Part shown: positions 1-64,000 of the stretch, in pieces | How the letters are laid out: every line of letters begins with the position of its first letter | Position numbering within the stretch: position 1 is the stretch's first letter | Source: a phage | NCBI GenBank assembly: GCA_011884725.1 | Contig: GCA_011884725.1_3919.1 | DNA: 64,000 nt | Direction: 5' to 3' (one strand) | Notes under the pieces: generated by a model | Databases searched by the model: none | Seen by the model: the letters and a program-made list of their open reading frames with translations, nothing else | What the model was told of the DNA's origin: nothing | Made by a program: the position numbers and the translations under genes

Positions 1-2
1 TT

Positions 3-527
3 AACCTATATACACAGTTGGATGTTGGGAAGTGTGCATCATACCGATACTTAGTGGAGTCACTAGAAAAACTCCGTAAATTTTGCTGGATGCACAACAT
101 TCGTAAGATTGGTTTACCCATGATTGGTGCAGGTATCGGTGGTTTAGACGCACAAGCTGTGAAAAGCCTCATTAATAGCGTTATGTACAACGTTGATGTG
201 TACCTATACGTCTATGATGAAGCAATGGCAACTGTAGTTACCCCTAAGTATGCCACCTCAGCACCACAATTCTATGATGGTGTCGTGCTAAGTGACGGTA
301 AGTCTAACCATGTTACCCTCTATCAGCTTGTTGATGGTAAGGTCGAGGCTAGTTACCCTCTGGTTAGTGAGATGGGTATGTGTAATAGTGAAATGTTCTC
401 AATTGACCCGTTTGGTAGATACGAAGGGGTGTTCTTTGATAGCTACCCAGCAGCATACATCTACACAACAAATCAGGATGAAGTTCACTACTTGCTGTAT
501 TCTAAAAAGTTCAAATTCATAAACTAA
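3..527 (+). CDS. macro-domain-like protein, 5' end probably cut by window edge
   Basis: Frame open to window start (listed TTG start at 18 is probably internal). Motif LEKLRKF..NIRKIGLPMIGAGIGGLD resembles the macro-domain phosphate-binding loop (cf. IAFPAISTGVYG). Confidence 0.4.
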   Translation, partial: NLYTQLDVGKCASYRYLVESLEKLRKFCWMHNIRKIGLPMIGAGIGGLDAQAVKSLINSVMYNVDVYLYVYDEAMATVVTPKYATSAPQFYDGVVLSDGKSNHVTLYQLVDGKVEASYPLVSEMGMCNSEMFSIDPFGRYEGVFFDSYPAAYIYTTNQDEVHYLLYSKKFKFIN

Positions 528-923
528 TTAGTGCTTCACAGCACCTATAATTAATCTAAGAAGGCCGCCTAACCCATTGAAAAATTTAAGGTAAGGCAGC
601 CTTTTTCATTTTCAATTTGTGCAGGTAGCTGTATAGGTCTGCACAGGTGTCTCAAAAAATCTCATCGCCGGATAGAAAAATCATTTTCAAAACGTGCAGA
701 CTCCGCTCAGGTCGGGCAAGAAAAATCATTTTAGAATTGTGCAGGTAGGTTTTTATGGGGAGCCAGACCAACCCCTCTCCCCCTATTACTCCCCCTCTCC
801 CCAAAAGTCAAGAGAAAAATTTGTAGCGGATTGAAAAATAATTCTTGATTTGTGTTCTGTTTTGTGGTAGTCGTGTGCGCACGTTTCATTACAGTTTTTC
901 CAAAAATATTTTTAAAATTTTTC

Positions 924-952
924 TTGACTCTTTGAACGGGGTTATCTAGTAT
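924..952 (+). promoter_or_regulatory. sigma70-like promoter of early gene array
   Basis: TTGACT (924-929), 17-nt spacer, TAGTAT (947-952), directly upstream of the first conserved leader module. Confidence 0.5.
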
Positions 953-956
953 TTGC

Positions 957-1015
957 ATCAACGGGGAGGGAATGACCTTCCCCACTAAATAAAGTCCTAA
1001 ACTGGAGATTCAAAA
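957..1015 (+). repeat. leader module A copy 1 (5' hairpin + RBS)
   Basis: ATCAACGGGGAGGGAATGACCTTCCCCACTAA..CTGGAGATTCAAAAATG; hairpin 963-983; near-identical copies before six genes. Confidence 0.7.
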
Positions 1016-1399
1016 ATGGCATACCGTGCACCTAAATTCATCAACAAAGACAACTTTCGCAACGCACTGGAGAAGTCACTTGATGAGAATTTTAAAGGTA
1101 ACGTTATTGTTGTTCACTCATTTAATTTCAAGTATGATATCAATGGGAATAAAATCAACCATTACACGGCAACAATGCTAGATGGTACTCTTTCAAGTGA
1201 AAAAGCCATTTTACATGCACTTGCTGGACGTGGTAAAAACCTGATAAGATGCGATAAGAGACGTTATCAGGGTGGCGCATATGGTTACGATGATGCTGTT
1301 TATCATCTTGAAAATATGGGCTATCAAGTAGAAAAAGCTGGAGTGTCTCAAATAATTGGTAGTGATGGTTACGTAACTATCTTCAAAATTAACAAATAA
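1016..1399 (+). CDS. hypothetical early protein
   Basis: 127-aa ORF, ATG preceded by conserved GGAGATTCAAAA RBS of module A. Confidence 0.7.
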   Translation: MAYRAPKFINKDNFRNALEKSLDENFKGNVIVVHSFNFKYDINGNKINHYTATMLDGTLSSEKAILHALAGRGKNLIRCDKRRYQGGAYGYDDAVYHLENMGYQVEKAGVSQIIGSDGYVTIFKINK

Positions 1400-1484
1400 A
1401 GTACTTTACAGGGGGCTTATAGTTCGATAAAGTAAGCCCCAGATAAAGAGCTTTACCACTAAATCCTAAATTGGAGATTCAAAA
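1400..1484 (+). repeat. leader module B copy 1 (stem-loop + RBS)
   Basis: Hairpin GGGGCTTA..TAAGCCCC (1412-1440) then AGATAAAGAGCTTTACCACTAAATCCTAAATTGGAGATTCAAAAATG; four copies in window. Confidence 0.7.
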
Positions 1485-1775
1485 ATGGCTACTATCAAAA
1501 ACGTTGTAATCCCTGTAAAAACTCGTGATGACGCTCGCATCATGGCGAAAAAGTTAGGCGGGAAAGTGGTTGACAACGGAAAACAATCTGCTGTAAGATG
1601 GGGTGTGAAGGCTGATAAACAGTTGAAGTTAAAAAATTCACCAATAAATCTTTTTACATGTGTAAACACTATCGGAAAGACAAATGTATACACGAAAAAG
1701 GCATATATTAGACGCGTAGCCTTAACATCTCCAACTCGTACAATGAGAAGTCATGCAAAGCTGAAAATTAACTGA
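1485..1775 (+). CDS. hypothetical early protein
   Basis: 96-aa ORF behind module B RBS. Confidence 0.7.
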   Translation: MATIKNVVIPVKTRDDARIMAKKLGGKVVDNGKQSAVRWGVKADKQLKLKNSPINLFTCVNTIGKTNVYTKKAYIRRVALTSPTRTMRSHAKLKIN

Positions 1776-1777
1776 TA

Positions 1778-1863
1778 AAGTACTTTACAAGGGGCTTAAA
1801 AGTTGATACCTTAAGCCCCAGATAAAGAGCTTTACCACTAAATCCTAAACTGGAGATTCAAAA
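1778..1863 (+). repeat. leader module B copy 2
   Basis: Hairpin GGGGCTTAA..TTAAGCCCC (about 1791-1819) plus conserved RBS region. Confidence 0.7.
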
Positions 1864-2160
1864 ATGAAATTATCAAATAAAGTTCGTGAAAATCTAAGCA
1901 AATTACTCAACAAAATTGATTTCATTGAAACATCAAGAAATAGCCATGATGTTATGGAATGGTTACACGGCAAAATAAAAGGTCGTCGTGTAGTGATTTG
2001 CTTATGGAATAGTTGCAGGGAGTATAAAAAACCTGTATTGCAAGTCAATATCTATGATGATAATCTTAAAAGTCCTGTCAAATCTAAAAGCGATTTACTA
2101 GATTCTTATGAGATAACTGTAAATGGCAAAGTGTCACGTAAAGAGGAAGCACCATGTTAA
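1864..2160 (+). CDS. hypothetical early protein
   Basis: 98-aa ORF behind module B. Confidence 0.7.
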   Translation: MKLSNKVRENLSKLLNKIDFIETSRNSHDVMEWLHGKIKGRRVVICLWNSCREYKKPVLQVNIYDDNLKSPVKSKSDLLDSYEITVNGKVSRKEEAPC

Positions 2161-2486
2161 TGACTGGTATCACTGCAATCATTGCCATTTTCGCGCTCTA
2201 TAAGGCATATAAAGCCTATAATCTAGCAAATAAGGCAATCACACAACAGGTTAGTAATAGCCTTGTAATGAGCTTTCTAGAGCGGTTGAGCGATGAACAA
2301 TTAAAGCGGTTAGAAATGAGCTTCAGATTCAGGGCGAGAACTTATCAAATCAGCGACATTTTCAAAGATGATTTTCAATTAGTCGATGATTATAATTCTC
2401 TGATAAATGCTTTAAATATTAGTGACTTAAAAGACTATCATACTGTAATTGTTCAAGAGTTGAGCAAACGAAAACAAAACTGTTGA
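2154..2486 (+). CDS. hypothetical membrane protein
   Basis: 110-aa ORF, hydrophobic N-terminus (MLMTGITAIIAIFALY), start overlaps previous stop. Confidence 0.6.
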   Translation: MLMTGITAIIAIFALYKAYKAYNLANKAITQQVSNSLVMSFLERLSDEQLKRLEMSFRFRARTYQISDIFKDDFQLVDDYNSLINALNISDLKDYHTVIVQELSKRKQNC

Positions 2487-2511
2487 CACTGATTTTTAGA
2501 TAGATTAAATT
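2483..2511 (+). promoter_or_regulatory. sigma70-like promoter
   Basis: TTGACA (2483-2488), 17-nt spacer, TAAATT; identical sequence recurs at 3347-3375. Confidence 0.55.
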
Positions 2512-2515
2512 ACAC

Positions 2516-2575
2516 ATCAACGGGGAGGGAATGACCTTCCCCACTAAGTAAAGTCCTTAAACTAGGAGATTCAAA
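2516..2575 (+). repeat. leader module A copy 2
   Basis: Same 5' hairpin (2522-2542) and RBS as copy 1. Confidence 0.7.
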
Positions 2576-2848
2576 ATGTATACTACTAACAACGGTCGCA
2601 CTTTAAATGTCACTCTACGTCACTATGTCGACGGTGTGATGCACTTTGAGGATTTACAGGCTGAGCAACATATCTTAAATTGGCAAGTCGCAGGACTCCA
2701 AAAAACTGCTACCGGATACGGCAAAAAGATTCCAACTAGCTGGAAAGTTCACTATGAAGGCCGTTTGCGCAGAATTTATCAGGATGTATGTAACAATAGC
2801 ACATCAAGTTACATCATAGTAAAAGGTAAAAAACTGCATTTAGTATAA
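2576..2848 (+). CDS. hypothetical early protein
   Basis: 90-aa ORF behind module A. Confidence 0.7.
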   Translation: MYTTNNGRTLNVTLRHYVDGVMHFEDLQAEQHILNWQVAGLQKTATGYGKKIPTSWKVHYEGRLRRIYQDVCNNSTSSYIIVKGKKLHLV

Positions 2849-2849
2849 A

Positions 2850-2933
2850 GTACTTTACAGGGGGCTTATTAGTCTGTACAGTAAGCCCCAGATAAAGAGC
2901 TTTACCACTCAATCCTAAATTGGAGATTCTAAA
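2850..2933 (+). repeat. leader module B copy 3
   Basis: Hairpin about 2861-2889 plus conserved RBS region. Confidence 0.7.
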
Positions 2934-3338
2934 ATGACTATTAATAATCGTGAGTTGTCAATCTTAAAAGCACGTTTAACCGTTAATCGAATCAATGTTA
3001 TTACATCATCAGCACCGGATGAAACATTGCACAACATTATCGGAAAGATTCAAAGCGTTATCTTAGACGTTGAAAACGTAAAAAACTCATTGGCTGACGT
3101 TGCAGCAGGTATCACGCTAGACGGTGCACAATATGAAATGGCCGACATGTTAGGCAAATCTAAGGTAATGAATAAAGAGTTAGACTTGAAAATGTTTAGA
3201 TTTGCCGTGAAAGTGTGGCTATCTGTTGAGTATGATGCTAATTTTGCAATCGCTGATTTCTTTGCCACTTGGTTACAACGTAATTTGGCAAATCATGACT
3301 TTCGTGACATCTGCGACGCAATTTATGCAGAACTCTAA
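2934..3338 (+). CDS. hypothetical early protein
   Basis: 134-aa ORF behind module B. Confidence 0.7.
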   Translation: MTINNRELSILKARLTVNRINVITSSAPDETLHNIIGKIQSVILDVENVKNSLADVAAGITLDGAQYEMADMLGKSKVMNKELDLKMFRFAVKVWLSVEYDANFAIADFFATWLQRNLANHDFRDICDAIYAEL

Positions 3339-3346
3339 AAATTTTA

Positions 3347-3375
3347 TTGACACTGATTTTTAGATAGATTAAATT
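3347..3375 (+). promoter_or_regulatory. sigma70-like promoter (duplicate of 2483-2511)
   Basis: TTGACACTGATTTTTAGATAGATTAAATT. Confidence 0.55.
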
Positions 3376-3377
3376 AC

Positions 3378-3439
3378 ACATCAACGGGGAGGGAATGACC
3401 TTCCCCACTAAGTAAAGTCCTTAAACTAGGAGATTCAAA
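3378..3439 (+). repeat. leader module A copy 3
   Basis: Hairpin 3385-3405 plus RBS. Confidence 0.7.
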
Positions 3440-3637
3440 ATGGCTATTATCAACGGTTTAACCATTGAAACCACGCACATCAAAGACATTAAAGTTGGTG
3501 ATGTAGTTCTTTCCCACGGCGTAGAAAAAACAGTCACTGCAAAGGGTATCAAAGATGATTCTTTCATGGGTAGAACTCTCTTCGGTGATTCTTATTGCTT
3601 AGGTTATCTTGCAGTTTTAAAAGTTGTCAAAAATTAA
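3440..3637 (+). CDS. hypothetical early protein
   Basis: 65-aa ORF behind module A. Confidence 0.65.
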   Translation: MAIINGLTIETTHIKDIKVGDVVLSHGVEKTVTAKGIKDDSFMGRTLFGDSYCLGYLAVLKVVKN

Positions 3638-3639
3638 CT

Positions 3640-3730
3640 GATAAAGTACTTTACAAGGGGTTTATAGTTCGATAAAGTAAGCCCCAGATAAAGAGCTTTA
3701 CCACTAAATCCTTAAACTAGGAGATTCAAA
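3640..3730 (+). repeat. leader module B copy 4
   Basis: Hairpin GGGGTTTA..TAAGCCCC (3657-3685); a C-to-T change gives a G.U pair, consistent with an RNA stem. Confidence 0.7.
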
Positions 3731-4273
3731 ATGAAATGCTTTCACGGTACTACTCAAGAAAACTTTATCAACCTGATTAATAACGGTGATAAACCATCAG
3801 GTGTATGGAATTGTTCGGATATGGACGGCAATTTTTACGTGTACCCAGAAAATAAACTCTATGGTGATGATGAGGAAGAGATAGCATCGGAAGGTATCCA
3901 GCAAGCTCTAGGAAATGCCACTATCACGGCAGCTTTTCAGATGAAAACTCAAAATATTGTTATCTTAGAACTTGACATTCCAGAGGATGAGCTAAATGAT
4001 GATTATTCTTGTGATAACATGTCAAATATAGCAAGCTTTACAGAGTACTTTGATGTAAATTGGATTAAAAAGGTCTATACAACAGAGTTCAACGCTATGT
4101 ATTCACCTTTTTGTCTCCCTTCACTGGATAACCCAAATTTAAATTATCTTGATGAAACATTGGAGCTACTTGCTAAAAGTATCCAACAATCCGACAGTAT
4201 TCAGGTTTTTTGTGACATCATGGATACACTGACAGAAAACATTGTAGAGAGTGATTTAAAGGTCTTTTTCTAA
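3731..4273 (+). CDS. hypothetical early protein
   Basis: 180-aa ORF with conserved RBS. Confidence 0.7.
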   Translation: MKCFHGTTQENFINLINNGDKPSGVWNCSDMDGNFYVYPENKLYGDDEEEIASEGIQQALGNATITAAFQMKTQNIVILELDIPEDELNDDYSCDNMSNIASFTEYFDVNWIKKVYTTEFNAMYSPFCLPSLDNPNLNYLDETLELLAKSIQQSDSIQVFCDIMDTLTENIVESDLKVFF

Positions 4274-4305
4274 AAACCTATACATTCACCTTATAAACAC
4301 TGATT

Positions 4306-4326
4306 AACCCCTTACAGGGGCTTTTA
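4306..4326 (+). terminator. possible intrinsic terminator
   Basis: CCCCT-TAC-AGGGG stem followed by CTTTT. Confidence 0.4.
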
Positions 4327-4339
4327 GAGGGCTTAAATC

Positions 4340-4573
4340 ATGCTTACAACCATTTATCTCATCCTTTCTATCTGTAGCGGTCATTCATGTGACTTTAAAG
4401 GGCTTGAAGAGTTTACAGGAAGTAAAGAAAATGCTATTCAGGTTTGCCAGATAGCAAGACAAGACTATCCCGCCAGTGATGATATACAATGCTACTTTAA
4501 GACAGAAGATGAAGAAGGAATCTATTTCGACAGTGTTGATGGTCAATATGAAATTATCATTGAAAAAGACTAG
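4340..4573 (+). CDS. hypothetical protein
   Basis: 77-aa ORF; RBS GAGGG upstream. Confidence 0.6.
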   Translation: MLTTIYLILSICSGHSCDFKGLEEFTGSKENAIQVCQIARQDYPASDDIQCYFKTEDEEGIYFDSVDGQYEIIIEKD

Positions 4574-4603
4574 ACAAGCCTGATAAAAGTCTGTAAATTA
4601 CAC

Positions 4604-4663
4604 ATCAACGGGGAGGGAATGACCTTCCCCACTAAATAAAGTCCTAAACTGGAGATTCTAAAA
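4604..4663 (+). repeat. leader module A copy 4
   Basis: Hairpin 4610-4630 plus RBS; preceded by TAAATT -10 element. Confidence 0.7.
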
Positions 4664-5005
4664 ATGGCTTATGTAACCGTAATTACTGATAAAGAGAATT
4701 CATCTTGGTCAACTCAGGTTAGTGACAAGATGTCACCTATGCAGTGCCTAAAATACTTTGAGCAGTGGAATAAAGGCGAGGATGTAAGCCCATTTCAAGT
4801 GATGCAGGTTATCCATGTAGATAACGAAGGGAATAAAACGGTTTTAAATAGTGAGTACTACGCAAGCCGTTTTGAAACTAGAAGTAAAACAATGAAGCTT
4901 TTACGTGAATCCGGTTATGCCCATATCGCCGCGCTAATCTGGGATGACCTGCTAAAAAGTCAGCGTATCAGCTATGTAAAACCTGAAAAAATATTCATCA
5001 GTTAA
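4664..5005 (+). CDS. hypothetical early protein
   Basis: 113-aa ORF behind module A. Confidence 0.7.
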   Translation: MAYVTVITDKENSSWSTQVSDKMSPMQCLKYFEQWNKGEDVSPFQVMQVIHVDNEGNKTVLNSEYYASRFETRSKTMKLLRESGYAHIAALIWDDLLKSQRISYVKPEKIFIS

Positions 5006-5037
5006 TCAATAACTTATAAAAAACTTTTAAAAAAGTG

Positions 5038-5066
5038 TTGACAACACCCCTTGACAATAGTACATT
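5038..5066 (+). promoter_or_regulatory. promoter with tandem TTGACA boxes
   Basis: GTTGACAACACCCCTTGACAATAGTACATT: TTGACA at 5038 and 5051, TACATT 17 nt after the first. Confidence 0.45.
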
Positions 5067-5206
5067 TGTTCGAGGGGGTTTATCTAAAAGGGATTCACTT
5101 AAAAGATTCTTTATAGATAAACTTAAAAAATTGCTTGCAATCATCTTCCAAAAACTTTATAGTTTATCTCAAGCAATAATGCTTTCCTAAACTGGAGATT
5201 CAAAAA

Positions 5207-5737
5207 ATGAACAAGTTCAAAGCTATCAACTACATTCGCTCAAATAGTGTCATGTCTAAGCCTGTTAAGGATACCTACGAATTCCGTTGCAATGGTGAAC
5301 ACTTTGCTACCATCACCAAATCAAACAACGGGGCTTATTATATCCATCGTCGTAATGTTTCTACGGTTGTAGTTTCTAACTTTATGCAAGCTGTAGCGGA
5401 ACTCCTCCCGCTCTTCTTAGAAAAGTATGCCGTACAGTGTGAAAGTGTTCGTGAATGCACTAAAACAGTGTTAAACGGTTATCGTATGGCTTACGAGCGC
5501 TCTTTAAAGAATCTCAATAAATACTACAAAGCACCGGAAGGCACTTCATCCACAGCCTACGGGGTAGGGGGCTTCAATGTCAGCCTTTACGAAGTGGAAG
5601 AAATCGAGCTTTATGACCATCGCCCAAATGGTTACGCTAAGACACTGGGAGAGGGGTTAATGCTGAATATCAAGAACTTAGAAAAAACTTTAAGAGAAAT
5701 TGAAAAAGATATTGACGAGACAATCAAAAGTCTGTAA
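5207..5737 (+). CDS. hypothetical protein
   Basis: 176-aa ORF; RBS CTGGAGATTCAAAAAATG. Confidence 0.7.
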   Translation: MNKFKAINYIRSNSVMSKPVKDTYEFRCNGEHFATITKSNNGAYYIHRRNVSTVVVSNFMQAVAELLPLFLEKYAVQCESVRECTKTVLNGYRMAYERSLKNLNKYYKAPEGTSSTAYGVGGFNVSLYEVEEIELYDHRPNGYAKTLGEGLMLNIKNLEKTLREIEKDIDETIKSL

Positions 5738-5743
5738 ATTATC

Positions 5744-5802
5744 AATCAACGGGGAGGGAATAACCTTCCCCACTAAGTAAAGTCCTAAACTGGAGATTCA
5801 AA
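5744..5802 (+). repeat. leader module A copy 5
   Basis: Hairpin GGGGAGGGAATAACCTTCCCC (5751-5771) plus RBS. Confidence 0.7.
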
Positions 5803-6066
5803 ATGGAACACGTAGAACTGACCACACTCTTACAAATCGCAACCGACAAGGAAGACGTAGCATTATTTCACCGTATAGAGAGTGATTTGTTCAATGGTGA
5901 AATCATCAAAGAATCTTACGAAGTTGTCGGATTCAAAGATGGTAAAGCATTTGGCTTTTTTGACCTCGACAAAAGCAAAGCGGTTACAAAGTACGATGTT
6001 CTATCTTGTGAGATTCTTACAAAATACAACGAAAAAAGGCTTGCAACCTACGCCAACATGCAGTAA
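5803..6066 (+). CDS. hypothetical early protein
   Basis: 87-aa ORF behind module A. Confidence 0.7.
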   Translation: MEHVELTTLLQIATDKEDVALFHRIESDLFNGEIIKESYEVVGFKDGKAFGFFDLDKSKAVTKYDVLSCEILTKYNEKRLATYANMQ

Positions 6067-6072
6067 ATTACT

Positions 6073-6132
6073 AATCAACGGGGAGGGATGACCTCCCTAC
6101 TAAACAAAGTCCTAAACTGGAGAATCTAAATT
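6073..6132 (+). repeat. leader module A copy 6 (variant)
   Basis: Variant hairpin GGGAGGGATGACCTCCCT with compensatory changes, then conserved RBS. Confidence 0.65.
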
Positions 6133-6381
6133 ATGTCAACTATCCGCGTAACTGTTAATGCTTATGGCTGCCACCAACTTGATGCAAAATTCGATATCGG
6201 TGGAACAGATAACACCTTTGACCTTATCAAAATGCTGATTCAGCAGGTGATACCAGATTATAACCCTACTGATGACTTCTGGAAAGATGCCGTAAAAGAA
6301 GCCATAAACGAGGAATCTCACTACCATTATTGGGGTGACTTGATTATCTCTCTGTACTACAGCAAACAAGGTTACAACTAA
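6133..6381 (+). CDS. hypothetical early protein
   Basis: 82-aa ORF behind module A variant. Confidence 0.7.
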   Translation: MSTIRVTVNAYGCHQLDAKFDIGGTDNTFDLIKMLIQQVIPDYNPTDDFWKDAVKEAINEESHYHYWGDLIISLYYSKQGYN

Positions 6382-6391
6382 TCGACGCAGC

Positions 6392-6445
6392 GGGGCTAAA
6401 TAGCCCCAGATACCTGAAAAGCTCCTTCTCATAGGGGCTTTTTTA
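6392..6445 (+). terminator. terminator(s) closing the early plus-strand array
   Basis: Hairpin GGGGCTAAATAGCCCC (6392-6407) and GGGGC + TTTTTT (6434-6445). Confidence 0.55.
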
Positions 6446-6449
6446 CGTC

Positions 6450-8010
6450 TATAAAGAGACTCTATACAGTCCCTTTCCTTTCCTTCCTAGAATCTATCCC
6501 ACTAATTCGATAGAGACTATCTCATACCTTAAAAAGCAATAACTCTATAGTCTACTCTATAACCTCTTATCAAATCAACTTAAATATAAGCCCATAACCC
6601 GAAAGGGAAGGGCAACCACTAAAACGCTCTATAAAGCTCTATAACAGCCTTATCAATCTAACTTAAGCAATCATATTAACCTACTCTAAAAAGCCCTTTA
6701 TAGAGCTTCCCAGAGCCTTAAAAGAATCTTATAAGGGTGTAAGCTTTATTATCTCGTTAGCTATCTTGTGAACTACTAAAAAGGGCTTGTTAGTGTCTTA
6801 AAAGTATGTTATAGGGGCTATAAAGTTACTTCAAAGTTACGTAAAAGGGGCTATAAAGTTACGTAAATGCTAGCCCCCTTAACATTTTCTTAACAATTTC
6901 TTAACAATCCCTACATAGTTATGCTTTTAAGGCACTTGTTAGAGACTTGTTAGCCCCTTGTTAAATCTCTGTTAAGACCACGTAAAAGCCTTGTAAGAGT
7001 CTTTAGCATAGCCTTTAAAGCCTCTGTAAAGCCCTATAAAGAGGTGTCTGTATAGTTGGGGTGTAATTACTAGGAAGAGACTTAAAAGAGCTTACAAGGA
7101 GCTATAGAGAGCTTTTAAGAGGGCTATTTAGAGAATCACTAAGAGGGAAAGGGAACGATAAGAAAAGAGATAGTGACCATGTTAATAGCTTGTTAAAAAG
7201 ATTAAACACTTGTTAGGAACTTGTTAATTATCCCTACAAAATAACTCTTTAAAATTAACTTGTTAGCTCTTGTTAGTCATCTGTTAAGATTCTGTAAAGC
7301 CTATGTATCAACTGTTAAGAAACTGTTACACCCTTGTTAGTTCTGTTAAGAATCTGTTAAGACCTCTGAAGAGATGTTAAGAAGATGTGAGAACTGTTAA
7401 GGAATTGTTAATGATATTTTAAAATTTTGCAAAGTACTTGTAAGGGAGTTGTTAAGGGCTACCAAGCAGATATACATCTTCTACAGATATTTTTCAGTCC
7501 CTTCAAAGACCCTAAAAAATGACTTGATAGTCCTATTTTATAAAAATTTTAAAATTCTGAATAATTACCTATACAGTCTTTTAAAAATACAGGTAATAAC
7601 AGGCTTATAAGATACCTTGTTAGTACCGTGTTAGACCTTGTGAGATAAGGTCTGTAAAGATATTCCTGTTAAGTTTGTTAAAACAGTCTATATAGAGGCT
7701 TAGTATTTCCTAGTGAACACCTATAGAGGGTAACATAGCTAACCTAGAGATTAAGAGGTGTATAGGAGCTTCTAAGAGGGTGTAGAGAGATGGTTAAGGT
7801 GATTGTATAGGTTGTTAAGAAGGCTTGTTAGAAGAGTGTTTAGAAGGGCTATACAGAGGGGCTATTAAGACCACTAGATAGATACTAAGATACTATATAG
7901 TACTATATAACTATATAGAGAGTAAGATTAAGAAGGTTGTTAAGAAGGGTAGATATTTTATTCACATATGATGGTGACCCAGCGGTTGGGACAACCGATA
8001 AATTTTATAA
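6450..8010. repeat. ORF-free region with dense phased short repeats (iteron-like)
   Basis: No ORF of 60 aa or more in any frame; more than 30 copies of (C)TTGTTA(A/G) and CTGTTAAG, several CTATAAAG, tandem GGGGCTATAAAGTTAC x2 (6817, 6846); spacing in 7261-7410 is multiples of about 10-11 bp. Confidence 0.75.
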
Positions 8011-8042
8011 AAATTAAAAAGCCCCCGATTAAGGAGGCTCTT
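7975..8042 (-). terminator. possible terminator region after minus-strand operon
   Basis: Hairpin CGGTTG-GGA-CAACCG (7983-7997) and GC-rich GCCCCCGATTAAGGAGGCTC next to A/T runs, just downstream of the stop at 8051. Confidence 0.3.
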
Positions 8043-8050
8043 AAGATATT

Positions 8051-8599
8051 TTAAATCAGTGTTTCCAGAACTGTTTTCAATGATGACTTGGTTGTCTGAT
8101 AAAAATGAGTAAATCCATTGTTATTATCGAATACCTGCATCATGATATCATCTCCCTTGATTGGGTACACTCGGATATCATAGTGAAAACCATTAAAGAC
8201 ACAAGAACCACTACAGAATGCTCTAAAGTCATCTACTGAGATATACTCTTCATGACCTGTGATTTTTATACAAACGCCTTTACTCGGTCTCTTAGGGTTG
8301 ATATCTTCCATCACAGACATACTCTGTCCACCAAGAGATACCATAGTGACCACTTTACGGTTCTTCTGTTTAAAGTACATCTTAACTTTCTGCAAAGTGT
8401 CTTCATAGAATGGATAAGACCTTTCTACAAAGATTCCTTCAAGTGGCTCTTTACCATTTTCAACTTCTCGGTTATGCCGTACTGCAAAGATAATTTGTTC
8501 GAACCAGTCAAGATTTTCTTCGGAGAGTGCTTCCCGAACATCCTTCCAGTCAAGTACTAAGTAGTTACCTTCAACTTCTTTTAAGTTATCTTTTTCCAT
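8051..8599 (-). CDS. hypothetical protein
   Basis: ORF 8051-8674; internal ATG at 8599 chosen because it avoids a 62-nt overlap with the upstream gene. Start is uncertain. Confidence 0.55.
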   Translation of the reverse strand: MEKDNLKEVEGNYLVLDWKDVREALSEENLDWFEQIIFAVRHNREVENGKEPLEGIFVERSYPFYEDTLQKVKMYFKQKNRKVVTMVSLGGQSMSVMEDINPKRPSKGVCIKITGHEEYISVDDFRAFCSGSCVFNGFHYDIRVYPIKGDDIMMQVFDNNNGFTHFYQTTKSSLKTVLETLI

Positions 8600-8612
8600 A
8601 TCTATCACACCA

Positions 8613-9077
8613 TTATCGTAAAACTTGATATTCTGGTACTGCGAATTTATTACTATTGTTCTTGATGAGGTCATCCTCTGAAACTAAAAATGTAATCCCA
8701 CATAAGTGTCTGTAACGACTATCATACTCGAATATCTTAAACAGATATTTACCATCATGATAAACCTGTTGCACTTCACCTTCTGCAACAGTCTCGCCTG
8801 TAATAAAATTTTTTAGTTTATACACATTACCAACTTTAGGTACTGTTTTCATCTCAGGCTCTTTTAGTGCTACACCTATTTTTGCATCACCGAGTAAATG
8901 AGAACTCTCAAAAGCTACGTGTTTCATATAAGCTTCTGAGCATTCCCAAATAAAACAATGTACAAGAACCTTAGCAGCATGTCTTGAGCAGTTCAACTTA
9001 TCACAAATTTCTGTGTACATCTCATCTTTAGTAGAATTGTCAAGCATTGCTCTTTGCACTACTTCTTTAATTTTCAT
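8613..9077 (-). CDS. hypothetical protein
   Basis: 154-aa ORF in a tight minus-strand operon. Confidence 0.65.
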   Translation of the reverse strand: MKIKEVVQRAMLDNSTKDEMYTEICDKLNCSRHAAKVLVHCFIWECSEAYMKHVAFESSHLLGDAKIGVALKEPEMKTVPKVGNVYKLKNFITGETVAEGEVQQVYHDGKYLFKIFEYDSRYRHLCGITFLVSEDDLIKNNSNKFAVPEYQVLR

Positions 9078-9495
9078 AAGCTCTCCGAATAACCCTATTA
9101 AGCATCTCTAAAGTCAGCTTTCCAGACTCTAAATGTGGCATAACAAGCTTTAAAGCTTTTTCAACATCATGCACAACATCTATTATACCTTCTTCATAGG
9201 CTTCTACAAGGATATCTTTTACGTTTTGTTGGTTATCTTTTTGTGGTATTGCTAGACGCATATCAAACTCATTTGCTTGAGGGTGGTCACTACCATGCCA
9301 GTAACCATCTTTGTTAAAGCTGATGTAGTCACCGTGGTAAAAGTGTACACCATTAGCTTTAAACTTCTCCAGCACAAGGCATTGAATTGGGTATTCAGTA
9401 TTCCACTCCCTGACTCCTATAACCTTCACTGTTGCGATGTACTCCTGTGTTTTTGCATCTACGATGTCAAGTTCTTGACCAGCTATGATTTGCAT
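9067..9495 (-). CDS. hypothetical protein
   Basis: 142-aa ORF, overlaps neighbour by a few codons. Confidence 0.65.
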   Translation of the reverse strand: MQIIAGQELDIVDAKTQEYIATVKVIGVREWNTEYPIQCLVLEKFKANGVHFYHGDYISFNKDGYWHGSDHPQANEFDMRLAIPQKDNQQNVKDILVEAYEEGIIDVVHDVEKALKLVMPHLESGKLTLEMLNRVIRRAYEN

Positions 9496-9549
9496 ATTCT
9501 CTACCTTCTAAGTTTCTACAAAGGGGCTATCAAGTAACCCCTCAAGTTA

Positions 9550-9774
9550 TTACTCAGACTTTTCAGTCTTCTTGTCGGATTTCTTACTAGTCTTCTTCTC
9601 AGCTTTCTGTTCAGGCTCCTTCTCAGAAGTTGCCTTAATAACCATATCAAGAAGCTCTGATAAGTCACTCTTCAGTAAAGTAACAGGCTGCTCATTGTAG
9701 AAGTTTTTGTCAAGATAGACTTTGAACTCTTCAATAGATGGAAATCCAAAAATTGGTACAGGTGTCTTAGTCAT
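9550..9774 (-). CDS. hypothetical protein, Lys/Glu-rich C-terminus
   Basis: 74-aa ORF. Confidence 0.55.
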   Translation of the reverse strand: MTKTPVPIFGFPSIEEFKVYLDKNFYNEQPVTLLKSDLSELLDMVIKATSEKEPEQKAEKKTSKKSDKKTEKSE

Positions 9775-9850
9775 TACTTAGTTTCTCCATAAGCATCTTT
9801 CAAGATTGCCTTGTTAATCATTTCAGCGATTGCAAAACGAACACATACAG

Positions 9851-10354
9851 CTATAATTGTAGGTTGCATTCTTTACTTACCTCTTCAAGTTTAACCTCAG
9901 AGTCCTTAAGTCGTTTCTTATGAACTCTGAATCTCATTAGTGAGATGATGATACCAACTAAAGGGACAGCATACAAGTACCAAACATCATATACCTTTGC
10001 AGTAATCTGTGTAATTGTCAAATCTTGAGCTATGCAGCTAATTGCTGATACTGCCAGTAGCATTGCTAAGAAGAACGCCAGTACCATAACAATACTTAGG
10101 CATCCTCTAGCATGGTGTTCATGCTTAATGCACTTATTCTTTTCGTCAACAACCCTGTTGTAGTCATTTGTAAAGTCTCTGTAGAAAGCTTTCAAGTATT
10201 CTTGAGTGTAGCCTTCAAAGCAACCTGTACCATACCAATAATCACCACCGAAATGTGCTATGATACCAGTATCTCCATTTGGTTTGGTTACTTTCAAAGA
10301 AGTATGATGGCGAGTGTCCTGATAATCTATCTTATATCTTTCTTCGTAAATCAT
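9851..10354 (-). CDS. hypothetical membrane protein
   Basis: 167 aa; hydrophobic segments LSIVMVLAFFLAMLLAVSAISCIA and YAVPLVGIIISLM. Confidence 0.6.
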   Translation of the reverse strand: MIYEERYKIDYQDTRHHTSLKVTKPNGDTGIIAHFGGDYWYGTGCFEGYTQEYLKAFYRDFTNDYNRVVDEKNKCIKHEHHARGCLSIVMVLAFFLAMLLAVSAISCIAQDLTITQITAKVYDVWYLYAVPLVGIIISLMRFRVHKKRLKDSEVKLEEVSKECNLQL

Positions 10355-10569
10355 TTTTCAATCCCTCTCAATCGTTTGTTCCACTCAAGGTCAACAAGTC
10401 TTTGCAGGACTTTCCCTCTAGGTGTTACACCTTTTAAATCTGCATTGTAACAATGGTAAAAATCACCTTCAGTATGTCTACCATAGCATTTTCTGATGTT
10501 CTGACTTCTACGATACTGCTCTAATAGGGACAGTTTGTAGTAATCTTCAACTGTAGTTAGTTTTTTCAT
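10351..10569 (-). CDS. hypothetical protein
   Basis: 72-aa ORF, start/stop overlap with neighbour. Confidence 0.55.
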   Translation of the reverse strand: MKKLTTVEDYYKLSLLEQYRRSQNIRKCYGRHTEGDFYHCYNADLKGVTPRGKVLQRLVDLEWNKRLRGIEK

Positions 10570-10652
10570 TCTTTCACCACGTATCTTCTCAAGAAACTAA
10601 AAAGGGAACTACCTCTCGATAGCTCCCATCATAGTTAATGTTGTATATTCGG

Positions 10653-11234
10653 TCAAGAGTATTTTTTAGGCAGTAATGCACTGCGCTTATTGCTCTCTTC
10701 ACTCAATAGTGCGATAAATTCATCACCTTTACCCTTCCACGGGCTGAATGTCGGAATGTGCTCTCTGATAGCATCAATCACTGTTTTAAGGGCGTTGTTC
10801 TTTAACCACCAATCAGATACCGCTGAAGCTACAATGTAGTAAGCACCGTCATCTGTGAAGATTGGCTCAGAGATACATGGCGAAATCATAGTGGTAATGA
10901 TAGAACCATTATTCATGTAGTATGTTCTTTTTTCAACCTTATCAAGAAGCTTATGAAGGTCTGCAAAGAGACTCACCACCTCTTTATGGTCAATATCTTT
11001 TTCAAGATTTGCTCTATATTTCAATAGTGCAGCATCGACCTCTTTGTCATTGAATTTGAAGTATTGAACTTCTTCATTCACACATACACTGATGTTGTTG
11101 GTGTTTATCGTCAATTTGCACAGTTTGACTGGAGAGTTAATGTTGGTCTGAAAAAGTGCTACACAGCCTTCTACATTCCCGAAATGTTTGACTAATGTAA
11201 CTTCTGGTTGGATGTGCTCATGTTCTTCTGACAT
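10653..11234 (-). CDS. hypothetical protein
   Basis: 193-aa ORF. Confidence 0.65.
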   Translation of the reverse strand: MSEEHEHIQPEVTLVKHFGNVEGCVALFQTNINSPVKLCKLTINTNNISVCVNEEVQYFKFNDKEVDAALLKYRANLEKDIDHKEVVSLFADLHKLLDKVEKRTYYMNNGSIITTMISPCISEPIFTDDGAYYIVASAVSDWWLKNNALKTVIDAIREHIPTFSPWKGKGDEFIALLSEESNKRSALLPKKYS

Positions 11235-11578
11235 TATAGTTTCCTCATTAAATACTTTTTAAGTTGTGTGTTAGGTTTCTCAAAAACTTCTATAGAAGAT
11301 ATTTTGACAGATTCACCACGCATACCAGTATGTTTGAATATATAGTACTCTAACATCCCTATGTACTTTGCTGGTAAGTCATGCTTGACATACACCGTTA
11401 CAGAATCTTCAAATTCAACGACCTTTGTACCATCTTTGTAGTTAAACTCTTTAGGATGGTCGTAGTTATCGATATCGTACATTAAAAAGAGTCTTTTACG
11501 TTGTAAGTCAAGCTTATTTGTTAAAGACTCTTTGATATCTGAGAAGTTTTTGTACACTGTGACATGGAGCTTACTCAT
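11234..11578 (-). CDS. hypothetical protein
   Basis: 114-aa ORF, coupled to neighbours. Confidence 0.6.
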   Translation of the reverse strand: MSKLHVTVYKNFSDIKESLTNKLDLQRKRLFLMYDIDNYDHPKEFNYKDGTKVVEFEDSVTVYVKHDLPAKYIGMLEYYIFKHTGMRGESVKISSIEVFEKPNTQLKKYLMRKL

Positions 11579-11864
11579 CGTTAAACTCTCTGACGAAGAA
11601 ATAGTTGACTTTGTTATTACCTACCATAAGGTCAAAGCAGGTATTTTCAAAAGGTTTGTTGTAGGCATCATATGAAACATATGGGTCAGCTACTTGCTTA
11701 GTGCTTAACTTCTTACTTGATGGGTTTAAGAGGCCACCATACAGCTTCTTGATAGCCTCTTCTACAACAGACCAGATAATTTCGTCAGTAATTTCTTCGT
11801 ACAGGTCAAGTTCACGCTCTAGTGAGAAGTCACAAATAGGGAAAATAACCTGTACTTTACTCAT
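11571..11864 (-). CDS. hypothetical protein
   Basis: 97-aa ORF. Confidence 0.6.
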   Translation of the reverse strand: MSKVQVIFPICDFSLERELDLYEEITDEIIWSVVEEAIKKLYGGLLNPSSKKLSTKQVADPYVSYDAYNKPFENTCFDLMVGNNKVNYFFVREFNDE

Positions 11865-12262
11865 TAACGAATCACCTGTGAGACTTGAATTGCTTCAGTT
11901 ACTGACAAGTCACCTACTTTCTCTTCTTTGATAAAGGTGAAGGTAAGTTCAACAGGCTCTCGCTCTTCTTGCTCAACTGGAACACCATTAAGCTCATCAA
12001 AGATTGATTGGGTTGTCCAATCTTCACCACCATCTGGGTAGTGGATTGCGTAAAGAGGGAACTCCCTGTCAAACCAACCAAATACAGGACAACCATCTTC
12101 ATCATCTCGTACTCGATGAAGTGTGCTTCCAGACCCTGTAAACTGAAGGAATAAATCTCCGTTGCACTTGTATATTACTGCATCGGCAAAACCTATATCT
12201 TCTCGACCATCATAGCCAAACGTGTCAACTTTTACTTGGATATCTCTAACATCTTTATTCAT
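11864..12262 (-). CDS. hypothetical protein
   Basis: 132-aa ORF. Confidence 0.6.
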   Translation of the reverse strand: MNKDVRDIQVKVDTFGYDGREDIGFADAVIYKCNGDLFLQFTGSGSTLHRVRDDEDGCPVFGWFDREFPLYAIHYPDGGEDWTTQSIFDELNGVPVEQEEREPVELTFTFIKEEKVGDLSVTEAIQVSQVIR

Positions 12263-12653
12263 AAAAACCTCTCTCTGCTTGTTCGATTTTTGCTCTTAAA
12301 GTTTCGCAATGATGTAGATGGTAGTTAGCTTCTTGTTCATGTGTTGCTAACTGCCTTTCAAGAACAGTTTTATAGTAACCTGCAAGTTGCTCTTTTGTCA
12401 ATGGGTGCTCTGAAATAATATCAAGTCCACTTTCACCAAGAGGATTGAATTGTCCATGCTCATTGACATTGTAAGTCTCAAACTTGAACATACCATTGTT
12501 CACAGACTCAATAGGTGACAGTTCAACAAGCTCTACAGTAAACCGTGTATACACCTTGTCGCCTCTTGAAACTACATTGTTTCCAATGATGCGTACAAGC
12601 GAACCATTACGAGTGTATTTAAAAGTCCCAAAATCACTAGCCCAAAGCTTCAT
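12255..12653 (-). CDS. hypothetical protein
   Basis: 132-aa ORF. Confidence 0.6.
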   Translation of the reverse strand: MKLWASDFGTFKYTRNGSLVRIIGNNVVSRGDKVYTRFTVELVELSPIESVNNGMFKFETYNVNEHGQFNPLGESGLDIISEHPLTKEQLAGYYKTVLERQLATHEQEANYHLHHCETLRAKIEQAERGFYE

Positions 12654-12661
12654 AGTTTTCT

Positions 12662-12693
12662 CCTTAGAAAATAAAAAAGGCTCCCGAAGGAGC
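12662..12693 (-). terminator. intrinsic terminator after endolysin gene
   Basis: Minus strand reads GGCTCCTTCGGGAGCC followed by TTTTTTATTTT. Confidence 0.6.
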
Positions 12694-12704
12694 CTATGAA
12701 GATA

Positions 12705-13169
12705 TTACTTTGGATATACACTGTCAAGATAAATGTCAGCTTCCATTCTACGTCTATTTTTCAAGCCGTTTGAAGTTACCTTCTTACCTTTGACTGTAAT
12801 CTTGTTCCACCACTGCATAGCTTCTGCACAACCTACCTTATTACCAGCATTGTGGCGCTTGATAAATGTAGAGTCCTGCATAGCTGTGATACCGATGTTA
12901 TATGTTTCACTTACAAGTGCATCGAACTCATTCTGAGAAGTTGGAGCCTTGATAGCTTTGTTCACTGCTGCAACAAACTTTTCAACATCTGCGAGAAGAT
13001 ACTGTTCAGCTTGTTCAGCCGTGATTTTCATACCCATCTTAACAGGTTTCCCGTCAATACGGATTGTACCATACCCGATTGTTGGGATTCCGGCAGAGTC
13101 TTCGTAAGCCTCTAACTCCAGACCTTCGAAGAACTTAATAGCGTCTAAACCTTTTCTTGAGAGTTGCAT
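12705..13169 (-). CDS. endolysin, T4-lysozyme-like (GH24) muramidase
   Basis: FFEGLELEAYEDSAGIPTIGYG matches the T4 lysozyme catalytic region [22 protein letters not shown] (Glu-Asp-Thr spacing). Confidence 0.85.
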   Translation of the reverse strand: MQLSRKGLDAIKFFEGLELEAYEDSAGIPTIGYGTIRIDGKPVKMGMKITAEQAEQYLLADVEKFVAAVNKAIKAPTSQNEFDALVSETYNIGITAMQDSTFIKRHNAGNKVGCAEAMQWWNKITVKGKKVTSNGLKNRRRMEADIYLDSVYPK

Positions 13170-14302
13170 TACGCCTCCCCTGCTGGGTTAACTGTAACTG
13201 TTGCTGCATTGGATGTTACAGAGCCACCTGCACCAGTAACTACACAGGTGTAGCTTCCTGCATCAGCAGCGGTTGCACCTTCTTTGGTGTAAGTTGCAGT
13301 AGTTGCATCGAGGATGTCTTCCTCACCTTTCTTCCATTGGTAACCTGTCGCACCTGTTGCCACAACATTCAGCGTTAAGGTCTCACCTTCAGTGATTTCT
13401 TGATTGGTTGGCTGTTGAGTGATAACTGGTAAAGCTTTCACAGTAACGGTTGCAGGGTTAGAAGTGACAGAACCACCTGCACCTGTTACAACGCAAGTGT
13501 ATGAACCTGCATCTGCTGGCAGAGCACCAGACTTACTATAGGTTGCATCTGTAGCCGAAGGAATGTCAGAGCTATCTTTCTCCCACTGATAACCTGTTGC
13601 ACCTGTTGCAGTCACTTCCAAGTTGATGTTTCCACCCTCATTGACGGTCTGGCTAGAAGGTTGTTGTGTAATCACAGGCAGTGCGTTGACAGTAACTGTT
13701 GCCGCATCTGAGGTAACGCTTGTCCCAGCCTCTCCAGATACAACACAAGTGTATGAACCAGCATCAGAAGGTTCTACAGACTGTTTTGTGTAGGTTGCAG
13801 ATGTGGCGCTAGTGATATCCTCACCATCCTTTTTCCATTGATATCCAGTGGCATTAGTTGCAATAACACTTAGGGTAAGTGTACCACCTTCATTTACTGT
13901 TTGATTGGTTGGTTGCTGAGTGATTGATGGTGGCTTGATAGCGTCCTTCAACTTAGCATTCAACATTGAGAATGGTTTAACTCTTGCCAGCCATTCACAA
14001 TAAACTGTATCAACGTCTTTACCATTGATAATTGCATATTGTAAGTCCATGAAGAAGTCAGAAGTTCTCATTTGAGCACCAACACTGTAAAGCAACTCAT
14101 CACTAAATGGAACTTTGTAGTCTGGTTTATAGTCAAACTTCTCAACTTCTGCAATATCAGCTTCAGGCCAATACGAGCTATAGGTAAGTGGTAAAATAGC
14201 CTCTTGATATGTTCTAAAATCATATCTCTTACCAGCCTTTACGTTTGCAATGAAGCCCTTCACAAACTCTTTGAAGTCTGGGTAAGTCTTTGCTTTAATC
14301 AT
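13169..14302 (-). CDS. protein with three tandem Ig-like repeats
   Basis: 377 aa; N-domain of about 130 aa, then three repeats of about 85 aa (PVITQQPTNQTVNEGG..ATGYQWKK..AGSYTCVV.G..VTS..ATVTV). Confidence 0.7.
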   Translation of the reverse strand: MIKAKTYPDFKEFVKGFIANVKAGKRYDFRTYQEAILPLTYSSYWPEADIAEVEKFDYKPDYKVPFSDELLYSVGAQMRTSDFFMDLQYAIINGKDVDTVYCEWLARVKPFSMLNAKLKDAIKPPSITQQPTNQTVNEGGTLTLSVIATNATGYQWKKDGEDITSATSATYTKQSVEPSDAGSYTCVVSGEAGTSVTSDAATVTVNALPVITQQPSSQTVNEGGNINLEVTATGATGYQWEKDSSDIPSATDATYSKSGALPADAGSYTCVVTGAGGSVTSNPATVTVKALPVITQQPTNQEITEGETLTLNVVATGATGYQWKKGEEDILDATTATYTKEGATAADAGSYTCVVTGAGGSVTSNAATVTVNPAGEA

Positions 14303-14670
14303 TTCTTTTCAGCCTCTAAATGTGCGTTTAGTCTAAAATAACCTTTGTGATTCGGAGATACATCACCAACGACAATACCTTTAACCTTATAGCCTTTACC
14401 AATTACATACTGGATATCCATAAGGAATCTTCCAAGACCAACAATATGGAACATTGGGTATAATAGATTCTCAGAGTCTGGAATATTGATTTCAGGTTTG
14501 TAGGTACGCTGTTCGCTTGTTGGTGTAATATCTTCTTCAGGCCATTTACTGAGTCTCCATGTCAAAGGTGTTGGGATAACATCATTAAGGTTGTACCTTT
14601 CACCATTTTGCACGGAATTGATATAGGATTGTAGGAAGCAATAAAAGTCTTTTGCACTCTTAGCTTTCAT
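14299..14670 (-). CDS. paralog of the N-domain of the Ig-repeat protein
   Basis: 123 aa; shares RY, WPE(E/A)DI, YKP, LLY, F(L/F)MD(I/L)QY(V/A)I with residues 1-110 of 13169-14302. Confidence 0.65.
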   Translation of the reverse strand: MKAKSAKDFYCFLQSYINSVQNGERYNLNDVIPTPLTWRLSKWPEEDITPTSEQRTYKPEINIPDSENLLYPMFHIVGLGRFLMDIQYVIGKGYKVKGIVVGDVSPNHKGYFRLNAHLEAEKK

Positions 14671-14717
14671 TAAATATCCTTATAAATAGTTAAAGGGGCA
14701 TAAGCCCCTATTCACAC

Positions 14718-15308
14718 TTAAGCTTTGGTCTTAAGTAGGTTCTTAAGTTTTTTAAGATTCATACTCTCATCAAACTTAAAACCAAATCCATTGACATAAT
14801 CAATGAACTCGGATTTCTTACTGAGTGACAATGCGTAACTCATATCAAAGTTCTTGCTTGTTTCTGCGTCTGGACTAGAGTTCACATCAAATGAAATTTC
14901 CGTAGGCTCTTGCTTACTTTTTCTCATATTATCAACCAACAAACATGTATAGTTTGCTGGATAGAAATTTACACTACCATCAACGTAGCTATACTTATTA
15001 TTATGGACAAGGTTGGAAAATACCTTAAGGAATGTTTCTGAGTCGTGGCAAACAAGTTTGAATTGGCTGCTCTCTCCAAGCGCAACTAATGAATACGGAC
15101 TTTCACTATCGAAGTGATAATTTGGATTCGATGCCGTTACTGTTACACGCATCAAGTTATTAGCAATAGTCTTCTGTTTAAAAGAATTTTGAACATAGTG
15201 AAGACCTCTATCACACTGATTGACTAGCTCTTTAAGTAGGTCATTTGCATAAGGTGAGTTAATTGATACAGAGCCATCACTATTGTAATTAAAACTTACT
15301 GTTAACAT
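14718..15308 (-). CDS. hypothetical protein
   Basis: 196-aa ORF. Confidence 0.65.
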   Translation of the reverse strand: MLTVSFNYNSDGSVSINSPYANDLLKELVNQCDRGLHYVQNSFKQKTIANNLMRVTVTASNPNYHFDSESPYSLVALGESSQFKLVCHDSETFLKVFSNLVHNNKYSYVDGSVNFYPANYTCLLVDNMRKSKQEPTEISFDVNSSPDAETSKNFDMSYALSLSKKSEFIDYVNGFGFKFDESMNLKKLKNLLKTKA

Positions 15309-15535
15309 TTTTCAGTTCTCCTGCGATTTATAATTTTGCTGCAATAGAGAAACGAAGTAAACTCACTGGAAGAAACCATTAAGTGTTGTTCACTAGATTG
15401 AGCCATTGCCCTGAAATACATTCCAGTCAAAGCATCATAGTGACTATTCTTTCCAATTGAGGTTATATAGCCATGACTCTTTGCAGTTTGATATAAATCT
15501 ATAATATCTGCGATTTCTAATTGGGAACTACACAT
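15302..15535 (-). CDS. hypothetical protein
   Basis: 77-aa ORF. Confidence 0.5.
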   Translation of the reverse strand: MCSSQLEIADIIDLYQTAKSHGYITSIGKNSHYDALTGMYFRAMAQSSEQHLMVSSSEFTSFLYCSKIINRRRTEKC

Positions 15536-15678
15536 AGATAATCCTCTTGTCTTCTGTAATTTTGAAAGAACAGGTACAGACCAATTTCAGAGGATGAATA
15601 GTAGATTAACTCTACCCTTTTTGATTCCTTACAGTGATTGGTATTCTTACCTTTCTTCGGTTTATTTGATTTTCTCAT
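15517..15678 (-). CDS. hypothetical small basic protein
   Basis: ATG at 15678 preceded by AAGGAGA; the listed 15699 start lacks an RBS. Confidence 0.35.
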   Translation of the reverse strand: MRKSNKPKKGKNTNHCKESKRVELIYYSSSEIGLYLFFQNYRRQEDYLCVVPN

Positions 15679-15772
15679 TAAGTCTCCTTTGTAGAACAAG
15701 GCAGACCTACAGCTTTAACTAAGATGGTACAGTAATCCATACAACAAGTCAAGAACTATTGCAAGTTAAAAA

Positions 15773-15797
15773 AGTTGTTGACAAAGTACTTGACAAG
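15773..15797. promoter_or_regulatory. conserved dual-TTGACA motif in divergent promoter region
   Basis: GTTGACAAAGTACTTGACAAGGTG; a 23/24-identical copy lies at 56832-56856 in the other divergent intergenic region. Confidence 0.55.
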
Positions 15798-15927
15798 GTG
15801 TAGGCTTATAAATACTTAGAAGATAACTTAAAAGGTTCCTCTAAAAAGGCTATTTAAACAGATATCTTTCTGGATATCTATCTTTTATCTTAAAAGCCTT
15901 TTAAGAGGTCTTATAAGAGGCATACCA

Positions 15928-16299
15928 ATGAAAAACAGAACAAACAAAGGCCAGTTTAAAAAAGGCCAGTCTGGAAACCCATCTGGAAGACCGAAAGGCT
16001 CACGTAACAAAAGTTCACTCGTAAAAGCTCAACTGACCATTGATAATTCTGCTGAGTTTGCTGCAAAGTTGTTTGAAGCGATTGTTACAAGGGACGCTGC
16101 TAAGCTTGCAGAGTTCGGGTTAAACACAGACGATGTAACCATCAAGAGCATGATTGAAGTCGGTAAAACCATCATGACTCACTCAGCAGGTGAGATGAAA
16201 GCAATTGCAGCAGACACTAAGAAGACCCCTGATAACGGTGGTCAGTCTCAGACAGATAACAAACCAACGTTCTCTGCTGTTGCAACCCTCAAAAAATAA
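15928..16299 (+). CDS. hypothetical protein with basic Gly/Pro-rich N-terminus
   Basis: 123 aa; KGQSGNPSGRPKGSRNK motif, possibly nucleic-acid binding; family not identified. Confidence 0.6.
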   Translation: MKNRTNKGQFKKGQSGNPSGRPKGSRNKSSLVKAQLTIDNSAEFAAKLFEAIVTRDAAKLAEFGLNTDDVTIKSMIEVGKTIMTHSAGEMKAIAADTKKTPDNGGQSQTDNKPTFSAVATLKK

Positions 16300-16311
16300 T
16301 TTTAAAAGGTG

Positions 16312-16341
16312 TTGACAGACTCTACAAAGTTGCTCTAAAGT
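16312..16341 (+). promoter_or_regulatory. possible promoter
   Basis: TTGACA (16312-16317) with TAAAGT-like -10. Confidence 0.35.
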
Positions 16342-16380
16342 CTGTCACATCAAACAACAAATGAGAGAAGAGAGTAAAAT

Positions 16381-17796
16381 ATGAGCGAATTATTTAAACA
16401 TGCGCACCTTCATGCAGGTCGAACTGAAAATGGTGCTGTAAACCATACTTCATCAATGTCTGCTCTTGTAGACTTTTACAAAGCTGCTGGTTCAAGCCGT
16501 AGCAATGTAGAAATCTTACCAGACCTGTTCTACAAAGCTTTGCGTGAGGATGTTGATGTTGCAGTTCGTATTTTACTGCATATGCGAGATGTACGAGAAG
16601 GTATGGGTGAGCGTAAAGCCTTCAGAACTGTTTTACTTCAAGCGATTGAAGACAAAGTTTTAGAGCCTACGCAGGTTCTTCGCATTATGGATAAGATTGC
16701 AGAACTTGGTCGTTTTGATGACTTCAAAATCTTTGTAGGTACTCGTTTCGAGACAGATGCCTTCAAGCATTTAGAAGCAGCATTACTAGACCCTGCAACA
16801 GCAGGTTTGGCAGCTAAGTGGTTACCACGAGTCAAACCACGTCATAAGCAGTTTGTAAAACGTTTCTGCAAGTTTGCCAACTTGAGCGAGAAAGAGTACC
16901 GCACACTGTTGTCTGCACTATCTGATACAGTTGAGCAAAAAATCTCTGCTAATGAGTTTGGTAAGATTGACTACAGTAAGATTCCTTCACTTGCTGCTGC
17001 ACGCTACCAAAAACTGTTTAACCGTAAAGATGGAGAGCGATACAAAGCTTACATCGAGTCCTTATCAAAGGGTGAGGCTAAGATTAATGCTGGTGCTGTT
17101 TACCCATACGATGTGATTAAATCTGTCAAGCATGGTAATGCAGATGTTGCTAATGAGCAGTGGAAAGCACTACCAAACTGGATGGCAGAAGGTGAAAACA
17201 TCTTGTGTATGTCTGATGTATCAAGTTCAATGTCTTGGGTGAATTTTGGCTCCATTACTGCTCTGGATATTGGTGTATCACTTGCCTTGTATGTAGCAGA
17301 ACGCAATACAGGCTGCTTTAAGAATGAGTTGATGGTTTATTCAACAAACCCTCACTTCATCGAACTGAGTGGTGATTTACGAAACCGTCATCGTCAGGTG
17401 ATGCGACACGTTGAATATGGCTCAACTAACTTACAAGCAGCTTTTGACCGCATTCTTGAAACAGGTAAAAGAAACAACTTGACTCAGAAAGATATGCCAA
17501 GTAAGCTTATCATCTTCTCCGATATGGAGTTCAATCAGGTTGATGGAGCTAACGGTCGTACAAACTTTGAAGCAATTCAGAGTAAGTACAAAAAAGCTGG
17601 ATATGAGATGCCACAACTGGTATTCTGGTACTTAGCAAACCGTAATGGTACTTGCGAAGTGTCTGTTAAGGATAACGGTGTAGCAATGGTATCTGGTTTC
17701 TCTCCAGCCACTTTAAAAGCTCTGCTTGGTGGTGAGAAGTTTGACCCAATCAGCGTAATGCTCAAAGCAGTAATGATTGACCGTTATATCTGGTAA
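16381..17796 (+). CDS. vWA-domain protein with helical N-domain (possible TROVE/Ro60-like architecture)
   Basis: 471 aa; C-terminal vWA with MIDAS-like DVSSSMS (DxSxS) and downstream T and D positions (IIFSDMEF); helical N-domain of about 270 aa; sits directly upstream of the tRNA array. Confidence 0.7.
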   Translation: MSELFKHAHLHAGRTENGAVNHTSSMSALVDFYKAAGSSRSNVEILPDLFYKALREDVDVAVRILLHMRDVREGMGERKAFRTVLLQAIEDKVLEPTQVLRIMDKIAELGRFDDFKIFVGTRFETDAFKHLEAALLDPATAGLAAKWLPRVKPRHKQFVKRFCKFANLSEKEYRTLLSALSDTVEQKISANEFGKIDYSKIPSLAAARYQKLFNRKDGERYKAYIESLSKGEAKINAGAVYPYDVIKSVKHGNADVANEQWKALPNWMAEGENILCMSDVSSSMSWVNFGSITALDIGVSLALYVAERNTGCFKNELMVYSTNPHFIELSGDLRNRHRQVMRHVEYGSTNLQAAFDRILETGKRNNLTQKDMPSKLIIFSDMEFNQVDGANGRTNFEAIQSKYKKAGYEMPQLVFWYLANRNGTCEVSVKDNGVAMVSGFSPATLKALLGGEKFDPISVMLKAVMIDRYIW

Positions 17797-17814
17797 AAAG
17801 TTTTAAAAAGGGTA

Positions 17815-17843
17815 TTGACAATGTGTTTAATACCCTTTAATAT
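17815..17843 (+). promoter_or_regulatory. promoter of tRNA array
   Basis: TTGACA (17815-17820), 17-nt spacer, TAATAT (17838-17843); a second TTGACA lies at 17906. Confidence 0.6.
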
Positions 17844-17961
17844 GTTCTACATAGAAACGAAATGAGAGCTTTTCTAAGATACTGAAAAATATTTTAAAAA
17901 AGTTCTTGACAACCACTAAAAAATAATGTTAAAGTGGTTACATAGAGTTTGAAAAGTTTAT

Positions 17962-18038
17962 CTCTGTTTAGCTCAGCTTGGTAGAGCGTTCCGTTTGGGG
18001 CGGTAAGGCCGGAGGTTCAAGTCCTCCAACAGAGACCA
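17962..18038 (+). tRNA. tRNA-Pro (anticodon TGG)
   Basis: 7-bp acceptor CTCTGTT/AACAGAG, T-arm GGAGGTTCAAGTCCTCC, anticodon loop TTTGGGG, encoded CCA. Confidence 0.75.
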
Positions 18039-18045
18039 AATTAAT

Positions 18046-18123
18046 GTTCCAGTAGACAAAATGGTAAAGTCACCACTCTTTCAAAGTGGATATCTGAGGG
18101 TTCAAATCCCTTCTGGAACGCCA
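18046..18123 (+). tRNA. tRNA-Glu (anticodon TTC)
   Basis: Acceptor GTTCCAG/CTGGAAC, anticodon stem CCACT/AGTGG, loop CTTTCAA, T-loop TTCAAAT, CCA. Confidence 0.75.
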
Positions 18124-18126
18124 GTT

Positions 18127-18205
18127 TTGACAGAAGACCAATTACAGCAAACTTAATCTTATTCATCTGAAGGTAAATCGGACAAAGAAGAGATTTGGTC
18201 TGGTC
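18127..18205 (+). ncRNA. inter-tRNA structured element E1
   Basis: CAGAAGACC-box, helix AGACCAA (18135-18141) / TTGGTCT (18195-18201), TTACAGCAAA box inside. Confidence 0.5.
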
Positions 18206-18214
18206 ATTAAGAAT

Positions 18215-18291
18215 TGCGGGTATAGAGAAAGGGCGTCTCACATGTCTCATTAGCATGGTATCGGCAGGTTCGACTCCTGCACCCGCCTCCA
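18215..18291 (+). tRNA. tRNA-Met-like (anticodon CAT) with 1:72 mismatch
   Basis: Anticodon stem CATGT/GCATG, loop CTCATTA, T-arm GCAGGTTCGACTCCTGC, 3' ACCCGCC-T-CCA; 5' end TGCGGGT leaves position 1 unpaired. Confidence 0.6.
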
Positions 18292-18294
18292 AAT

Positions 18295-18365
18295 TTACAG
18301 AAGACCGTTTACAGCAAAATTGAATGAAATTTTTAGCGGAAAAATTGAAAGATACGGTCTGGTAA
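18295..18365 (+). ncRNA. inter-tRNA structured element E2
   Basis: Helix AGACCGT (18302-18308) / ACGGTCT (18354-18360); compensatory to E1; TTACAGCAAAA box. Confidence 0.5.
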
Positions 18366-18375
18366 TACTAAACAT

Positions 18376-18449
18376 GGTTAGGAAGCACATAAGGTATGTG
18401 CGGTCGCCTGTTAAGCGAATGGCACAGGGTTCGAATCCCTGACTAACCG
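18376..18449 (+). tRNA. tRNA-Asn (anticodon GTT)
   Basis: Acceptor GGTTAGG, D-stem GCAC/GTGC, anticodon loop CTGTTAA, T-arm CAGGGTTCGAATCCCTG; no encoded CCA. Confidence 0.65.
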
Positions 18450-18461
18450 CAAAATTGAAAT

Positions 18462-18549
18462 GTGTCGTTATCCCGTAGATGGTAGCGGTGGGGACTGTAA
18501 ATCCCTTGTCATTGAGACTCGGTAGGTTCGACTCCTACACGGCACACCA
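18462..18549 (+). tRNA. tRNA-Tyr (anticodon GTA), long variable arm
   Basis: Acceptor GTGTCGT/ACGGCAC, anticodon loop CTGTAAA, long variable arm, T-arm GTAGGTTCGACTCCTAC, CCA. Confidence 0.7.
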
Positions 18550-18554
18550 ATAAA

Positions 18555-18631
18555 GGCTATGTAGTTTAACTGGAGAAAATACTCCCCTGTCACGGGAGAT
18601 GATGTGAGTTCAAGTCTCATCGTAGCCGCCA
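18555..18631 (+). tRNA. tRNA-Asp (anticodon GTC)
   Basis: Acceptor GGCTATG/CGTAGCC, anticodon stem CTCCC/GGGAG, loop CTGTCAC, T-loop TTCAAGT, CCA. Confidence 0.75.
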
Positions 18632-18685
18632 AATTATAATAAGTATTTCAAAATGATGTTTTGAGAGGGCTATTTAGCCCCTCCC

Positions 18686-18716
18686 TTAAAGAGTTCTTAC
18701 GAGTATTCTTTAAAGG
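18686..18716 (+). ncRNA. hairpin with conserved TTCTTACGAG loop, copy 1
   Basis: TTAAAGAGTTCTTACGAGTATTCTTTAAAGG; second copy at 22027-22056 has a different but still complementary stem. Confidence 0.45.
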
Positions 18717-18795
18717 AGCAGAAGACCAAATACAGCAAGAATGTATGATATTTTCAAGCCAATCCAATTTTGAAAAAATTTAAAACTTGGTCTGG
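18717..18795 (+). ncRNA. inter-tRNA structured element E3
   Basis: CAGAAGACC box, helix AGACCAA (18723-18729) / TTGGTCT (18787-18793), ATACAGCAAG box. Confidence 0.5.
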
Positions 18796-18804
18796 CTCAA
18801 CAAA

Positions 18805-18939
18805 TTTACAGAAGACCGTTTACAGCAAAACTTAAACAATCTATTTCTCGGTAAAGAAAAGGCGAAGGTTCGATTCCTTCACTCGGCAGATGTCGAGTTG
18901 GTGTAATGGTAGCACTTAAGATGATAAACAACGGTCTGG
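18805..18939 (+). ncRNA. element E4 enclosing a tRNA-like module
   Basis: Helix AGACCGTT (18813-18820) / AACGGTCT (18930-18937); inside: T-arm GAAGGTTCGATTCCTTC, hairpin ACTCGGC-AGAT-GTCGAGT, D-arm-like GTGTAATGGTAGCAC. The order is 3'-half before 5'-half. Confidence 0.45.
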
Positions 18940-18940
18940 T

Positions 18941-19084
18941 AATTATCTTTGTAGATAAGTTATTAAGCTTACCTGTGAGTATGCGACCACAAAGGGTGAA
19001 AGGGTAAATTCTAGATTTAAACCCAAAAAGGCACATCGCTACAGACCTTAAGCAAGTCTGGGTAGCTTATCTACAAAGATAATT
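18941..19084 (+). ncRNA. structured RNA closed by a 19-bp perfect helix
   Basis: AATTATCTTTGTAGATAAG (18941-18959) is the exact reverse complement of CTTATCTACAAAGATAATT (19066-19084); inner hairpins include CAGAC/GTCTG. Confidence 0.5.
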
Positions 19085-19088
19085 TAAT

Positions 19089-19164
19089 GGAAGTGTAGCA
19101 GAATGGTGATGCGGCAGACTTTTAATCTGACAGGCGATGGGTTCGAATCCCTCCACTTCTACCA
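19089..19164 (+). tRNA. tRNA-Lys (anticodon TTT)
   Basis: Acceptor GGAAGTG/CACTTCT (G1.U72), anticodon loop CTTTTAA, T-loop TTCGAAT (weak T-stem), CCA. Confidence 0.65.
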
Positions 19165-19168
19165 ATAT

Positions 19169-19245
19169 GGTTCAGTCGCAGATAAGGTAATGCAAGGGTC
19201 TCATAAGCCCTATGAATGTGGGTTCGATTCCCATCTGAACCTCCA
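19169..19245 (+). tRNA. tRNA with CAT anticodon (elongator Met or Ile2-type)
   Basis: Acceptor GGTTCAG/CTGAACC fully paired, anticodon stem AGGGT/GCCCT, loop CTCATAA, T-loop TTCGATT, CCA. Confidence 0.65.
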
Positions 19246-19246
19246 A

Positions 19247-19322
19247 GCTGGTATAGTTAAGAAGGTTATAACACTCCCCTGATAAGGGAACATCGGTGGT
19301 TCGATTCCACCTACCAGTACCA
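19247..19322 (+). tRNA. tRNA-Ile (anticodon GAT)
   Basis: Acceptor GCTGGTA/TACCAGT, anticodon loop CTGATAA, T-arm GGTGGTTCGATTCCACC, CCA. Confidence 0.7.
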
Positions 19323-19337
19323 ATTTCAATAAAGTTG

Positions 19338-19366
19338 TTGACATTGAGATGTGACTACTTTATAGT
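19338..19366 (+). promoter_or_regulatory. internal promoter within tRNA array
   Basis: TTGACA (19338-19343), 17-nt spacer, TATAGT (19361-19366). Confidence 0.6.
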
Positions 19367-19568
19367 AACCTTAGTTTTCGTTGCGTAGCGTCTATTTTGC
19401 AAATTTAAAATAAATGCAAACGACAATGTTTTTCTGGCAGTAGCTTGATAGGCTAAACACCAGTGAGGTCTTCCAATCCCTCATCAAAGAATTTGGCGTA
19501 CTCGCCCACGGTATGATTAATAAGGTGGGCATCTTTAAGGGCTTTCTAAGAGAGTCTTTAAAGATAAT

Positions 19569-19645
19569 GCACCCTTAGTTCAATTGGATAGAGCAACGGT
19601 CTTCTAAATCGTTAGTTACAGGTTCGAATCCTGTAGGGTGTACCA
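19569..19645 (+). tRNA. tRNA-Arg (anticodon TCT)
   Basis: Acceptor GCACCCT/AGGGTGT, D-arm TAGTTCAATTGGATAGAGC, anticodon loop CTTCTAA, T-loop TTCGAAT, CCA. Confidence 0.75.
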
Positions 19646-19787
19646 AATAGTTAGCAGATTACTTAGACGGCCTTAGCGGGTCTTCCTGTAGGGAGGTGGT
19701 CTGTATCTCATGTTTTCCAGAACATGTAAATAATCTGAGAAGAAGCTTGACAGTGTTGAGATAACAGGGTAAGCTTCGAATTATAAT

Positions 19788-19870
19788 ATGGGACGATGTT
19801 AAGACTCTAAGGCATGAGCAACGGCCTCCAAAACCGTTTCAAAGGGGTTCAACTCCTCCGTCCCATGCCA
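19788..19870 (+). tRNA. atypical tRNA (anticodon probably CCA, Trp?)
   Basis: Acceptor ATGGGAC/GTCCCAT, T-loop TTCAACT, CCA; anticodon stem AACGG/CCGTT encloses 9 nt (CCTCCAAAA); D region is 4-8 nt longer than usual. Confidence 0.45.
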
Positions 19871-19883
19871 AAGTCTTATTAGG

Positions 19884-19971
19884 GGTAGGTAGCGGCTAAT
19901 GGTAGCCAAACTGTCTTGAAAACAGTTGCCACTGTAGAGATACGGTGAGGGTTCGACTCCTTTACTTACCG
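19884..19971 (+). tRNA. tRNA-Ser (anticodon TGA), long variable arm
   Basis: Acceptor GGTAGGT/ACTTACC, anticodon stem ACTGT/ACAGT, loop CTTGAAA, long variable arm, T-loop TTCGACT. Confidence 0.65.
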
Positions 19972-20126
19972 CCTAATAAGATTTACTCCGTCCATGCTTG
20001 TTCGCATTGTCGGTTTATCCCTCGTGTATTGTCGTACACTGTCAAAGCACCTAGTAGGTGTCACGGAGAAGAGATAATATCAAGCTCTCCAAAGGTTCTA
20101 GTCACCGGATTAAACAAGACTATGCA

Positions 20127-20151
20127 AAGACCTATTTAGGTCTTTTTAGAG
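20127..20151 (+). terminator. intrinsic terminator inside tRNA array
   Basis: AAAGACC-TATTTA-GGTCTTT followed by TTTAG. Confidence 0.5.
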
Positions 20152-20227
20152 GGCTTCTAAGGTTATTAGTCGCTTGTTGTGGAACCTTGTTGCTTAGGTT
20201 CTTAGAAGTTCTCTAAAAAGATTTAAT

Positions 20228-20305
20228 GGGAGATTGACGGTAATTGGTAAACCTACCATCCTTAGAAGTTGGTGTTTGAGGGTTCGAATCCCTTGTCTCC
20301 TACCA
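20228..20305 (+). tRNA. tRNA, class I shape, anticodon TAG (Leu?)
   Basis: Acceptor GGGAGAT/GTCTCCT, anticodon loop CTTAGAA, 5-nt variable loop, T-loop TTCGAAT, A73, CCA. Confidence 0.5.
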
Positions 20306-20312
20306 AATTAAT

Positions 20313-20388
20313 GCAGGTGTAGCAAAATGGTTATGCGGCTGACTCTTAATCAGTAAGACGATGGGTTCAATTCCCTCCACCTGTACCA
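20313..20388 (+). tRNA. tRNA-Lys (anticodon CTT)
   Basis: Acceptor GCAGGTG/CACCTGT, anticodon stem GCTGA/TCAGT, loop CTCTTAA, T-loop TTCAATT, CCA. Confidence 0.6.
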
Positions 20389-20394
20389 AACATT

Positions 20395-20470
20395 GGGGAT
20401 GTAGTTTACATGGTTAAAACATAAGTTTTGCAAACTTAAGTACAGGGTTCAATTCCCTGCTTCTCCACCA
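20395..20470 (+). tRNA. tRNA-Cys (anticodon GCA)
   Basis: Anticodon stem AAGTT/AACTT, loop TTGCAAA, T-arm CAGGGTTCAATTCCCTG, CCA. Confidence 0.65.
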
Positions 20471-20476
20471 ATTAGT

Positions 20477-20551
20477 GCATCCATAGTTTAAACGGGAAAA
20501 TTACAGTCTTCCAAACTGAGGTTGAGGGTTCGATTCCCTCTGGATGCTCCA
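20477..20551 (+). tRNA. tRNA-Gly (anticodon TCC)
   Basis: Acceptor GCATCCA/TGGATGC, anticodon loop CTTCCAA, T-loop TTCGATT, CCA. Confidence 0.65.
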
Positions 20552-20557
20552 AACAAT

Positions 20558-20634
20558 GCTGCTTTCGTATAATTGGCTATTACACATCCCTTGTAAGGAT
20601 GGAAATGCAGGTTCGAGTCCTGTGAGCAGCACCA
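20558..20634 (+). tRNA. tRNA-Thr (anticodon TGT)
   Basis: Acceptor GCTGCTT/GAGCAGC, anticodon stem CATCC/GGATG, loop CTTGTAA, T-loop TTCGAGT, CCA. Confidence 0.7.
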
Positions 20635-20635
20635 A

Positions 20636-20730
20636 TTCAGAGGTCAAGTGAAAGACCGCTTTGAGTCAACTGAAGACCGTAACAAATACCACGGAGTTGA
20701 GTTAGCGGCACAACTTCAGACCTCTTTCAT
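20636..20730 (+). ncRNA. structured spacer element between tRNA-Thr and tRNA-Val
   Basis: Closing helix CAGAGGTC (20638-20645) / GACCTCTT (20722-20729); contains a GAAGACCGT box as in E2/E4; no T-loop. Confidence 0.4.
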
Positions 20731-20805
20731 ACTCGCTTAGTTTATATGGTAAAACATCACCCTTACAAGATGAAGAAAAAGGTTCAAGTCCTTTAGTGAG
20801 TACCA
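20731..20805 (+). tRNA. tRNA-Val (anticodon TAC)
   Basis: Acceptor ACTCGCT/AGTGAGT, anticodon loop CTTACAA, T-arm AAAGGTTCAAGTCCTTT, CCA. Confidence 0.6.
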
Positions 20806-20806
20806 T

Positions 20807-20884
20807 GTTCCAGTATCCCAATTGGCAGAGGATGCAAGCTCAAACCTTGTATTAGTGACGGTTCGAATCCGTCTTGGAACACCA
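20807..20884 (+). tRNA. tRNA, class I shape, anticodon CAA (Leu?)
   Basis: Acceptor GTTCCAG/TTGGAAC, anticodon stem GCAAG/CTTGT, loop CTCAAAC, T-arm GACGGTTCGAATCCGTC, A73, CCA. Confidence 0.5.
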
Positions 20885-20889
20885 ATTTT

Positions 20890-20965
20890 GCAGGATTAGT
20901 TCAAATGGAAAGAGCAACAGTCTACGAAGCTGTTAATAGGGGTTCGAATCCCTTATCCTGCGCCA
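20890..20965 (+). tRNA. tRNA-Arg (anticodon ACG)
   Basis: Acceptor GCAGGAT/ATCCTGC, D-stem GTTC/GAGC, anticodon stem ACAGT/GCTGT, loop CTACGAA, T-loop TTCGAAT, CCA. Confidence 0.75.
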
Positions 20966-20982
20966 GATAAAAAGGTGATACT

Positions 20983-21225
20983 ATGCAAACATTAACAGTA
21001 GTTGAACATGAAAACTGTGAGAGTATTGAGTTTGTCAGGGTCATTGGTGTTGAACACCACATTTTCTTAAAAGTGGGATACTTATGTGACCCCGCTAGAG
21101 TAGAAAGATTTATACGTGATTGTTTTGGTGGTAGACATCTGAAGAGTGTTATTTTTGAGACAGTTTTACCAGAAGGTTTAGAAACGAATAATAACATTTA
21201 CCTCCTTACGAGGATTAGACAATGA
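20983..21225 (+). CDS. hypothetical protein embedded in tRNA array
   Basis: 80-aa ORF; RBS AAAGGTGA 7 nt upstream of ATG. Confidence 0.5.
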   Translation: MQTLTVVEHENCESIEFVRVIGVEHHIFLKVGYLCDPARVERFIRDCFGGRHLKSVIFETVLPEGLETNNNIYLLTRIRQ

Positions 21226-21779
21226 GATACTTAAAGTATGCTTCATGGATTTTCTTAGCTTTGTTAGAGCCATTTGCAGCAATCTTAGCAGTTATCTTAG
21301 CACCTTTTGTAGTTCCATTCTACAGTGAGAAGAAAGGACACTTACCTTTCGGGTTCAGATGGATGGAGACATATGACAACCCAATTGATGGTGATGAAGG
21401 TCACGTTAAAAGATGGGCTAATATTAGATGGATTGGTAAACTAGGTGTCTACATGCAAAGAGTCGGATGGCTCTGGAGAAACAAAGCTTATAACTTCTCT
21501 TACCATGTATTAGGAAGAGATGTAAGAGATGTTACTAAGTGGAAAGGTAATATCAACGTAAGTTCTAACCCTGAAGATAATCAGACTGGTTATCTCCTAA
21601 TGTGGAACAGTAATGCTTGGGGATTATTCGCTTTTATCCCATCAATTAAAGTCTTCGGTAAACAGTTTTACTGGAGAATTTATGTTGGATGGAAACTTAA
21701 AAGTGTTGTCCCAGAAGAAAGAGCATTCTCAAGGGAAAGAGTTATGTTGGCATTCTTTATTCATCCACTGAGAAAGTAA
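21222..21779 (+). CDS. hypothetical membrane protein embedded in tRNA array
   Basis: 185 aa; N-terminal TM segment (WIFLALLEPFAAILAVILAPFVVPF); start overlaps previous stop; RBS GAGGA. Confidence 0.6.
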   Translation: MRYLKYASWIFLALLEPFAAILAVILAPFVVPFYSEKKGHLPFGFRWMETYDNPIDGDEGHVKRWANIRWIGKLGVYMQRVGWLWRNKAYNFSYHVLGRDVRDVTKWKGNINVSSNPEDNQTGYLLMWNSNAWGLFAFIPSIKVFGKQFYWRIYVGWKLKSVVPEERAFSRERVMLAFFIHPLRK

Positions 21780-21787
21780 AGATTTAA

Positions 21788-21863
21788 AGGGGATTAGTTT
21801 ACAAGGTTAAAACCTCGGTCTTTGAAATCGAAGAAGTTGGTTCAATTCCAACATCCCCCGCCA
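21788..21863 (+). tRNA. tRNA-Gln (anticodon TTG)
   Basis: Anticodon stem TCGGT/ATCGA, loop CTTTGAA, T-arm GTTGGTTCAATTCCAAC, 3' ATCCCCC-G-CCA; position 1 (A) unpaired with C72. Confidence 0.6.
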
Positions 21864-21865
21864 AT

Positions 21866-21944
21866 GCTCCATTACTCCAATTGGCAGAGAGGCCAGACTT
21901 AAAATCTGTGTTATGTATCGGTTCGAATCCGATATGGAGTACCA
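21866..21944 (+). tRNA. tRNA, class I shape, anticodon TAA (Leu?)
   Basis: Acceptor GCTCCAT/ATGGAGT, anticodon loop CTTAAAA, T-arm ATCGGTTCGAATCCGAT, A73, CCA. Confidence 0.5.
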
Positions 21945-21949
21945 AATTT

Positions 21950-22025
21950 AGCGGTATAGCATAACTGGCAATGCAGCAGTCTCTGAAGCTGTCCTATTAA
22001 GGTTCAAATCCTTATGCCGCTGCCA
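21950..22025 (+). tRNA. tRNA-Gln (anticodon CTG)
   Basis: Acceptor AGCGGTA/TGCCGCT, D-stem GCAT/ATGC, anticodon stem GCAGT/GCTGT, loop CTCTGAA, T-loop TTCAAAT, CCA. Confidence 0.6.
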
Positions 22026-22026
22026 C

Positions 22027-22056
22027 TTCTAAGGATTCTTACGAGAGTCCTTAAAT
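22027..22056 (+). ncRNA. hairpin with conserved TTCTTACGAG loop, copy 2
   Basis: TTCTAAGGATTCTTACGAGAGTCCTTAAATG; stem TAAGGATTC/GAGTCCTTA. Confidence 0.45.
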
Positions 22057-22132
22057 GTGGCCTTATCATAAATGGTAATGACCCATGCTGTGAACATGGT
22101 CTATACGGGTTCAAATCCCGTAGGTCACCCCA
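22057..22132 (+). tRNA. tRNA-His (anticodon GTG)
   Basis: Acceptor GTGGCCT/AGGTCAC, anticodon stem CCATG/CATGG, loop CTGTGAA, T-arm ACGGGTTCAAATCCCGT, CCA. Confidence 0.7.
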
Positions 22133-22138
22133 ATTTAT

Positions 22139-22214
22139 AGTCCAAGTAGCTTATATGGTTAAAGCGCGTGTCTGAAAAACATGAGAAGAGGGTTCAAATC
22201 CCACTGGACTACCA
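22139..22214 (+). tRNA. tRNA-Phe (anticodon GAA)
   Basis: Acceptor AGTCCAA/CTGGACT, anticodon stem CGTGT/ACATG, loop CTGAAAA, T-loop TTCAAAT (short T-stem), CCA. Confidence 0.6.
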
Positions 22215-22230
22215 ATTTCAAAGGTGCTTA

Positions 22231-22965
22231 ATGAAAGAGATGACAGAACAAGGTAAGGAGATTTTCAATCTCTTAAAAACCGGTAAAGGGTTTTCTAACC
22301 CCCTTATTACTGGTGCAGCAGTTCTCGGTGGAACCGTAGCTGCCTCTACATCACTTGTAAGCTCTATTAGCTCTGTATCAGACCCTACAGTAAAGGATAA
22401 GCTTGTTGCTGCTGGACTTACAACAGTTCTGCTTAACAGCTTTACCACGAGTCTGACAAGCACTACATCAACTACCAAAACACTAACAGATTACGGTCAA
22501 AAGTCCATTGATGAGTTTTCATCACGTATGCAGGTAGCAAAAGGTTACTCTAATGTTATGGGTGCAGCAGGTGAACAAGTTGGCTGTACACCATTTAGTG
22601 GTATTATGGGTGTTGCTACAGAGTATGGTCAAAAAACTATTGATACGATTAACAGTGTACTAGATAGTGTTAATGGTGTGTTAAGTGACTTACAAGATGC
22701 TATTGACAAAGGTCTTGATACTATTTCTGATTTAGCTGAGCAAGCTGTTAGTAAGATTAATGAAGGTATTTCAAAAATTACAGCTTATGCAGATGAAGTT
22801 GTGCAGATGATTGAAGAAGAAGCTGCTCTTATTGCAGAGTACCTTAAAACGAATATCAATGGGTTCTTAGCAGGTATCTTACCAGACTGGTTTGATGATG
22901 CTTGTAAAACTGGTGTAATTGACACTATTGCAACACCAGAAATGAAGAACGCATTACAGAAATAA
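22231..22965 (+). CDS. hypothetical protein (Ser/Thr-rich N-half, helical C-half)
   Basis: Listed ORF starts at 22168 inside tRNA-Phe; in-frame ATG at 22231 with RBS AAAGG chosen. Confidence 0.55.
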   Translation: MKEMTEQGKEIFNLLKTGKGFSNPLITGAAVLGGTVAASTSLVSSISSVSDPTVKDKLVAAGLTTVLLNSFTTSLTSTTSTTKTLTDYGQKSIDEFSSRMQVAKGYSNVMGAAGEQVGCTPFSGIMGVATEYGQKTIDTINSVLDSVNGVLSDLQDAIDKGLDTISDLAEQAVSKINEGISKITAYADEVVQMIEEEAALIAEYLKTNINGFLAGILPDWFDDACKTGVIDTIATPEMKNALQK

Positions 22966-22967
22966 AT

Positions 22968-23060
22968 GGAAGATTAACCCTAAAAGGTAAGGGAGCAGTT
23001 TGCTAAACTGCCAGTAGCTGAGAAATCGGTGTACCAGTTCAAGTCTGGTATCTTCCTCCA
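22968..23060 (+). tRNA. tRNA-Ser (anticodon GCT), long variable arm
   Basis: Acceptor GGAAGAT/ATCTTCC, D-stem CCC/GGG, anticodon stem GCAGT/ACTGC, loop TTGCTAA, long variable arm, T-arm ACCAGTTCAAGTCTGGT, CCA. Confidence 0.7.
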
Positions 23061-23064
23061 ATTT

Positions 23065-23140
23065 GAATCCGTGACAGAAACGGCTATGTGCCTGTCTGCA
23101 AAACAGGTTTATAAGGGTTCGAGTCCCTTCGGATTCTCCA
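23065..23140 (+). tRNA. tRNA with GCA anticodon (second Cys-like)
   Basis: Acceptor GAATCCG/CGGATTC, anticodon stem CCTGT/ACAGG, loop CTGCAAA, T-arm AAGGGTTCGAGTCCCTT, CCA; atypical D-arm. Confidence 0.5.
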
Positions 23141-23177
23141 AGTTATTTTACTCTCTCTCAATTAAAATAATAATAAT

Positions 23178-23237
23178 GCCCTGCTATAAGTATTCTTCCT
23201 TTCGCTACCGAAGAGTATTTTTAGACAGGGCTTTTTT
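23178..23237 (+). terminator. terminator after tRNA array
   Basis: GCCCTG .. CAGGGC followed by TTTTTT. Confidence 0.5.
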
Positions 23238-23303
23238 ACAGAGTTATACTTTATAGGAAGACTTATACAGTATGTCTCTGACGTACATTGTGGTTTCTCC
23301 TTG

Positions 23304-23331
23304 ACGGTCTCTGTGCCGTCTTTTTTAAGGG
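23304..23331 (+). terminator. intrinsic terminator
   Basis: GACGG-TCTCTGTG-CCGTC followed by TTTTTT. Confidence 0.55.
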
Positions 23332-23362
23332 GAAACATGATTAACTATTTGGAGAAAACATA

Positions 23363-23563
23363 ATGAGCGAGACCGTTTATAAAGAACTTTATGAAGCTAA
23401 TAAAAAGCTAGAATTTATGCAGAATACTATCATGGCAATTGCAGACAGATTGTCTGTAGCAACAGGTATTGATATTAAAGAAGCATCTATGGATGCACTT
23501 CTTGATGCTGTTGATGCAAAGTTCGAAGTTAAGAAAGAAGAGACTGCTACAGACTCTGAATAA
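23363..23563 (+). CDS. hypothetical small protein upstream of terminase
   Basis: 66-aa acidic ORF with RBS GGAGAAAACATAATG. Confidence 0.5.
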   Translation: MSETVYKELYEANKKLEFMQNTIMAIADRLSVATGIDIKEASMDALLDAVDAKFEVKKEETATDSE

Positions 23564-23584
23564 TTCTATTTGCGGAGGTGCTTA

Positions 23585-25186
23585 ATGGACTTAAATGCTG
23601 TTAAGCAGAAGCGAGTGGAAGATGTTAGGAAAGTCCTAGCTGGAGAGTTGGGGCTTTCTGATGAAGTAAAAGAAATTATTAAATCATTCGGTAAAGACCC
23701 CTCTAAATTCCTTCCAACTCAAATTCTGACTTTATTAAGATACACACCAGACCAAGTTCGCCTTATCTTTAAATTGATGACTGATAAGAATTATGTAGCC
23801 CCTCAGCCGGGTTCTCAAGAGGTCTTTTTAAATACTAATGCTGACTTGGTTCTCTATGGTGGTGCTGCGGGTGCTGGTAAGACTGCTGCATTGTTAATGG
23901 ACTCTTTAAGGTTTATTGATGACCCTAATTATAATGCTGTATATTTCCGTCGAAATACAACACAGCTACAAGGTGGTTTGTGGCCTGCTGCAAAGAAACT
24001 ATTTGGTAAGTTTGGTGGGGTTCCTCACGAGCAGAAGATGACTATCACATTCCCTTCTGGGGCAACTATCAAGTTTACCTATCTAGAGCTTGAAAAGCAC
24101 GCTGAAGGTCATCAGGGTATTGAGTATTCAGCTATTTACTTTGACGAAGGTACTCACTTCTCTGCTTCACAGATTTCATACCTACAGACTCGTCTACGTT
24201 CTGGGGCTGAAGGTGATTCATACATGAAGATTTCTATGAACCCAGACAGAGACCACTTTATTTACGATTGGGTAGAACCATTCTTAGATGAAGAAGGTTA
24301 CCCAGACCCTGAAAAGTGTGGTCGTATTCGTTGGTATGTAATGAATGATGGTGTTATGGTTTCTGATTGGGAGAGAGACAAGATTCTTGAAATGTTTCCT
24401 CTTGAGATTCCTCAAACATATACATTCATCTCTGGTACGATTGATGATAACCCAATTCTTGACTTCTTAGAACCTAAATATCGTGGTAAGTTGGAAAACA
24501 ACACCCCTGTAAACGTTGCAAGACTTCGTTTCGGTAACTGGAAGGCTCGTGCAGAAGGTTCAAACTATTGGCAAAGACAATGGTGTGAAATTGTTGATTC
24601 ACTCCCAGAAGATGTATTCGATGTCAGAGCATGGGACTTAGCAGCAACTTTACCATCTGAGATTAACCCTAACCCAGACTGGACAGCAGGTGTTAAGATG
24701 GGTAAATCTAAAAAAGACGGTTGCTATTATATCATTGATGTAGTAAGATTTAGAGATAGACCCTCTGGAGTCGAAACACAAATTAATTTGACTGCTGAAA
24801 GTGACGGTAAGCGAACTGGTATTTTTATCCCTCAAGACCCAGGCGCTGCTGGTAAATCCTACGCAACATCCCTCATCAGGAAACTTGCCGAGAAAGGTTA
24901 TCGAGCAAGAGCTAAACCAACAAATAAAGACAAAGTTACCCGATTTGCGGGGTTTTCTGCTGCTTCTGAAGCTGGACTTGTAAAAGTCTTGAGAGGTAGT
25001 TGGAACGAAGCTTACTTTCAAGAACTTGAAGGTTTTTGTGGTGATGGTAAAACTAAAGATGACCAAGTGGATGCTACCAGTGATGCTTTCAACAGTCTTA
25101 ACGAAGTTAAATTATTCAAGCCACCATCAATGGGTGCTCACACAGACTTAGTGAGAGGAAACCCATATGAGGGGCTTAGACGTTGA
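23585..25186 (+). CDS. terminase large subunit
   Basis: Walker A LVLYGGAAGAGKT, ATPase and nuclease-domain acidic residues; ATG at 23585 follows RBS GGAGG. Confidence 0.9.
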   Translation: MDLNAVKQKRVEDVRKVLAGELGLSDEVKEIIKSFGKDPSKFLPTQILTLLRYTPDQVRLIFKLMTDKNYVAPQPGSQEVFLNTNADLVLYGGAAGAGKTAALLMDSLRFIDDPNYNAVYFRRNTTQLQGGLWPAAKKLFGKFGGVPHEQKMTITFPSGATIKFTYLELEKHAEGHQGIEYSAIYFDEGTHFSASQISYLQTRLRSGAEGDSYMKISMNPDRDHFIYDWVEPFLDEEGYPDPEKCGRIRWYVMNDGVMVSDWERDKILEMFPLEIPQTYTFISGTIDDNPILDFLEPKYRGKLENNTPVNVARLRFGNWKARAEGSNYWQRQWCEIVDSLPEDVFDVRAWDLAATLPSEINPNPDWTAGVKMGKSKKDGCYYIIDVVRFRDRPSGVETQINLTAESDGKRTGIFIPQDPGAAGKSYATSLIRKLAEKGYRARAKPTNKDKVTRFAGFSAASEAGLVKVLRGSWNEAYFQELEGFCGDGKTKDDQVDATSDAFNSLNEVKLFKPPSMGAHTDLVRGNPYEGLRR

Positions 25187-25202
25187 TAGCTAGGTGAGAA
25201 GA

Positions 25203-26669
25203 ATGGCAGATATTACAGAAACACAAGAAAGCTTACCACCATTTAGAATGGGTGAAGTAGGTTCTTTGGGTCTGAAGGTTAAGAATGGAAGAATCTATGA
25301 AGAACCTCGTCAGGCACTAAGGTTCCCTGAAAGTATTAAAACTTTCCAATTAATGATGCGTGACCCTGCTGTAGCAGCATCTGTAAATATTATTAAGATG
25401 TTTGTCAGAAAAGTCAACTGGAGATTCGTACCTCCAAAGGGAAAAGAGCAAGACCCTAAAATGCTTGAAAGAGCAGACTTCTTTAATTCTTTAATGGATG
25501 ACATGGAGCATGATTGGGCAGATTTTATTAATTCTGTAATGTCATTCTGCACTTATGGGTTCTGTGTTAACGAGAAAGTTTATAAGAAGCGTCAGGGTAA
25601 AAAAGGAAAGTACCAGTCTAAATTTGATGATGGTCTAATTGGATGGGCTAAATTACCAATCAGAAACCAATCAACACTTGATAAGTGGTATTTTGACGAA
25701 GACTTTAGAAAAGTTACAGGTGTTAGGCAGAATCTGAGAAATGTTTCACATATTGCTGGAGCAATTAATCTCGGAGAAAGACCACTAACAAGAAAACTTC
25801 CACGAGCTAAATTCATGCTGTTCAAGTATGACGATGAATATGGAAATCCAGAAGGTCGTTCACCATTACTTAATGCTTATGTACCGTGGAAGTATAAAGT
25901 ACAGATTGAAGAGTATGAAGCTGTTGGTGTTTCAAGAGACTTGGTAGGTATGCCAAAGATTGGTTTACCACCAGATTATCTGGATGAAAATGCAGAACCT
26001 GAAAAGAAAGCTTTCGTACAATACTGCAAAACTGTTGTCAACGATATGATTGCTAATGACAGAGCAGGTTTAATCTGGCCTAGATATATCGACCCAGATA
26101 CTAAAGAGGATATTTTCGAGTTCTCATTAGTTTCTAGACAGGGTGCTAAAGCATACGATACAGGTTCTATTATTGACAGATACTCCAAGCAGATTATGAT
26201 GGCATTTATGTCAGATGTTCTTGCTATGGGTCAGTCAAAATACGGTTCATTCTCTCTTGCAGATTCTAAGACAAGCTTATTAGCGATGTCAGTAGATATT
26301 CTGCTGAAGCAAATTAAGAACGTAATTAACCGTGACTTAGTTGCACAGACTTATGCTCTTAATATGTGGGATGATGAAGAACATGTACAAATCACATATG
26401 ATGATATCGAAACTCCAGACCTTGAAGCAATTGGTTCTTATATTCAGAAGACTGTTGCAGTAGGTGCTTTGGAAGTTGACAAAGAACTATCTAACAAGCT
26501 TAGAGAGCATATTGGTCTTCCTCCTGCTGATGAGTCTCAGCCAGTATCTGAAAAGCTTTCTCCAAATAGCCAAAGCCGTTCAGGAGATGGTTATAAGACC
26601 GCTGGAGAAGGTACTGCAAAGACACCTTCAGCGAAAGACCCAAGCACAGCAAATAAGGCAAATAAATAA
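25203..26669 (+). CDS. portal protein
   Basis: About 489-aa ORF immediately after the large terminase, followed by protease and capsid genes; RBS AGGTGAG. Confidence 0.75.
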   Translation: MADITETQESLPPFRMGEVGSLGLKVKNGRIYEEPRQALRFPESIKTFQLMMRDPAVAASVNIIKMFVRKVNWRFVPPKGKEQDPKMLERADFFNSLMDDMEHDWADFINSVMSFCTYGFCVNEKVYKKRQGKKGKYQSKFDDGLIGWAKLPIRNQSTLDKWYFDEDFRKVTGVRQNLRNVSHIAGAINLGERPLTRKLPRAKFMLFKYDDEYGNPEGRSPLLNAYVPWKYKVQIEEYEAVGVSRDLVGMPKIGLPPDYLDENAEPEKKAFVQYCKTVVNDMIANDRAGLIWPRYIDPDTKEDIFEFSLVSRQGAKAYDTGSIIDRYSKQIMMAFMSDVLAMGQSKYGSFSLADSKTSLLAMSVDILLKQIKNVINRDLVAQTYALNMWDDEEHVQITYDDIETPDLEAIGSYIQKTVAVGALEVDKELSNKLREHIGLPPADESQPVSEKLSPNSQSRSGDGYKTAGEGTAKTPSAKDPSTANKANK

Positions 26670-27169
26670 TGGCTGAAGTTATCTCTATTTCAAATGCTAC
26701 ACGAGTGCATTCGTATAGAGGTGTTCTTATTATCACTGACAAATTATCTGTAGAGGTTGGCTCAAGGGTCAGCCTTTCAGGTTATGTAAGTGATGGTGAA
26801 ACCTCTGACGTTTTCACTATTTGCAGGTTACTTGATGCTCCAATGAGTGGGAAACCGTTTATTTCAGGAAATTGTAGTGAAATTGTTAAAATTCCATTTG
26901 ACAGTTCATGCCTTTTGGGTGTAAAGTTATATAACTGCGAGAATAAACGTATCAATGTTAATAGCATTGAAGCCGCTTTCATTACCCTCGACACTGCATT
27001 TCAATCTCCAATGACAGTTAATAAAGAAACAAACAGACTTGAATACATTTTTTCACAAAATGATTACAAAGTACTTGTCAAAGGTAAAGTATATGATATG
27101 ATTGTAAATGTGGTAGATGAATCTGGTAACCATTCAACAGTCCTTAAACAAAAAGTAAGGTTTAATTAA
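26669..27169 (+). CDS. hypothetical head-module protein
   Basis: 166-aa ORF coupled to portal stop (TAATG). Confidence 0.6.
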   Translation: MAEVISISNATRVHSYRGVLIITDKLSVEVGSRVSLSGYVSDGETSDVFTICRLLDAPMSGKPFISGNCSEIVKIPFDSSCLLGVKLYNCENKRINVNSIEAAFITLDTAFQSPMTVNKETNRLEYIFSQNDYKVLVKGKVYDMIVNVVDESGNHSTVLKQKVRFN

Positions 27170-27501
27170 TGGGAACATTAACTATTGATGGTAAGAATAA
27201 AATCCTCGCCACGCTAACCCCAACGACTATTATTTTACACAATGTAGACCCAACGGCAGACCCTACAGCAAATAAGGTTACTCAGCCAGTGGCTATTTAT
27301 TTTTCTGAACCGGATAACGGCTTAATTGCCTCAGAAGACACAGTTAATATTACTGTTCCAGCTTCTGCAACGGTCTCACACTATAGCTTGTGGGATGCTA
27401 ACGATAAATGCGTGGCAACTGGTGCTCTTAGCAAACCTCAATTCTTTGCTGAAGAAGGTATTTATGTTATCTCTTCAGTCTCTGTAGATTTAAACAAATA
27501 G
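27169..27501 (+). CDS. hypothetical head-module protein
   Basis: 110-aa ORF, start overlaps previous stop. Confidence 0.6.
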   Translation: MGTLTIDGKNKILATLTPTTIILHNVDPTADPTANKVTQPVAIYFSEPDNGLIASEDTVNITVPASATVSHYSLWDANDKCVATGALSKPQFFAEEGIYVISSVSVDLNK

Positions 27502-27512
27502 GGTGAGTAAAA

Positions 27513-28859
27513 ATGAGTTCGAATATCTTCAGACTTGCTGATAGATTATTCAACCAACCTTTACTAGCCACTGAATCATTAGCTCACTCAGCAGCAACTT
27601 ATGTGAATAACAGATTGCTGGGTGATGTCCAAGCAGCAGTAAACTTTGATAAACCCAAAGGTGACGCAAGAAGTCTTTTAAAAGTAAAAGATGACATTGC
27701 TATTATCCCTATTATGGGTGGTTTAACTCATCGTATGACGTTCATTGATGCAATGTGTACAGGTGGATTAAGCTCTTATGAGGGTTTACGTAGAGGCTTT
27801 GACGAAGCTTTAGCAGATGAGTCAATCAAGACTATTGTTCTGCATATTGATTCTGGTGGTGGTGAAGCTTCAGGTTGCTTTGAATTAGCACGTCACATCA
27901 TGGCTTCAAGAGGCCAAAAGAAAATTATTGCTTATGTAGATGAGTTCGCTTGTTCCGCTGCATATGCTCTTGCATCTTCTGCTGAAGAAATTATTGCATC
28001 ACCAGATGCAGATGTTGGTTCTATTGGTGTAATCATGGTTCATCAGGAATTAACTAAGGCATTTGAAAAGAATGGCGTAACAATTAACGTCATCAAAGCT
28101 GGTGAGTTTAAAGGTATGGGTTCACCATTCCAAGCACTTTCAGAAGAAAGCAAAGAAAGACTTCAAAAGAGAATTAATGATACCTACGCAACCTTTACAG
28201 GTTTTGTAGCTGAAGCTCGTAATATCTCTGAAGAAGCTGTAAAGAATACTGAGGCGAATGTTTATTCTGCTCAGGAAGCTCTTGAACTTGGTTTAATTAA
28301 CTCAATCATGTCTCAAGATGATTTCTTAAATTACTTACAAGGTTCTGAAGAGGCTCCTGTAAGTTTAAACGTTAACAATTCAGGTGAAGAAATGACTGAA
28401 CAAGAAAAGCAAGAACTAGAAGCTTTGCGTCTTCAGGTTGCTCAAATGAAAGCTAAAGAACAGGAAGCTGCTTTGTCAGATTTGACTAATAAGATTTCTG
28501 CTTCTGCTGAAGCTTTTGGATTTGATGCAAAAGAAGCTGCAACGACTATTTTAGGTGCTGGTCTTGATAACCCTCTGAGTGTTCTGTTTATGAATGCTAT
28601 GGAAGGTGCTAACCAGAAACTTAATGAAACTATCGCGTCCCATGCTTCTGCAATGGAAGAAAAAGAATCAGAAATTACCAAGCTGAAAGAAACTGCTGGT
28701 GCTGTTCTTGAACATTCCAACGCTATGGAAGAAGTGGGTAATGACGGCGAAGCTGATTTAGTTGAAGAAGAAAAAGAACCAGCTAAGAATGCTTCCGAAG
28801 ACACCGCTGAACAACGCAAACTGGCTCTCCAGAATGCTCTAAAATCTCTTATCAAATAA
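27513..28859 (+). CDS. prohead serine protease (ClpP/S49-like) fused to scaffold-like domain
   Basis: N-half IIPIMGG..DSGGGEASG..ACSAAYALASSA resembles S49/ClpP peptidases; C-half Glu/Ala/Lys-rich and helical. Confidence 0.8.
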   Translation: MSSNIFRLADRLFNQPLLATESLAHSAATYVNNRLLGDVQAAVNFDKPKGDARSLLKVKDDIAIIPIMGGLTHRMTFIDAMCTGGLSSYEGLRRGFDEALADESIKTIVLHIDSGGGEASGCFELARHIMASRGQKKIIAYVDEFACSAAYALASSAEEIIASPDADVGSIGVIMVHQELTKAFEKNGVTINVIKAGEFKGMGSPFQALSEESKERLQKRINDTYATFTGFVAEARNISEEAVKNTEANVYSAQEALELGLINSIMSQDDFLNYLQGSEEAPVSLNVNNSGEEMTEQEKQELEALRLQVAQMKAKEQEAALSDLTNKISASAEAFGFDAKEAATTILGAGLDNPLSVLFMNAMEGANQKLNETIASHASAMEEKESEITKLKETAGAVLEHSNAMEEVGNDGEADLVEEEKEPAKNASEDTAEQRKLALQNALKSLIK

Positions 28860-28870
28860 GGAACACAATA

Positions 28871-29248
28871 ATGGCATATCAAGGTTTTACTAAGTTAGGT
28901 AAAAGAGAACCTCTGAATGATATCATTCTTTGGGAACAGGTTACCCCAACAGGCCACTCTCGTAAAGAGTACACCCCACAGGCATCTACAGAATATCGTG
29001 TAGGTGAAGTTCTGAAAGCAGATGGTACTAAAGTTGCAGCAGGGGAAGAAGCTCAGGCTGATTCTGTATGTATCGTTAACTTTTATGCAGACCTGCAACT
29101 GTCTTACCACGGTCAGTTGAAAGTTGTTGGTATTTACCGTGACGCAGAACTGAAAGACATGCTGACTCTTGAGTCTGGTGTTAATGCCGAGAGCGTCAAG
29201 ACAGCTCTGGCTGCTAAAGGTATTGATTTCGTACCAACTGGCCTGTAA
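28871..29248 (+). CDS. putative head decoration protein
   Basis: 125-aa ORF between protease and major capsid genes; call is positional only. Confidence 0.4.
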   Translation: MAYQGFTKLGKREPLNDIILWEQVTPTGHSRKEYTPQASTEYRVGEVLKADGTKVAAGEEAQADSVCIVNFYADLQLSYHGQLKVVGIYRDAELKDMLTLESGVNAESVKTALAAKGIDFVPTGL

Positions 29249-29281
29249 TAACAATAATAAGACATTCTGGAGAATTTTACA

Positions 29282-30388
29282 ATGTTGACTAATTCTGAAA
29301 AAAGCAGATTTTTCCTTGCTGACCTGACTGGTGAAGTCCAGTCTATCCCAAATACTTATGGGTATATTTCCAACTTAGGTCTGTTCCGTTCAGCACCAAT
29401 CACCCAAACTACTTTCCTTATGGACTTGACTGATTGGGATGTTAGCTTGCTTGATGCGGTAGACCGTGATAGCCGTAAAGCAGAGACTAGCGCACCTGAG
29501 CGTGTTCGTCAAATCAGCTTCCCAATGATGTACTTCAAAGAAGTTGAAAGCATTACTCCTGATGAAATTCAGGGTGTACGTCAGCCAGGCACTGCAAACG
29601 AACTGACTACTGAAGCTGTAGTACGTGCTAAGAAGCTGATGAAGATTCGTACCAAGTTCGATATTACTCGTGAGTTCCTGTTTATGCAAGCTCTGAAGGG
29701 TAAAGTTGTTGATGCTCGTGGTACTCTGTATGCTGACCTGTACAAGCAGTTCGACGTTGAGAAGAAGACTGTTTACTTCGACCTTGACAACCCTAATGCT
29801 GACATCGACGCTTCTATTGAAGAACTGCGTATGCACATGGAAGACGAAGCTAAGACTGGCACTGTAATCAACGGTGAAGAAATTCACGTAGTTGTTGACC
29901 GTGTATTCTTCAGCAAGCTGACTAAACACCCTAAGATTCGTGATGCCTATCTTGCACAGCAGACCCCACTGGCTTGGCAACAGATTACTGGTTCTCTGAG
30001 AACTGGTGGTACTGACGGCGTTCAGGCTCACATGAACACTTTCTACTACGGTGGTGTTAAGTTTGTCCAGTACAACGGTAAGTTCAAAGACAAGCGTGGT
30101 AAGGTTCATACTCTGGTGAGCATTGATGGTGCTGGTGCAGAGGTTGGTGTAGGACACGCTTTCCCTAACGTTTCTATGCTGGGTGAAGCAAACAACATCT
30201 TCGAAGTGGCTTATGGCCCATGCCCTAAGATGGGTTACGCAAATACACTTGGTCAGGAACTGTATGTATTCGAATACGAAAAAGACCGTGATGAAGGTAT
30301 TGACTTCGAAGCTCACTCTTACATGCTGCCATACTGTACTCGTCCTCAGTTGCTGGTAGACGTTCGTTCTGACGCTAAAGACGAATAA
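29282..30388 (+). CDS. major capsid protein
   Basis: 368-aa ORF after protease/scaffold, strong RBS, codon usage of a highly expressed gene. Confidence 0.75.
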   Translation: MLTNSEKSRFFLADLTGEVQSIPNTYGYISNLGLFRSAPITQTTFLMDLTDWDVSLLDAVDRDSRKAETSAPERVRQISFPMMYFKEVESITPDEIQGVRQPGTANELTTEAVVRAKKLMKIRTKFDITREFLFMQALKGKVVDARGTLYADLYKQFDVEKKTVYFDLDNPNADIDASIEELRMHMEDEAKTGTVINGEEIHVVVDRVFFSKLTKHPKIRDAYLAQQTPLAWQQITGSLRTGGTDGVQAHMNTFYYGGVKFVQYNGKFKDKRGKVHTLVSIDGAGAEVGVGHAFPNVSMLGEANNIFEVAYGPCPKMGYANTLGQELYVFEYEKDRDEGIDFEAHSYMLPYCTRPQLLVDVRSDAKDE

Positions 30389-30409
30389 TATTCTTAAGGA
30401 GGGTTATGA

Positions 30410-30859
30410 ATGTGTTATACAGGCGACCCAGCCAATAACCCTCTTGATAGAGTAAGAATCCTCTGCACAGACACCAATAATGATGAAATTCTTATTGAAC
30501 AGTCTGTGCTAGAGTGGTTCTATCTAGAATCTGGAAAGGATGAAAAGAAAGCAGCCATCAAAGCTCTTAAATATTTACTCTTTCAAGTAGCCAAGATGGG
30601 AGATGAGAAGGTTGGTGGTGTTTATTTACGTAACTCTTCCAGATTCAAATCTCTGAAAGCTGTTTATGATGACCTTGTTAAAAGCTCTGTTTCAGGACTA
30701 CCCTATGCAGGTGGTATTAACCAGTGCGATATTGATATGCGTCGTCAGAATCCTTGCTCTGTCAAGAAATACACAGAATATGGTGATGCTGCCAGATACG
30801 AAGGCAGAGATTACTGCAACCGTGTTAATGGCGTATTTATTATCGAGCGAGATGAATAA
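30410..30859 (+). CDS. putative head completion protein
   Basis: 149-aa ORF with RBS AAGGAGGG; positional. Confidence 0.55.
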   Translation: MCYTGDPANNPLDRVRILCTDTNNDEILIEQSVLEWFYLESGKDEKKAAIKALKYLLFQVAKMGDEKVGGVYLRNSSRFKSLKAVYDDLVKSSVSGLPYAGGINQCDIDMRRQNPCSVKKYTEYGDAARYEGRDYCNRVNGVFIIERDE

Positions 30860-31341
30860 TGGTTAAAAGGGTTATTCACCCCGCTAGAGCAAAATTAGTC
30901 GGGGCTATGAAGAACTTGCAAACGGCTAATGCTCAAGTTGGGTATTTTCAAGAACAAGGTCAACATAGCTCTGGTTTTTCTTATCCTGCTTTAATGTATT
31001 TGCAAGAAGTTATTGGGGTTCCCTCAGCTTCTGGTAAAGTATATCGTAGGTTGTTTGAAATCACTATGATGCTAAACAGACAGACCTTGTTAGAGCAGAC
31101 TAAGAAGAATCTATATAAGCAACTTAGCAGTCTCAACACAGACCCTTCAAATACCCTAGAAGCATTTGCAAAGAATGCTCAAAAGGCAATTAAAAGAGGT
31201 TTTGGTAATTCTGCTATCCTCCCTCCTAACGCACCTTCCACAGTCAAGAAAAAAGGCTTTAATGCACCTCTTGTTGAGACAGGTGACTTAAGGGATAACC
31301 TTGCTTATAAAATTTCTACTAAGAAGGGTATTAAGAAATGA
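30859..31341 (+). CDS. putative head-tail joining protein
   Basis: 160-aa ORF, coupled. Confidence 0.55.
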   Translation: MVKRVIHPARAKLVGAMKNLQTANAQVGYFQEQGQHSSGFSYPALMYLQEVIGVPSASGKVYRRLFEITMMLNRQTLLEQTKKNLYKQLSSLNTDPSNTLEAFAKNAQKAIKRGFGNSAILPPNAPSTVKKKGFNAPLVETGDLRDNLAYKISTKKGIKK

Positions 31342-31739
31342 GACTCTTAAACAGACACAGCTTTGTAGTAAAGCGTAAAGTCTCTGAAGACGGTTATTAC
31401 AATGATGATGGTGATTGGGTAGCTTCACAAGATATTGTAGAGGTTAACTGCAAAGGTAATATCCAGCCATATATCAAAGGTTCTGTAAAGAACGGTACAC
31501 AGATTGCTTTACCGGAAGGTATCAGGCTTACCGATACAAGAATCCTGTATACTACATATAAACTTAGAACTTCAGATGATGTAGAGTGGAATGAGTCTGA
31601 CATTGTTATGATTGATGGTCATGAGTATGAAGTATTTATGACTATGGATTGGTCACAGCAATTAGCTCATACGTCCCATTATGAATATATCATTATTAGA
31701 AGGGATAAAATGAATGCAGTTAGAAACAGCAGAACTTGA
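31338..31739 (+). CDS. putative tail completion protein
   Basis: 133-aa ORF, coupled. Confidence 0.55.
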   Translation: MRLLNRHSFVVKRKVSEDGYYNDDGDWVASQDIVEVNCKGNIQPYIKGSVKNGTQIALPEGIRLTDTRILYTTYKLRTSDDVEWNESDIVMIDGHEYEVFMTMDWSQQLAHTSHYEYIIIRRDKMNAVRNSRT

Positions 31740-32313
31740 AAAAGGTCTAGTTAGAACCTTAGTGGATGTTATTGGTCACAGACTAGCTCGTGATAAAAAT
31801 AATAGACCAAATGTAATTAGAGCTTACCCTTCTGATAACTCAAATGACAAAGGTTTAAAACCTGACCAGCCATTTATTACCGTATATTGTCAAGATGCTG
31901 CAACACCTTATGGTTGGGTTCTTGATAAGTTTGTTGAGGATGATGTAGTTTGCTACAGAATTGCTTTTCAGATTCCAGTATTAATTACGGTAAATGGTAA
32001 AGGTGCTCACAGTATTATGCTTGAGCTTAAACAACGATTAGAGATGAGTTCAGTCAGAGATTTAATTCTTGAAGAGACAGGAGCTACAGTTTTAGACACT
32101 GGAGCTATCCCGAATGACTATACCTATCTCAATACAGATTTCGAAAATTCTGCGCCTCTTGTTGTAACTCTTGTAAAAAATTCAGTCCTGAAAGATGAAC
32201 GTGGGGGAATTATTGAACGTGTCATTGTTGATGGTGAATTAGTTTACGAAGAAGGACAAGAGCCACCAGAATATACTATCCATCTAGATGTAGACTCCAA
32301 AGGGGTAAAATAA
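31714..32313 (+). CDS. hypothetical structural protein
   Basis: 199-aa ORF. Confidence 0.55.
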   Translation: MQLETAELEKGLVRTLVDVIGHRLARDKNNRPNVIRAYPSDNSNDKGLKPDQPFITVYCQDAATPYGWVLDKFVEDDVVCYRIAFQIPVLITVNGKGAHSIMLELKQRLEMSSVRDLILEETGATVLDTGAIPNDYTYLNTDFENSAPLVVTLVKNSVLKDERGGIIERVIVDGELVYEEGQEPPEYTIHLDVDSKGVK

Positions 32314-33666
32314 ATGTGGAATCCAATTGTTAATGTAGATATTACATTGAACACCGCAGGAACTACAAGAGAAGGTTTTGGGCTACCACTATTTTTAGCT
32401 TCAACAGATAACTTTGAAGAAAGAGTCCGTGGTTACACTTCCTTAACTGAAGTTGCTGAAGATTTCGATGAAAACTCTGCTGCATATAAGGCTGCTAAAC
32501 AACTTTGGAGTCAGACTCCTAAAGTAACTCAGCTTTATATTGGTAGACGTGCTATGCAGTACACTGTATCAATTCCTGATGAGGTTACTGAGAGCACCGA
32601 CTATTCTTTAACTGTAGCTGTGAGCGGTGGAGTTTCTCAGCCATTCCAGTACACTTCACAGTCAGAAGATACTGCTGAGAAGGTGCTACAGCAGCTTAAA
32701 ACTCAGATTGAAGCAGAGCCTTCTGTAAAAGACCTTGTTACCGTCAATGTAACTGGTGCTGGTGGTTCAGCAACAATGGTAATCACCAAAGCGGGTGACA
32801 ATGACTTCGTGAAGGTTACCACTACAGCACAAACAGTGTCAATTGCAAGTACAACTGCTGACACAGCATCGACTGCTCTGGCAGCTATTGAGGCTTATTC
32901 AACTGACTGGTATTTCATTGCAGCAGAAGATAGAACTCAACAGTTTGTCTTAGCAATGGCTTCTGAGATTCAAGCTCGTAAGAAGATTTTCTTTACAGCT
33001 AACTCTGATGTAACAGCCCTACAAGGTACAGAATTATCCAGTGCAAATGATGTTCCAGCACAACTTGCTAAGAATAAGTACACTCATACAGTTTGCTTGT
33101 GGCATCACACAGCAGCAGAAGATTATCCAGAAATGGCATACATTGCTTATGGTGCTCCTTATGATGCAGGTTCAATTGCTTGGGGTAACGCACAGTTAAC
33201 TGGTGTAGCTGCTTCTCTACAGCCATCTAATCAGAGACCTCTGACAAGTATTCAGAAGTCAGCTTTAGATGCACGTCACTGTAACTTTATTGACCTTGAT
33301 GGTGGTGTTCCAGTGGTTCGTAGAGGGATTACTTCTGGTGGGGAATGGATTGATATCATCCGTGGTGTTGACTGGTTAGAATCAGACCTGAAAACTTCTC
33401 TGAGAGACTTGCTAATTAACCAGAAGGGTGGTAAGATTACTTATGATGATACTGGTATTACCCGTATTCGTCAAGTCATTGAAACCTCTCTGCAAAGAGC
33501 AGTCAACAGAAACTTCCTGTCATCTTACACAGTTAATGTTCCTAAAGCCTCTCAAGTTGCTTTGGCAGACAAGAAAGCTCGTATCCTGAAAGACGTTACC
33601 TTCTCAGGTATCTTAGCAGGGGCTATCTTGGATGTTGACTTGAAAGGTACAGTGGCTTACGAATAA
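32314..33666 (+). CDS. tail sheath protein
   Basis: 450-aa ORF immediately upstream of tube, chaperones and tape measure. Confidence 0.65.
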   Translation: MWNPIVNVDITLNTAGTTREGFGLPLFLASTDNFEERVRGYTSLTEVAEDFDENSAAYKAAKQLWSQTPKVTQLYIGRRAMQYTVSIPDEVTESTDYSLTVAVSGGVSQPFQYTSQSEDTAEKVLQQLKTQIEAEPSVKDLVTVNVTGAGGSATMVITKAGDNDFVKVTTTAQTVSIASTTADTASTALAAIEAYSTDWYFIAAEDRTQQFVLAMASEIQARKKIFFTANSDVTALQGTELSSANDVPAQLAKNKYTHTVCLWHHTAAEDYPEMAYIAYGAPYDAGSIAWGNAQLTGVAASLQPSNQRPLTSIQKSALDARHCNFIDLDGGVPVVRRGITSGGEWIDIIRGVDWLESDLKTSLRDLLINQKGGKITYDDTGITRIRQVIETSLQRAVNRNFLSSYTVNVPKASQVALADKKARILKDVTFSGILAGAILDVDLKGTVAYE

Positions 33667-33681
33667 TAGAGGTAAATTGGA

Positions 33682-34128
33682 ATGGCTATGTATCAGCAAT
33701 ATTCCCCTAAAGACGTTGTGTGTAGCTGGAATGGTATTGCCATTGAAGGCTTTGCCCCAGACTCATTCTTACGTCTACAGAGAACATCACCACTTGTGAC
33801 ACCAGTTGTAGGTGCAGGTGGTCAAGTTGCTCTGACAAGAAATGCAGACAAGACAGGTACTATTGAGATTGAGCTAATGCAGACTTCTCTCTCTAACCAG
33901 ATGCTTTCTGCAATTCAAGCTAAACAAGACAATATGGAACTTGAAGAAGATATCTCTTCTAACTTCGTAATCTACGACCCATCAGGCTCTGTTCTGGCAA
34001 CTGGTATTAATGCTTGGTTGCAGGAATTACCACAGATTGAACTTGGTCGTGACCAGAACTCTAAGACTTGGATTTTTGGTTGTGAGAAGCTAGACTACAC
34101 TTCTACAATTCCAGCGTCAAGTGTTTAA
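33682..34128 (+). CDS. tail tube protein
   Basis: 148-aa ORF after sheath; followed by terminator. Confidence 0.65.
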   Translation: MAMYQQYSPKDVVCSWNGIAIEGFAPDSFLRLQRTSPLVTPVVGAGGQVALTRNADKTGTIEIELMQTSLSNQMLSAIQAKQDNMELEEDISSNFVIYDPSGSVLATGINAWLQELPQIELGRDQNSKTWIFGCEKLDYTSTIPASSV

Positions 34129-34142
34129 TAAATCCTATAAGG

Positions 34143-34177
34143 GGGAGACTTTAAAAGGTCTTCCCCTTTTTTGTTTC
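34143..34177 (+). terminator. intrinsic terminator after tube gene
   Basis: GGGGGAGAC..GGTCTTCCCC followed by TTTTTTG. Confidence 0.55.
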
Positions 34178-34201
34178 TTTTAAAAATATTAAGGAATCAC
34201 A

Positions 34202-34600
34202 ATGAAAACAGAATCTAGAGTAATTAATGGTAAGAAAGTAAATATCGTTCTGCTTGGGGCAAGAGATGGTATTAAGATGTCTATGAAGTTGGGTAAAATT
34301 GTTGTTCCAACATTTGCACAGATGCTGTCAAGCCTGACTGATAAAGATAAGAAAGAAGCTCCAATGGTTCCATTTAAAGAACTTGTTGAAGCTTGTTTTG
34401 ACAGAATTGAAGAAATCAACCTTGAAGAAATGGCTACCATGTTATTTCAAGGGGCAACTGTTGATGACTTCCCACTTAATATTGATACATACTTCCAAGC
34501 AAACTACGGTGAATTTATTGATTACTTAGCATTTGCGCTGGAGGCAAACTTCGGAAGTTTTTTCGAAGCAAGCATTTTCAAAAGCCTAACTTCTCAGTAA
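34202..34600 (+). CDS. tail assembly chaperone
   Basis: 132-aa acidic ORF between tube and tape measure. Confidence 0.55.
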   Translation: MKTESRVINGKKVNIVLLGARDGIKMSMKLGKIVVPTFAQMLSSLTDKDKKEAPMVPFKELVEACFDRIEEINLEEMATMLFQGATVDDFPLNIDTYFQANYGEFIDYLAFALEANFGSFFEASIFKSLTSQ

Positions 34601-34602
34601 AC

Positions 34603-34841
34603 ATGGGTAACACTCTACAGACACCACTAACTGATGCTGCTGTAGAGGCAACCTATGAAGAAGCAGACGAGATGAAATTTGTGCTTGCTATTTATGGTAT
34701 GGAAGGGTGTAAAGAAACACTTGACCAACTCTTTGCTATGACATTCTCTGATTTATTATCATTGAGACAATTTCTTGAAATTCAGAGGTCGTATAAAGAG
34801 GAAATTGCTTACAACGAACTTAGAAGAGCAGGAAAAATGTA

Positions 34842-34842
<1 letters not shown>
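34603..34842 (+). CDS. second tail assembly chaperone ORF
   Basis: 79-aa ORF directly before tape measure. Confidence 0.5.
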
Positions 34843-40226
<5,384 letters not shown>

Positions 40227-40227
<1 letters not shown>

Positions 40228-41696
40228 TGGCAGGATTAACTACAACAGGATTACAAACTCTAAGATATCAGGAAATTTTTGATAATATCAAATCAAGACT
40301 TCTTAGAGATATCTCACCAAACCTTGACGTTTCTGAAGATAGCCAATTAGGTCTCTTCCTAGCTTCAATTGCAAGGTCTTTAGCAGATACTCATGAGATT
40401 CTATCAGAAATCTACGATGGGGGTACAATTGATAAGGCTGAAGGCTTTAACCTTGATGATATTACAGCTTTAAATGCGGTATACAGATACGTTGCTCAGG
40501 CAACAAGAGGTCAAGTTGAGTTTACTGGAACTACTGGTGCTACCATTCCTTCAACAACAAGATTAAGAAGTACTGCCGGAAACATCTTTTATCCAGTTAA
40601 CAACATTACCCTTACTCCGTCATATTGTGTTGAAGCTGTTCTTGAAGTTAACTCTTTACGAACTGATGCAGATTATGTTATTATTATTGATAACGTTATT
40701 TTCTCATATAAACCAACCTCATCAGACACAATTACCACACTCCTAACTAAATTAGCAGAGGCTATTAATGGTGGTATTGTAGCAAAAGCAGAAGTTATCA
40801 ATGATGGAGCCGCATTAAGAGTCTATAAAGATGAGGGTGATATCATTGCAAGAACAAACCCTATGGTTGTCACTGCAACAACGTTTCTGACCTTTACAAA
40901 GATTACAACTATCTCAGATGTAGTAGCTGAAGAGGTTGGTGCTATCCCTGCTTTAGCTGGAACTCTTATTGAGATTGAGACAACTGTTGATGGTCTTGAC
41001 AGTATTTATAACAGGTATGACTTAACAACTGGTAGAAACGAAGAAACTGACACAGAACTTAGACAGAGATATTTAGAATCCTTAGCAGTTACTGGTGTAG
41101 GGACTTTGGATGCAATTGTAGCTGCTGTTAAAAGAGTTCAAGGTGTCTCAGATGCTTCAGGTGTTGAGAATGATACTGAAGAGACAAACTCAGAAGGTCT
41201 TCCACCAAAATCTTTTAAGATTGTTGTAGTTGGTGGTCAAAATGATAATGTTGCTCAAGCAATCTGGGATACAAAACCTGCTGGTATCAGAGCTTATGGC
41301 TCAATTTTTGGTACAGCCTATGATTTAGGTGGTCTGGCACATAATATCTATTTTAGCAGACCAACACCAAAATACGCATTTGTTAAGGTGTCTTACTCAT
41401 TATATGACGAAGAAAGTTTGACAATCCCTGAAGAAGATATCAGAGATAGTATTGTGCAAGGTATTAACGCCTACGGAAGAACTCTTAAGGTTGGTAATGA
41501 TGTTATCCCTAACAGAATTTATGGGTACATCTATGACGTAATCAAAGGTATTGAGATTAATGAGGTGAAAGTAGCATTATCAAACAGCCAATCAGTTCCA
41601 CCTAGTGACGGACAATATACTACAGCAAGAATTACTGTTGACGGTGACCAATATACTGTTTGGGAAAGTAGCCAGTATACCATCACTAAGGAGTAA
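40227..41696 (+). CDS. baseplate wedge protein (gpJ-like)
   Basis: 489 aa, position-conserved. Confidence 0.6.
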
Positions 41697-41698
41697 TA

Positions 41699-42553
41699 AT
41701 GTTTGAAAAGATTGATAGTGTCTATTATAAAACACTTGATGAAAGGACTGTAACACAGTTTAAAGATAAATTTATCTATACAAGTATCTTGAAAGCAATC
41801 ACTGATGAGCTACAAACACTAGAGGATGTTTGCTGGCAGATGCACACAGAGAGAAATATCAGGACGTCAGTAGGTCAACAACTTGATAATATTGGCTCAC
41901 TGATTAAAGTTCCCAGACCTTTAGGTGCTGATGATGAAACATATAGAGCTATGCTTTATATCCAAATCTTCCTAAGACGTTCTGATACTACTCCAACATT
42001 CTTGCAAAAAGCAATTATGACATTGTATGGTGCAACTTTCTCTCAGATTTTTGAGCATATTACTCCTAAGACTGGTGGTATCGTTATCCGTATTAATACT
42101 AGAAAAAGCGTTCTTGATGCTGCATATACACTGTCAAAGATTTCTGCAACAACCACTGGTTCCGCTGTTATCTTAAGAGATGTTACTTTAAATGGGACCG
42201 CTTGGACACCTGTAGAGGTTGCTGATTCATCACTTGCTATTGTTGATGATAAAGAGAACTGGTTTGTAACTGATGCTAACAGAGGTCTGGTCACAAATAA
42301 CACTGGTGGCTCTCTGGAGTCCAACCTAGTAGGGAGTCTTGCAGATGCTGGTGTTATTGATGGTTACTTTAAGGTTGACAGAACAGCAAACTCACAGAGC
42401 GATGATTATATGACTGTAGATAGGTCTAATAATAGTGGCTATTTCATTGCTGGTAAAGAAGCTATTGCAGGTGGTGCATATGGAATCATGGCTGAGGTTG
42501 CACAAATTGTCAAAGGCAGAAAAGATAAATCACAACAAGAAGGAAATTCTTAA
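41699..42553 (+). CDS. baseplate/tail protein (gpI-like)
   Basis: 284 aa following the J-like gene. Confidence 0.5.
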
Positions 42554-42855
42554 TGGCAGTTCTAAATTGGTCTACAAACGAAGTAGATACTGATGGTAAT
42601 CAGTTAAAAGTTTTACCACCACCGGAAGTTCAAGAGACAGGTCTTTTAAAGGGTGAGCCTATGGGTAGGCAGTGGTTCAACTATATTATCAACTACCTGC
42701 TGAATAAAGTAAATGGCACTGTTGGTGAAGTTCGTTCATATGCAACTGAGCAACCAGATTTAGTGGCTAATGGCTGGAACCTCATTAAGTCTGAGACAGG
42801 GACTGCATCAACAAGTACAAGAAACCTTTACACATATGAATATGTAGGAGCTTAA
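42553..42855 (+). CDS. hypothetical tail protein
   Basis: 100-aa ORF. Confidence 0.5.
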
Positions 42856-42857
42856 TA

Positions 42858-44033
42858 ATGGCAGTAGGTGAAATTCAAATTAGTGCCTTGCCACAAGCGG
42901 CCTTACCAATTGATTTGAGTGATATCTTCCACCTTAAGCAAGGTGTTGAGGATAAAAGATGTACGCTTGAGCAGTTGTTAGCACCTCACGCATCTCTGAG
43001 GAATAATCCTCATGGTGTAACTAAATCACAAGTGGGTCTTGATAATGTTATTAACTCTCTTCAATTAGTTGCAGCTAATAACTTGTCAGACATCGTGAAT
43101 GTTGCTGAGGCAAGAGCAAATCTACAAATTATGTCGTCAGAGGAAGTGAATAACTTAATTCAGCAACATATTGACGACAAAAGTAACCCACACAATACAA
43201 CGAAAGCACAGGTTGGTTTAAGTAATGTTCAGAACTGGACAACATCTAATCTGTACAATGAAGATGCTGATAAGTATGCTACAGCGAGAGCAGTGAATAA
43301 CTTATACAAAGCTATCCAAGCATCATATCCAGTGGGGACTATTCATCTGTCTGTTAACTCTGCTAACCCATCCACTTACTTGCTTTGTGGTGGCACTTGG
43401 GAGTTAGTTTCTAAAGGTAGGGCACTAGTTGGTTATGATACAGATTCTAGACCTGTTGGTTCAATGTTTGGTTCTCAGACTGTAGCATTAACAAATAATA
43501 ATTTACCAGCACATACTCACTCTATCTACCTAACAGGTGGTGGTCATACACACTCTGCAAGTGTATCTATCTCTAGTTTTGATTATGGTTCAAAAAGCAC
43601 ATCAACTTTTGATTACGGTACAAAAACGACTAATAGTGCTGGTGCTCACACTCACACGTTTAGTGGCACAACAAGTAATGCTGGTAACCACAACCATAGA
43701 GTTCCTATGAGGGGTAATGATAGGGGTGGCACAAACGCTATTACTGCATCTGCTGATGCTGGTGTTGGTAATGCTATGTATACTGATTTAGCTGGTGCTC
43801 ACACCCATAGCTTCTCAGGTACAACTGCATCATCTGGTGCTCATAGTCATACTGTCGCAATTGGTGCTCACAGCCACACTGTTAATATTGGTTCGCACAG
43901 TCATACAGGCACTGTTACTGTTTCTAGCTCTGAGCATACACACTCAGGGACAACTGGTTCTGTTGGTGGTGGTCAAGCATTCAGTGTTGAGCAGCCATCT
44001 TTTGTAGTGTATGTGTGGCAGAGAACAGCTTAA
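42858..44033 (+). CDS. tail fibre protein with His-x-His repeats
   Basis: 391 aa; repeats GAHTHSFSGTT, GAHSHTVAIGAHSHTVNIGSHSHTG; C-terminus homologous to that of the next gene. Confidence 0.7.
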   Translation: MAVGEIQISALPQAALPIDLSDIFHLKQGVEDKRCTLEQLLAPHASLRNNPHGVTKSQVGLDNVINSLQLVAANNLSDIVNVAEARANLQIMSSEEVNNLIQQHIDDKSNPHNTTKAQVGLSNVQNWTTSNLYNEDADKYATARAVNNLYKAIQASYPVGTIHLSVNSANPSTYLLCGGTWELVSKGRALVGYDTDSRPVGSMFGSQTVALTNNNLPAHTHSIYLTGGGHTHSASVSISSFDYGSKSTSTFDYGTKTTNSAGAHTHTFSGTTSNAGNHNHRVPMRGNDRGGTNAITASADAGVGNAMYTDLAGAHTHSFSGTTASSGAHSHTVAIGAHSHTVNIGSHSHTGTVTVSSSEHTHSGTTGSVGGGQAFSVEQPSFVVYVWQRTA

Positions 44034-44043
44034 TTTCTTTACA

Positions 44044-44068
44044 GGGGCTTTATAGCCCCTTTTAAGAG
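44044..44068 (+). terminator. intrinsic terminator between fibre genes
   Basis: GGGGCTTTATAGCCCC followed by TTTTAAG. Confidence 0.55.
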
Positions 44069-44079
44069 GAAAACTTATA

Positions 44080-46452
44080 ATGGCAGATTACAAATTGAGT
44101 CAATTAAACTCAATCGACACAATTCGTTCAGAAGACCTATTGCACATCAGAGTTAAGAAAAGACCTGAAATGTTGGGTGATGAAGACCGTAGAATGACCT
44201 ATCAAGATTTCTTAGCTTCCTTCAAACTAGAAAGGTTTGTTCAGATTGCTGGGAGTACTATGATTGGGGATTTAGGTATTGTCAAGTTACTTTACGGTGG
44301 TAAGACGGTATTTGACCCAACAGGCTCTTCTGAGGTTACTATTGGGGATGTTTTAAAGACTTTTAAAATTAACGCAAATGGTCTTAAACTAACTATTGCA
44401 GATGCTTCAAGGTCAGCAACTGTTTATCATACTCTGAATAAGCCAAGTCCTAATGAGCTTGGTATGAGGACTAATGAAGAGAATGATGCAAGATACGCAA
44501 GACTTGCTATCACAAACACATTCTCTGGAACTCAAAATATTCAAGGTGATGCTAACTTACTTCGCCTTAGAAACCAAAATGCAAATAATGCACAATATAT
44601 CGAAGGTGTAAACCTAGATGGTTCGGCTAGATGGTGGGTTGGTATTGGTAGTAATGGCTCTGACGAAGTAAAGCTGTACAATAACAAATACAACTCAGCC
44701 TTGACTGTTGCAAGTAATGTCTCTGTTAATAAGTCTTTAGCAATCACTGGTCAAGTTCAACCTTCAGATTTCTCTAACTTAGATGCTAGATACTTCACTC
44801 AGACAGTTGCTAATCAGAGATTTGCACAGTTAGCTGCTAATAATAATTTCACGGGCACTAACACGTTTAGTAGAAATCTAACTATCATTAGTGACAGTGC
44901 TGCTTTAAGGTTGAAAAATGCAACAGCTAGCTCACTATTCATTCAGGGTGTTGACTCTCAGAACACTAACAGGTGGTATGTAGGGAACGGGGATAACACA
45001 GCCTCTGTGCTGCTACACAACTATGTACACGGTTCAAATATCAGACTTGATAATGGCTATATCTCAGTCAACCAGAACTTCAGAATCACTGGTCAAGTTC
45101 AACCTTCGGATTGGACTAATATTGATTCTAGATATATTCCGGCAGCAACATTAAGTACTATTGCAAGAACTAATGCACAAAACACTTTTAACGGTGTACA
45201 GAAAGTTGTTACGGATAATGAAGCTCTAATTTTGAAAAACTCTACTCAGAACAGACCATTGTATATCCGTGGTGTGGACACTGCTAATGTGTCAAGGTGG
45301 TGGGTAGGTGTTGGTGGGGCAGATACTAATGATGTTACCCTAAATAACAGTTTTTCTGGCACTCAGTTAGTTTTAGGTAACTCATCTGCAAGCATCAATA
45401 AGACACTATCCCTGACTGGACAGATTCAGCCCTCTGATTTCTCTAACTTAGATGCTAGATATTATACGCAATCTACAGCAAACTCTAGGTATATGCTTGC
45501 TTACTCTTCTGGCACTGGTACAGAGGTAGGTGATGGTGATGGTATTGCTTGGAATGCTAAAACTGGTCTGTATAATGTTACAGGTAAATCTGGTAGTTCA
45601 ACACAGCTAGTCTACCATATGTATCAGGGTACAAGTTCTACACCATCTGCTCAATTAAAATTTGACTATAGAAATAGGGGTTGTTGGTATAGGTCAGCAA
45701 GAGATGGGTATGGGTTTGAGAATACTTGGGCTAAAATCTATACAGACCAAGATAAACCAACCCCTTCAGATATTGGTGCATACACTAAAGCAGAAACTGA
45801 CCAGAAGATTGCAAAAGCAATTAGTGACTCTACAGACCTGAATAAAATCTATCCAGTAGGTATTGTGACGTGGTTTAACAGTAATGTCAACCCTAACACA
45901 GCACTTCCTGGGTTAACTTGGACGTACCTGAATAATGGTGTTGGTAGAACTATTAGAATTGCAGCAGCAAACGGTTCAGATGTTGCTACAACTGGTGGTT
46001 CAGACTCTGTAACGTTGTCTGTTGGTAACTTACCTTCACACACGCACAGCTTCTCTGCTACCACTTCATCATTTGATTATGGTACTAAGACTTCTAGCAC
46101 AACTGGTAACCACAACCACAACAGAGGTACTATGGAGATTACTGGTACAGTAGGTTACTTTAGAAGTGACTCTAGCAGCTTCTACACAGCAAGTGGTGCA
46201 TTCACACTTGGTAGCTCAACTGCTTCTAAGGGTTTTACTGGCTCTAACTTCACTAATGGTATCCCTGCTAACTTTAATGCGTCAAGAACTTGGTCTGGTG
46301 TAACGAATACAACAGGTAACCACAGCCACACTGTTGGTATTGGCGCTCACAGCCACACAGTTAGCGGTAACACAGGTGGTACTGGTTCTGGTTCAGCATT
46401 TAGTGTTACTAACCAGTTCTACAAGTTAATGGCTTGGGTAAGAACTGCTTAA
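44080..46452 (+). CDS. long tail fibre protein
   Basis: 790 aa; internal repeats (LTGQVQPSDFSNLDARY x3), C-terminal HxH block and ..SAFSV..W.RTA tail shared with 42858-44033. Confidence 0.75.
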   Translation: MADYKLSQLNSIDTIRSEDLLHIRVKKRPEMLGDEDRRMTYQDFLASFKLERFVQIAGSTMIGDLGIVKLLYGGKTVFDPTGSSEVTIGDVLKTFKINANGLKLTIADASRSATVYHTLNKPSPNELGMRTNEENDARYARLAITNTFSGTQNIQGDANLLRLRNQNANNAQYIEGVNLDGSARWWVGIGSNGSDEVKLYNNKYNSALTVASNVSVNKSLAITGQVQPSDFSNLDARYFTQTVANQRFAQLAANNNFTGTNTFSRNLTIISDSAALRLKNATASSLFIQGVDSQNTNRWYVGNGDNTASVLLHNYVHGSNIRLDNGYISVNQNFRITGQVQPSDWTNIDSRYIPAATLSTIARTNAQNTFNGVQKVVTDNEALILKNSTQNRPLYIRGVDTANVSRWWVGVGGADTNDVTLNNSFSGTQLVLGNSSASINKTLSLTGQIQPSDFSNLDARYYTQSTANSRYMLAYSSGTGTEVGDGDGIAWNAKTGLYNVTGKSGSSTQLVYHMYQGTSSTPSAQLKFDYRNRGCWYRSARDGYGFENTWAKIYTDQDKPTPSDIGAYTKAETDQKIAKAISDSTDLNKIYPVGIVTWFNSNVNPNTALPGLTWTYLNNGVGRTIRIAAANGSDVATTGGSDSVTLSVGNLPSHTHSFSATTSSFDYGTKTSSTTGNHNHNRGTMEITGTVGYFRSDSSSFYTASGAFTLGSSTASKGFTGSNFTNGIPANFNASRTWSGVTNTTGNHSHTVGIGAHSHTVSGNTGGTGSGSAFSVTNQFYKLMAWVRTA

Positions 46453-46481
46453 TCCCTTGTTGACTGATTGTTAAGATGGTG
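46453..46481 (+). promoter_or_regulatory. possible promoter plus inverted repeat
   Basis: TTGACT, 17-nt spacer, TAATAT; overlaps inverted repeat AAGATGGTG..CACCATCTT. Confidence 0.4.
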
Positions 46482-46531
46482 TTAATATTCTTTATGGGTA
46501 TTCTCACCATCTTGGCTGATGAGGTGATTAA

Positions 46532-46729
46532 ATGCCTACAATCCTAGCAATTCTTCTAAAAAATCTAGGTAGCTTCTTCTGGAAACTCATTTTATCCCTT
46601 CTAAGTGAATACATGATTGAGAAAGTGTTCTTTAAGCTTGCAAGATACCTTGCGAGTAAAACAGACACACCTATTGATGATGAGTTCGTAGATAACTTAG
46701 AAAAAGCTTTTAAGGGGGAGAATAAATGA
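46532..46729 (+). CDS. hypothetical small membrane protein (holin-like?)
   Basis: 65 aa; hydrophobic N-terminus (ILAILLKNLGSFFWKLILSLL), charged C-terminus. Confidence 0.45.
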   Translation: MPTILAILLKNLGSFFWKLILSLLSEYMIEKVFFKLARYLASKTDTPIDDEFVDNLEKAFKGENK

Positions 46730-47097
46730 AGTGGCTAGAGGATGCTTTTAAAAACAATATTGGTGCAATTGTAGTTGGTATTTTTAGTGTTATTGGAATG
46801 TATACCACTATGCAAGTTTCAAGTGGTAAGCAAGAAGTATCTGTCACAACAAAGTTACAGCAGCTAGATAATTATTCCAAAAGTAACTATTCAGCTATTC
46901 GTGATTTACAGTCTGACATGAGACTGATTCAGCTAGGGATGGAGAACCAGAAAGTCCAGTTAGAGAATGTTAAGGGTGAAAACGCAAAACTTACCAAAAC
47001 CCTTGATAAATTCTCTGACAGTGTGAACAATCTGGCTCAATCAGTATCAGCCTTGCAAGCTATTACTGAAAAGAACACAAAGAATACTGAAAAATAA
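46726..47097 (+). CDS. membrane-anchored coiled-coil protein
   Basis: 123 aa; TM segment IGAIVVGIFSVIGMY then helical Q/L/N-rich region. Confidence 0.5.
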   Translation: MKWLEDAFKNNIGAIVVGIFSVIGMYTTMQVSSGKQEVSVTTKLQQLDNYSKSNYSAIRDLQSDMRLIQLGMENQKVQLENVKGENAKLTKTLDKFSDSVNNLAQSVSALQAITEKNTKNTEK

Positions 47098-47103
47098 AAT
47101 TTA

Positions 47104-47135
47104 AGGCTCCCGTAAAAAGGAGCCTTTTTTGTTTT
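47104..47135. terminator. bidirectional intrinsic terminator
   Basis: GGCTCC-CGTAAAAA-GGAGCC flanked by A-run upstream and TTTTTTGTTTTT downstream, between convergent genes. Confidence 0.65.
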
Positions 47136-48034
47136 TACTTACCTACTGACAGAGGTGCTTCAATCTTTCCTGCATGTTGGTAGTTGTAAATGCCACCAAT
47201 AAAATCACTTGCAGTAAGGTGTTTTAGGTCACTTAGTGTGTTAAGTGGTACACCAATCTCAAAAGTAGGTGCATGGAACTCTTCATTGTTCATCAGTTCA
47301 TAAACCTGCTTCATATGGTTCTGATAAATCTGAGTATCCCCAAAGACACCTATCAAGTACCGTGGAGTGTATCCAGTCATCTTACAAAGAACTTCTAAGA
47401 TGAAGCCGTAAGACGCAATGTTAAATGGAAGTCCTAAAAAGGTGTCTACAGAACGCTGATACCATTGCAAATCCACTTCACCTTCATTAGTGATATAAAT
47501 CTGAAACAGAACATGACAAGGTGCTAAAGCCATTGAGTTTGCTGCAATATCTGCTGCATTCCAAGCATTAACAAGCATGTATCGGTCTGTGATATCACCC
47601 TTCATCTTCGTTACTAAGGTCTCTAGCTGGTCTACAACACAACCGTTATGACCTTCAAAGTTTCTCCACTGAACTCCATAGATTCTCCCACCTGCGTCAT
47701 CTAACCAGTCTTGTTCAGAAGAATAATTAGAGCTTAACCAGCGTTTAAAATCATCTGACCAGATAGTCCAGCGTTCTCCATCATTTTCATCCCAAGTGCG
47801 GTAACGGAGTTCACCCAGTTTATTCTCACCATTCAGGAACCATAAAGCTTCCCCAATAACTTGCCGTGTAAACACCTGTTTAGATGTTAAGAGCGGGAAA
47901 CCAGTTCGCATATCAAAACGAAACTGAGGTGGAGCAAAAGCAGAGATAACATCTCCAGTTCGTGTAGTACGTAGTTCACCAACGGATAAAACATGGTTCA
48001 GGATATTTTTGTAACTTGTATCTGCTTGTGACAT
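47135..48034 (-). CDS. thyA: thymidylate synthase
   Basis: ThyA signatures: ..LAPCH.. (active-site Cys), DTFLGLPFNIASY, RTGFPLLTSK. Confidence 0.92.
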   Translation of the reverse strand: MSQADTSYKNILNHVLSVGELRTTRTGDVISAFAPPQFRFDMRTGFPLLTSKQVFTRQVIGEALWFLNGENKLGELRYRTWDENDGERWTIWSDDFKRWLSSNYSSEQDWLDDAGGRIYGVQWRNFEGHNGCVVDQLETLVTKMKGDITDRYMLVNAWNAADIAANSMALAPCHVLFQIYITNEGEVDLQWYQRSVDTFLGLPFNIASYGFILEVLCKMTGYTPRYLIGVFGDTQIYQNHMKQVYELMNNEEFHAPTFEIGVPLNTLSDLKHLTASDFIGGIYNYQHAGKIEAPLSVGK

Positions 48035-48035
48035 A

Positions 48036-48581
48036 TCAAAAGTGTCCTTTTACTTGTGGAACATAAATTTCAAAAGTTGCTTTACCATCCTCTGATGGTT
48101 TTGACTGTACCTTTGTAAACACACGGTTATCATACAGCTTCTCAAAGAAGTTTTCAAAAGGTAAATGCACAGTGGCCTCTTCAGTAACTTTATGGAAAAC
48201 AGTATGGAACACCACACTAGCATACGGTAAAGCATTGACAAGGATACCTGCACCACCAATTACAAAGACATCTTCATCAATAGAGCTATCAAGATACTTC
48301 AAAAATGCTCCAAATGACTCTTTACTGGCTTTAGCATACATTACATCATCTTTGCCAAAGTCTATGCCTAAGTATGGTACAGAATTTGTTAAGATGAGGT
48401 TTGCACGTTCTGGTAAAGGTTTACTACCCAGAGTCTTAAAAGTCTCATTACCCATGACTACTAAGTTATTTTTAGTGAGTCTCTTAAACTCTTGCATGTC
48501 CTGTTTATGTCGAGGCCACGGCATACCAGTCGGTGTACCAAATTCACCGTTTTCACCACTTGCAAAGATTAATTTAATCAT
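48036..48581 (-). CDS. folA: dihydrofolate reductase
   Basis: N-terminal IKLIFA..GE.G....MPW, NLVVMG..TF motifs typical of DHFR; adjacent to thyA. Confidence 0.85.
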   Translation of the reverse strand: MIKLIFASGENGEFGTPTGMPWPRHKQDMQEFKRLTKNNLVVMGNETFKTLGSKPLPERANLILTNSVPYLGIDFGKDDVMYAKASKESFGAFLKYLDSSIDEDVFVIGGAGILVNALPYASVVFHTVFHKVTEEATVHLPFENFFEKLYDNRVFTKVQSKPSEDGKATFEIYVPQVKGHF

Positions 48582-48838
48582 TTTGTAAATCCTTTCTTAA
48601 TGAACCAGTTGATAACATTCTTCACAGCTTTATTGCTATGGTAGACTAAGTGTGGTGTAGGTTGGTATGAACCATAAGCCCAGAAAGCAATGATTTCATT
48701 ACACTCTGTACACCTTGTACTCTCTTCAGCGATATGACCATTGACTATTTCACTTACCTCGCCTTGCAAGTCTGTACACCCACAATGTGGACATCGGATA
48801 GGTGTTCCATCAGACTCATAGCAGTGTTCAATTTTCAT
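48578..48838 (-). CDS. zinc-ribbon protein
   Basis: 86 aa with CPHCGC ... CTEC (two CxxC pairs). Confidence 0.55.
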   Translation of the reverse strand: MKIEHCYESDGTPIRCPHCGCTDLQGEVSEIVNGHIAEESTRCTECNEIIAFWAYGSYQPTPHLVYHSNKAVKNVINWFIKKGFTK

Positions 48839-49354
48839 CTATTTAACCTCAAAAACTGGTTCAAGAACCAATATAAAGTCTACACAGTCATCTTCTTCAT
48901 CCAGAATACCATCAAAGTTCTTAGGAACGAAGTCGAAGAGGCTCATCACAAAGCAGTCAGAAGTAACCCTGATAGTTCCTCCGATGTTCTCTACAGTTAA
49001 CACTGTACGACTTTCTTTTACCTCCCTCAGAAGATTACCCACAAAGTCATCTAAGAAGTACTTCATCAATGACTTAAAACCTTTAGGATAATCTGTACCA
49101 GAGTATGTTTCAATCTGAGGCACAAGCTTAACATTTATAATAGTCTTTGTTAAGAACGTGTTAGAGAACATACTATCAGGTAACTTACAAACAGTCTTTC
49201 CAGTACCTTCATGTTCAATCTCAACAAAACCAGCTTCGTCGCCACATGTAACTATTTTAAAAGATGCTTCATTCTCACCCTGTGAGGCCATAAACTTTTT
49301 AAGCATCACTTTAAGGAAGTCTGCATGAGCATCTTGTAAGTAGATATCAATCAT
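48839..49354 (-). CDS. hypothetical protein
   Basis: 171-aa ORF. Confidence 0.6.
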   Translation of the reverse strand: MIDIYLQDAHADFLKVMLKKFMASQGENEASFKIVTCGDEAGFVEIEHEGTGKTVCKLPDSMFSNTFLTKTIINVKLVPQIETYSGTDYPKGFKSLMKYFLDDFVGNLLREVKESRTVLTVENIGGTIRVTSDCFVMSLFDFVPKNFDGILDEEDDCVDFILVLEPVFEVK

Positions 49355-49367
49355 AACTAATCACCTA

Positions 49368-49727
49368 TTATGGAAACAGACACTTAATGTCATCGTTTTT
49401 GAAGACGAAACTTGTGTAATTGTGACCGTCAACATCCAGCCAAACAGCCTGAACATCTACACCGTCAAGATTCTGGTAAAGCTCTTTGATGAAGTGGTCT
49501 TTTACAATCTGGCTGCTAGTTGTTTCCAGCTTAATGTTTGAGATTGCTGAACCTACAGCCATATAACCCATGACACGTTTCTTCTCAGTATGTTTAATCT
49601 TACCATCTTTGTAAGCCATAATGAGATTTGAAAGAATTTTTACACCATAATACTTTTCAAGGTGAGTGGGTACGCCATAAAAACCTAATGCGAAGTTTTC
49701 AGAGTGGATAATGTTTTCACGTTTCAT
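49368..49727 (-). CDS. hypothetical protein
   Basis: 119-aa ORF. Confidence 0.6.
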   Translation of the reverse strand: MKRENIIHSENFALGFYGVPTHLEKYYGVKILSNLIMAYKDGKIKHTEKKRVMGYMAVGSAISNIKLETTSSQIVKDHFIKELYQNLDGVDVQAVWLDVDGHNYTSFVFKNDDIKCLFP

Positions 49728-49728
49728 A

Positions 49729-50058
49729 TTAATCTGCCAACCTTAAATTGAAATTAACACCAAATTTTTCACATACTTCCAACATATACTCAAGGGAAAC
49801 ATTCCCAGTGAGGTGGATTATGTTGGATACACGAGCCTGAGAGATACCACAAATTTTAGCAACTTGCTCTTGAGAAAGACCTCTTGATTTAATCTCTCTC
49901 TTAAAACGATGTGCAACAAAGTCTCTCATTTCGTCTACATCCATTGGACAAATATAACTCTCCATTTCAGCCTCTCTATCAGCCTCCCAATCATCTTGTG
50001 GGGCATAAGGGTCAAAAACCTCATTCATCTTTCTTCTTCCGTTTGCGTGAAGTGTCAA
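49729..50058 (-). CDS. helix-turn-helix DNA-binding protein (XRE-like)
   Basis: LSQEQVAKICGISQARVSNI is a classic HTH signature. Confidence 0.6.
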   Translation of the reverse strand: MTLHANGRRKMNEVFDPYAPQDDWEADREAEMESYICPMDVDEMRDFVAHRFKREIKSRGLSQEQVAKICGISQARVSNIIHLTGNVSLEYMLEVCEKFGVNFNLRLAD

Positions 50059-50233
50059 TCAATGAATCTATGTTTGTAGCCCTAACCTTTTCACGTTCAT
50101 CATTAAGATAATCATCAAGAGCCTTTTCAATCTGTGAATCATCTTGACAGATGACTGTAAAGACTGTAAAGCCGTCTGTATCGTCAATTATCTTACCATA
50201 ACCGCTTCTGGGATGTAACTTTTTAAGAGCCAT
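50021..50233 (-). CDS. hypothetical protein
   Basis: 70-aa ORF. Confidence 0.45.
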   Translation of the reverse strand: MALKKLHPRSGYGKIIDDTDGFTVFTVICQDDSQIEKALDDYLNDEREKVRATNIDSLIDTSRKRKKKDE

Positions 50234-50234
50234 A

Positions 50235-50618
50235 TCAAATACCTGTGCAGCTTCTGTTTTCTAAGAAATACTCAACACCATACATAGCTTTTTGCATCAA
50301 ATCTTCTTTAAACTGGATACGGTGGTTGAGCATCTCCTGCACATCAATATCGTCATGGTGTTTCTCTTTAATGTTTGCAGATTGCAGGAAATACTCTGCA
50401 AGAACGCGATACTGGTAGTCAGTTACCTTATCAGTCATCTCTGTTAAAGACTCTTCAGAGATTGGTTTAAGTAGCTCGCCTTTAGATAAAGCAACACCTT
50501 TTACAATCTGGCAAGTGTCTTCTGGAACACCTGATAAGTCCACATTTGGAAGTTCTGTTGCATTGACTGGTAAATTCATTGCCATAACCATTGCAGCAGC
50601 TAATAAAATCTTTTTCAT
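50235..50618 (-). CDS. secreted/periplasmic hypothetical protein
   Basis: Signal peptide MKKILLAAAMVMAMNLPVNA. Confidence 0.6.
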   Translation of the reverse strand: MKKILLAAAMVMAMNLPVNATELPNVDLSGVPEDTCQIVKGVALSKGELLKPISEESLTEMTDKVTDYQYRVLAEYFLQSANIKEKHHDDIDVQEMLNHRIQFKEDLMQKAMYGVEYFLENRSCTGI

Positions 50619-50899
50619 AATGACCTCAAAGTTATATTAAATTTTGTATTACATTGAGTATAAAAATAAGCTATAACACCTGACTTGTCAACAGATTTTA
50701 TAGCTTATTTAGCAGATTTTTTATAAGGCTACTGCCATCCTTCCATACCAGACTACACCATGCAAAACCAGACTTCACATCACCTTACCGTGCAATACAT
50801 TACTTAAAACCCTCTTAGAAGACTCTTAAGTGATGCTGGTGAGTACCCGTTGGTTTATGCTACTCAGTATACTCACCAAATTTTCTATGTCAACAACTT

Positions 50900-51046
50900 T
50901 TATATAAAAGTCCTGATAACTATATGTGTTACAAAACAGAAGATTGTGAACAAGACACCCATTGCAAAGGATGTGTTCAAAAGTTTACTTGTTATGTAAG
51001 ACAACACAAAGACAACTAATGCAAACAGAATGATTGTGCTTAACAT
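50900..51046 (-). CDS. candidate small hydrophobic protein (unlisted ORF)
   Basis: 49 aa (MLSTIILFALVVFVLSYITSKLLNTSFAMGVLFTIFCFVTHIVIRTFI), begins 4 nt after the ligase stop; weak RBS. Confidence 0.3.
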   Translation of the reverse strand: MLSTIILFALVVFVLSYITSKLLNTSFAMGVLFTIFCFVTHIVIRTFI

Positions 51047-51049
51047 AGT

Positions 51050-52153
51050 TTACTCATAATCCCTAATAACTAGCCCTACAGGAAACTGTAAAGAACCCTT
51101 ACGAGTCATCTTCTGGAACTGAACAGTTAAAGGTTTCCCGATAAACTCTTCAGGATGTTCAGCAAGATACTGTTTCTTCTCATGAGTAGTCTTCCATGAG
51201 ACATCTACAAAGACGTTAGGAAGAGTCTCTACAACGAACTTGCCATGACCACGTTTATCGGTCTTTACACCAGTCACTTTAAACTCTTCAGTGTGCATCT
51301 TCTTATGCTTAATCAAGAAGTATGAACGGTGACAACACTCATAGAAGGAGTCTTCAGAGATTGAACGGTACATTGCACCTTCAAACTTAGCTTCAACCCA
51401 CTTATCATGAGCTTCATCAAACTCTTCCCAAGAATTTACACGACGAGACTTAACAGGAACAACTTTACAGCCGTCTCTGAAGTCATTCAATGGTGAAGTC
51501 TCAATAATATCTCTACGCTCAGGCCACGTCTTAGTACTGTCACAGATATCATACCAGTAAAACTTGAGTAGATGTCGGTCAGGATTGTCTTCATTTTTAA
51601 TCATGGAGACAATATCTTCTAAGTCCAACCCATGAGCATAGATTTCACCATCAAATTCATCAACATCTTTATGGAGCCTCAACATTGCCATAATGTCAGG
51701 TATTAGCTCAGTAGGAATTTTATAAATAGTGTTCTCACGAGAATATGCTGTAAATACACTGCCAATACTTAAGTGTCTTGAAATTCTACAACGGACACCA
51801 TCAAGTTTTGGTTGAGCATCAGCAGGGAACTTCAGATACTTTGCATGGCTAACCTTTGCAGCATCATGAGCAAGCTGTACACCTACCTTCTCAGTATTCT
51901 GTGCAGACTCTTTTGTGTAAGCATACCCTTTACGGTCAACTTGCTTTTTATACTTAGCAGCAACTTCAAAGAGAGCTTGCTGTTCAGCATTACGCTCATT
52001 CTTTTTACCGATGTTTTTAGGTTCTGCTGTATACTCTTCAAACATCATCTTGCCATTTTCTTTACCATAGGTTGTGATAACTTTGTCACCTACAGCAACA
52101 CATGACCAGACGTTGAAGGAACCATCTTTATTTTGTTTGTACAGAATTGTCAT
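51050..52153 (-). CDS. ATP-dependent DNA ligase
   Basis: Adenylation motif I KLDGVR (AQPKLDGVRCRI); ATG at 52153 with RBS AGAGG preferred over 52189. Confidence 0.8.
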   Translation of the reverse strand: MTILYKQNKDGSFNVWSCVAVGDKVITTYGKENGKMMFEEYTAEPKNIGKKNERNAEQQALFEVAAKYKKQVDRKGYAYTKESAQNTEKVGVQLAHDAAKVSHAKYLKFPADAQPKLDGVRCRISRHLSIGSVFTAYSRENTIYKIPTELIPDIMAMLRLHKDVDEFDGEIYAHGLDLEDIVSMIKNEDNPDRHLLKFYWYDICDSTKTWPERRDIIETSPLNDFRDGCKVVPVKSRRVNSWEEFDEAHDKWVEAKFEGAMYRSISEDSFYECCHRSYFLIKHKKMHTEEFKVTGVKTDKRGHGKFVVETLPNVFVDVSWKTTHEKKQYLAEHPEEFIGKPLTVQFQKMTRKGSLQFPVGLVIRDYE

Positions 52154-52358
52154 TTTTAACCTCTGAGTGATACCAAGTGTTGCAAGCATTACATGCGTAA
52201 AGCTCTAAGTCGTTTTTATCTGGTTTATGGAAACAGTTTGACCCACAACGACACCGGAATAACTTACCATCAACACGAAGAATGAATGTTTCAAGCTCAC
52301 CCTCTTCTGTAAGGACGGCGTTATTATATTTGTTATCTTTATCCATTTGCACCCTCAC
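52128..52358 (-). CDS. zinc-ribbon protein
   Basis: 76 aa with CRCGSNC ... CNAC. Confidence 0.55.
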   Translation of the reverse strand: MRVQMDKDNKYNNAVLTEEGELETFILRVDGKLFRCRCGSNCFHKPDKNDLELYACNACNTWYHSEVKNDNSVQTK

Positions 52359-52506
52359 CTGTGTCAGATTTCATATAAGACCTGTCACTAAACCTTTTAA
52401 TGAAATGTACAACGCATTTCGGTGTATCTTTTGCATCTTTGATGTGCAACCTTTCGAAACTACGCACTGTGAAGGTTGCACCTGTCATTGTTTGTTTAGA
52501 TTTCAT
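52350..52506 (-). CDS. candidate small protein (unlisted ORF)
   Basis: 52 aa; its ATG overlaps the upstream TGA (ATGA junction). Confidence 0.35.
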
Positions 52507-52760
52507 TTTCTCTTACCACCAATTTCTACGTCAATAACTTGAACATCGCCAGCAACATCAAACTTATGAATGATGCTTTCCACAGTGTAAGTCCAACCCT
52601 CAATGCGAACCAACTCACCTTCTCGTGGGACGATTGGATTACGTTGAGCTACGGTTGTAGTGGAGTGAACAACATCATAACAATAGATGTAGTTTACTAA
52701 GACTTCCATCGAGAAAACCTCACTCAATAACCGTAGTGTGTGATTGTCCATTTTTGCCAT
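52503..52760 (-). CDS. hypothetical protein
   Basis: 85-aa ORF. Confidence 0.55.
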   Translation of the reverse strand: MAKMDNHTLRLLSEVFSMEVLVNYIYCYDVVHSTTTVAQRNPIVPREGELVRIEGWTYTVESIIHKFDVAGDVQVIDVEIGGKRK

Positions 52761-52977
52761 AGTTGTAAGATGTTGTTGTTTGAGAATTTGGACATCTTAC
52801 AACAACAATATCTCTGCTTATAGCATCACCATTGAGTTTGTAGATTTTGCAGTCTTGCATCTCTGGAGGGAGGCTGTAAGAAGCATCTTTGTTTTCATAA
52901 GATGGGTTGCAGCCAGCCAGAAAAATTACTCCAAGTGCAACCATTGCTTTCACACAACTCTTAACCTTATTGTTCAC
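52720..52977 (-). CDS. lipoprotein
   Basis: Signal peptide with lipobox (MNNKVKSCVKAMVALGVIFLAGC); small mature domain with two more Cys; GTG start. Confidence 0.6.
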   Translation of the reverse strand: MNNKVKSCVKAMVALGVIFLAGCNPSYENKDASYSLPPEMQDCKIYKLNGDAISRDIVVVRCPNSQTTTSYNYGKNGQSHTTVIE

Positions 52978-53113
52978 GATAGTCTACCTCTCTGTATGTT
53001 TTTAAATAGTGAGTGATGAGTTCTGGTAATTCACTACGTTTAACGTTTGAACGAAGAAGTGTCCAATCAAAACCTTTACCAACCCTTCCCCAGAGACTGT
53101 ACATTTTCTTCAT
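52967..53113 (-). CDS. candidate small protein (unlisted ORF)
   Basis: 48 aa (MKKMYSLWGRVGKGFDW..); RBS GGAG 5-8 nt upstream; ATGA overlap with stop of 53110-53343. Confidence 0.4.
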   Translation of the reverse strand: MKKMYSLWGRVGKGFDWTLLRSNVKRSELPELITHYLKTYREVDYREQ

Positions 53114-53343
53114 ATCAACTCCAGAATATCAATACGTTCACCCTTAAGAACACCTGTACGGTCTCTTGCAATCTTACCGTCAACGATAAGGATATGCGCG
53201 ACCTTTAAAGCCTCACGATTAAAACCTTTTACGAACTTGCTAGGCATGACTACAATGGACATCTCCTGAATTAACTCTGGAGTGTAGCAGTTATCATGAA
53301 GTTGCTGAATAACATCTGCAAGTGTCATTTTTGATGTCTCCAA
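53110..53343 (-). CDS. hypothetical protein
   Basis: 77-aa ORF. Confidence 0.55.
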   Translation of the reverse strand: METSKMTLADVIQQLHDNCYTPELIQEMSIVVMPSKFVKGFNREALKVAHILIVDGKIARDRTGVLKGERIDILELI

Positions 53344-53534
53344 TACTCAATGTCAATAAGTTCTTGTGCAATGCTTTTCAGATTACTTTTAAGGAAAACT
53401 TTCTCACCACCAGACAGGGAAGTGTTATCAATGAGTCTATTCATTTTCTCAAACAACTTCTGCTTACGGTTCTTGATAGTTTCCTTTGAAGCACCTTTCA
53501 TCATTGCTGCATGGGTTCTTCCACGGTGACTCAT
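53325..53534 (-). CDS. hypothetical basic protein
   Basis: 69-aa ORF. Confidence 0.55.
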   Translation of the reverse strand: MSHRGRTHAAMMKGASKETIKNRKQKLFEKMNRLIDNTSLSGGEKVFLKSNLKSIAQELIDIEYWRHQK

Positions 53535-53585
53535 AAACCCTCCTATACAAGATACAGTATAAGGTACTCTTCCCTGAGCACCTTG

Positions 53586-54089
53586 TCAACTTAGTTTTGC
53601 AAACTCTCCGTGGAGTTTTACAGCAGCTTCACAGTATGCTTTATGGGCTTCTTCAGGGGTGTCAAATAAACCAAGTGATGTCCTTTTACCTCTGCATGTT
53701 ATAGCTGCCCTCCACTTATTACAGTCTTTAAAGTAATGTACACCCTTGTAACCTGATTTATTAGTCGTCTGCTTTATTCTATTTTGTGCATTTCCGTATT
53801 TATCAGTCTCCCTAAGATTAGAAATGTGATTATTACTTCTGTTACCATCAATGTGGTCTATCATCTTAGTAGGTTTGTAACCATGTTCGAACCACCAAAC
53901 GAGGTGATGAATTTTTATTACGACATCTTTGAATTTAAGTACTTTGTAACCGTAAGCATCAGCACCTCCTGCAATCTGCCCAGCTTTAGCTTGTCTATTC
54001 CTGTCATACTTGTTGTAGAAGACCCCTTTGTCGGGGTCGTAAATAAAATTATCCTTGTAATCTTGAAGTGTTAGTGTACGGCGTACCAT
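53586..54089 (-). CDS. HNH homing endonuclease with AP2 DNA-binding domain
   Basis: HNH core HHLVWWFEHGYKPTKMIDHIDGNRSNNHISNLR; AP2-like SGYKGVHYFKDCNKWRAAI..LGLFDTPEEAHKAY; start overlaps the DNA polymerase 3' end. Confidence 0.8.
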   Translation of the reverse strand: MVRRTLTLQDYKDNFIYDPDKGVFYNKYDRNRQAKAGQIAGGADAYGYKVLKFKDVVIKIHHLVWWFEHGYKPTKMIDHIDGNRSNNHISNLRETDKYGNAQNRIKQTTNKSGYKGVHYFKDCNKWRAAITCRGKRTSLGLFDTPEEAHKAYCEAAVKLHGEFAKLS

Positions 54090-56770
54090 GTCTTACCTAC
54101 CTTACCAGTGCCTGTAACAAGCGTCTTACTCTTTAATCCAAGATTTTTTGATGCTTGACCATACATTCTATCAATAATTTCCTTAACATCAGGTACATCT
54201 TTGGTTGGAACCTCTAAAGAGACCTCATCGTGGTAACTACAGACCCACCTAGCACCAATAGCGGGCTTCCTACCATTTAGAACTGTAAGCTTGCGCTCTG
54301 TTAACTCTCTGTTAGCCAAGTTAATACCCTCATTCTGCACCTGCGCCTCACTGCCCATAAGTGTGTAATTCAATAACTTATGTGGAGATTTACACCATAA
54401 CCACGCTCCAGCAACTTTGATATAACCACCTTTGGCAATTGCAGAAGTTTTTCCGAAAACCTCTTCAAGTGCTTTCTTAGTTGCTTTGAAGTCTTCCTCT
54501 AACCTGTCCAGAAGCTTTTTAATCTTAGGCAGACGCACAAAGTAAGTTTGTTTAGTCAATGCACCTTCTTCCGTAGATGATGCCTTGATAGTTTTTGCAA
54601 ACTTCTCGTCTCCGGCTCCAAATAACAGGGCGTAGATACCATTCTTAGCCTTCTTACGGCCTTTTGTAATCTCGTGAAGAAGTTCCTCATCCTGTGTCTC
54701 CCTACAACGAACAATATCTTCTTCCTTGTTCAAACCAAAGTAAATACTGTTCAGTGTATGTGCATCAGTACCTGTGTAGACTTCATAGAGGTCATTCTCA
54801 GCATCATAACGCAGATACTTGTCAGTTTCTGGGTTAAGATACTTGTCAAGATGCTTGCAGTAGTATCTACCATCATCTTGCTTAGTGAACTCAACTGACT
54901 CTTTACCCTCAGTTACCGCTTTAGTGAAGTCTTCATCACCCATAAAGTTACAAAGAAGAACTAGCTGGGCTGAGTTTTGGTCTACGGAGATGATATCTGT
55001 ACCATCTTCACAAGTCCACACCTCCCTCATAGGTGCTCCATAGACAGCAGCACCAGACGGCACGTTTACAATACCATATTGTGTCATACGTCCAGTTGAA
55101 GTACCAAACACCATTGCACCAGCACTAAGGCGACCATCAGGACGAATCTGGTTCAACCAACCTTTTTCATCATCCTTTGAGTTCTCAATGGTTCTGCGTC
55201 GGTGCATCAAAGTATAGTATTTAGCAATCTTCTGTCCAAGCTCACCTTCAATCGTATCATAAGAAGATTCAGTAAGTTTTGGTGAAGTACGGATTAAGCA
55301 AGGTTCAAGCAAATCCGTGTACTTCTTCACAGACCAGTTATGTTCGATGTACTGGACACCTTCGTGTTCAACATAACTCAACCCACACCGTTCAACCATC
55401 TCCTGCCACTTAGGATGCTTTGTAATCATCTTTTTGTTGTCTTTGAAACGACAAACTTTGACAGGGCGACCGTCTGAATCTTTCTTGTAGTTCCAGTCAT
55501 CTGGAATCCAACCAACTGATTTCAAGTAGTCTTTAACAACTGCTACCTGAGTCATACGAGAAACTTCAAACTCAATTGGTGTATATGGTGCATCAATCAA
55601 TCCTGTGTAGCGACTTGACTCAAGCTCAAAGTGGTTAACAACATGACTGTTATAGTACTTCACAGTTTTGACTGTTTTTACTGGCTTCCAGTCTTTGCAT
55701 TTCTTACCAATCTTTGCATTCAACTCATTGCAAATTGCACGAGCATCCTTCATTGCTACAAAGCCTTCCTTGTACTCTTCACCAGTTACAGAGTTGGTTG
55801 GTGTATAGCAATTTCTCTTTTCAATGTTAAAAATCTTTGTAGTTGGCTTACCAAATGGCTTGATTTCATAAGTCTGCATCTCACCATTACGCACCTGCTG
55901 ACGATACTTCGTCTTAGGGTACTTGGTAATTCTTTTCAGTCCATCTGCATGACCAAATGCTTCAACATACTCATTCCAAGCTTTTGCAAACTCTTCTCCA
56001 GTGACTTTACCTTTGGTCTTAATAGTTGGAGGAAGATGTGGTTCAACTTCTGAAGCAAGCTCATTAGTCAACTTGTCAAGTTCCTTTACATGGAACTCCA
56101 TAAGCTCTTTATCAGCTTTCCAACCATTGATAGCTTGTTGACTCATCCAGAAAGATGTTTCTTTAGCTCGCATATAGGTTTCATAAGTGTCTATGCCACA
56201 CTTCTTTAGCTTGAGATACTCATTATCCAGTGCGCGTTTAGTTTTGGCGTTAATACGGATATCTTCCACAACACGAGTGAAGATTTCTGCATTCCACACA
56301 CCCCAATGTTCAATCTCTGGTTTACGGACACCAACACGAGCACCCCATGCAGCCAAGCCATGAGCACCTTTATAGCCTTTTGGAGTTGGTCTATCCATCC
56401 ACTGAACACGAGACTGGATAAGAGAATCCTGAAAGAAATTACTCCACGGCTTACACTTTGGATTATCAAAGTTCCATAAATCAGGTGCAATGTGATTGAA
56501 AACCCACCAGTCATAACCCAGACCATTATGGATGCAAAGTCGTTTTGCCTTTAACGCAAACTCAACACCTTCACGTAAACCACCCTTAATGTACTTAGTG
56601 TACTTGTGACCGAGGATAGGCTCATCTGTAAAGACCCATACAGGTGGCTCTTCATCGTCAGATTTATAATCTGCGAAAGCCATTACGTGAACTTTAGTGA
56701 ACTCAAGGAGTAAACCATCAGTTTCTGTATCACCAACTAAATGTAAGTTTTTAAAATCTACGTTTTCCAT
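54071..56770 (-). CDS. DNA polymerase, family A, with 3'-5' exonuclease domain
   Basis: Exo I DTETDGL; Pol motifs D..SAQLVLL, RKKAKNGIYALLFG, YHDE; ATG at 56770 with RBS GAGGGAG preferred over 56800. Confidence 0.92.
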   Translation of the reverse strand: MENVDFKNLHLVGDTETDGLLLEFTKVHVMAFADYKSDDEEPPVWVFTDEPILGHKYTKYIKGGLREGVEFALKAKRLCIHNGLGYDWWVFNHIAPDLWNFDNPKCKPWSNFFQDSLIQSRVQWMDRPTPKGYKGAHGLAAWGARVGVRKPEIEHWGVWNAEIFTRVVEDIRINAKTKRALDNEYLKLKKCGIDTYETYMRAKETSFWMSQQAINGWKADKELMEFHVKELDKLTNELASEVEPHLPPTIKTKGKVTGEEFAKAWNEYVEAFGHADGLKRITKYPKTKYRQQVRNGEMQTYEIKPFGKPTTKIFNIEKRNCYTPTNSVTGEEYKEGFVAMKDARAICNELNAKIGKKCKDWKPVKTVKTVKYYNSHVVNHFELESSRYTGLIDAPYTPIEFEVSRMTQVAVVKDYLKSVGWIPDDWNYKKDSDGRPVKVCRFKDNKKMITKHPKWQEMVERCGLSYVEHEGVQYIEHNWSVKKYTDLLEPCLIRTSPKLTESSYDTIEGELGQKIAKYYTLMHRRRTIENSKDDEKGWLNQIRPDGRLSAGAMVFGTSTGRMTQYGIVNVPSGAAVYGAPMREVWTCEDGTDIISVDQNSAQLVLLCNFMGDEDFTKAVTEGKESVEFTKQDDGRYYCKHLDKYLNPETDKYLRYDAENDLYEVYTGTDAHTLNSIYFGLNKEEDIVRCRETQDEELLHEITKGRKKAKNGIYALLFGAGDEKFAKTIKASSTEEGALTKQTYFVRLPKIKKLLDRLEEDFKATKKALEEVFGKTSAIAKGGYIKVAGAWLWCKSPHKLLNYTLMGSEAQVQNEGINLANRELTERKLTVLNGRKPAIGARWVCSYHDEVSLEVPTKDVPDVKEIIDRMYGQASKNLGLKSKTLVTGTGKVGKTWYAVH

Positions 56771-56831
56771 TTTTACTCCCTCTAAAATCATTAACCTCAT
56801 ACATTACTGCAAAAAATTATAAAAAGCAAGT

Positions 56832-56856
56832 TGACAATGTACTTGACAAGGTGTTA
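56832..56856. promoter_or_regulatory. conserved dual-TTGACA motif, second copy
   Basis: GTTGACAATGTACTTGACAAGGTG between the polymerase operon and the plus-strand replication genes. Confidence 0.55.
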
Positions 56857-57026
56857 ATCTTTGCGAAGTGGGTTTTACTTAAAAGGTTACTTAACAGTTT
56901 AACTATACAGATACTTTAAAACTCTTAAAAGATTATTTAATAGCTTTTAAAAAGCTTTAAAGTATAACGTATAGAATACGTTAAGATAAAAGATTAAAAC
57001 TTAATAGTTACTTAAAAGAGGCTTAC

Positions 57027-57449
57027 ATGCAGAAAATGTTTGTTCACCCAGACATAGCTGACTTTGTTAGAGCTTTGCAGAAGTTGGAAGAACTTGACAT
57101 TGCTGCTCAACGGGAATATGCTCACCATCACAGGAGAATGGTTGATATACAACATGAAATAGAGTTATCAGAAGACTATGAAGATGACTTAAAATGCTCT
57201 GTGTTCGAGCATATGAAAGACGTTGCTATAGCTAGACGTAAAGCTAAAGACACAGTTGCTTTACTAGATTCTCTTAAAAAGAGGTTGCAAAGTGGTACAG
57301 ACCTGTGTAATCTAGCGTCACTGATTAACGATGTTGAAACTTCTTGGGATAGGCACTATTATCCACGTTCTGAAAAGACACTTGACTTTTCTTCATCCGA
57401 AAACTTAAAATGTTCTAGAAAGAAACTTAACCAACTGAGAGAGAAATAA
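57027..57449 (+). CDS. hypothetical protein
   Basis: 140-aa ORF. Confidence 0.6.
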   Translation: MQKMFVHPDIADFVRALQKLEELDIAAQREYAHHHRRMVDIQHEIELSEDYEDDLKCSVFEHMKDVAIARRKAKDTVALLDSLKKRLQSGTDLCNLASLINDVETSWDRHYYPRSEKTLDFSSSENLKCSRKKLNQLREK

Positions 57450-57450
57450 T

Positions 57451-58251
57451 ATGAATATCGATGTAGAAAAGATGCTTGAAGAAAAAGGTATTGACGAAGC
57501 ATTTTTAATCAATGCCGTAGAAAGCATGGCTATGATTCTTCGTGGTAATAACTACACAGAACAGTTTATGCCTGCAAGCTATAACCTACCTAAAGACAAG
57601 TCTGATAACGGTGCTTTTGCAGAACAGGTTAATATGATGTTGACAGACACTACACTTGCTCTGGCATCTATTGCAGTTGGTGTTGATGCACTTGCTGAGT
57701 TCATTTTTTATGAAATGCAAAAGAATGACTATATCAGAATGTCAGATGAAGATAAGGAACTGTTGCTGACTAAGGACACTGATTTCATTATTGATACGCT
57801 TATCTCATCAACGAGTGCTGTTATGGCTGTTCTTGAGAAGCGCATGGAAGAGAAACTTTCACGATATGAAAAACTTGATTGGGGCGTCGAAGAATTAAAC
57901 CCACGAATCAAAGAAATTATCCAGCAAACTAAAGAGTCTTTGGAAGAAGCTGTTGAAAATGACTCTGTAGCTGATATAGAACCTCTTCAGGTGAAAGTTG
58001 CACTGATGATTCCAGCTATCTCTACGATGATGAATATCGTTGCACTAATCCAACTTTCACAGATGATGGGTGTAAGTATTGAGTTCATTGAAGAGATGAC
58101 TGGTGGCGTTAGTATGCAAGCAATCAATGATGTTTTGGTGAACATCGGTGCTTCAATCATTGAAGAGAAACTACGCATTAACTTCGGTGATGATTTTGTG
58201 AAGCAAATCTCAGCTATGGCTGAAAAAGAGTCTGCTGAGCAACTGCACTAA
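57451..58251 (+). CDS. hypothetical protein
   Basis: 266-aa ORF, coupled. Confidence 0.6.
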   Translation: MNIDVEKMLEEKGIDEAFLINAVESMAMILRGNNYTEQFMPASYNLPKDKSDNGAFAEQVNMMLTDTTLALASIAVGVDALAEFIFYEMQKNDYIRMSDEDKELLLTKDTDFIIDTLISSTSAVMAVLEKRMEEKLSRYEKLDWGVEELNPRIKEIIQQTKESLEEAVENDSVADIEPLQVKVALMIPAISTMMNIVALIQLSQMMGVSIEFIEEMTGGVSMQAINDVLVNIGASIIEEKLRINFGDDFVKQISAMAEKESAEQLH

Positions 58252-58312
58252 GTCTTTATAAATCTTACAAGCCTCCTTAGTTGGGGGCTTTTTAGTAATT
58301 AATGGAGATAAA

Positions 58313-59056
58313 ATGAGTAATATTATCGCCTTTACTGGAAAGGCACGTTCTGGAAAAGACACCTCATGTTCTATTGTGAAGAACATTTTAGAGGATGAGT
58401 ATGGCTACAATGTTGAAGTAATGGCCTTTGCAGACAACCTTAAACTATCTGCATCAAAGATATTTGACTTGACTTGGAATGACCTGTACGGTGAAACTAA
58501 AGAGACTCCACAGGTTTTTGACTTATCATATCCTGAACTGATGTTTAAAGTTACGGAAGCTATGGAGTTCACCTTCAGAGATGAACGTTACCATATGGAC
58601 TTCAAGCTTATGTCAGAGTTAACCGGACGATTAATCATGGAGCTTAAGAAGGTTGCTAAACCTACCCTATTAACACGTCTGGGATTTAGTAAAAAGTATA
58701 AATTCTCATCAAGACAAATTCAACAGATTTGGGGTACTGAAGTTGTCCGTAAAGTAATGGGCGACAAGTTCTGGTCTAAAGACCTTGAAAAAAGAATGGT
58801 TAGATTCCATGAAATGTGCTCACTTAGAAACCAATATGGTTTTGTCTTAATCAGTGATTTAAGATTTGACTCTGAAGCTGAATGGCTGAGTAGATTTGCA
58901 CACCAAACTATTGAAGTAAAAAGAGACAATGTGGACAAAGTTTCATCACATGTTTCAGAAAATGGGATTTCTACAAAATATGAGCGTGACATTATTCATA
59001 ATAATGGTACTCTTGCAGACCTTGAGAACAAGCTAAGAGCCATCATTAAAGTTTAA
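58313..59056 (+). CDS. deoxynucleoside monophosphate kinase
   Basis: P-loop IIAFTGKARSGKDT resembles T4 gp1 dNMP kinase (GxxRSGKDT). Confidence 0.65.
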   Translation: MSNIIAFTGKARSGKDTSCSIVKNILEDEYGYNVEVMAFADNLKLSASKIFDLTWNDLYGETKETPQVFDLSYPELMFKVTEAMEFTFRDERYHMDFKLMSELTGRLIMELKKVAKPTLLTRLGFSKKYKFSSRQIQQIWGTEVVRKVMGDKFWSKDLEKRMVRFHEMCSLRNQYGFVLISDLRFDSEAEWLSRFAHQTIEVKRDNVDKVSSHVSENGISTKYERDIIHNNGTLADLENKLRAIIKV

Positions 59057-59064
59057 AAGAGAGA

Positions 59065-59265
59065 ATGAAGATGAGAGTAAAAGACAATTTTAAAGTTATT
59101 GACCACCGTTTAGTGGAACTCTCATCTCTTTCCAATGAGGTAATGATTGAACGTCTTAAGAGAGTTGAATCACGAAGGAAAGAGATTGCAGATGAAATTC
59201 ATGAACTGGACAAGATTGAAAATGGATTGAAGGAAGAACTACAACGAAGAGGTGCTAATGTCTAA
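59065..59265 (+). CDS. hypothetical coiled-coil protein
   Basis: 66-aa ORF. Confidence 0.5.
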   Translation: MKMRVKDNFKVIDHRLVELSSLSNEVMIERLKRVESRRKEIADEIHELDKIENGLKEELQRRGANV

Positions 59266-61243
59266 AGGTCGTAAATTGAAAGAGGCTGGTCAGTTTGTTG
59301 GTCATTGCGCATGTCCACGTTGTGGTTCATCAGATGCTGGTTCAATCTATCATCATGACGATGGTTCTTATTCAATGACTTGCTTTAGTTGTAACAAAGG
59401 TTTCCCAGAGTGGGATTTTGATAAAGGACAAATCGTGAGCACTTATTCTACTGGTTCAGACAATAAAAACCGTACTTTCCGTGGAATGGATTTAGACGAT
59501 GTGAAAGAAAACCTTGAAGCGATGGACTTGAAAGACAGGAAGATTCCTGCAAAAGTTCTTGAGCGTTTGGGTATCAAGGTTGACATTGACAGTGATGGTG
59601 AAATTGACGCGCATTTCTACCCAACTTACAAACGCAATGAAGATGGCAAGCTAGAGCATGTTGGATACCGTGTTCGTCACCGTTACCCAGAAGACCATCC
59701 AAAAGAGCACCTACGAGGTAAGTTAAAAGACTTTTCTGGTGGTGTTGGAGACATTAAAGGTGAACTGGCAATGTTCGGTTCATGGATTGCTCCAGAAGGT
59801 GGTAACCGTCTATTCATCTGGGAAGGTGAGATGGAATGTGCGACAGCAATCTATATGACTTCTCTTGCGATTAAGGACAAATCTCGTCGTAAGAATTACT
59901 GTCACGTATCTGTTCCATCAGGTGCAAACATCAAGTCTATCAAGGATAACTATCAGTACATTACATCATTTGATGAGATTTACTTGTGCTTTGATAACGA
60001 TGAAGCAGGTGCTAAAGCCACTAAAGAGGCTGCTGGTATCCTACCTATTGAGAAGGTTCGTTTATTCCAGTATCCAGAAGGTGTAAAAGACCTTAACGAA
60101 TGGTGGACAAAGTTCTATAAAGAAAAAGATACAGTTCTGGAAGGATTTAAGCAGCGTATCTACAATGCACCCCGTTACTGCCCTGCTGGTATCAAGAACT
60201 TCGCAGATGGTTTTGAGGCAATGAAGAATCGTGGTCAGATTCCATTGATTCCTTTCCCAGAATCTTTCGGAGATTTGAACAGGCTGACTTATGGTGGTTA
60301 CGGTTTAGGTGAGATTACAACTATTGCAGCACCATCTTCAGTAGGTAAGTCAGCTTACACTCGTGAGATGATTTACTCAGCTTGGAAAGAAACTGATTAT
60401 AATATCGGTGTAATTCCTGTAGAAGATACCTACGAAGAGTTGATGGAGATGCTCTGTGCAATCCGCCTGAGCAAGCAGATTTCCGAGATTCCTTATGACG
60501 AACGTGATTGGGATGAATTAAAGGAAGCACACGCAGAACTATCTAAAGGTCGTCGTATCCACATCGTAGACCATCAAGGGGCAATTGACCAAGATAACCT
60601 GCTGGAATTTGTTGACTATCTTGTTAACAGTTTAGACTGTAAGATTATCATTCTTGACCCTATTACGTTGGCTCTGTCACGTTCAGATACGGATGAAGAG
60701 GAAGTTTTGTCTGAACTATTGCGTCGTTGCAAACGCTACCAGTATGCACAGGTAAACGTCTGTCACGTTCGTAAGAGTGCAGGTGGTCAGAAAGCTAACT
60801 CTGAAGGTGGAGATATCTCTGAAGAGGACATTAAAGGTTCTGGTGCGTATTTCCAGATTTCTATGAACAACATTCTGTTAATGCGTAATAAGGTTGACCC
60901 AGACCCTGTTAAGAAAAACTTGACAAAAATAAAGTTAACTAAGTGTCGTCGTCATGGTAAGTCAACAGGTATTGCTGGTCATACTTGGTACAATCCAGAC
61001 ACAGGACGTCTTATCAAAGCTTCTGGATGTGGTGTTGACATTGATGGTGCAGCAGAAAATATTCGTCAACAGTTCGGTATTGGTGAAGCCGAAGACCATT
61101 ATGACGACTCTTTGCCTCATTATGAGGATGAAGTGTTTGACCGTGAGACTGGTGAAGTCTATACTGAAGAACAGCGTCAAAGCTCAACGATTCCACCTGT
61201 ATTAAGTGAGGATGCAGATGACTGCCCGTTTGAAACTGAGTGA
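59258..61243 (+). CDS. DNA primase/helicase (T7 gp4-like)
   Basis: N-terminal Cys4 zinc ribbon (CACPRCGS..CFSCNKGF), Toprim-like region, C-terminal helicase with Walker A AAPSSVGKS; ATG at 59258. Confidence 0.85.
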   Translation: MSKGRKLKEAGQFVGHCACPRCGSSDAGSIYHHDDGSYSMTCFSCNKGFPEWDFDKGQIVSTYSTGSDNKNRTFRGMDLDDVKENLEAMDLKDRKIPAKVLERLGIKVDIDSDGEIDAHFYPTYKRNEDGKLEHVGYRVRHRYPEDHPKEHLRGKLKDFSGGVGDIKGELAMFGSWIAPEGGNRLFIWEGEMECATAIYMTSLAIKDKSRRKNYCHVSVPSGANIKSIKDNYQYITSFDEIYLCFDNDEAGAKATKEAAGILPIEKVRLFQYPEGVKDLNEWWTKFYKEKDTVLEGFKQRIYNAPRYCPAGIKNFADGFEAMKNRGQIPLIPFPESFGDLNRLTYGGYGLGEITTIAAPSSVGKSAYTREMIYSAWKETDYNIGVIPVEDTYEELMEMLCAIRLSKQISEIPYDERDWDELKEAHAELSKGRRIHIVDHQGAIDQDNLLEFVDYLVNSLDCKIIILDPITLALSRSDTDEEEVLSELLRRCKRYQYAQVNVCHVRKSAGGQKANSEGGDISEEDIKGSGAYFQISMNNILLMRNKVDPDPVKKNLTKIKLTKCRRHGKSTGIAGHTWYNPDTGRLIKASGCGVDIDGAAENIRQQFGIGEAEDHYDDSLPHYEDEVFDRETGEVYTEEQRQSSTIPPVLSEDADDCPFETE

Positions 61244-61499
61244 TAGTTATAAAAGAGAGGGGTTTATACCCTTCTTTGAAGAAAAAAGTTTAAATGAATT
61301 TCAGGAAGAGTGTTTGACAAAGGTTGATAGGTTCTATAGAATGCTCTACATGAAATGTGATGGAGGCGTTGAGGTAGAAGAAAAGTTCCATCACAGCATA
61401 ATCACAGTCACTATTACTATACCTCGACATAATATTGGTTGGCTGTTTATAATTAAAGAAAATGTGTTTGAATATCAAGTATATCGGAGAATATCATGA
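61206..61499 (+). CDS. doubtful ORF overlapping primase-helicase end
   Basis: 97-aa ORF with no clear RBS; contains promoter-like GTTTGACAAAGG. Confidence 0.25.
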   Translation: MRMQMTARLKLSDSYKREGFIPFFEEKSLNEFQEECLTKVDRFYRMLYMKCDGGVEVEEKFHHSIITVTITIPRHNIGWLFIIKENVFEYQVYRRIS

Positions 61500-61645
61500 A
61501 ACATTCTAAAGCATTTGAACAAGTTTTTGGGGATTCCTTAAAAGCCACTGCTGGTAAACCAGCAAAATACTATGAAGAGAAGCGTGTAAGAACTGGAAAA
61601 ACTGCACGTAAAGCAGCTTCTAAAGATAAGCACAACTTCCAGTAA
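61496..61645 (+). CDS. candidate small basic protein (unlisted ORF)
   Basis: 49 aa (MKHSKAFEQVFGDSLKATAGKPAKYYEEKRVRTGKTARKAASKDKHNFQ); RBS GGAGA 7 nt upstream. Confidence 0.4.
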   Translation: MKHSKAFEQVFGDSLKATAGKPAKYYEEKRVRTGKTARKAASKDKHNFQ

Positions 61646-61717
61646 TTAATGTTTGACAATAGAGTATCAACAAATTAGAATTGGTACTCTTCATAAATTG
61701 AGATAGAGGTTTAAATA

Positions 61718-62575
61718 ATGTCTAAAGTTGTTAAAATGAAAGCTCCGGTAGAGAAGTACAATGGTACTGAACGTCAAACTCTACGTTACCTTCTGAAAGA
61801 TGTTTGGTTTTATTACCTGAACACTTCACCACGTCCGGGAAAAGGTAAATCCATTGACAAGAAATTCCCAGGCAAAGACTGTAACTACAGTGTTTCAATT
61901 CTGGCAGAAGATGGTAATAAACTATTTAAAGAGTTTACTAAGTCTAAGAAAAACCCAGAAGGTTGGGATAAAGTTACTACTGAAGCAGTTGATGCAGATG
62001 ACTTCGAAGAGAAGTTTGGTTGCAAACCACCATTTGAAGCAGACACTTACTACATCTTGAAAGTAAGTCGTGCAGCAGCTTATAAAGATGGTGCTGTGTG
62101 GACAGCTAAACAGTCATTCCCTGTAATGCTGATTGAAGAAGTAAATGGTAAGCGTGTAGCTGTTAAACAGCCGATGAAGAAAATCAAAGCTCAAGCATCT
62201 GACAAACATGAAGATGACAAGAACTATGATGTAATTCATCCAGATATTGCAGTTGGTAACGGTTCTTTTGGTAGCGTGATTCTTTCTACTCACTTCTACA
62301 CTTTTGAGAACAATGTTCTGACAAAACCTATTCAGGAACAGTTTATCATTGATACTCTTGTACCTTACACTGGTGGTAATGGCGCTAACGGTGAACCTGA
62401 ACTGGATGAAGACGAACTGGCTATGCTCGGTCTTGACGGTGTTGAAGATAACGGTGAAATCACTGAAGAAGACGCAACAGACCATAAATATTCGAATGAT
62501 TCTGATGATGGTGACGATGAAGACTTGCCAGACCCAGACGACGAAGAAGATGAAGACTTCGATACAGAAGACTAA
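61718..62575 (+). CDS. putative single-stranded DNA-binding protein
   Basis: 285 aa with strongly acidic C-terminal tail ending ..DEDFDTED, as in T7 gp2.5-type SSBs; sits within the replication module. Confidence 0.45.
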   Translation: MSKVVKMKAPVEKYNGTERQTLRYLLKDVWFYYLNTSPRPGKGKSIDKKFPGKDCNYSVSILAEDGNKLFKEFTKSKKNPEGWDKVTTEAVDADDFEEKFGCKPPFEADTYYILKVSRAAAYKDGAVWTAKQSFPVMLIEEVNGKRVAVKQPMKKIKAQASDKHEDDKNYDVIHPDIAVGNGSFGSVILSTHFYTFENNVLTKPIQEQFIIDTLVPYTGGNGANGEPELDEDELAMLGLDGVEDNGEITEEDATDHKYSNDSDDGDDEDLPDPDDEEDEDFDTED

Positions 62576-62637
62576 TCTTTAAAAGTTACTTTAAAGCCCT
62601 GTACTTAGTATGGGGCTTTTTCATATGGAGAGTCACA

Positions 62638-63684
62638 ATGGAGAAGTACACGCTAACAAAACTTCCCGATTCAGTTACACATGTCTTTATTGACTCTGAT
62701 AGTATTGCCTATAAAGGTGCTTGTGTAGTTGAGAAAGCAAAATATAAGTATGTCAATAAACTCACAGCAGAAGAATCTGAACCATTTGATAATGCAAAAG
62801 ATGCGGCAAGATGGTTAGCAGACCAGAGAATCCTTGTGGAAGAACTTGGCCTGACATTTGATGAAGATGAATGGGAAAGACAGACTTGGAAAGAAGCTAA
62901 GAGTGAAAAAGAAGCTATCATGGCTACTCAGCAGGTTCTTCAGGAATGGCTTAAGATTGTTGGTAAAGAAAGAACTTGGGTAGGTTATTTAACAGAGAAG
63001 GGTGTGCATAAACATAAAGACATTAAAGGTCTTGAGCACCAATATCAAGGTAATCGTAAAGATGCTGTCACACCAACACACTTAGTCGCTTGTCGTGAAT
63101 ACCTTTTATCCAGACCAGAGTTCAAGCTCTTAAAGGGAGGCTTCGAAGCCGATTCAATCGTAATTGCTAAAGCTGAAAAGATGGGTAAGAAGGCTGCTCT
63201 TATGAGTATTGACAAAGACCTTCGACAAGCTGAAGGAACTTATTGTATTGATATGACTTATGAAAAATCACCACTAATCTTTATTGCTGATAATAATGTT
63301 GGTGATATCTGGGATTGTCCTATCAAATCAAAACCAAAAGCTGCAAAAACAGTTGGTGTAGGTTTTAAATTCTTGTGTTATCAGGCTGTTGCTGGAGATA
63401 ATGCAGATAACTACTTCGGCCTTAAAGGTGCTGGTAAAGTAGCTGTGATGAATGCTTTAGAGGGTAAAGAGACCTATAAAGAGTGTCTTGATGCTATCTA
63501 TGAACTCTATGCTAAAAAAGACTCTTATACCTATGTGTCATGGGATGGACAGACTGTTACAAAGACACCGTTAGAGTTAATGGAACAGCATTTCTTCCTA
63601 GCTTATCAAGAGCGAAATAAATCAGATATTTTTTCATTTGAAAAGTATGGATGGACACCAAATGTTAACTCAACAAACTCTTAA
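62638..63684 (+). CDS. 5'-3' exonuclease / flap endonuclease
   Basis: N-terminal acidic cluster HVFIDSDSIAYKG, GFEADSIVIAKA, H3TH-like FGLKGAGKVAV. Confidence 0.6.
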   Translation: MEKYTLTKLPDSVTHVFIDSDSIAYKGACVVEKAKYKYVNKLTAEESEPFDNAKDAARWLADQRILVEELGLTFDEDEWERQTWKEAKSEKEAIMATQQVLQEWLKIVGKERTWVGYLTEKGVHKHKDIKGLEHQYQGNRKDAVTPTHLVACREYLLSRPEFKLLKGGFEADSIVIAKAEKMGKKAALMSIDKDLRQAEGTYCIDMTYEKSPLIFIADNNVGDIWDCPIKSKPKAAKTVGVGFKFLCYQAVAGDNADNYFGLKGAGKVAVMNALEGKETYKECLDAIYELYAKKDSYTYVSWDGQTVTKTPLELMEQHFFLAYQERNKSDIFSFEKYGWTPNVNSTNS

Positions 63685-64000
63685 AGAATACCTGCACTAT
63701 GACCCCGAAACAGGGGTCTTTACTTGGATTAAGAAGTCTGCTAGACACACAAAAATTGGCTCTGTTGCAGGTACAAACTTAAGAGGGTACACCAGAATTT
63801 ATTTGTTTGGTAAGGGCTATTATGCACATACCCTAGCTGTTCTGTATATGGATGGATACCTACCTGAGTGTGTTGACCATAAAAATCATGTAACACTAGA
63901 CAATCGCTGGGTAAATCTTAGGGCATGTACGTTATCAGAGAACCAATGTAATAGGTTGCTCAATAAGAACAATAAATCAGGTGTTAAAGGTGTGTACTAC
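63662..64000 (+). CDS. HNH homing endonuclease, 3' end beyond window
   Basis: MLTQQTLKEYLHYDPETGVF..; HNH core YMDGYLPECVDHKNHVTLDNRWVNLR; AP2-like KSGVKGVY starting at the window edge; overlaps the exonuclease 3' end. Confidence 0.7.
   Translation, partial: MLTQQTLKEYLHYDPETGVFTWIKKSARHTKIGSVAGTNLRGYTRIYLFGKGYYAHTLAVLYMDGYLPECVDHKNHVTLDNRWVNLRACTLSENQCNRLLNKNNKSGVKGVYY

What the first reader, a model, noticed from the sequence alone, without database searches (positions are those of the whole stretch)
13169..14670. Ig-repeat protein and a truncated paralog next to the endolysin
The 377-aa protein carries three tandem Ig-like repeats of about 85 aa (..ATGYQWKK..AGSYTCVV..) C-terminal to a domain of about 130 aa. 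The adjacent 123-aa gene is a paralog of that N-domain alone (shared WPE(E/A)DI, YKP, LLY, FMDxQY). Ig-like domains on phages usually mediate weak adherence to carbohydrates, but this pair lies in the minus-strand non-structural block rather than in the virion module. The duplication suggests a soluble and a display form of one function.
Basis: partly seen in the sequence, partly recalled or inferred. Interest (0 to 1): 0.5.

Follow-up and report, generated by a model that had tools for sequence, protein, structure and literature searches.

The report
Known head-decoration protein plus anchor-only paralog
The 377-aa Ig-repeat protein is the already described capsid decoration protein of Felix O1-like phages (Hex-Dec in Bas63, gp20 in Sf14), so it is ordinary; the 123-aa neighbour is an old, conserved copy of its capsid-anchor domain alone, and its role is unknown and apparently undiscussed.

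Summary
The window is a Felixounavirus genome, 98.7% identical to phage LMP34 over the finding.

**The 377-aa protein (13169-14302, minus strand)**
- It has a 122-aa N-domain followed by three I-set/Ig_3 domains that are 67-70% identical to one another.
- It is close to identical to the Bas63 Hex-Dec chain solved by cryo-EM (PDB 9NCF_S) and homologous to Sf14 gp20 (9C2D_S).
- In those phages the protein is a monomer. [quoted passage not shown]
- The published contact residues are present here: Arg79 and Arg107 in the protein, Asp221 in the major capsid protein.
- It is therefore a virion protein, even though its gene lies about 15 kb from the head genes. The database label "tail protein" is wrong.

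**The 123-aa protein (14299-14670, minus strand)**
- It is a true paralog of the CapBD only (37% identity, E 9e-17).
- It is conserved next to Hex-Dec in Felixounavirus, Mooglevirus, Suspvirus and a divergent metagenomic phage, under purifying selection (dN/dS 0.11-0.18).
- Felix O1 RT-PCR shows it peaking late, together with Hex-Dec.
- It has lost both anchoring arginines.
- It is absent from published virion proteomes and cryo-EM models.
- It is a pseudogene in phages REP12 and Z31.

I read it as a dispensable, non-virion accessory of head decoration, not a "soluble form" of the adhesin. The Ig protein is already known. The paralog is a small open question.

The parts
13169..14302 (-). Hex-Dec gene: a Hoc-like decoration protein of 377 aa that sits at the centre of capsid hexamers
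   Evidence: ORF. PDB 9ncf_S at E 1e-299 and 9c2d_S at E 3e-167. phrog_3995 at E 2e-208.
13937..14302 (-). Capsid-binding domain (CapBD), aa 1-122, with Arg79 and Arg107
   Evidence: Aligns with residues 1-122 of the solved Bas63 and Sf14 chains. R79 and R107 are present. Their role as salt bridges to capsid Asp221 comes from PMC11821841.
13682..13936 (-). Ig-like domain 1 (aa 123-207)
   Evidence: Pfam Ig_3 and I-set, best stretch 124-197. Repeat boundaries.
13433..13681 (-). Ig-like domain 2 (aa 208-290)
   Evidence: Pfam Ig_2 at 209-288. 67-70% identical to the other two repeats.
13184..13432 (-). Ig-like domain 3 (aa 291-373); corresponds to the fourth Ig domain of Bas63
   Evidence: Pfam. 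Nearly identical to Bas63 residues 374-458 in the second alignment.
14299..14670 (-). 123-aa paralog that consists of the CapBD only (Felix O1 ORF37, Sf14 gp21, Bas63 bas63_0125, phrog_4463)
   Evidence: dN/dS 0.11-0.18.
14299..14302 (-). ATGA overlap between the paralog stop codon and the Hex-Dec start codon, which would allow translational coupling
   Evidence: Sequence read. The same 4-nt overlap occurs in Felix O1, Sf14 and Bas63.
14695..14708 (-). GC hairpin GGGGCTTATGCCCC followed by a T-rich run, lying between the 196-aa gene and the paralog. An AGGA ribosome-binding site follows at 14677-14680.
   Evidence: It matches the terminator listed for Felix O1 near 20445 in PMC3185647 and is conserved in REP12 and Z31. 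My terminator scan did not call it.
12705..13169 (-). Endolysin (GH24 phage lysozyme), the downstream neighbour, given as context
   Evidence: PF00959 at E 4e-40 and phrog_7.
29282..30388 (+). Major capsid protein, the docking partner of Hex-Dec; Asp221 is present
   Evidence: 9ncf_A at E 1e-245 and 9c2d_A at E 5e-233. The alignment shows ...KIRDAYL... with D at position 221.

Best explanation
**The 377-aa protein** is the Felixounavirus hexamer decoration protein (Hex-Dec in Bas63, gp20 in Sf14).
- One monomer docks through its 122-aa N-terminal capsid-binding domain into the acidic centre of each of the 60 pentamer-adjacent hexamers of the T=9 head.
- Docking uses Arg79 and Arg107 against Asp221 of the major capsid protein.
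- Three flexible I-set Ig domains project outward as a short fibre.
- By analogy with T4 Hoc, the fibre probably gives weak, non-essential adhesion to glycans, surfaces or other particles. That step is inferred, not shown.
- The number of Ig units changes by in-register gain or loss. This phage equals Bas63 minus one unit.

**The 123-aa protein** is an old tandem duplicate of the anchor domain alone.
- It is made late from the same transcription unit, directly upstream of Hex-Dec and overlapping it.
- It keeps the fold core but has lost both anchoring arginines.
- It is not a detectable virion component.
- My commitment, at low confidence, is that it acts inside the infected cell as a dispensable accessory of head decoration or maturation. 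For example, it could transiently occupy hexamer centres or escort the Hex-Dec anchor. I do not think it is a second decoration protein.
For: **Identity of Hex-Dec**
- PDB 9ncf_S at E 1e-299 over residues 1-372, and 9c2d_S at E 3e-167.
- R79 and R107 are present.
- The capsid protein is about 98.6% identical to 9ncf_A, with D221.
- The whole locus is 98.7-94% identical to many Felixounavirus genomes.

**Virion location (published)**
- Cryo-EM of Bas63 (PMC12609058) and Sf14 (PMC11821841), read.
- Felix O1 gp36 was detected in CsCl-purified virions at 44% coverage. ORF36 is the homolog.

**Ig modularity**
- The window's third Ig domain matches the fourth of Bas63.
- Forms with 1 to 4 Ig domains exist (PMC12609058).

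**Paralog homology and selection**
- Homology.
- The paralogs form one clade. The same gene order (195-196 aa, paralog, Hex-Dec, lysozyme) is kept in Sf14, SUSP1, Bas63 and a divergent 87-kb metagenomic phage whose paralog is only 44% identical.
- dN/dS is 0.11-0.18.

**Paralog expression and absence from virions**
- Felix O1 ORF36 and ORF37 both peak at 60 min. ORF35 and ORF38 peak at 25 min (RT-PCR table).
- Arg79 is Gly in all paralogs. Arg107 is Asn, Gln or His in nearly all.
- The paralog is absent from the Felix O1 list of 17 proteins.
- VpaE1 ORF40c carries no structural or MS-based annotation in that paper's ORF table, and the additional MS proteins the paper names do not include it.
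- Sf14 gp21 is absent from that paper's table of virion gene products.
- Bas63 encodes the paralog, yet no density was seen on the other hexamers.

**Dispensability**
- REP12 and Z31 carry it as a pseudogene, with an internal deletion of about 228 nt and no start codon.
Against: **Hex-Dec**
- Nothing in the evidence contradicts the identification.
- The adhesive function of the Ig domains has not been tested in any Ounavirinae phage I could find. Both structure papers only propose it.

**Paralog**
- Absence from virions rests on published protein lists, not on a targeted search. A 14-kDa protein at 20 copies or fewer could be missed in the 2010 data.
- Icosahedral averaging would weaken the density of a monomer sitting on a 3-fold axis.
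- Only two contact residues are published, so loss of those two does not prove loss of capsid binding.
- The paralog is more basic than the anchor (pI 8.6 against 5.5). It could still bind the Asp-lined pore.
- One divergent paralog (P0098) has Arg at the column equivalent to position 107.
- My AlphaFold2 model was poor (pLDDT 57), so it gave no structural test.
Confidence: 0.85

Rival explanations
1. The 123-aa protein is itself a minor, Ig-less decoration protein. It would either cap the 20 facet-centre hexamers that Hex-Dec avoids, or compete with Hex-Dec for the 60 edge sites and so tune the density of Ig fibres. This is the nearest version of the first reader's "two forms of one function".
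For: - It shares the full CapBD fold core with the long protein.
- Expression is late and coupled to Hex-Dec.
- It is under purifying selection.
- Hex-Dec leaves 20 hexamers empty, and the Sf14 authors attribute this to shifted Asp221 side chains. An anchor that does not depend on those arginines could suit such a site.
- The paralog is basic and the pore is acidic (PMC11821841).
Against: - Both cryo-EM studies report no density on the other hexamers.
- The density at edge hexamers was modelled as Hex-Dec or gp20 at about 3 Å.
- The paralog is not among the proteins named from Felix O1 or VpaE1 virion MS, although VpaE1 MS identified 22 structural proteins.
- It is not listed for Sf14.
- Arg79 and Arg107 are lost.
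Confidence: 0.15
2. The 123-aa protein kept the fold but was recruited to a job unrelated to the phage's own capsid. Examples would be binding a host factor, or acting as a decoy or antagonist toward a host defence that senses capsid-associated proteins.
For: - It evolves faster than the anchor of Hex-Dec: 44% against 58% identity for the same pair of phages, and dN/dS 0.11-0.18 against 0.02-0.06.
- It has lost the capsid-contact arginines.
- Its net charge is reversed.
- It is dispensable in the REP12/Z31 lineage, as accessory genes that interact with the host often are.
Against: - It gave no hit in PADLOC or NCBIfam, and none in Pfam.
- Linkage and overlap with Hex-Dec are strictly conserved in every lineage examined.
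- Its timing is late, like the structural genes.
- These points favour a role tied to the head.
Confidence: 0.15
3. The 377-aa protein is a tail protein, as most GenBank records, UniRef and PHROG label it ("tail protein", "HK97 major tail subunit").
For: - phrog_3995 is labelled "tail protein".
- Many records carry the annotation "tail protein".
- There are matches to PHROG families of major tail proteins.
Against: - The matches to tail-protein families cover only the Ig region, from about aa 96 onward.
- The N-domain is the capsid-binding domain seen on hexamers in two cryo-EM structures (PMC12609058, PMC11821841).
- The Bas63 authors state explicitly that the "tail protein" label is an annotation error.
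Confidence: 0.02
4. The 123-aa ORF is a decaying remnant of a duplication and has no function.
For: - It is a pseudogene in REP12 and Z31.
- About 19 of 253 related records have no match at 60% identity or better.
- It is absent from Kolesnikvirus and from LPML1.
Against: - It is intact at 122-124 aa in 233 of 253 records.
- dN/dS is 0.11-0.18 at dS around 1.
- It is retained with the same neighbours in a lineage where it is only 44% identical.
- It has a ribosome-binding site (AGGA) 6 nt upstream of its ATG.
- It is transcribed in Felix O1.
Confidence: 0.04

Closest known systems
Bas63 Hex-Dec (PDB 9NCF chain S) and Sf14 gp20 (PDB 9C2D and 9C3A chain S), the Ounavirinae hexamer-centre decoration proteins
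   Same: - The N-terminal capsid-binding domain is essentially identical to that of Bas63 and strongly similar to that of Sf14.
- Arg79 and Arg107 are the same.
- The capsid partner is the same, with Asp221.
- The Ig type (I-set) is the same.
- The gene position is the same: between the 123-aa gene and the endolysin, more than 10 kb from the head genes.
   Different: Only the number of Ig units differs. There are three here, four in Bas63, three in Sf14 and two in Felix O1. This protein equals Bas63 Hex-Dec lacking its third Ig unit.
[quoted passage not shown]
   Same: - It works alike: a monomer at hexamer centres, a string of Ig-like domains pointing outward, an acidic surface, and dispensability.
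- It is proposed to mediate adhesion or aggregation.
- PHROG "Hoc-like" families match the Ig region.
   Different: - In Hoc the capsid-binding domain is C-terminal and has a different topology. Here it is N-terminal, larger and pseudo-twofold (PMC12609058).
- The similarity is limited to the Ig domains, so this is a functional analog, not a member of the Hoc family.
- T4 has no anchor-only paralog that I know of (own knowledge).
phrog_4463, the family of the 123-aa protein (Felix O1 ORF37, Sf14 gp21, Bas63 bas63_0125)
   Same: Full-length match at E 1.7e-79. Identical or nearly identical proteins are in many public genomes.
   Different: The family has no assigned function. Neither cryo-EM paper mentions its relation to the Hex-Dec anchor domain: a text search for "paralog" gave 0 hits in both. 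Some pipelines copy the label "tail protein" onto it.
Ig-like domains on phage tail tube and fibre proteins (lambda gpV C-terminal domain, T5 pb6 and pb10)
   Same: They use the same kind of accessory Ig-like display domain, appended to a structural anchor. Sequence matches lie in the Ig region.
   Different: The anchors are unrelated (tail tube fold, or the pb10 capsid-binding domain), and the location on the particle differs.

Membership tests
Ounavirinae Hex-Dec / Sf14 gp20 hexamer decoration protein (377-aa protein) | N-terminal capsid-binding domain of about 118-122 aa, homologous to the solved chains | tested here: met
   9ncf_S at E 1e-299 and 9c2d_S at E 3e-167, aligned from residue 1.
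Ounavirinae Hex-Dec / Sf14 gp20 hexamer decoration protein (377-aa protein) | Arg79 and Arg107, which form salt bridges to capsid Asp221 (PMC11821841) | tested here: met
   R79 and R107 are present. The window's capsid protein has D221.
Ounavirinae Hex-Dec / Sf14 gp20 hexamer decoration protein (377-aa protein) | C-terminal string of 1-4 Ig-like domains | tested here: met
   Three Ig_3/I-set stretches.
Ounavirinae Hex-Dec / Sf14 gp20 hexamer decoration protein (377-aa protein) | Gene lies beside the endolysin and outside the structural module | tested here: met
   The order is the same in Felix O1, Sf14, SUSP1 and Bas63.
Ounavirinae Hex-Dec / Sf14 gp20 hexamer decoration protein (377-aa protein) | Physically bound at the centres of pentamer-adjacent hexamers in the virion | not testable with these tools
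   Shown for Bas63 and Sf14 by cryo-EM, and for Felix O1 gp36 and Sf14 gp20 by virion MS. Inferred here from near identity.
Ounavirinae Hex-Dec family (123-aa paralog) | Homology to the capsid-binding domain | tested here: met
   BLASTP E 9e-17. 9ncf_S residues 3-117 at E 1e-11. 28 invariant columns are shared with Hex-Dec anchors.
Ounavirinae Hex-Dec family (123-aa paralog) | Anchoring Arg79 and Arg107 | tested here: not met
   Gly stands at the column of Arg79 in all paralogs. Asn, Gln or His stands at the column of Arg107, with Arg in one divergent paralog.
Ounavirinae Hex-Dec family (123-aa paralog) | Ig-like display domains | tested here: not met
   The protein ends at residue 123 and has no Pfam hit.
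Ounavirinae Hex-Dec family (123-aa paralog) | Presence on the capsid | not testable with these tools
   It is not named among the virion proteins of Felix O1, VpaE1 or Sf14. No density was reported on the other hexamers.
T4 Hoc | Hoc-type C-terminal capsid-binding domain | tested here: not met
   PHROG Hoc-like families match only the Ig region, between about aa 121 and 290. The anchor here is N-terminal. PMC12609058 states that the topology is distinct.
Major tail (tube) proteins with a C-terminal Ig domain (lambda gpV or HK97 type) | N-terminal tail-tube fold domain | tested here: not met
   The PHROG tail-protein families phrog_158, phrog_853 and phrog_3575 match only from about aa 96-127 onward. 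The N-domain matches only the CapBD family.

The most novel reading that the evidence does not exclude
The 123-aa protein would be an unrecognised third player in Ounavirinae head decoration. It would be an Ig-less, arginine-less copy of the hexamer plug that still docks on capsid hexamers. It might sit on the 20 facet-centre hexamers at low or averaged-out occupancy, or on procapsid hexamers before expansion. In that way it would help restrict or time the loading of the Ig-bearing Hex-Dec onto exactly 60 sites.
Probability: 0.2. Interest if true: 0.45.

Novelty: already known. Interest (0 to 1): 0.25.

Why it matters
**The Ig protein.** The practical value is correction of annotation. Most records still call it a tail protein, although two 2025 cryo-EM studies place it on the head. 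Because it is a dispensable, outward-facing protein with a variable number of Ig units, it is a natural display scaffold. It is also a candidate determinant of where therapeutic Felix O1-like phages stick.

**The anchor-only paralog.** This is the only open item. It is conserved, transcribed late and linked to Hex-Dec, yet absent from virion data. If it does interact with hexamers or with Hex-Dec, it could explain how site-selective decoration (60 of 80 hexamers) is set up. If it does not, it is a small example of a structural domain recruited to another job.

Tried and rejected
1. **Structure of the paralog.** The AlphaFold2 model from a 27-sequence alignment was poor (pLDDT 57, residues 30-69 below 50). 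In a Foldseek search of the PDB, Sf14 gp20 was still the top hit, but only at E 0.076 and TM 0.46. I do not use this as evidence. The Sf14 authors also note that AlphaFold mispredicts this domain.
2. **Tandem repeats at DNA level.** Tandem Repeats Finder does not report the Ig repeats. They are too diverged at DNA level, about 70% identical.
3. **A shared late-promoter motif.** I searched for the sequence downstream of the hairpin upstream of the paralog. There were only 2 matches, no better than chance. The sigma-70 scan showed no enrichment.
4. **Other family libraries for the paralog.** Pfam, NCBIfam and PADLOC gave nothing.
5. **A wider family.** An exhaustive profile search of 1.84 billion representatives found only 12 clusters, all like Ounavirinae phages. 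There is no bacterial or other phage relative to borrow a function from.
6. **A frameshift fusion.** A programmed -1 frameshift at GAAAAG before the ATGA overlap would fuse the paralog to Hex-Dec. I rejected this by reasoning. The frame offset differs in SUSP1, which has an 8-nt overlap. Felix O1 gp36 also runs at its unfused mass of 31.6 kDa.
7. **More virion proteomes.** Further literature searches found none for Felixounavirus or Mooglevirus.
Full report
**1. What is in the sequence**

The ORF list shows a run of minus-strand genes:
- a 196-aa ORF at 14718-15308;
- a 123-aa ORF at 14299-14670;
- a 377-aa ORF at 13169-14302;
- a 154-aa ORF at 12705-13169, followed by further small ORFs.

The 154-aa protein is a GH24 phage lysozyme (PF00959, E 4e-40).

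Three features of the junctions stand out.
- The stop codon of the 123-aa gene overlaps the start codon of the 377-aa gene (ATGA). The 377-aa stop overlaps the lysin start (TAATG).
- A GC hairpin (GGGGCTTATGCCCC, 14695-14708) with a T-rich tail separates the 196-aa gene from the 123-aa gene. An AGGA ribosome-binding site lies 6 nt upstream of the ATG.
- The 377-aa protein has three stretches each of Ig_3, Ig_2 and I-set (E 1.8e-33 to 1.5e-25). The three units (aa 123-207, 208-290, 291-373) are 67-70% identical to one another. They follow a 122-aa N-domain that has no Pfam match.

The 123-aa protein aligns with that N-domain at 37% identity over 101 residues (E 9e-17). Each protein also matches the other's PHROG family.

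**2. Which genome this is**

The 1,966-bp locus is 98.7% identical to Escherichia phages LMP25, LMP33 and LMP34. It is about 95% identical to wV8 and 94-95% identical to many other Felixounavirus genomes.

The rest of the window fits that assignment:
- a DUF2828/DUF7788 gene;
- 26 tRNA genes at 17962-23140;
- a plus-strand structural module starting near 23570.

The major capsid protein (29282-30388) is about 98.6% identical to the Bas63 capsid protein.

**3. The 377-aa protein is a known capsid decoration protein**

A search of PDB sequences gives two strong matches:
- 9NCF chain S, "Immunoglobulin-like domain protein", at E 1e-299;
- 9C2D and 9C3A chain S, "tail protein", at E 3e-167.

These chains come from the cryo-EM structures of Bas63 (PMC12609058) and Sf14 (PMC11821841). 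Both papers describe the following:
- The protein binds as a monomer. Its N-terminal roughly 118-aa capsid-binding domain (CapBD) sits in the centre of the hexamers next to the pentamers of a T=9 head. That is 60 of the 80 hexamers.
- No density is seen on the remaining hexamers.
- The flexible Ig domains are not resolved.
- In Sf14, Arg79 and Arg107 form salt bridges to Asp221 of the capsid protein.

The window protein has both arginines, and the window capsid protein has Asp221.

Virion mass spectrometry agrees. Felix O1 gp36 was found at 44% coverage in CsCl-purified particles, and ORF36 is the homolog. Sf14 gp20 is also listed as detected.

The Bas63 authors state that the common label "tail protein" is an annotation error. 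The PHROG matches to tail-protein and Hoc-like families cover only the Ig region.

Both papers propose a Hoc-like adhesive or aggregation role for the Ig fibre. Neither tests it.

The number of Ig units varies from 1 to 4 in the genus (PMC12609058). The alignment shows that the window's third unit is nearly identical to the fourth unit of Bas63. This protein is therefore Bas63 Hex-Dec without its third unit.

**4. The 123-aa protein**

It corresponds to Felix O1 ORF37, Sf14 gp21, VpaE1 ORF40c and Bas63 bas63_0125. It matches phrog_4463, a family of unknown function. It has no match in Pfam, NCBIfam or PADLOC.

*Distribution*
- tblastn finds an intact copy in 233 of 253 related phage records.
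- An exhaustive profile search of 1.84 billion cluster representatives finds only 12 clusters for the whole CapBD family.
- One of these, P0098, is a 122-aa protein from an 87-kb metagenomic phage. It has the same gene order: 195 aa, 122 aa, 298-aa Ig protein, lysozyme.

*Age of the duplication*
- In a tree of CapBD sequences, the four paralogs form one clade. The four linked Hex-Dec anchors cluster separately and show the same branching order.
- The duplication therefore predates the split of these lineages.
- Kolesnikvirus (SunLIRen) and the phage recorded as "Listeria phage LPML1" have a Hex-Dec-like gene but no paralog.

*Selection*
- The paralog is under purifying selection (dN/dS 0.11-0.18).
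- Selection is looser than on the Hex-Dec anchor (0.02-0.06). Over the same divergence, the paralog keeps 44% identity and the anchor 58%.

*Conserved and lost residues*
- The residues invariant in both families are mostly hydrophobic or aromatic residues, prolines and glycines. Examples are F9, F12, W43-P44-E45, Y57, P59, L69-L70-Y71, F82, M84-D85, Q87 and L114-N115-A116. This is consistent with a shared fold core.
- Arg79 is replaced by Gly in every paralog.
- Arg107 is replaced by Asn, Gln or His, except for Arg in P0098.
- The net charge changes from -1.5 (pI 5.5) in the anchor to +1.8 (pI 8.6) in the paralog.

*Expression*
- In Felix O1, RT-PCR shows ORF36 and ORF37 both peaking at 60 min, together with portal, sheath, baseplate and fibre genes.
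- The flanking ORF35 and ORF38 peak at 25 min.

*Virion data*
- ORF37 is not among the 17 Felix O1 virion proteins.
- VpaE1 ORF40c carries no structural annotation in that paper's ORF table, and the additional MS-detected proteins the paper names do not include it.
- Sf14 gp21 is not in that paper's table of virion gene products.
- Bas63 encodes the paralog, yet the paper reports no density on the other hexamers.
- The word "paralog" does not occur in either structure paper.

*Loss*
- In REP12 and Z31 the gene is a pseudogene, with no start codon and an internal deletion of about 228 nt.
- In Z31, Hex-Dec itself carries a stop codon just after the anchor domain.
- The paralog is therefore not needed for plaque formation.

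**5. Interpretation**

The identification of the long protein is secure. Its mechanism of attachment is published. Its biological role (adhesion) is inferred by analogy with T4 Hoc.

For the short protein, the evidence says that it is a real, late gene, functionally retained but dispensable. It shares the anchor fold and lacks the two published anchor contacts. It is not a reported virion component.

My preferred reading, at low confidence, is an intracellular accessory role tied to head decoration or maturation. The rivals are:
- a low-copy decoration protein on the 20 free hexamers, or a competitor at the 60 occupied ones (about 0.15);
- recruitment to an unrelated task (about 0.15);
- a functionless remnant (about 0.04).

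**6. Comparison and novelty**

The long protein is a member of the Hex-Dec/gp20 family. All sequence-level defining features were tested and met. It is a functional analog of T4 Hoc, not a homolog: the anchor is at the other end of the protein and has a different topology.

Elsewhere in the family the anchor module is joined to other display domains:
- Big_2 in the Kolesnikvirus-like P0100;
- a Lys/Ser-rich tail in P0104.

Everything about the Ig protein is already published. The paralogy of the neighbouring gene is visible in database cross-hits, but I found no discussion of it. That is a modest loose end rather than a new kind of system.

**7. Limits**

- I could not obtain a usable structure model of the paralog (pLDDT 57; top Foldseek hit Sf14 gp20 at only E 0.076).
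- I could not model complexes.
- I could not access the raw MS data.
- The claim that the paralog is absent from virions rests on published lists.

Noticed in passing
window 17962-23140 (+): There is a dense array of 26 tRNA genes, including two tRNA-Met, between the DUF2828/DUF7788 gene (16381-17796) and the structural module. This is typical of Felix O1-like phages.
   Followed up: partly
L008 (REP12) 2306-2497; L004 (Z31) 2806-2997 and 2998-3570: In a sub-lineage of Felixounavirus the 123-aa gene is a pseudogene, with the start codon lost and about 228 nt deleted. In Z31 the Hex-Dec gene also has an in-frame stop just after the anchor domain, which leaves an Ig-less protein of 134 aa.
   Followed up: partly
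L006 (OK283618 'Listeria phage LPML1'); 'Staphylococcus phage SA1': Two records labelled as phages of Gram-positive hosts are Ounavirinae by sequence and gene order, and one carries a near-identical copy of the 123-aa protein. The host labels look doubtful.
   Followed up: no
P0100, P0104 (metagenomic relatives); L005 (SunLIRen) 2941-3555: The capsid-anchor domain is a swappable module. It is fused to I-set Ig domains in Felix, Moogle and Susp phages, to a Big_2 domain in the Kolesnikvirus-like P0100, and to a Lys/Ser-rich low-complexity tail in P0104.
   Followed up: partly
window 14695-14708 (-): A conserved GC hairpin with a T-rich tail lies between the 196-aa gene and the paralog. It is listed as a terminator in Felix O1 and is retained even where the paralog is a pseudogene. 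Together with the RT-PCR timing, this suggests that the paralog and Hex-Dec form their own late unit, but I found no promoter motif.
   Followed up: partly
Bas63 baseplate (PMC12609058), not in the window: The Bas63 paper reports one unassigned C3 density at the tip of the central needle. Its identity is open. I have no evidence linking it to the 123-aa protein.
   Followed up: no
window 15928-16299 (+) and 16381-17796 (+): A DUF5681 protein and a DUF2828/DUF7788 protein open the plus-strand block just upstream of the tRNA array. The latter is labelled "RNA-binding protein" in some records. Their function in these phages is unknown.
   Followed up: no

What the first reader, a model, noticed from the sequence alone, without database searches (positions are those of the whole stretch)
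16381..19084. Possible phage Ro60-like (TROVE/vWA) protein next to tRNA-like structured RNAs
The 471-aa protein at 16381-17796 has a helical N-domain and a C-terminal vWA domain with MIDAS-like DVSSSM and a downstream FSDME acidic site, close to the Ro60 pattern as I recall it (DVSASM .. FTDNE). It sits immediately upstream of the tRNA array, whose first kilobase holds four paralogous structured elements, one carrying a tRNA-like module. Bacterial Ro60 orthologs (Rsr) are encoded beside Y RNAs, and some Y RNAs (YrlA) mimic tRNA. That makes this a candidate Ro/Y-RNA-type module in this phage. The protein-family call is from motif memory, not a search, and vWA domains are common, so the link is a hypothesis.
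Basis: partly seen in the sequence, partly recalled or inferred. Interest (0 to 1): 0.8.

Follow-up and report, generated by a model that had tools for sequence, protein, structure and literature searches.

The report
Phage Ro60-like protein with Y-like RNAs
This Felix O1-type coliphage encodes a ring-shaped Ro60-like RNA-binding protein, followed inside its tRNA gene array by four small structured RNAs (one a tRNA mimic) that carry a conserved hairpin-plus-CAGCAA signature found next to the same protein family in very diverse phages.

Summary
ORF 16381-17796 is Pfam DUF2828+DUF7788, with no TROVE profile hit. Its AlphaFold model (pLDDT 90) matches only full-length Ro60/Rsr structures, and the MIDAS residues are invariant. 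It is 98% identical to Bas63 gp130, which a 2024 preprint called Ro60-like and showed to counter the Ppl defence. That preprint only guessed that some tRNA genes might be Y RNAs.

The RNAs lie between the tRNAs. Four paralogs (18128-18206, 18295-18365, 18716-18798, 18806-18942) share a closing helix, an AGA/G internal loop, a variable helix and a single-stranded UUACAGCAA box. The fourth encloses a permuted tRNA-like module (V, T arm, acceptor-like stem, D arm), which is the YrlA architecture, and covariation supports it.

The same "stem + CAGCAA + G" module sits within 1 kb of the gene, on the gene strand, in 56 of 76 loci from unrelated phages. That is about 12-fold enriched. It was absent from four canonical TROVE-type phage loci.

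Verdict: a DUF2828-branch Ro/Y-RNA module, a new variant of a known kind. Protein-RNA binding and RNA expression are untested.

The parts
16312..16341 (+). sigma-70-like promoter candidate upstream of the Ro-like gene (TTGACA-18-TAAAGT)
   Evidence: Consensus scan only. The total number of sites found was not above the shuffle expectation, so this is weak evidence.
16381..17796 (+). Ro60-fold protein gene, 471 aa. N-terminal helical (HEAT-like) ring part, about residues 1-265; C-terminal vWA domain with complete MIDAS (D279, S281, S283, T349, D381). Ortholog of Bas63 gp130.
   Evidence: Pfam DUF2828 1e-29 + DUF7788 2e-43, PHROG 850 'RNA-binding protein' 3e-184. AF2 pLDDT 90.2, pTM 0.89. Foldseek top 12 hits are Ro60/Rsr. 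98% identical to bas63_0130.
17815..17935 (+). two sigma-70-like promoter candidates (17815-17843, 17906-17935) ahead of the tRNA/ncRNA array
   Evidence: Consensus scan; inference only.
17962..18123 (+). tRNA-Pro and tRNA-Glu, which directly precede element 1
   Evidence: ARAGORN and Rfam.
18128..18206 (+). Y-like element E1. Closing helix UGAC/GUCA, internal loop AGA/G, helix AGACCAA/UUGGUCU (18135-18141 / 18195-18201), CAGCAA box 18145-18150, variable loop.
   Evidence: The MFE fold equals the family fold. A covariance model trained only on unrelated phages scores it 23.8 bits, E 5e-3, second-best hit in the window. In orthologs the boxes are invariant while the loop is replaced.
18215..18291 (+). 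tRNA-Met between E1 and E2
18295..18365 (+). Y-like element E2. Closing helix UUAC/GUAA, AGA/G loop, helix AGACCGU/ACGGUCU, CAGCAA box 18312-18317.
   Evidence: Top covariance-model hit in the window, 26.7 bits, E 9e-4. Compensatory UUAC/GUAA to UUGC/GCAA change among orthologs.
18716..18798 (+). Y-like element E3. Closing helix GAGC/GCUC, AGA/G loop, helix AGACCAA/UUGGUCU, CAGCAA box 18733-18738, conserved inner hairpin.
   Evidence: Repeat family D7. The family fold is -18.6 kcal/mol against an MFE of -20.2. Conserved across Felixounavirus, Mooglevirus and Suspvirus.
18806..18942 (+). YrlA-like element E4. Closing helix 18806-18809/18939-18942, AGA/G loop, helix 18813-18820/18930-18937, CAGCAA box 18823-18828, V stem-loop 18844-18859, T arm 18864-18880 (loop UUCGAUU), acceptor-like stem-loop 18881-18898, U-G spacer, D arm 18900-18916 (loop AAUGGUA).
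   Evidence: Fold. 12-sequence alignment from unrelated phages: 88.5% of cells paired against 67.7% in shuffles (0/500), and 17 of 21 pairs show compensatory changes. The acceptor-like stem is fully swapped between genera.
18940..19088 (+). fifth structured element (24-bp terminal stem, branched interior). It has no closing-stem-plus-CAGCAA module, and its membership of the system is uncertain.
   Evidence: MFE -48.3 kcal/mol, z -7.2. Conserved only within Felixounavirus, 11 of 20 loci.

Best explanation
The locus is a phage Ro60/Y-RNA-type module of the DUF2828 branch. The 471-aa protein folds into the Ro60 architecture, a helical-repeat ring plus a vWA domain with an intact MIDAS site. Four small RNAs are encoded just downstream on the same strand, interleaved with the first tRNAs of the array. 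They are most likely transcribed with the tRNAs and released when RNase P and the tRNA 3'-end processing enzymes cut out the flanking tRNAs. E1 and E2 are bounded by tRNAs within 3-10 nt on each side.

Each RNA presents the same basal module: a closing helix, an AGA/G internal loop, a 7-8-bp helix of free sequence, and a single-stranded UUACAGCAA box, with a G 3' of the helix. I infer that this module is the binding site for the Ro-like protein. The variable upper part would be the effector end. It is a plain loop in E1-E3. In E4 it is a tRNA-like L-shape (T arm, acceptor-like stem, D arm), as in bacterial YrlA, able to attract tRNA-recognising enzymes or nucleases.

The resulting RNP probably acts on RNA or tRNA quality control or turnover during infection, and contributes to the anti-defence activity shown for the orthologous Bas63 gp130 against Ppl.

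Shown: the fold, the RNA structures and their covariation, and the cross-phage association. Inferred: transcription and processing, protein-RNA binding, and the biological role.
For: Protein:
- Pfam DUF2828+DUF7788.
- The AF2 model matches full-length Ro60/Rsr and the Thermus phage phiLo Ro60 at E 2e-8 to 7e-7. Everything else matches only as an isolated vWA domain.
- MIDAS residues are invariant.
- The mycobacteriophage Kingsolomon homolog (34% identity) is annotated 'Ro-like RNA binding protein'.

RNA in the window:
- Four paralogs whose inner helices differ but stay complementary.
- The MFE fold equals the family fold for E1, E2 and E4.
- In orthologs the boxes are conserved, the loops diverge freely, and helix changes are compensatory.

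Family level:
- In 76 loci encoding homologs (39-54% identity, from Gram-negative, Gram-positive and actinobacterial phages), stem+CAGCAA elements occur at 0.57-0.66 per kb within 1 kb of the gene on the gene strand. The rate is about 0.05 per kb far away or on the other strand, and 0-0.05 per kb in reversed-sequence controls. 56 of 76 loci have at least one.
- The G directly 3' of the stem is invariant in 32 of 32 elements although it was not imposed.
- A covariance model built only from non-Ounavirinae elements ranks E2 and E1 first and second in the whole window.
- Insert length is bimodal. The long inserts are T arm, acceptor-like stem and D arm modules with strong covariation.
- Rfam YrlA scores several of them at 35-41 bits, E 7.5e-6 to 6e-4. 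One is the Kingsolomon element, which lies inside a CAGCAA stem.
- Four canonical TROVE-type phage loci have YrlA cores but no CAGCAA hairpins.

Context: RtcB ligase, a macro-domain enzyme and tRNA arrays lie next to homologs.

Experiment in the literature: Bas63 gp130 counters Ppl (PMC11482910).
Against: - No Pfam TROVE hit, and no significant sequence similarity to Ro60.
- The Rfam Y_RNA and YrlA models do not detect E1-E4 even at E<=10.
- The bacterial Y RNA motif GNCGAAN0-1G is not present as such. The Felix 5' strand reads ACAGAAGAC.
- No expression or binding data exist for these RNAs.
- gp130 alone, without the phage RNAs, rescued T7 on a Ppl host. The anti-Ppl activity therefore does not need these RNAs, at least in that setting.
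- About 18 of 76 loci show no detectable element within 5 kb.
- The closing stems in the family survey were selected by my own descriptor, so their pairing is not independent evidence. The independent evidence is the strand bias, the position bias, the invariant G, and the T, acceptor-like and D helices.
Confidence: 0.62

Rival explanations
1. The stem+CAGCAA elements are cis-acting RNA signals for processing, stability, termination or translational control of the Ro-like gene and tRNA transcripts. They are not trans-acting partners of the protein.
For: In many loci they sit in the immediate 5' or 3' untranslated region of the gene. In Aeromonas phage 4_4572 and Vibrio phage ValKK3 one copy abuts or overlaps the ribosome-binding site or start codon. 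They are always on the gene strand.
Against: They come in arrays of 3-8 copies. In this window they are separated from the gene by promoter-like sites and two tRNAs. Many enclose complete tRNA-like modules of the YrlA type, which a simple processing or stability signal would not need.
Confidence: 0.15
2. The protein and the RNAs function independently. The Ro-fold protein is a protein-level inhibitor of the Ppl defence, for example through its MIDAS face. The inter-tRNA RNAs are tRNA-derived decoys or remnants that travel with tRNA arrays.
For: gp130 alone rescues T7 on Ppl hosts. The gene often lies in or next to tRNA arrays, so co-location could partly reflect a shared neighbourhood. One relative encloses a normally ordered tRNA body.
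Against: The elements track the gene even where there is no tRNA array: Aeromonas 4_4572, and Staphylococcus and Listeria phages. Canonical TROVE phage loci that have tRNAs nearby lack them. The conserved basal module is unrelated to tRNA.
Confidence: 0.15
3. The repeats are DNA-level features such as promoters, recombination or homing-endonuclease sites, or miniature mobile repeats, not RNAs.
For: The 5' box of E1 contains TTGACA, and E2 and E4 contain TTTACA. Homing endonuclease genes are inserted in this region in some relatives.
Against: The promoter scan finds no site at the elements. The -35-like hexamer is absent in other lineages. Strand specificity, compensatory base changes and GU pairs indicate selection on RNA pairing.
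Confidence: 0.04
4. The protein is a generic vWA/MIDAS protein unrelated to Ro60, and the resemblance is a modelling artefact.
For: There is no sequence-level link to TROVE. The prediction is a model, not a solved structure.
Against: The model has high confidence and was built without templates. The alignments to Ro60 are full-length, over 500 columns, whereas other vWA proteins align over 150-250 columns. An independent structural comparison in the preprint reached the same conclusion.
Confidence: 0.03

Closest known systems
Bas63 (Escherichia phage JohannRWettstein) gp130, PhageMaP preprint PMC11482910
   Same: Orthologous gene, 98% identical, at the same position before the tRNA array. The authors noted structural similarity to Ro60, proposed that Y RNAs might lie in the tRNA region, and showed that it counters the Ppl defence.
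   Different: They suggested that some annotated tRNA genes might be Y RNAs. The candidate RNAs found here are the unannotated inter-tRNA elements, part of which Bas63 annotates as minus-strand ORFs 0137 and 0138. The family-wide CAGCAA hairpin signature is not described there.
Bacterial Rsr with YrlA/YrlB (Salmonella rsr-yrlBA-rtcBA) and Deinococcus Rsr-Yrn1-PNPase (RYPER); Chen et al. 2014, PMC4201824
   Same: A Ro60-fold protein is encoded beside several small RNAs. One RNA has a terminal stem plus a permuted tRNA-like domain in the order V, T, acceptor-like stem, D. In some phage relatives the neighbourhood includes RtcB.
   Different: The protein belongs to Pfam DUF2828/DUF7788, not TROVE. 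The RNAs carry a CAGCAA box and an invariant 3' G instead of GNCGAAN0-1G. They are embedded in a tRNA array. The Rfam YrlA model does not reach threshold.
Thermus phage phiLo Ro60 with Yrl1/Yrl2 (PMC12135203; PDB 9KOP, 9L5Y)
   Same: A phage-encoded Ro60-fold protein with adjacent Y-like RNAs. Binding to the RNAs and to host PNPase was shown in vitro. It is among the top structural matches to this protein.
   Different: There is no detectable sequence relationship. Yrl1 and Yrl2 were defined by a CGAA motif and lie upstream of the gene. No tRNA-like module or CAGCAA box is reported.
Canonical TROVE-type Ro of actinobacteriophages (e.g. Mycobacterium phages Cali gp224, Sparky gp36)
   Same: Phage Ro proteins with a YrlA-core RNA next to the gene, often near tRNAs.
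   Different: They are 33-40% identical to human Ro60, whereas this protein shows no significant similarity. Four such loci lack stem+CAGCAA elements.
Stable small RNAs encoded within the phage T4 tRNA gene cluster (species 1 and 2; from my own knowledge, not checked here)
   Same: Small non-tRNA stable RNAs that are co-encoded and co-processed with phage tRNAs.
   Different: T4 has no homolog of this protein as far as I know, and no sequence comparison was made.

Membership tests
Ro60 / Rsr (TROVE) proteins | Ring of helical (HEAT-like) repeats fused to a C-terminal vWA domain (Ro60 fold) | tested here: met
   AF2 model pLDDT 90.2. The Foldseek top 12 PDB hits are all Ro60/Rsr over more than 500 aligned columns, TM 0.49-0.66.
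Ro60 / Rsr (TROVE) proteins | Match to the Pfam TROVE profile, or significant sequence similarity to Ro60 | tested here: not met
   No TROVE hit at E<=1. No Ro60 hit in PDB sequence or profile searches. BLASTP against human Ro60 gives best E 0.24.
Ro60 / Rsr (TROVE) proteins | MIDAS motif (DxSxS ... T ... D) in the vWA domain | tested here: met
   D279, S281, S283, T349 and D381 are invariant in 60 homologs.
Ro60 / Rsr (TROVE) proteins | Binds Y RNAs and misfolded RNAs | not testable with these tools
   Needs RIP, EMSA or a structure.
Pfam DUF2828 / DUF7788 (PHROG 850) | Profile matches above the curated cut-offs | tested here: met
   DUF2828 scores 104 bits (cut-off 29), DUF7788 scores 149 bits (cut-off 27), and PHROG 850 gives E 3e-184.
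YrlA (Rfam RF02553), applied to element E4 | Covariance-model score at or above the gathering score (69 bits) | tested here: not met
   No YrlA hit on 18806-18942 at E<=10. Related phage elements reach 35-41 bits.
YrlA (Rfam RF02553), applied to element E4 | Terminal stem formed by the 5' and 3' ends, enclosing a tRNA-like domain in the order V, T arm, acceptor-like stem-loop, D arm | tested here: met
   Fold. Covariation across 12 elements: 17 of 21 pairs compensatory, 0 of 500 shuffles as good.
YrlA (Rfam RF02553), applied to element E4 | GNCGAAN0-1G motif near the 5' end (Chen et al. 2014) | tested here: not met
   The 5' strand reads ACAGAAGACC. Other family members have (A/U)AGR and no CGAA.
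YrlA (Rfam RF02553), applied to element E4 | Encoded adjacent to a Ro60 ortholog | tested here: met
   It lies 1 kb downstream of the Ro-fold gene on the same strand. The association recurs in 56 of 76 loci.
Y RNAs in general, applied to E1-E3 | Stable small RNA bound by Ro through a conserved basal helix | not testable with these tools
   The conserved basal module is shown. Expression and binding are not.

The most novel reading that the evidence does not exclude
The stem + CAGCAA + G hairpins are a previously undescribed, very widespread class of phage Y-like RNAs. They would be the cognate ligands of the DUF2828 branch of Ro60-fold proteins, a family with thousands of sequence clusters. 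They are often present in arrays of 3-8 copies, and tRNA-processing enzymes mature them out of tRNA arrays. Their loops serve as interchangeable cargo positions that can hold permuted or normally ordered tRNA bodies. Together with the protein they form an anti-defence RNP, Ppl being one target.
Probability: 0.4. Interest if true: 0.78.

Novelty: new variant of a known kind. Interest (0 to 1): 0.62.

Why it matters
Ro60/Y RNA particles are known from animals and bacteria, and from a few phages that carry canonical TROVE proteins. This analysis indicates that a much larger phage protein family is the same kind of machine. That family is filed as DUF2828/DUF7788 and has 8861 50%-identity clusters at E<=1e-3. 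It also has its own recognisable RNA signature.

This gives the experimentally tractable Bas63/Felix O1 system concrete RNA candidates. Its protein already has a phenotype, countering the Ppl defence. The candidates allow tests of how a phage Ro RNP works, whether tRNA mimicry is used against tRNA- or RNA-directed immunity, and how non-tRNA RNAs are matured from tRNA arrays.

It also corrects annotations. Minus-strand "hypothetical proteins" are called over these RNAs, and the RNA genes themselves are unannotated in hundreds of phage genomes.

Tried and rejected
- **Rfam scans.** Gathering and permissive E-value scans gave no Y_RNA or YrlA hit on E1-E4. There was only a weak chance-level Dicty_Class_I_RNA hit on E1.
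- **Sequence links to Ro60.** PDB sequence and profile searches, NCBIfam and BLASTP against human Ro60 gave no usable link.
- **Profile search of 1.84 billion representatives**. It showed the size of the family, but only the top 150 hits are listed. It could not show whether the weak tail reaches TROVE proteins.
- **Shared Ro-binding motif idea.** I first thought that CACAGGA...UCCAG, shared by Yersinia phage P778 and the Rfam alignment of the Kingsolomon YrlA, was a common Ro-binding motif. I rejected this once the outer TGGACCCC/GGGGTCCA stem with a CAGCAA box was seen around the Kingsolomon element.
- **MAFFT alignments of the plain hairpins**. They left the 3' arms out of register. I therefore built the covariance model from a gap-free alignment with loop centres trimmed to 30 nt. 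It is a search descriptor, not a natural alignment.
- **Covariance-model hit at 49505-49566 (-).** At E 0.05 and inside an ORF, it is treated as chance.
- **Promoter reading of the 5' box.** Not supported.
- **Supplementary tables.** Those of Chen 2014 and of the PhageMaP preprint are not held. I could not check which phages Chen et al. listed, or whether knockouts of Bas63 ORFs 0137 and 0138 phenocopy g130.
- **Literature searches.** Searches for DUF2828, for Felixounavirus transcriptomes and for the Ppl mechanism gave nothing further.

Full report
**Origin of the window.** The region 16000-20000 is 97.5% identical to Escherichia typing phage 1 and matches 289 Felix O1-like phage records (Felixounavirus and relatives).

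**The observation.** ORF 16381-17796 (+) encodes 471 aa and contains DVSSSM and FSDME as described. ARAGORN finds 26 tRNA genes from 17962 to 23140, all on the + strand, and Rfam confirms 24 of them. The repeat finder reports a four-copy family (D7). The pattern AGAAGACCNNNTACAGCAA occurs exactly four times, at 18132, 18299, 18720 and 18810. Allowing up to 3 mismatches gives 5 matches in the window, against 0.79 expected from shuffles. Each copy has a 3' partner, nnnGGTCTGG.

**The protein.**
- Pfam assigns DUF2828 (residues 172-264) and DUF7788 (274-455). PHROGs assigns family 850, "RNA-binding protein", at 3e-184. There is no TROVE hit at E<=1.
- NCBIfam and PDB sequence searches give nothing relevant.
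- I aligned 60 homologs of 40-89% identity from the 5.8-billion-protein search. D279, S281, S283, T349 and D381 are invariant, which is a complete MIDAS site.
- AlphaFold2 on this alignment gives pLDDT 90.2 and pTM 0.89. The model has an all-helical N-terminal two-thirds and an alpha/beta C-terminal domain.
- In the Foldseek search against the PDB, the 12 best matches are all Ro60 proteins aligned over their full length. They are Xenopus Ro (2i91, 1yvr, 1yvp), human Ro60 (9nfa, 9nf8, 9nep), Deinococcus Rsr (2nvo) and the Ro60 of Thermus phage phiLo (9kop, 9l5y), at E 2e-8 to 7e-7 and TM up to 0.66. Everything below them is an isolated vWA domain with TM about 0.2.
- The protein therefore has the Ro60 fold without detectable sequence similarity. 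BLASTP against human Ro60 finds only the MIDAS segment, at E 0.24 (query verified).
- The family is very large: 8861 50%-identity clusters at E<=1e-3.

**What is already known.**
[quoted passage not shown] It shows that deleting g130 impairs plaquing on a host carrying the Ppl defence. It also shows that gp130 alone rescues T7 on that host. bas63_0130 is 98% identical to the window protein and syntenic with it.
- Chen et al. 2014 (PMC4201824) found YrlA RNAs beside TROVE proteins in more than 250 bacteria and phages.
- The phiLo Ro60 binds two adjacent Y-like RNAs and host PNPase (PMC12135203).
- The Ro-like nature of the protein and the general idea are therefore not new. The RNAs themselves had not been identified in the literature I could search.

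**The RNAs in the window.**
- All four elements fold with the same base. It consists of a 4-bp closing helix (UGAC/GUCA, UUAC/GUAA, GAGC/GCUC, UUAC/GUAA), an asymmetric internal loop (AGA opposite G), a 7-8-bp helix (AGACC+nnn / nnn+GGUCU, where nnn differs between copies but stays complementary), and then single-stranded UUACAGCAA.
- E1 (18128-18206), E2 (18295-18365) and E3 (18716-18798) have plain or hairpin loops.
- E4 (18806-18942) encloses a V stem-loop, a T arm with loop UUCGAUU, an acceptor-like stem closed by a tetraloop, a U-G spacer, and a D arm with loop AAUGGUA. This is the layout described for YrlA.
- E1 and E2 are bounded by tRNA genes within 3-10 nt, so tRNA processing would release them. 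This is an inference.
- Across Felixounavirus, Mooglevirus and Suspvirus the boxes are almost invariant, while the loops diverge or are replaced outright. The E2 closing helix changes compensatorily (UUAC/GUAA to UUGC/GCAA). The acceptor-like stem of E4 is entirely different in sequence in the three genera yet always paired.
- The Rfam Y_RNA and YrlA models do not detect any of the four.

**The RNAs beyond this phage.**
- tblastn finds homologs of the protein in 710 phage records from hosts as different as Vibrio, Aeromonas, Campylobacter, Listeria, Staphylococcus, Enterococcus, Bacillus and Mycobacterium.
- In mycobacteriophage Kingsolomon the homolog (34% identity, also DUF2828+DUF7788, annotated "Ro-like RNA binding protein") is followed by a sequence that Rfam YrlA scores at 37.9 bits, E 1e-5.
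- Reading the loci of Yersinia phage P778 and Aeromonas phage 4_4572 showed series of hairpins whose stems differ completely in sequence. All are followed by (U)NCAGCAA on the 5' side and CUG(U) on the 3' side.
- I fetched 80 further loci from IMG/VR and scanned everything with a simple descriptor: a stem of at least 7 bp, then 1-4 nt, then CAGCAA.
- In 76 loci, elements occur at 0.57 and 0.66 per kb in the 1 kb upstream and downstream of the gene on the gene strand. The rate is 0.05-0.06 per kb elsewhere on that strand, 0.03-0.08 per kb on the other strand, and 0-0.05 per kb in reversed-sequence controls. 56 of 76 loci have at least one.
- The G directly after the 3' strand, which the descriptor did not require, is present in 32 of 32 non-redundant elements.
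- The Kingsolomon YrlA hit lies inside such an element (TGGACCCC-ca-CAGCAA ... GGGGTCCA-G).
- Insert lengths are bimodal, at about 30-40 nt and 80-120 nt. The long inserts carry T arm, acceptor-like stem and D arm modules.
- An alignment of 12 such elements from unrelated phages, including E4, gives an RNAalifold consensus of closing stem, T arm, acceptor-like stem and D arm. 88.5% of cells are paired, against 67.7% in shuffles (0/500) and 42-51% when partners are slid. 17 of 21 pairs show compensatory changes, including 6 of 6 in the acceptor-like stem, which no step of my selection imposed.
- Rfam YrlA scores further members at 38-41 bits, E 7.5e-6 to 6e-5.
- A covariance model built only from 32 elements of non-Ounavirinae phages, with loops trimmed to make a gap-free alignment, ranks E2 (26.7 bits, E 9e-4) and E1 (23.8 bits, E 5e-3) first and second in the whole 64-kb window on both strands. 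The next hit lies inside an ORF and is probably chance.
- About 18 loci have no detectable element within 5 kb.

**Specificity.** Phages also carry canonical TROVE-type Ro proteins: 358 records are 33-40% identical to human Ro60. In four such loci Rfam finds YrlA cores next to the gene in two (Cali, Sparky), but there is no stem+CAGCAA element outside coding sequence. The sample is small. It suggests that the CAGCAA module belongs to the DUF2828 branch.

**Context.** Homologs sit in or beside tRNA arrays in Ralstonia, Bacillus and Enterococcus phages. In a Listeria phage the homolog lies near an RtcB RNA ligase, and in a Sinorhizobium phage near a macro-domain enzyme. This echoes the bacterial rsr-yrl-rtcBA arrangement (PMC7790460, seen).

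**Interpretation.** The best reading is a Ro/Y-RNA module of a divergent branch. The ring protein would recognise the conserved basal module of the RNAs. The variable upper part is the effector end, which in E4 is a tRNA mimic. The fold, the RNA structures and the association are shown. Transcription, processing by tRNA enzymes, binding and the biological role are inferred. The finding that gp130 alone counters Ppl in T7 means that at least this activity does not depend on the phage's own RNAs, which keeps the rival "independent functions" alive. The other rivals (cis-regulatory signals, DNA-level repeats, a generic vWA protein) fit the data less well, for the reasons given in their entries.

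**Verdict.** Relative to the literature, the protein call is already known for this genus. The new elements are the identification of the actual RNAs and of a family-wide stem+CAGCAA signature specific to the DUF2828 branch. It is a new variant of a known kind of system.

Noticed in passing
window 18940-19088 (+): A 149-nt element directly after E4 and before tRNA-Lys. It has a 24-bp terminal stem and a branched interior (MFE -48.3 kcal/mol, z -7.2). It has no closing-stem-plus-CAGCAA module and is conserved only within Felixounavirus (11 of 20 loci). It could be a second kind of Y-like RNA (YrlB-like) or an RNase III substrate.
   Followed up: partly
window ~19788-19872 (+): A tRNA-like sequence that ARAGORN misses. 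It has an acceptor-like GGGACG/CGUCCC pairing, the anticodon-loop sequence CUCCAAA (Trp, CCA), a T arm GGGGUUCAACUCC, and an enlarged D region. Rfam gives only a weak tRNA-Sec hit (23 bits). It may be an unusual tRNA-Trp or a pseudo-tRNA.
   Followed up: no
window 20635-20730 (+): A 96-nt hairpin between tRNA-Thr and tRNA-Val (z about -4). It contains GAAGACCGUAACAAA...ACGG, which looks like a degenerate miniature of the E1-E4 5' box. The same sequence is conserved in Moogle, SUSP2 and Sf16.
   Followed up: no
window 18806-19036 (-); L096 (Bas63) 12749-13023 (-): Minus-strand ORFs (76 aa here; bas63_0137 and 0138 in Bas63) lie entirely over the structured RNA elements E3-E5. They are probably spurious gene calls.
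   Followed up: partly
L014 (Listeria phage LP-083-2) 929-1480, 2122-2385, 2459-3982, 5315-6458: A ROOL RNA (87 bits, just under the gathering score of 99), three CAGCAA hairpins, the DUF2828 gene and an RtcB-like ligase all lie within 6.5 kb. This suggests a larger RNA-centred gene neighbourhood in Herelleviridae.
   Followed up: no
L083 7328-7428: A CAGCAA stem encloses a tRNA body in normal order (D arm, anticodon-like arm, T arm; Rfam tRNA positions 5-66, 55.7 bits). The family stem replaces the acceptor stem. This is a different way of grafting a tRNA shape onto the same base.
   Followed up: no
L008 (Cronobacter phage S13) 4395-4788; L057 6895-7288: Two unusually long 'tRNAs' (121 and 113 nt) lie directly in front of a CAGCAA element with a T, acceptor-like and D module, just downstream of the DUF2828 gene.
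   Followed up: no
window 15928-16299 (+): A 123-aa ORF immediately upstream of the Ro-like gene, on the same strand. RefSeq annotates it as DUF5681 domain-containing. It keeps this position in Moogle, SUSP2, Sf16, Bas63 and Yersinia phage P778, so it may be a functional partner.
   Followed up: no
window 13169-14302 (-): A 377-aa protein with three tandem Ig-like repeats (ITQQP[ST]xQTVNEGG...GSYTCVV), annotated as an immunoglobulin-like domain, tail or head-decoration protein in relatives.
   Followed up: no
family-wide (A5 alignment): Many plain-loop elements contain one or two further AGCAA or GCAA motifs inside the loop (e.g. L037, L043, L059). CAGCAA also reads as two glutamine codons, and the phage carries both tRNA-Gln species; that is probably coincidence.
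   Followed up: no

What the first reader, a model, noticed from the sequence alone, without database searches (positions are those of the whole stretch)
17962..23140. Large tRNA array with unusual members
About 27 tRNA genes were folded by eye. Three tRNAs with Leu anticodons (TAG, CAA, TAA) appear to have class I shape (short variable arm) although bacterial tRNA-Leu is class II; all three keep A73. Two tRNAs have 1:72 mismatches (the CAT tRNA at 18215 and Gln-TTG at 21788). There are two CAT and two GCA tRNAs, and no tRNA-Ala was found. A phage-encoded isoacceptor set of this size could compensate codon usage or replace host tRNAs that are cleaved during infection.
Basis: partly seen in the sequence, partly recalled or inferred. 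Interest (0 to 1): 0.55.

Follow-up and report, generated by a model that had tools for sequence, protein, structure and literature searches.

The report
Phage tRNA array with armless tRNA-Leu
This is the known tRNA gene cluster of a Felix O1-like phage. Its three leucine tRNAs really do lack the long extra arm that bacterial leucine tRNAs carry, a trait that turns out to be common in phages, and small Ro60-associated Y-like RNAs lie between the tRNA genes.

Summary
The window comes from a Felixounavirus (95-97% identical to E. coli phages Ro111lw, typing phage 1 and wV8). The array is real and already annotated in hundreds of genomes.

**tRNA content.** ARAGORN finds 26 tRNAs. A 27th, atypical tRNA-Trp(CCA)-like gene at 19788-19870 is supported by covariation.

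- All three Leu-anticodon tRNAs are class I-shaped (75-76 nt, variable loop of 4-7 nt) and carry A73.
- There are two CAT tRNAs.
- Two tRNAs have 1:72 mismatches.

tRNA-Ala(TGC) is present, and there is only one GCA tRNA.

**The armless Leu tRNAs.**
- They keep every E. coli LeuRS identity element I could check.
- Their cloverleaf covaries strongly.
- Two of them are identical in phage REP10.
- Both tRNA-Leu genes of the T5-like phage OSYSP have the same armless shape, and an OSYSP tRNA-Leu already decodes as leucine in engineered E. coli.
- Armless Leu tRNAs make up roughly a third to a half of the Leu tRNAs in small phage samples chosen without regard to Leu shape.

**The 1:72 mismatches.** The mismatched CAT tRNA looks like an initiator. 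The mismatched Gln tRNA fits GlnRS rules.

**Found beyond the brief.** The gene upstream has a Ro60 fold, and four YrlA/Y-like RNAs are embedded in the array.

**Verdict.** Ordinary in function (decoder supply) and moderately interesting in structure.

The parts
16381..17796 (+). Ro60-like RNA-binding protein gene (471 aa; DUF2828 + DUF7788) immediately upstream of the array
   Evidence: Pfam and PHROG hits. The AF2 model has pLDDT 86, and its top 11 Foldseek PDB hits are all Ro60/TROVE. tblastn gives E 2e-72 to the mycobacteriophage 'Ro-like RNA binding protein'.
17962..18038 (+). tRNA-Pro(TGG)
   Evidence: ARAGORN; Rfam 57.7 bits
18046..18123 (+). tRNA-Glu(TTC)
18128..18208 (+). Y-like RNA copy 1. 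Closing helix AGACCAA/TTGGTCT, with the single-stranded motif TTACAGCAA.
18215..18291 (+). Initiator-like tRNA(CAT). It has U1.C72, the acceptor sequence G2C3G4G5G6 as in E. coli tRNA-fMet, A11:U24, U37 and U73.
   Evidence: ARAGORN. The family is conserved in Moogle, P778, L010 and OSYSP. The Rfam tRNA model does not detect it.
18295..18367 (+). Y-like RNA copy 2 (AGACCGT/ACGGTCT + TTACAGCAA)
18376..18450 (+). tRNA-Asn(GTT); CCA is not encoded
18462..18549 (+). tRNA-Tyr(GTA), class II (long variable arm kept)
18555..18631 (+). tRNA-Asp(GTC)
18716..18800 (+). Y-like RNA copy 3 (AGACCAA/TTGGTCT + ATACAGCAA)
18806..18944 (+). Y-like RNA copy 4, of YrlA type. A bulged closing helix encloses V, T (GAAGG-TTCGATT-CCTTC), AS (ACTCGGC-agat-GTCGAGT) and D arms.
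   Evidence: The MFE fold is. The AS stem is fully compensated in phage Moogle. A mycobacteriophage RNA with the same layout matches Rfam YrlA below its gathering score.
19089..19164 (+). tRNA-Lys(TTT)
19169..19245 (+). tRNA-Met(CAT), elongator-like (G1-C72, U73)
   Evidence: ATA makes up only 3% of Ile codons, which argues against a tRNA-Ile2 role.
19247..19322 (+). tRNA-Ile(GAT)
19338..19366 (+). Promoter-like site (TTGACA-17-TATAGT, 11 of 12) inside the array. Function is inferred only.
   Evidence: A promoter is annotated at the same place in phage ASO1B.
19569..19645 (+). tRNA-Arg(TCT)
19788..19870 (+). Atypical tRNA-Trp(CCA)-like gene. It has A1-U72, G73, an encoded CCA, a 10-nt connector (GATGTTAAGA) before a 3-bp D stem, and a C.A mismatch closing the anticodon loop.
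   Evidence: ARAGORN calls it only in relaxed mitochondrial mode. Homologues exist in Moogle, P778 and L010. 97.5% of cells pair and 8 of 16 pairs show compensatory changes.
19884..19973 (+). tRNA-Ser(TGA), class II. It is 100% identical to the phage REP10 gene.
   Evidence: REP Felixounaviruses infect Syn61d3 by expressing this tRNA.
20228..20305 (+). tRNA-Leu(TAG), class I-shaped. 5-nt variable region, G1.U72, A73, A37.
   Evidence: It is 81% identical to OSYSP Leu(TAG).
20313..20388 (+). tRNA-Lys(CTT)
20395..20470 (+). tRNA-Ala(TGC) with G3.U70.
20477..20551 (+). tRNA-Gly(TCC)
20558..20634 (+). tRNA-Thr(TGT)
20731..20805 (+). tRNA-Val(TAC)
20807..20884 (+). tRNA-Leu(CAA), class I-shaped. 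5-6-nt variable region, A73.
   Evidence: It is 100% identical in REP10.
20890..20965 (+). tRNA-Arg(ACG)
20983..21779 (+). Two small ORFs inside the array: an 80-aa protein, and a 185-aa DUF7338 protein that begins at 21222.
21788..21863 (+). tRNA-Gln(TTG) with A1.C72, G73, G2-C71, G3-C70 and G10
21866..21944 (+). tRNA-Leu(TAA), class I-shaped. 7-nt variable region, G1.U72, A73.
   Evidence: It is at least 99% identical in 216 phage records.
21950..22025 (+). tRNA-Gln(CTG)
22057..22132 (+). tRNA-His(GTG). It has C73 but T at position -1, so no G-1 is encoded.
22139..22214 (+). tRNA-Phe(GAA)
22231..22965 (+). ORF of 244 aa (DUF7217) inside the array
22968..23060 (+). tRNA-Ser(GCT), class II
23065..23140 (+). 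tRNA-Cys(GCA)

Best explanation
The region is the tRNA gene cluster of a Felix O1-like myovirus. It holds 26 canonical tRNAs and one atypical tRNA-Trp-like gene, all on one strand. I infer that they are transcribed as polycistronic precursors from promoter-like sites at about 17815, 17906 and 19338, and that host RNases then process them.

The three leucine tRNAs are genuine 'type I' (armless) tRNA-Leu. They have lost the long variable arm but keep the leucine-type D arm: a 3-bp stem and a loop with A14 A15 U16 U17 G18 G19 N A20a. They also keep U8, U48, the T-loop partners and A73. These are the elements that E. coli LeuRS reads.

I infer that host LeuRS charges them with leucine and that they decode UUA/UUG and CUA (possibly other CUN codons). 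The AT-rich phage uses these codons far more than its host does. Only Leu could lose the arm, because SerRS needs the arm and the phage's tRNA-Tyr keeps it.

The CAT tRNA with the 1:72 mismatch is an initiator-type tRNA. The 1:72 mismatch in tRNA-Gln(UUG) suits GlnRS, which has to open that pair.

**Shown here:** gene content, cloverleaf shapes, covariation and conservation.
**Inferred:** charging, decoding and transcription.
For: **Array and its identity**
- The array is found by ARAGORN and Rfam.
- It is 95-97% identical to Felixounavirus genomes that carry the same tRNA annotation.

**Armless shape of the Leu tRNAs**
- ARAGORN draws variable loops of 4-7 nt.
- An alignment of 12 armless Leu tRNAs from six phage lineages (A2) was tested against a cloverleaf with no variable arm. 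97.1% of cells pair, 18 of 20 pairs change on both sides, 0 of 500 shuffles reach this, and slid controls give 39-47% pairing.
- U8, A14, U16, U17, G18, G19, A20a, U48, the T-loop residues and A73 are invariant in those 12 sequences, and A15 is present in at least 90% of them.

**Why leucylation is likely**
- The review PMC9976931 says E. coli tRNA-Leu identity rests on A73, A15-U48, G18G19 and A20a. It does not rest on the anticodon or the arm, and arm-deleted variants stay active.
- Phage OSYSP has only two tRNA-Leu genes in its whole genome, and both are 77-nt armless forms.
- An OSYSP tRNA-Leu carrying a CGA anticodon makes E. coli read TCG as leucine (PMC13596443).
- The window's Leu(TAG) is 81% identical to OSYSP Leu(TAG).
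- The phage's Ser and Tyr tRNAs keep their long arms.

**Evidence that the array works in vivo**
- The window's Ser(TGA), Leu(CAA) and Leu(TAA) genes are 100% identical to those of REP10.
- REP10 is one of the Felixounaviruses that infect the recoded strain Syn61d3 by expressing their tRNA-Ser(UGA).

**Codon usage.** TTA is 28% of Leu codons, CTA 12%, CTG 14%, and AGA is 44% of Arg codons.

**Initiator reading of CAT-18215.** It has a 1:72 mismatch, GCGGG at positions 2-6 and A11:U24, and these features are conserved in four other phage lineages.
Against: - No expression, charging or modification data exist for these exact Leu tRNAs.
- A 2019 study found that E. coli LeuRS could not charge the type I tRNA-Leu(CAA) of Streptomyces coelicolor, and stated that EcLeuRS charges only type II tRNA-Leu (PMC6614811). 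Efficient charging therefore cannot be taken for granted.
- Leu(TAG) has A37 where CUN-reading tRNA-Leu normally has G37. It also has an irregular D-stem region.
- The initiator-like tRNA lacks the three consecutive G:C pairs in the anticodon stem and has U73 and U37.
- In phage Bas63, tRNA genes were mostly dispensable on laboratory strains, so any benefit is conditional.
- My E. coli codon frequencies come from memory, not from a tool.
Confidence: 0.8

Rival explanations
1. The array exists mainly as an anti-defence reserve, and arm loss is itself an adaptation. Phage tRNAs replace host tRNAs that defence nucleases or nucleotidyltransferases destroy. Deleting the variable arm makes tRNA-Leu invisible to enzymes that recognise or cut the long arm of class II tRNAs.
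For: [quoted passage not shown] T5 tRNA-Tyr escapes through its different variable loop (PMC13096335 and PMC11555353).
- The abortive-infection toxin AbiEii and MenT3 appear to prefer class II tRNAs (bioRxiv 10.64898/2026.01.19.700257).
- Armless Leu tRNAs are common in phages: short:long is 11:9 and 4:7 in loci chosen without regard to Leu shape. They were absent (0:14) from bacterial loci chosen in the same way.
- Phage tRNAs were dispensable on laboratory hosts, which fits a conditional role.
Against: - No defence enzyme is known that targets the variable arm of tRNA-Leu.
- The codon-usage fit is good without invoking defence.
- 19 viral loci carry both armless and armed Leu tRNAs.
- Free-living Actinomycetota also carry type I tRNA-Leu (PMC6614811). 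Arm loss therefore does not need a phage-specific pressure.
Confidence: 0.15
2. The armless 'Leu' tRNAs are not leucine acceptors. They could be decaying pseudogenes, decoys, or tRNAs charged by another synthetase, which would recode UUR/CUA codons.
For: - EcLeuRS failed on a Streptomyces type I tRNA-Leu.
- Rfam tRNA scores for the three are among the lowest in the array, at 40-47.5 bits.
- Leu(TAG) has an irregular D stem and A37.
Against: - Leu(TAA) is at least 99% identical in 216 of 264 matching records.
- Covariation across lineages shows purifying selection on the fold.
- Every LeuRS identity element is invariant or nearly invariant in the 12 aligned sequences.
- A73 occurs in 144 of 146 distinct armless viral Leu tRNAs.
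- An OSYSP armless tRNA-Leu inserts leucine in vivo.
Confidence: 0.04
3. The CAT tRNA at 18215 is tRNA-Ile2 (lysidine-modified, reading AUA) or an ordinary elongator tRNA-Met, not an initiator.
For: - Phage CAT tRNAs are often tRNA-Ile2 misannotated as Met (my own knowledge).
- This tRNA lacks the three G:C pairs and the A73 of E. coli tRNA-fMet.
Against: - ATA makes up only 3% of Ile codons in the window's ORFs.
- The 1:72 mismatch, G2:C71, C3:G70, G4:C69 and A11:U24 are initiator hallmarks (my own knowledge of formyltransferase determinants). They are conserved in five phage lineages.
Confidence: 0.2

Closest known systems
tRNA gene clusters of Felix O1-like (Felixounavirus) and T5-like (Tequintavirus) phages
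   Same: The gene order and sequences match: 95-97% identity to many Felixounavirus genomes, with the same tRNA annotation. The T5-like phage OSYSP has the same armless tRNA-Leu design and the same initiator-like CAT tRNA.
   Different: Nothing essential differs; this is a member of the group. GenBank annotations vary and contain errors. The Trp-like gene is not annotated as Trp (REP10 has a 'tRNA-OTHER' nearby). The region of Y-like copies 3-4 is called 'tRNA-Thr-GGT' (129 nt) in ASO1B.
Type I (short variable loop) tRNA-Leu of Streptomyces coelicolor and of animal mitochondria
   Same: Leu anticodon, no long variable arm, and an otherwise normal cloverleaf (PMC6614811; PMC9976931).
   Different: The phage forms keep A73 and the full E. 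coli-type D-loop identity set, and they must be charged by an enterobacterial LeuRS. In contrast, EcLeuRS did not charge the Streptomyces tRNA, and A73 is not an identity element in that system. The phage genes sit in viral tRNA arrays, not in cellular or organellar genomes.
Minimalist, arm-deleted E. coli tRNA-Leu variants used in identity studies
   Same: They lack the variable arm and remain substrates as long as A73 and the D/T-loop tertiary contacts are intact (summarised in PMC9976931).
   Different: Those are laboratory constructs. Here the same solution is found in nature and is conserved across phage lineages.
YrlA / bacterial Y RNAs encoded next to Ro60 (Rsr) orthologues
   Same: They lie on the same strand next to a Ro60-like gene. 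Copy 4 has the YrlA layout: a closing helix, then V, T, closed acceptor-like (AS) and D arms. The same closing helix and CAGCAA motif occur in the mycobacteriophage Kingsolomon RNA that gives a sub-threshold match to Rfam YrlA.
   Different: Rfam YrlA (RF02553) gives no match in the window at E up to 5. There are four copies, three of them without a tRNA-like domain, and they are interleaved with real tRNA genes. The partner protein is typed by Pfam as DUF2828/DUF7788, not TROVE.

Membership tests
Felixounavirus tRNA cluster | High nucleotide identity and the same gene order (RNA-binding protein gene, then the tRNA array, then terminase) as in sequenced Felixounaviruses | tested here: met
   Megablast gives 95-97% identity over 100% of 17800-23300 to many Felixounavirus records. 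The annotated order is the same in typing phage 1, ASO1B, Felix O1 and REP10.
Type I (armless) tRNA-Leu | Leu anticodon combined with a short variable region that cannot form a stem-loop | tested here: met
   The anticodons are TAG, CAA and TAA. The variable regions are 4-7 nt, and each tRNA is 75-76 nt without CCA.
Type I (armless) tRNA-Leu | The four-arm cloverleaf is maintained by selection | tested here: met
   In 12 sequences, 97.1% of cells pair, 18 of 20 pairs show changes on both sides, and 0 of 500 shuffles reach this.
Substrate of E. coli LeuRS (leucine identity set) | A73, U8-A14, A15-U48, G18G19, A20a and the T-loop partners U54, U55, C56 and A58 | tested here: met
   All of these are invariant in the 12 aligned armless Leu tRNAs, apart from A15, which is present in at least 90% of them; all are present in the three window genes. 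The identity set is taken from PMC9976931.
Substrate of E. coli LeuRS (leucine identity set) | Actual leucylation by the host enzyme | not testable with these tools
   The support is indirect: an OSYSP armless tRNA-Leu decodes as Leu in E. coli. The caution is that EcLeuRS failed on the Streptomyces type I tRNA-Leu.
Bacterial initiator tRNA-fMet (for CAT tRNA 18215) | Unpaired 1:72 plus G2:C71, C3:G70 and G4:C69 (formyltransferase determinants), and A11:U24 | tested here: met
   It has U1.C72, the acceptor sequence GCGGG at positions 2-6 paired to CCCGC, and the D stem G10-C25/A11-U24. The features are conserved in Moogle, P778, L010 and OSYSP. The list of determinants comes from my own knowledge.
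Bacterial initiator tRNA-fMet (for CAT tRNA 18215) | Three consecutive G:C pairs at 29-31:39-41, and A73 | tested here: not met
   The anticodon stem reads C-G, A-U, U-A, G-C, U.G. The discriminator is U, and position 37 is U. I therefore call it initiator-like, not a proven tRNA-fMet.
tRNA-Gln identity set (for Gln-TTG 21788) | G73, a weak or open 1:72 pair, G2:C71, G3:C70, G10 and U35 | tested here: met
   It has A1.C72, G73, G2-C71, G3-C70, G10 and the anticodon UUG. The identity set comes from my own knowledge of GlnRS recognition.
tRNA-Trp (for 19788-19870) | Anticodon CCA in a 7-nt loop with U33, G73, and a cloverleaf supported by covariation | tested here: met
   The loop is CUCCAAA, G73 and A1-U72 are present, 97.5% of cells pair, and 8 of 16 pairs are compensatory across five sequences.
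tRNA-Trp (for 19788-19870) | Canonical tRNA geometry: 2 nt between the acceptor and D stems, and scores above detection thresholds | tested here: not met
   The connector is 10 nt. ARAGORN does not call the gene in bacterial mode. The best Rfam match is tRNA-Sec at 23 bits, E 0.41. Its L010 homologue scores 28.7 bits against a threshold of 29.
YrlA / Y RNA | Encoded near a Ro60 orthologue on the same strand | tested here: met
   The four copies begin 332-1010 nt downstream of the Ro60-like gene on the same strand. The helix + CAGCAA motif lies within -700/+1500 nt of the gene in 48 of 77 diverse loci. Its density is 0.44 per kb near the gene against 0.09 per kb elsewhere.
YrlA / Y RNA | tRNA-like domain with T, closed acceptor-like (AS) and D arms, inside a closing helix | tested here: met
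   This holds for copy 4 only. The AS stem ACTCGGC/GTCGAGT becomes ACCCTTC/GAAGGGT in Moogle, with three pairs changed on both sides.
YrlA / Y RNA | Match to the curated Rfam model RF02553 | tested here: not met
   There is no match in 17700-23400 at E up to 5. As a control, the mycobacteriophage Kingsolomon YrlA scores 37.9 bits, E 6.6e-5, which is itself below the gathering score of 69.
YrlA / Y RNA | Physical binding to the Ro60-like protein | not testable with these tools
   This needs RIP-seq or gel-shift experiments.
Ro60 / TROVE proteins (for ORF 16381-17796) | Ro60 fold: a HEAT-repeat ring plus a vWA domain | tested here: met
   The top 11 Foldseek PDB hits are Ro60/TROVE entries, including the Thermus phage phiLo Ro60, with E 1e-8 to 1e-5 and TM 0.42-0.66.
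Ro60 / TROVE proteins (for ORF 16381-17796) | Pfam TROVE domain (PF05731) hit by sequence | tested here: not met
   Pfam reports only DUF2828 and DUF7788. phmmer against PDB sequences finds nothing.

The most novel reading that the evidence does not exclude
Loss of the long variable arm from tRNA-Leu could be a recurrent phage counter-defence. Bacterial LeuRS, unlike SerRS, does not need the arm, so phages can delete it. That would make their leucine decoders immune to host enzymes that recognise or cut the variable arm of class II tRNAs (PtuAB-type nucleases, AbiEii/MenT-type nucleotidyltransferases, or systems not yet described). The Ro60-like protein and its four Y-like tRNA mimics in the same operon could be a second tRNA-centred anti-defence module; the Bas63 orthologue is reported to counter the Ppl system.
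Probability: 0.15. Interest if true: 0.75.

Novelty: new member of a known kind. Interest (0 to 1): 0.45.

Why it matters
**A textbook rule needs qualifying.** Textbooks and a 2023 identity review say that tRNA-Leu carries a long variable arm everywhere except animal mitochondria. This window, and the small surveys made here, show that armless tRNA-Leu is routine in phage tRNA arrays, including coliphages.

**A stated limit of E. coli LeuRS needs re-examination.** E. coli LeuRS must therefore handle natural type I tRNA-Leu, contrary to a statement in a 2019 enzymology paper.

**Practical consequences.**
- tRNA annotation: isotype models expect an arm.
- Synthetic biology: compact phage tRNA-Leu scaffolds are already used to swap codon meaning.
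- Phage-host conflict: defence systems are now known to attack variable loops.

**The embedded Y-like RNAs.** They give concrete candidates for the RNA partners of a phage Ro60-like anti-defence protein. Until now these partners had only been guessed at.

Tried and rejected
1. **Permuted or split tRNA at 18860-18925.** I first read this as a circularly permuted tRNA. I rejected that in favour of a YrlA-type tRNA mimic, after finding the Ro60-like neighbour and the same layout in a mycobacteriophage RNA that matches Rfam YrlA below threshold.
2. **Small ribozymes flanking tRNAs** (theta/HDV-like, hammerhead, twister). Rfam at E up to 5 found none in 17700-23400.
3. **tmRNA-like RNA.** The weak hits at 19264-19568 (15.7-29.2 bits against a threshold of 47) were treated as noise.
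4. **tRNA-Ile2 reading of the CAT tRNAs.** This is disfavoured because ATA is only 3% of Ile codons.
5. **An extended D helix (GTT/AAC) in the Trp-like gene.** It is not conserved in phage P778, so I rejected it.
6. **The IUPAC pattern for armless Leu tRNAs.** It also matches tRNA-Lys(CTT), which gave most of the bacterial hits and 18 viral ones. Raw hit counts were discarded, and only tRNAs typed by ARAGORN were counted.
7. **Papers I could not reach.** The Nyerges et al. 2023 paper and its preprint are not held. What I say about REP phages and the OSYSP tRNA comes from later papers that cite them. The supplements of Chen et al. 2014 are not held either, so I cannot say whether Felix O1-like phages were in their list of 22 phages.
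8. **Prior descriptions of armless phage tRNA-Leu.** Several of my ten literature searches were aimed at this point and found none. The older T5 tRNA literature is not in the library, so priority cannot be excluded.
9. **Sequence search of the Ro60-like protein against PDB.** It found nothing; only the fold comparison worked.

Full report
**What is there.** ARAGORN finds 26 tRNA genes between 17962 and 23140, all on the + strand. Rfam's tRNA model independently finds 24 of them, with E-values from 1e-12 to 4e-3 in the window-wide search. It misses the CAT tRNA at 18215 entirely, and it matches tRNA-Tyr only weakly, through the tRNA-Sec model. The region is 95-97% identical over its whole length to many Felix O1-like phages (Felixounavirus: Ro111lw, typing phage 1, wV8, the KhF phages and others), and 311 phage records match it. 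Their GenBank annotations list the same tRNAs in the same order. An 'RNA-binding protein' gene lies upstream and the large terminase gene lies downstream. The array itself is therefore real, far beyond chance, and already known.

- The three Leu-anticodon tRNAs are 78, 78 and 79 nt including CCA. ARAGORN draws variable regions of 4-7 nt with no stem, and all three have A73. This is correct.
- There are two CAT tRNAs, at 18215 and 19169. This is correct.
- The 1:72 mismatches are correct: U1.C72 in CAT-18215 and A1.C72 in Gln(TTG) 21788.
- 'No tRNA-Ala' and 'two GCA tRNAs' are wrong. The gene at 20395-20470 is tRNA-Ala(TGC) with the G3.U70 pair, and only 23065-23140 carries GCA.
- 'About 27' is right in the end. 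An unannotated tRNA-like gene with anticodon CCA lies at 19788-19870 (see below).
- CCA is encoded in 24 of the 26 genes. Asn ends gCAA and Ser(TGA) ends gCCt.

**The armless leucine tRNAs.** I collected class I-length Leu tRNAs from five other phages or viral contigs: Citrobacter phage Moogle, Yersinia phage P778, the T5-like phage OSYSP, and the viral contigs L010, L026 and L064. I aligned them with the three window genes (12 sequences in all, pairwise identity 44-81%).
- Against a cloverleaf with no variable arm, 97.1% of cells form pairs and 18 of 20 pairs show changes on both sides.
- None of 500 shuffles reaches these values, and sliding the 3' partners drops pairing to 39-47%.
- The fold is therefore maintained by selection. 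These are not decaying genes.
- The following are invariant in all 12: U8, A14, U16, U17, G18, G19, A20a, U48, the T loop (U54 U55 C56 ... A58) and A73. A15 is present in at least 90% of them.
- The D arm is the leucine type, with a 3-bp stem and the loop AAUUGG(C/U)A(N)A.

According to the 2023 identity review, E. coli tRNA-Leu identity rests on A73, the A15-U48 pair, G18G19, A20a and the D/T-loop contacts. It does not rest on the anticodon or the long arm, and variants lacking the arm remain active (PMC9976931). SerRS, by contrast, depends on the arm. Here Ser (90 and 93 nt) and Tyr (88 nt) keep theirs.

**Indirect experimental support for leucylation.**
- The T5-like phage OSYSP (MF402939) has only two tRNA-Leu genes in its whole genome, and both are 77-nt armless forms.
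- A 'bacteriophage-derived (MF402939.1) tRNA-Leu(CGA)' is the tRNA used to make recoded E. coli read TCG as leucine (PMC13596443).
- The window's Leu(TAG) is 81% identical to OSYSP Leu(TAG).
- The window's Ser(TGA), Leu(CAA) and Leu(TAA) are 100% identical to those of phage REP10. REP10 is one of eight Felixounaviruses that infect Syn61d3 by expressing their own tRNA-Ser(UGA) (PMC12269064 and PMC13596443). The array is therefore expressed and functional in vivo.

The main caveat is a 2019 study. In it, E. coli LeuRS did not charge the type I tRNA-Leu(CAA) of Streptomyces coelicolor, and the authors state that EcLeuRS charges only type II tRNA-Leu (PMC6614811). That tRNA belongs to a system with different identity rules, in which A73 is not used. 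Even so, efficiency for the phage tRNAs has to be measured.

**How general is it?**
- A pattern scan of viral contigs followed by ARAGORN typing gave 146 distinct Leu-anticodon tRNAs of 73-77 nt (counted through N73). Of these, 144 have A73.
- In the same loci, Ser tRNAs are 81-94 nt and Tyr tRNAs are mostly 78-90 nt.
- In loci chosen without regard to Leu shape, armless:armed counts were 11:9 (loci picked through a tRNA-Lys match) and 4:7 (loci picked through the Ro60-like protein). The equivalent bacterial loci gave 0:14.
- Sixteen bacterial loci, many from Actinomycetota (Gordonia, Nocardia, Mycobacterium, Rhodococcus and others), carry mostly solitary type I tRNA-Leu genes, chiefly with anticodon UAA. 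This fits the Streptomyces report.
- I found no paper in the searchable library that describes armless tRNA-Leu in phages. The older T5 tRNA literature is not held, so priority cannot be excluded.

**What the array most likely does.** ORFs in the window (38.9% G+C) use TTA for 28% of Leu codons, CTT for 27%, TTG for 14%, CTG for 14% and CTA for 12%. AGA accounts for 44% of Arg codons, and A-ending codons dominate in most four-codon boxes. The array supplies mostly U34 tRNAs for exactly these codons, including Leu(UAA), Leu(CAA), Leu(UAG) and Arg(UCU). From my own knowledge, E. coli uses CTG for about half of Leu codons and rarely uses CTA or AGA. Codon-supply compensation is thus the best-supported function.

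A defence-related role is plausible but untested here.
- The abortive-infection toxin AbiEii seems to prefer class II tRNAs.
- Bas63 tRNAs are mostly dispensable on laboratory strains.

Whether arm loss itself is an escape from arm-directed enzymes is the most novel reading left open. I give it about 15%.

**The two 1:72 mismatches.**
- CAT-18215 has U1.C72, G2C3G4G5G6 paired as in E. coli tRNA-fMet, and A11:U24. These are the formyltransferase and initiator hallmarks (my own knowledge).
- It lacks the three G:C pairs of the anticodon stem and has U73 and U37.
- Homologues in Moogle (U1.C72), P778 (A1.A72), L010 (U1-A72) and OSYSP (U1.U72) share GCGGG at positions 2-6. All but OSYSP share the loop CUCAUUA.
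- ATA is rare in the phage ORFs (3% of Ile codons), so a tRNA-Ile2 role is unlikely. I read this gene as an initiator-type tRNA with non-canonical features.
- Gln(TTG) has A1.C72, G73, G2-C71, G3-C70 and G10. This is the GlnRS identity set, in which the first pair must open (my own knowledge). The mismatch is conserved in Moogle.

**The 27th gene.** Positions 19788-19870 fold as a cloverleaf with the following features:
- anticodon loop CUCCAAA, identical to that of E. coli tRNA-Trp (from memory);
- A1-U72, G73 and an encoded CCA;
- a C.A mismatch closing the anticodon loop;
- a 10-nt connector (GATGTTAAGA) between the acceptor stem and a 3-bp D stem.

Bacterial-mode ARAGORN and Rfam do not call it. 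Relaxed mitochondrial-mode ARAGORN calls it Trp(CCA). Homologues in other Felixounaviruses, Moogle, P778 and L010 give 97.5% paired cells, with 8 of 16 pairs changed on both sides. With it, the array has a decoder for all 20 amino acids.

**Beyond the brief: Ro60 and Y-like RNAs.**
- The 471-aa ORF just upstream (16381-17796) hits Pfam DUF2828 and DUF7788. Its AlphaFold model (pLDDT 86) matches Ro60/TROVE structures in the top 11 Foldseek hits.
- It is 34% identical (E 2e-72) to mycobacteriophage 'Ro-like RNA binding proteins'.
- A 2024 preprint reports the Ro60-like fold of the Bas63 orthologue (gp130, a counter of the Ppl defence). Its authors only speculate that some neighbouring 'tRNAs' might be Y RNAs.
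- In the gaps of the array I found four copies of one element, at 18128-18208, 18295-18367, 18716-18800 and 18806-18944. Each has a closing helix AGACCnn/nnGGTCU whose inner pairs covary between copies, followed by the single-stranded motif UUACAGCAA.
- Copy 4 encloses V, T, closed acceptor-like (AS) and D arms, which is the YrlA architecture. Its AS stem is rebuilt with compensatory changes in Moogle.
- The same design occurs in P778 and L010. It occurs three times downstream of the Ro-like gene of mycobacteriophage Kingsolomon, where Rfam's YrlA model matches the middle copy below its gathering score.
- Across 77 diverse phage loci that carry the protein, a helix + CAGCAA motif lies next to the gene in 48. 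It is five times denser there than elsewhere. It also has conserved features that my search did not impose: A-G-G at the helix start and a G after the 3' strand.
- Rfam YrlA does not hit the window, so these are divergent members of the family.
- One GenBank record calls the region of copies 3-4 a 129-nt 'tRNA-Thr-GGT'.

**Verdict.** The array is a known Felixounavirus feature and works as a decoder supply. The shape is under selection and is explicable from LeuRS biology. It is also much more widespread in phages than the standard account of tRNA-Leu suggests. It is a new member of a known kind (type I tRNA-Leu) rather than a new kind of molecule.

Noticed in passing
window 16381-17796: The gene just upstream of the array encodes a protein with a Ro60/TROVE + vWA fold (Pfam DUF2828 + DUF7788). 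Homologues are widespread in large, tRNA-rich phages: Vibrio, Aeromonas, Listeria, Staphylococcus and mycobacteriophages (710 phage records).
   Followed up: yes
window 18128-18208, 18295-18367, 18716-18800, 18806-18944: Four Y-RNA-like elements sit between tRNA genes. Each has a closing helix AGACCnn/nnGGTCT followed by UUACAGCAA, and the fourth is a YrlA-type tRNA mimic. The helix + CAGCAA motif lies next to the Ro60-like gene in 48 of 77 diverse phage loci.
   Followed up: yes
window 19788-19870: An unannotated, atypical tRNA-Trp(CCA)-like gene with a 10-nt connector before the D stem. It is conserved with compensatory changes in Moogle, Yersinia phage P778 and contig L010.
   Followed up: yes
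window 22056-22132: tRNA-His has C73 but T at position -1, so the G-1 that bacterial HisRS normally needs is not encoded. Moogle and L010 are the same (T at -1 with C73); P778 also has T at -1 but U73. The Felix O1 record flags this gene as a pseudogene.
   Followed up: partly
window 20228-20305: Armless Leu(TAG) tRNAs (window, OSYSP, P778, L010, L064) have A37, whereas armed phage Leu(TAG) tRNAs (L047, L049) have G37. This suggests the armless CUN reader derives from a UUR-type tRNA and would not receive m1G37.
   Followed up: no
window 19871-19883 / 19972-19984, and 18450, 19973: tRNA-Ser(TGA) is flanked by a 13-nt inverted repeat that would extend its acceptor stem in the precursor. Ser(TGA) and Asn are the only two tRNAs without a complete encoded CCA.
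   Followed up: no
window 18941-18962/19063-19084; 20136-20161/20201-20226; 18681-18718; 19531-19565; 22026-22056: Long inverted repeats (22 nt at 95% and 26 nt at 85% complementarity) enclose 100 and 39 nt in the array's gaps. There are also recurring short hairpins with loops like TTCTTACGAG. They could be processing sites or further small RNAs, and P778 has similar hairpins.
   Followed up: no
L002 1425-1553 (phage ASO1B); L211 8173-8258 and 9170-9251 (REP10): GenBank annotations in this genus contain doubtful tRNA calls. A 129-nt 'tRNA-Thr-GGT' covers the region of Y-like copies 3-4. REP10 lists a 'tRNA-Thr_CGT' where the window has Asp, and a 'tRNA-OTHER'.
   Followed up: partly
L214, L218, L225, L233, L260 and others (bacterial genomes): Mostly solitary type I (74-nt) tRNA-Leu genes, chiefly with anticodon UAA, occur in Gordonia, Herbiconiux, Nocardia, Mycobacterium, Rhodococcus, Arthrobacter-group and other genomes. 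Their D arm (AGCCCAATTGGCAGAGGC) is close to those of the window's Leu(CAA) and Moogle's Leu(TAG).
   Followed up: partly
L088 3960-4230 (Mycobacterium phage Kingsolomon): Three tandem Y-like RNAs follow the Ro-like gene, each with a GGAC.../...GUCCAG helix and a CAGCAA motif. Rfam YrlA matches only the middle one, and below its gathering score.
   Followed up: partly
window 20983-21225, 21222-21779, 22231-22965: Three protein genes are embedded in the array: an 80-aa protein (phrog_14202), a 185-aa DUF7338 protein and a 244-aa DUF7217 protein. Their functions are unknown. They are annotated in other Felixounaviruses, and P778 has ORFs at the corresponding places.
   Followed up: no
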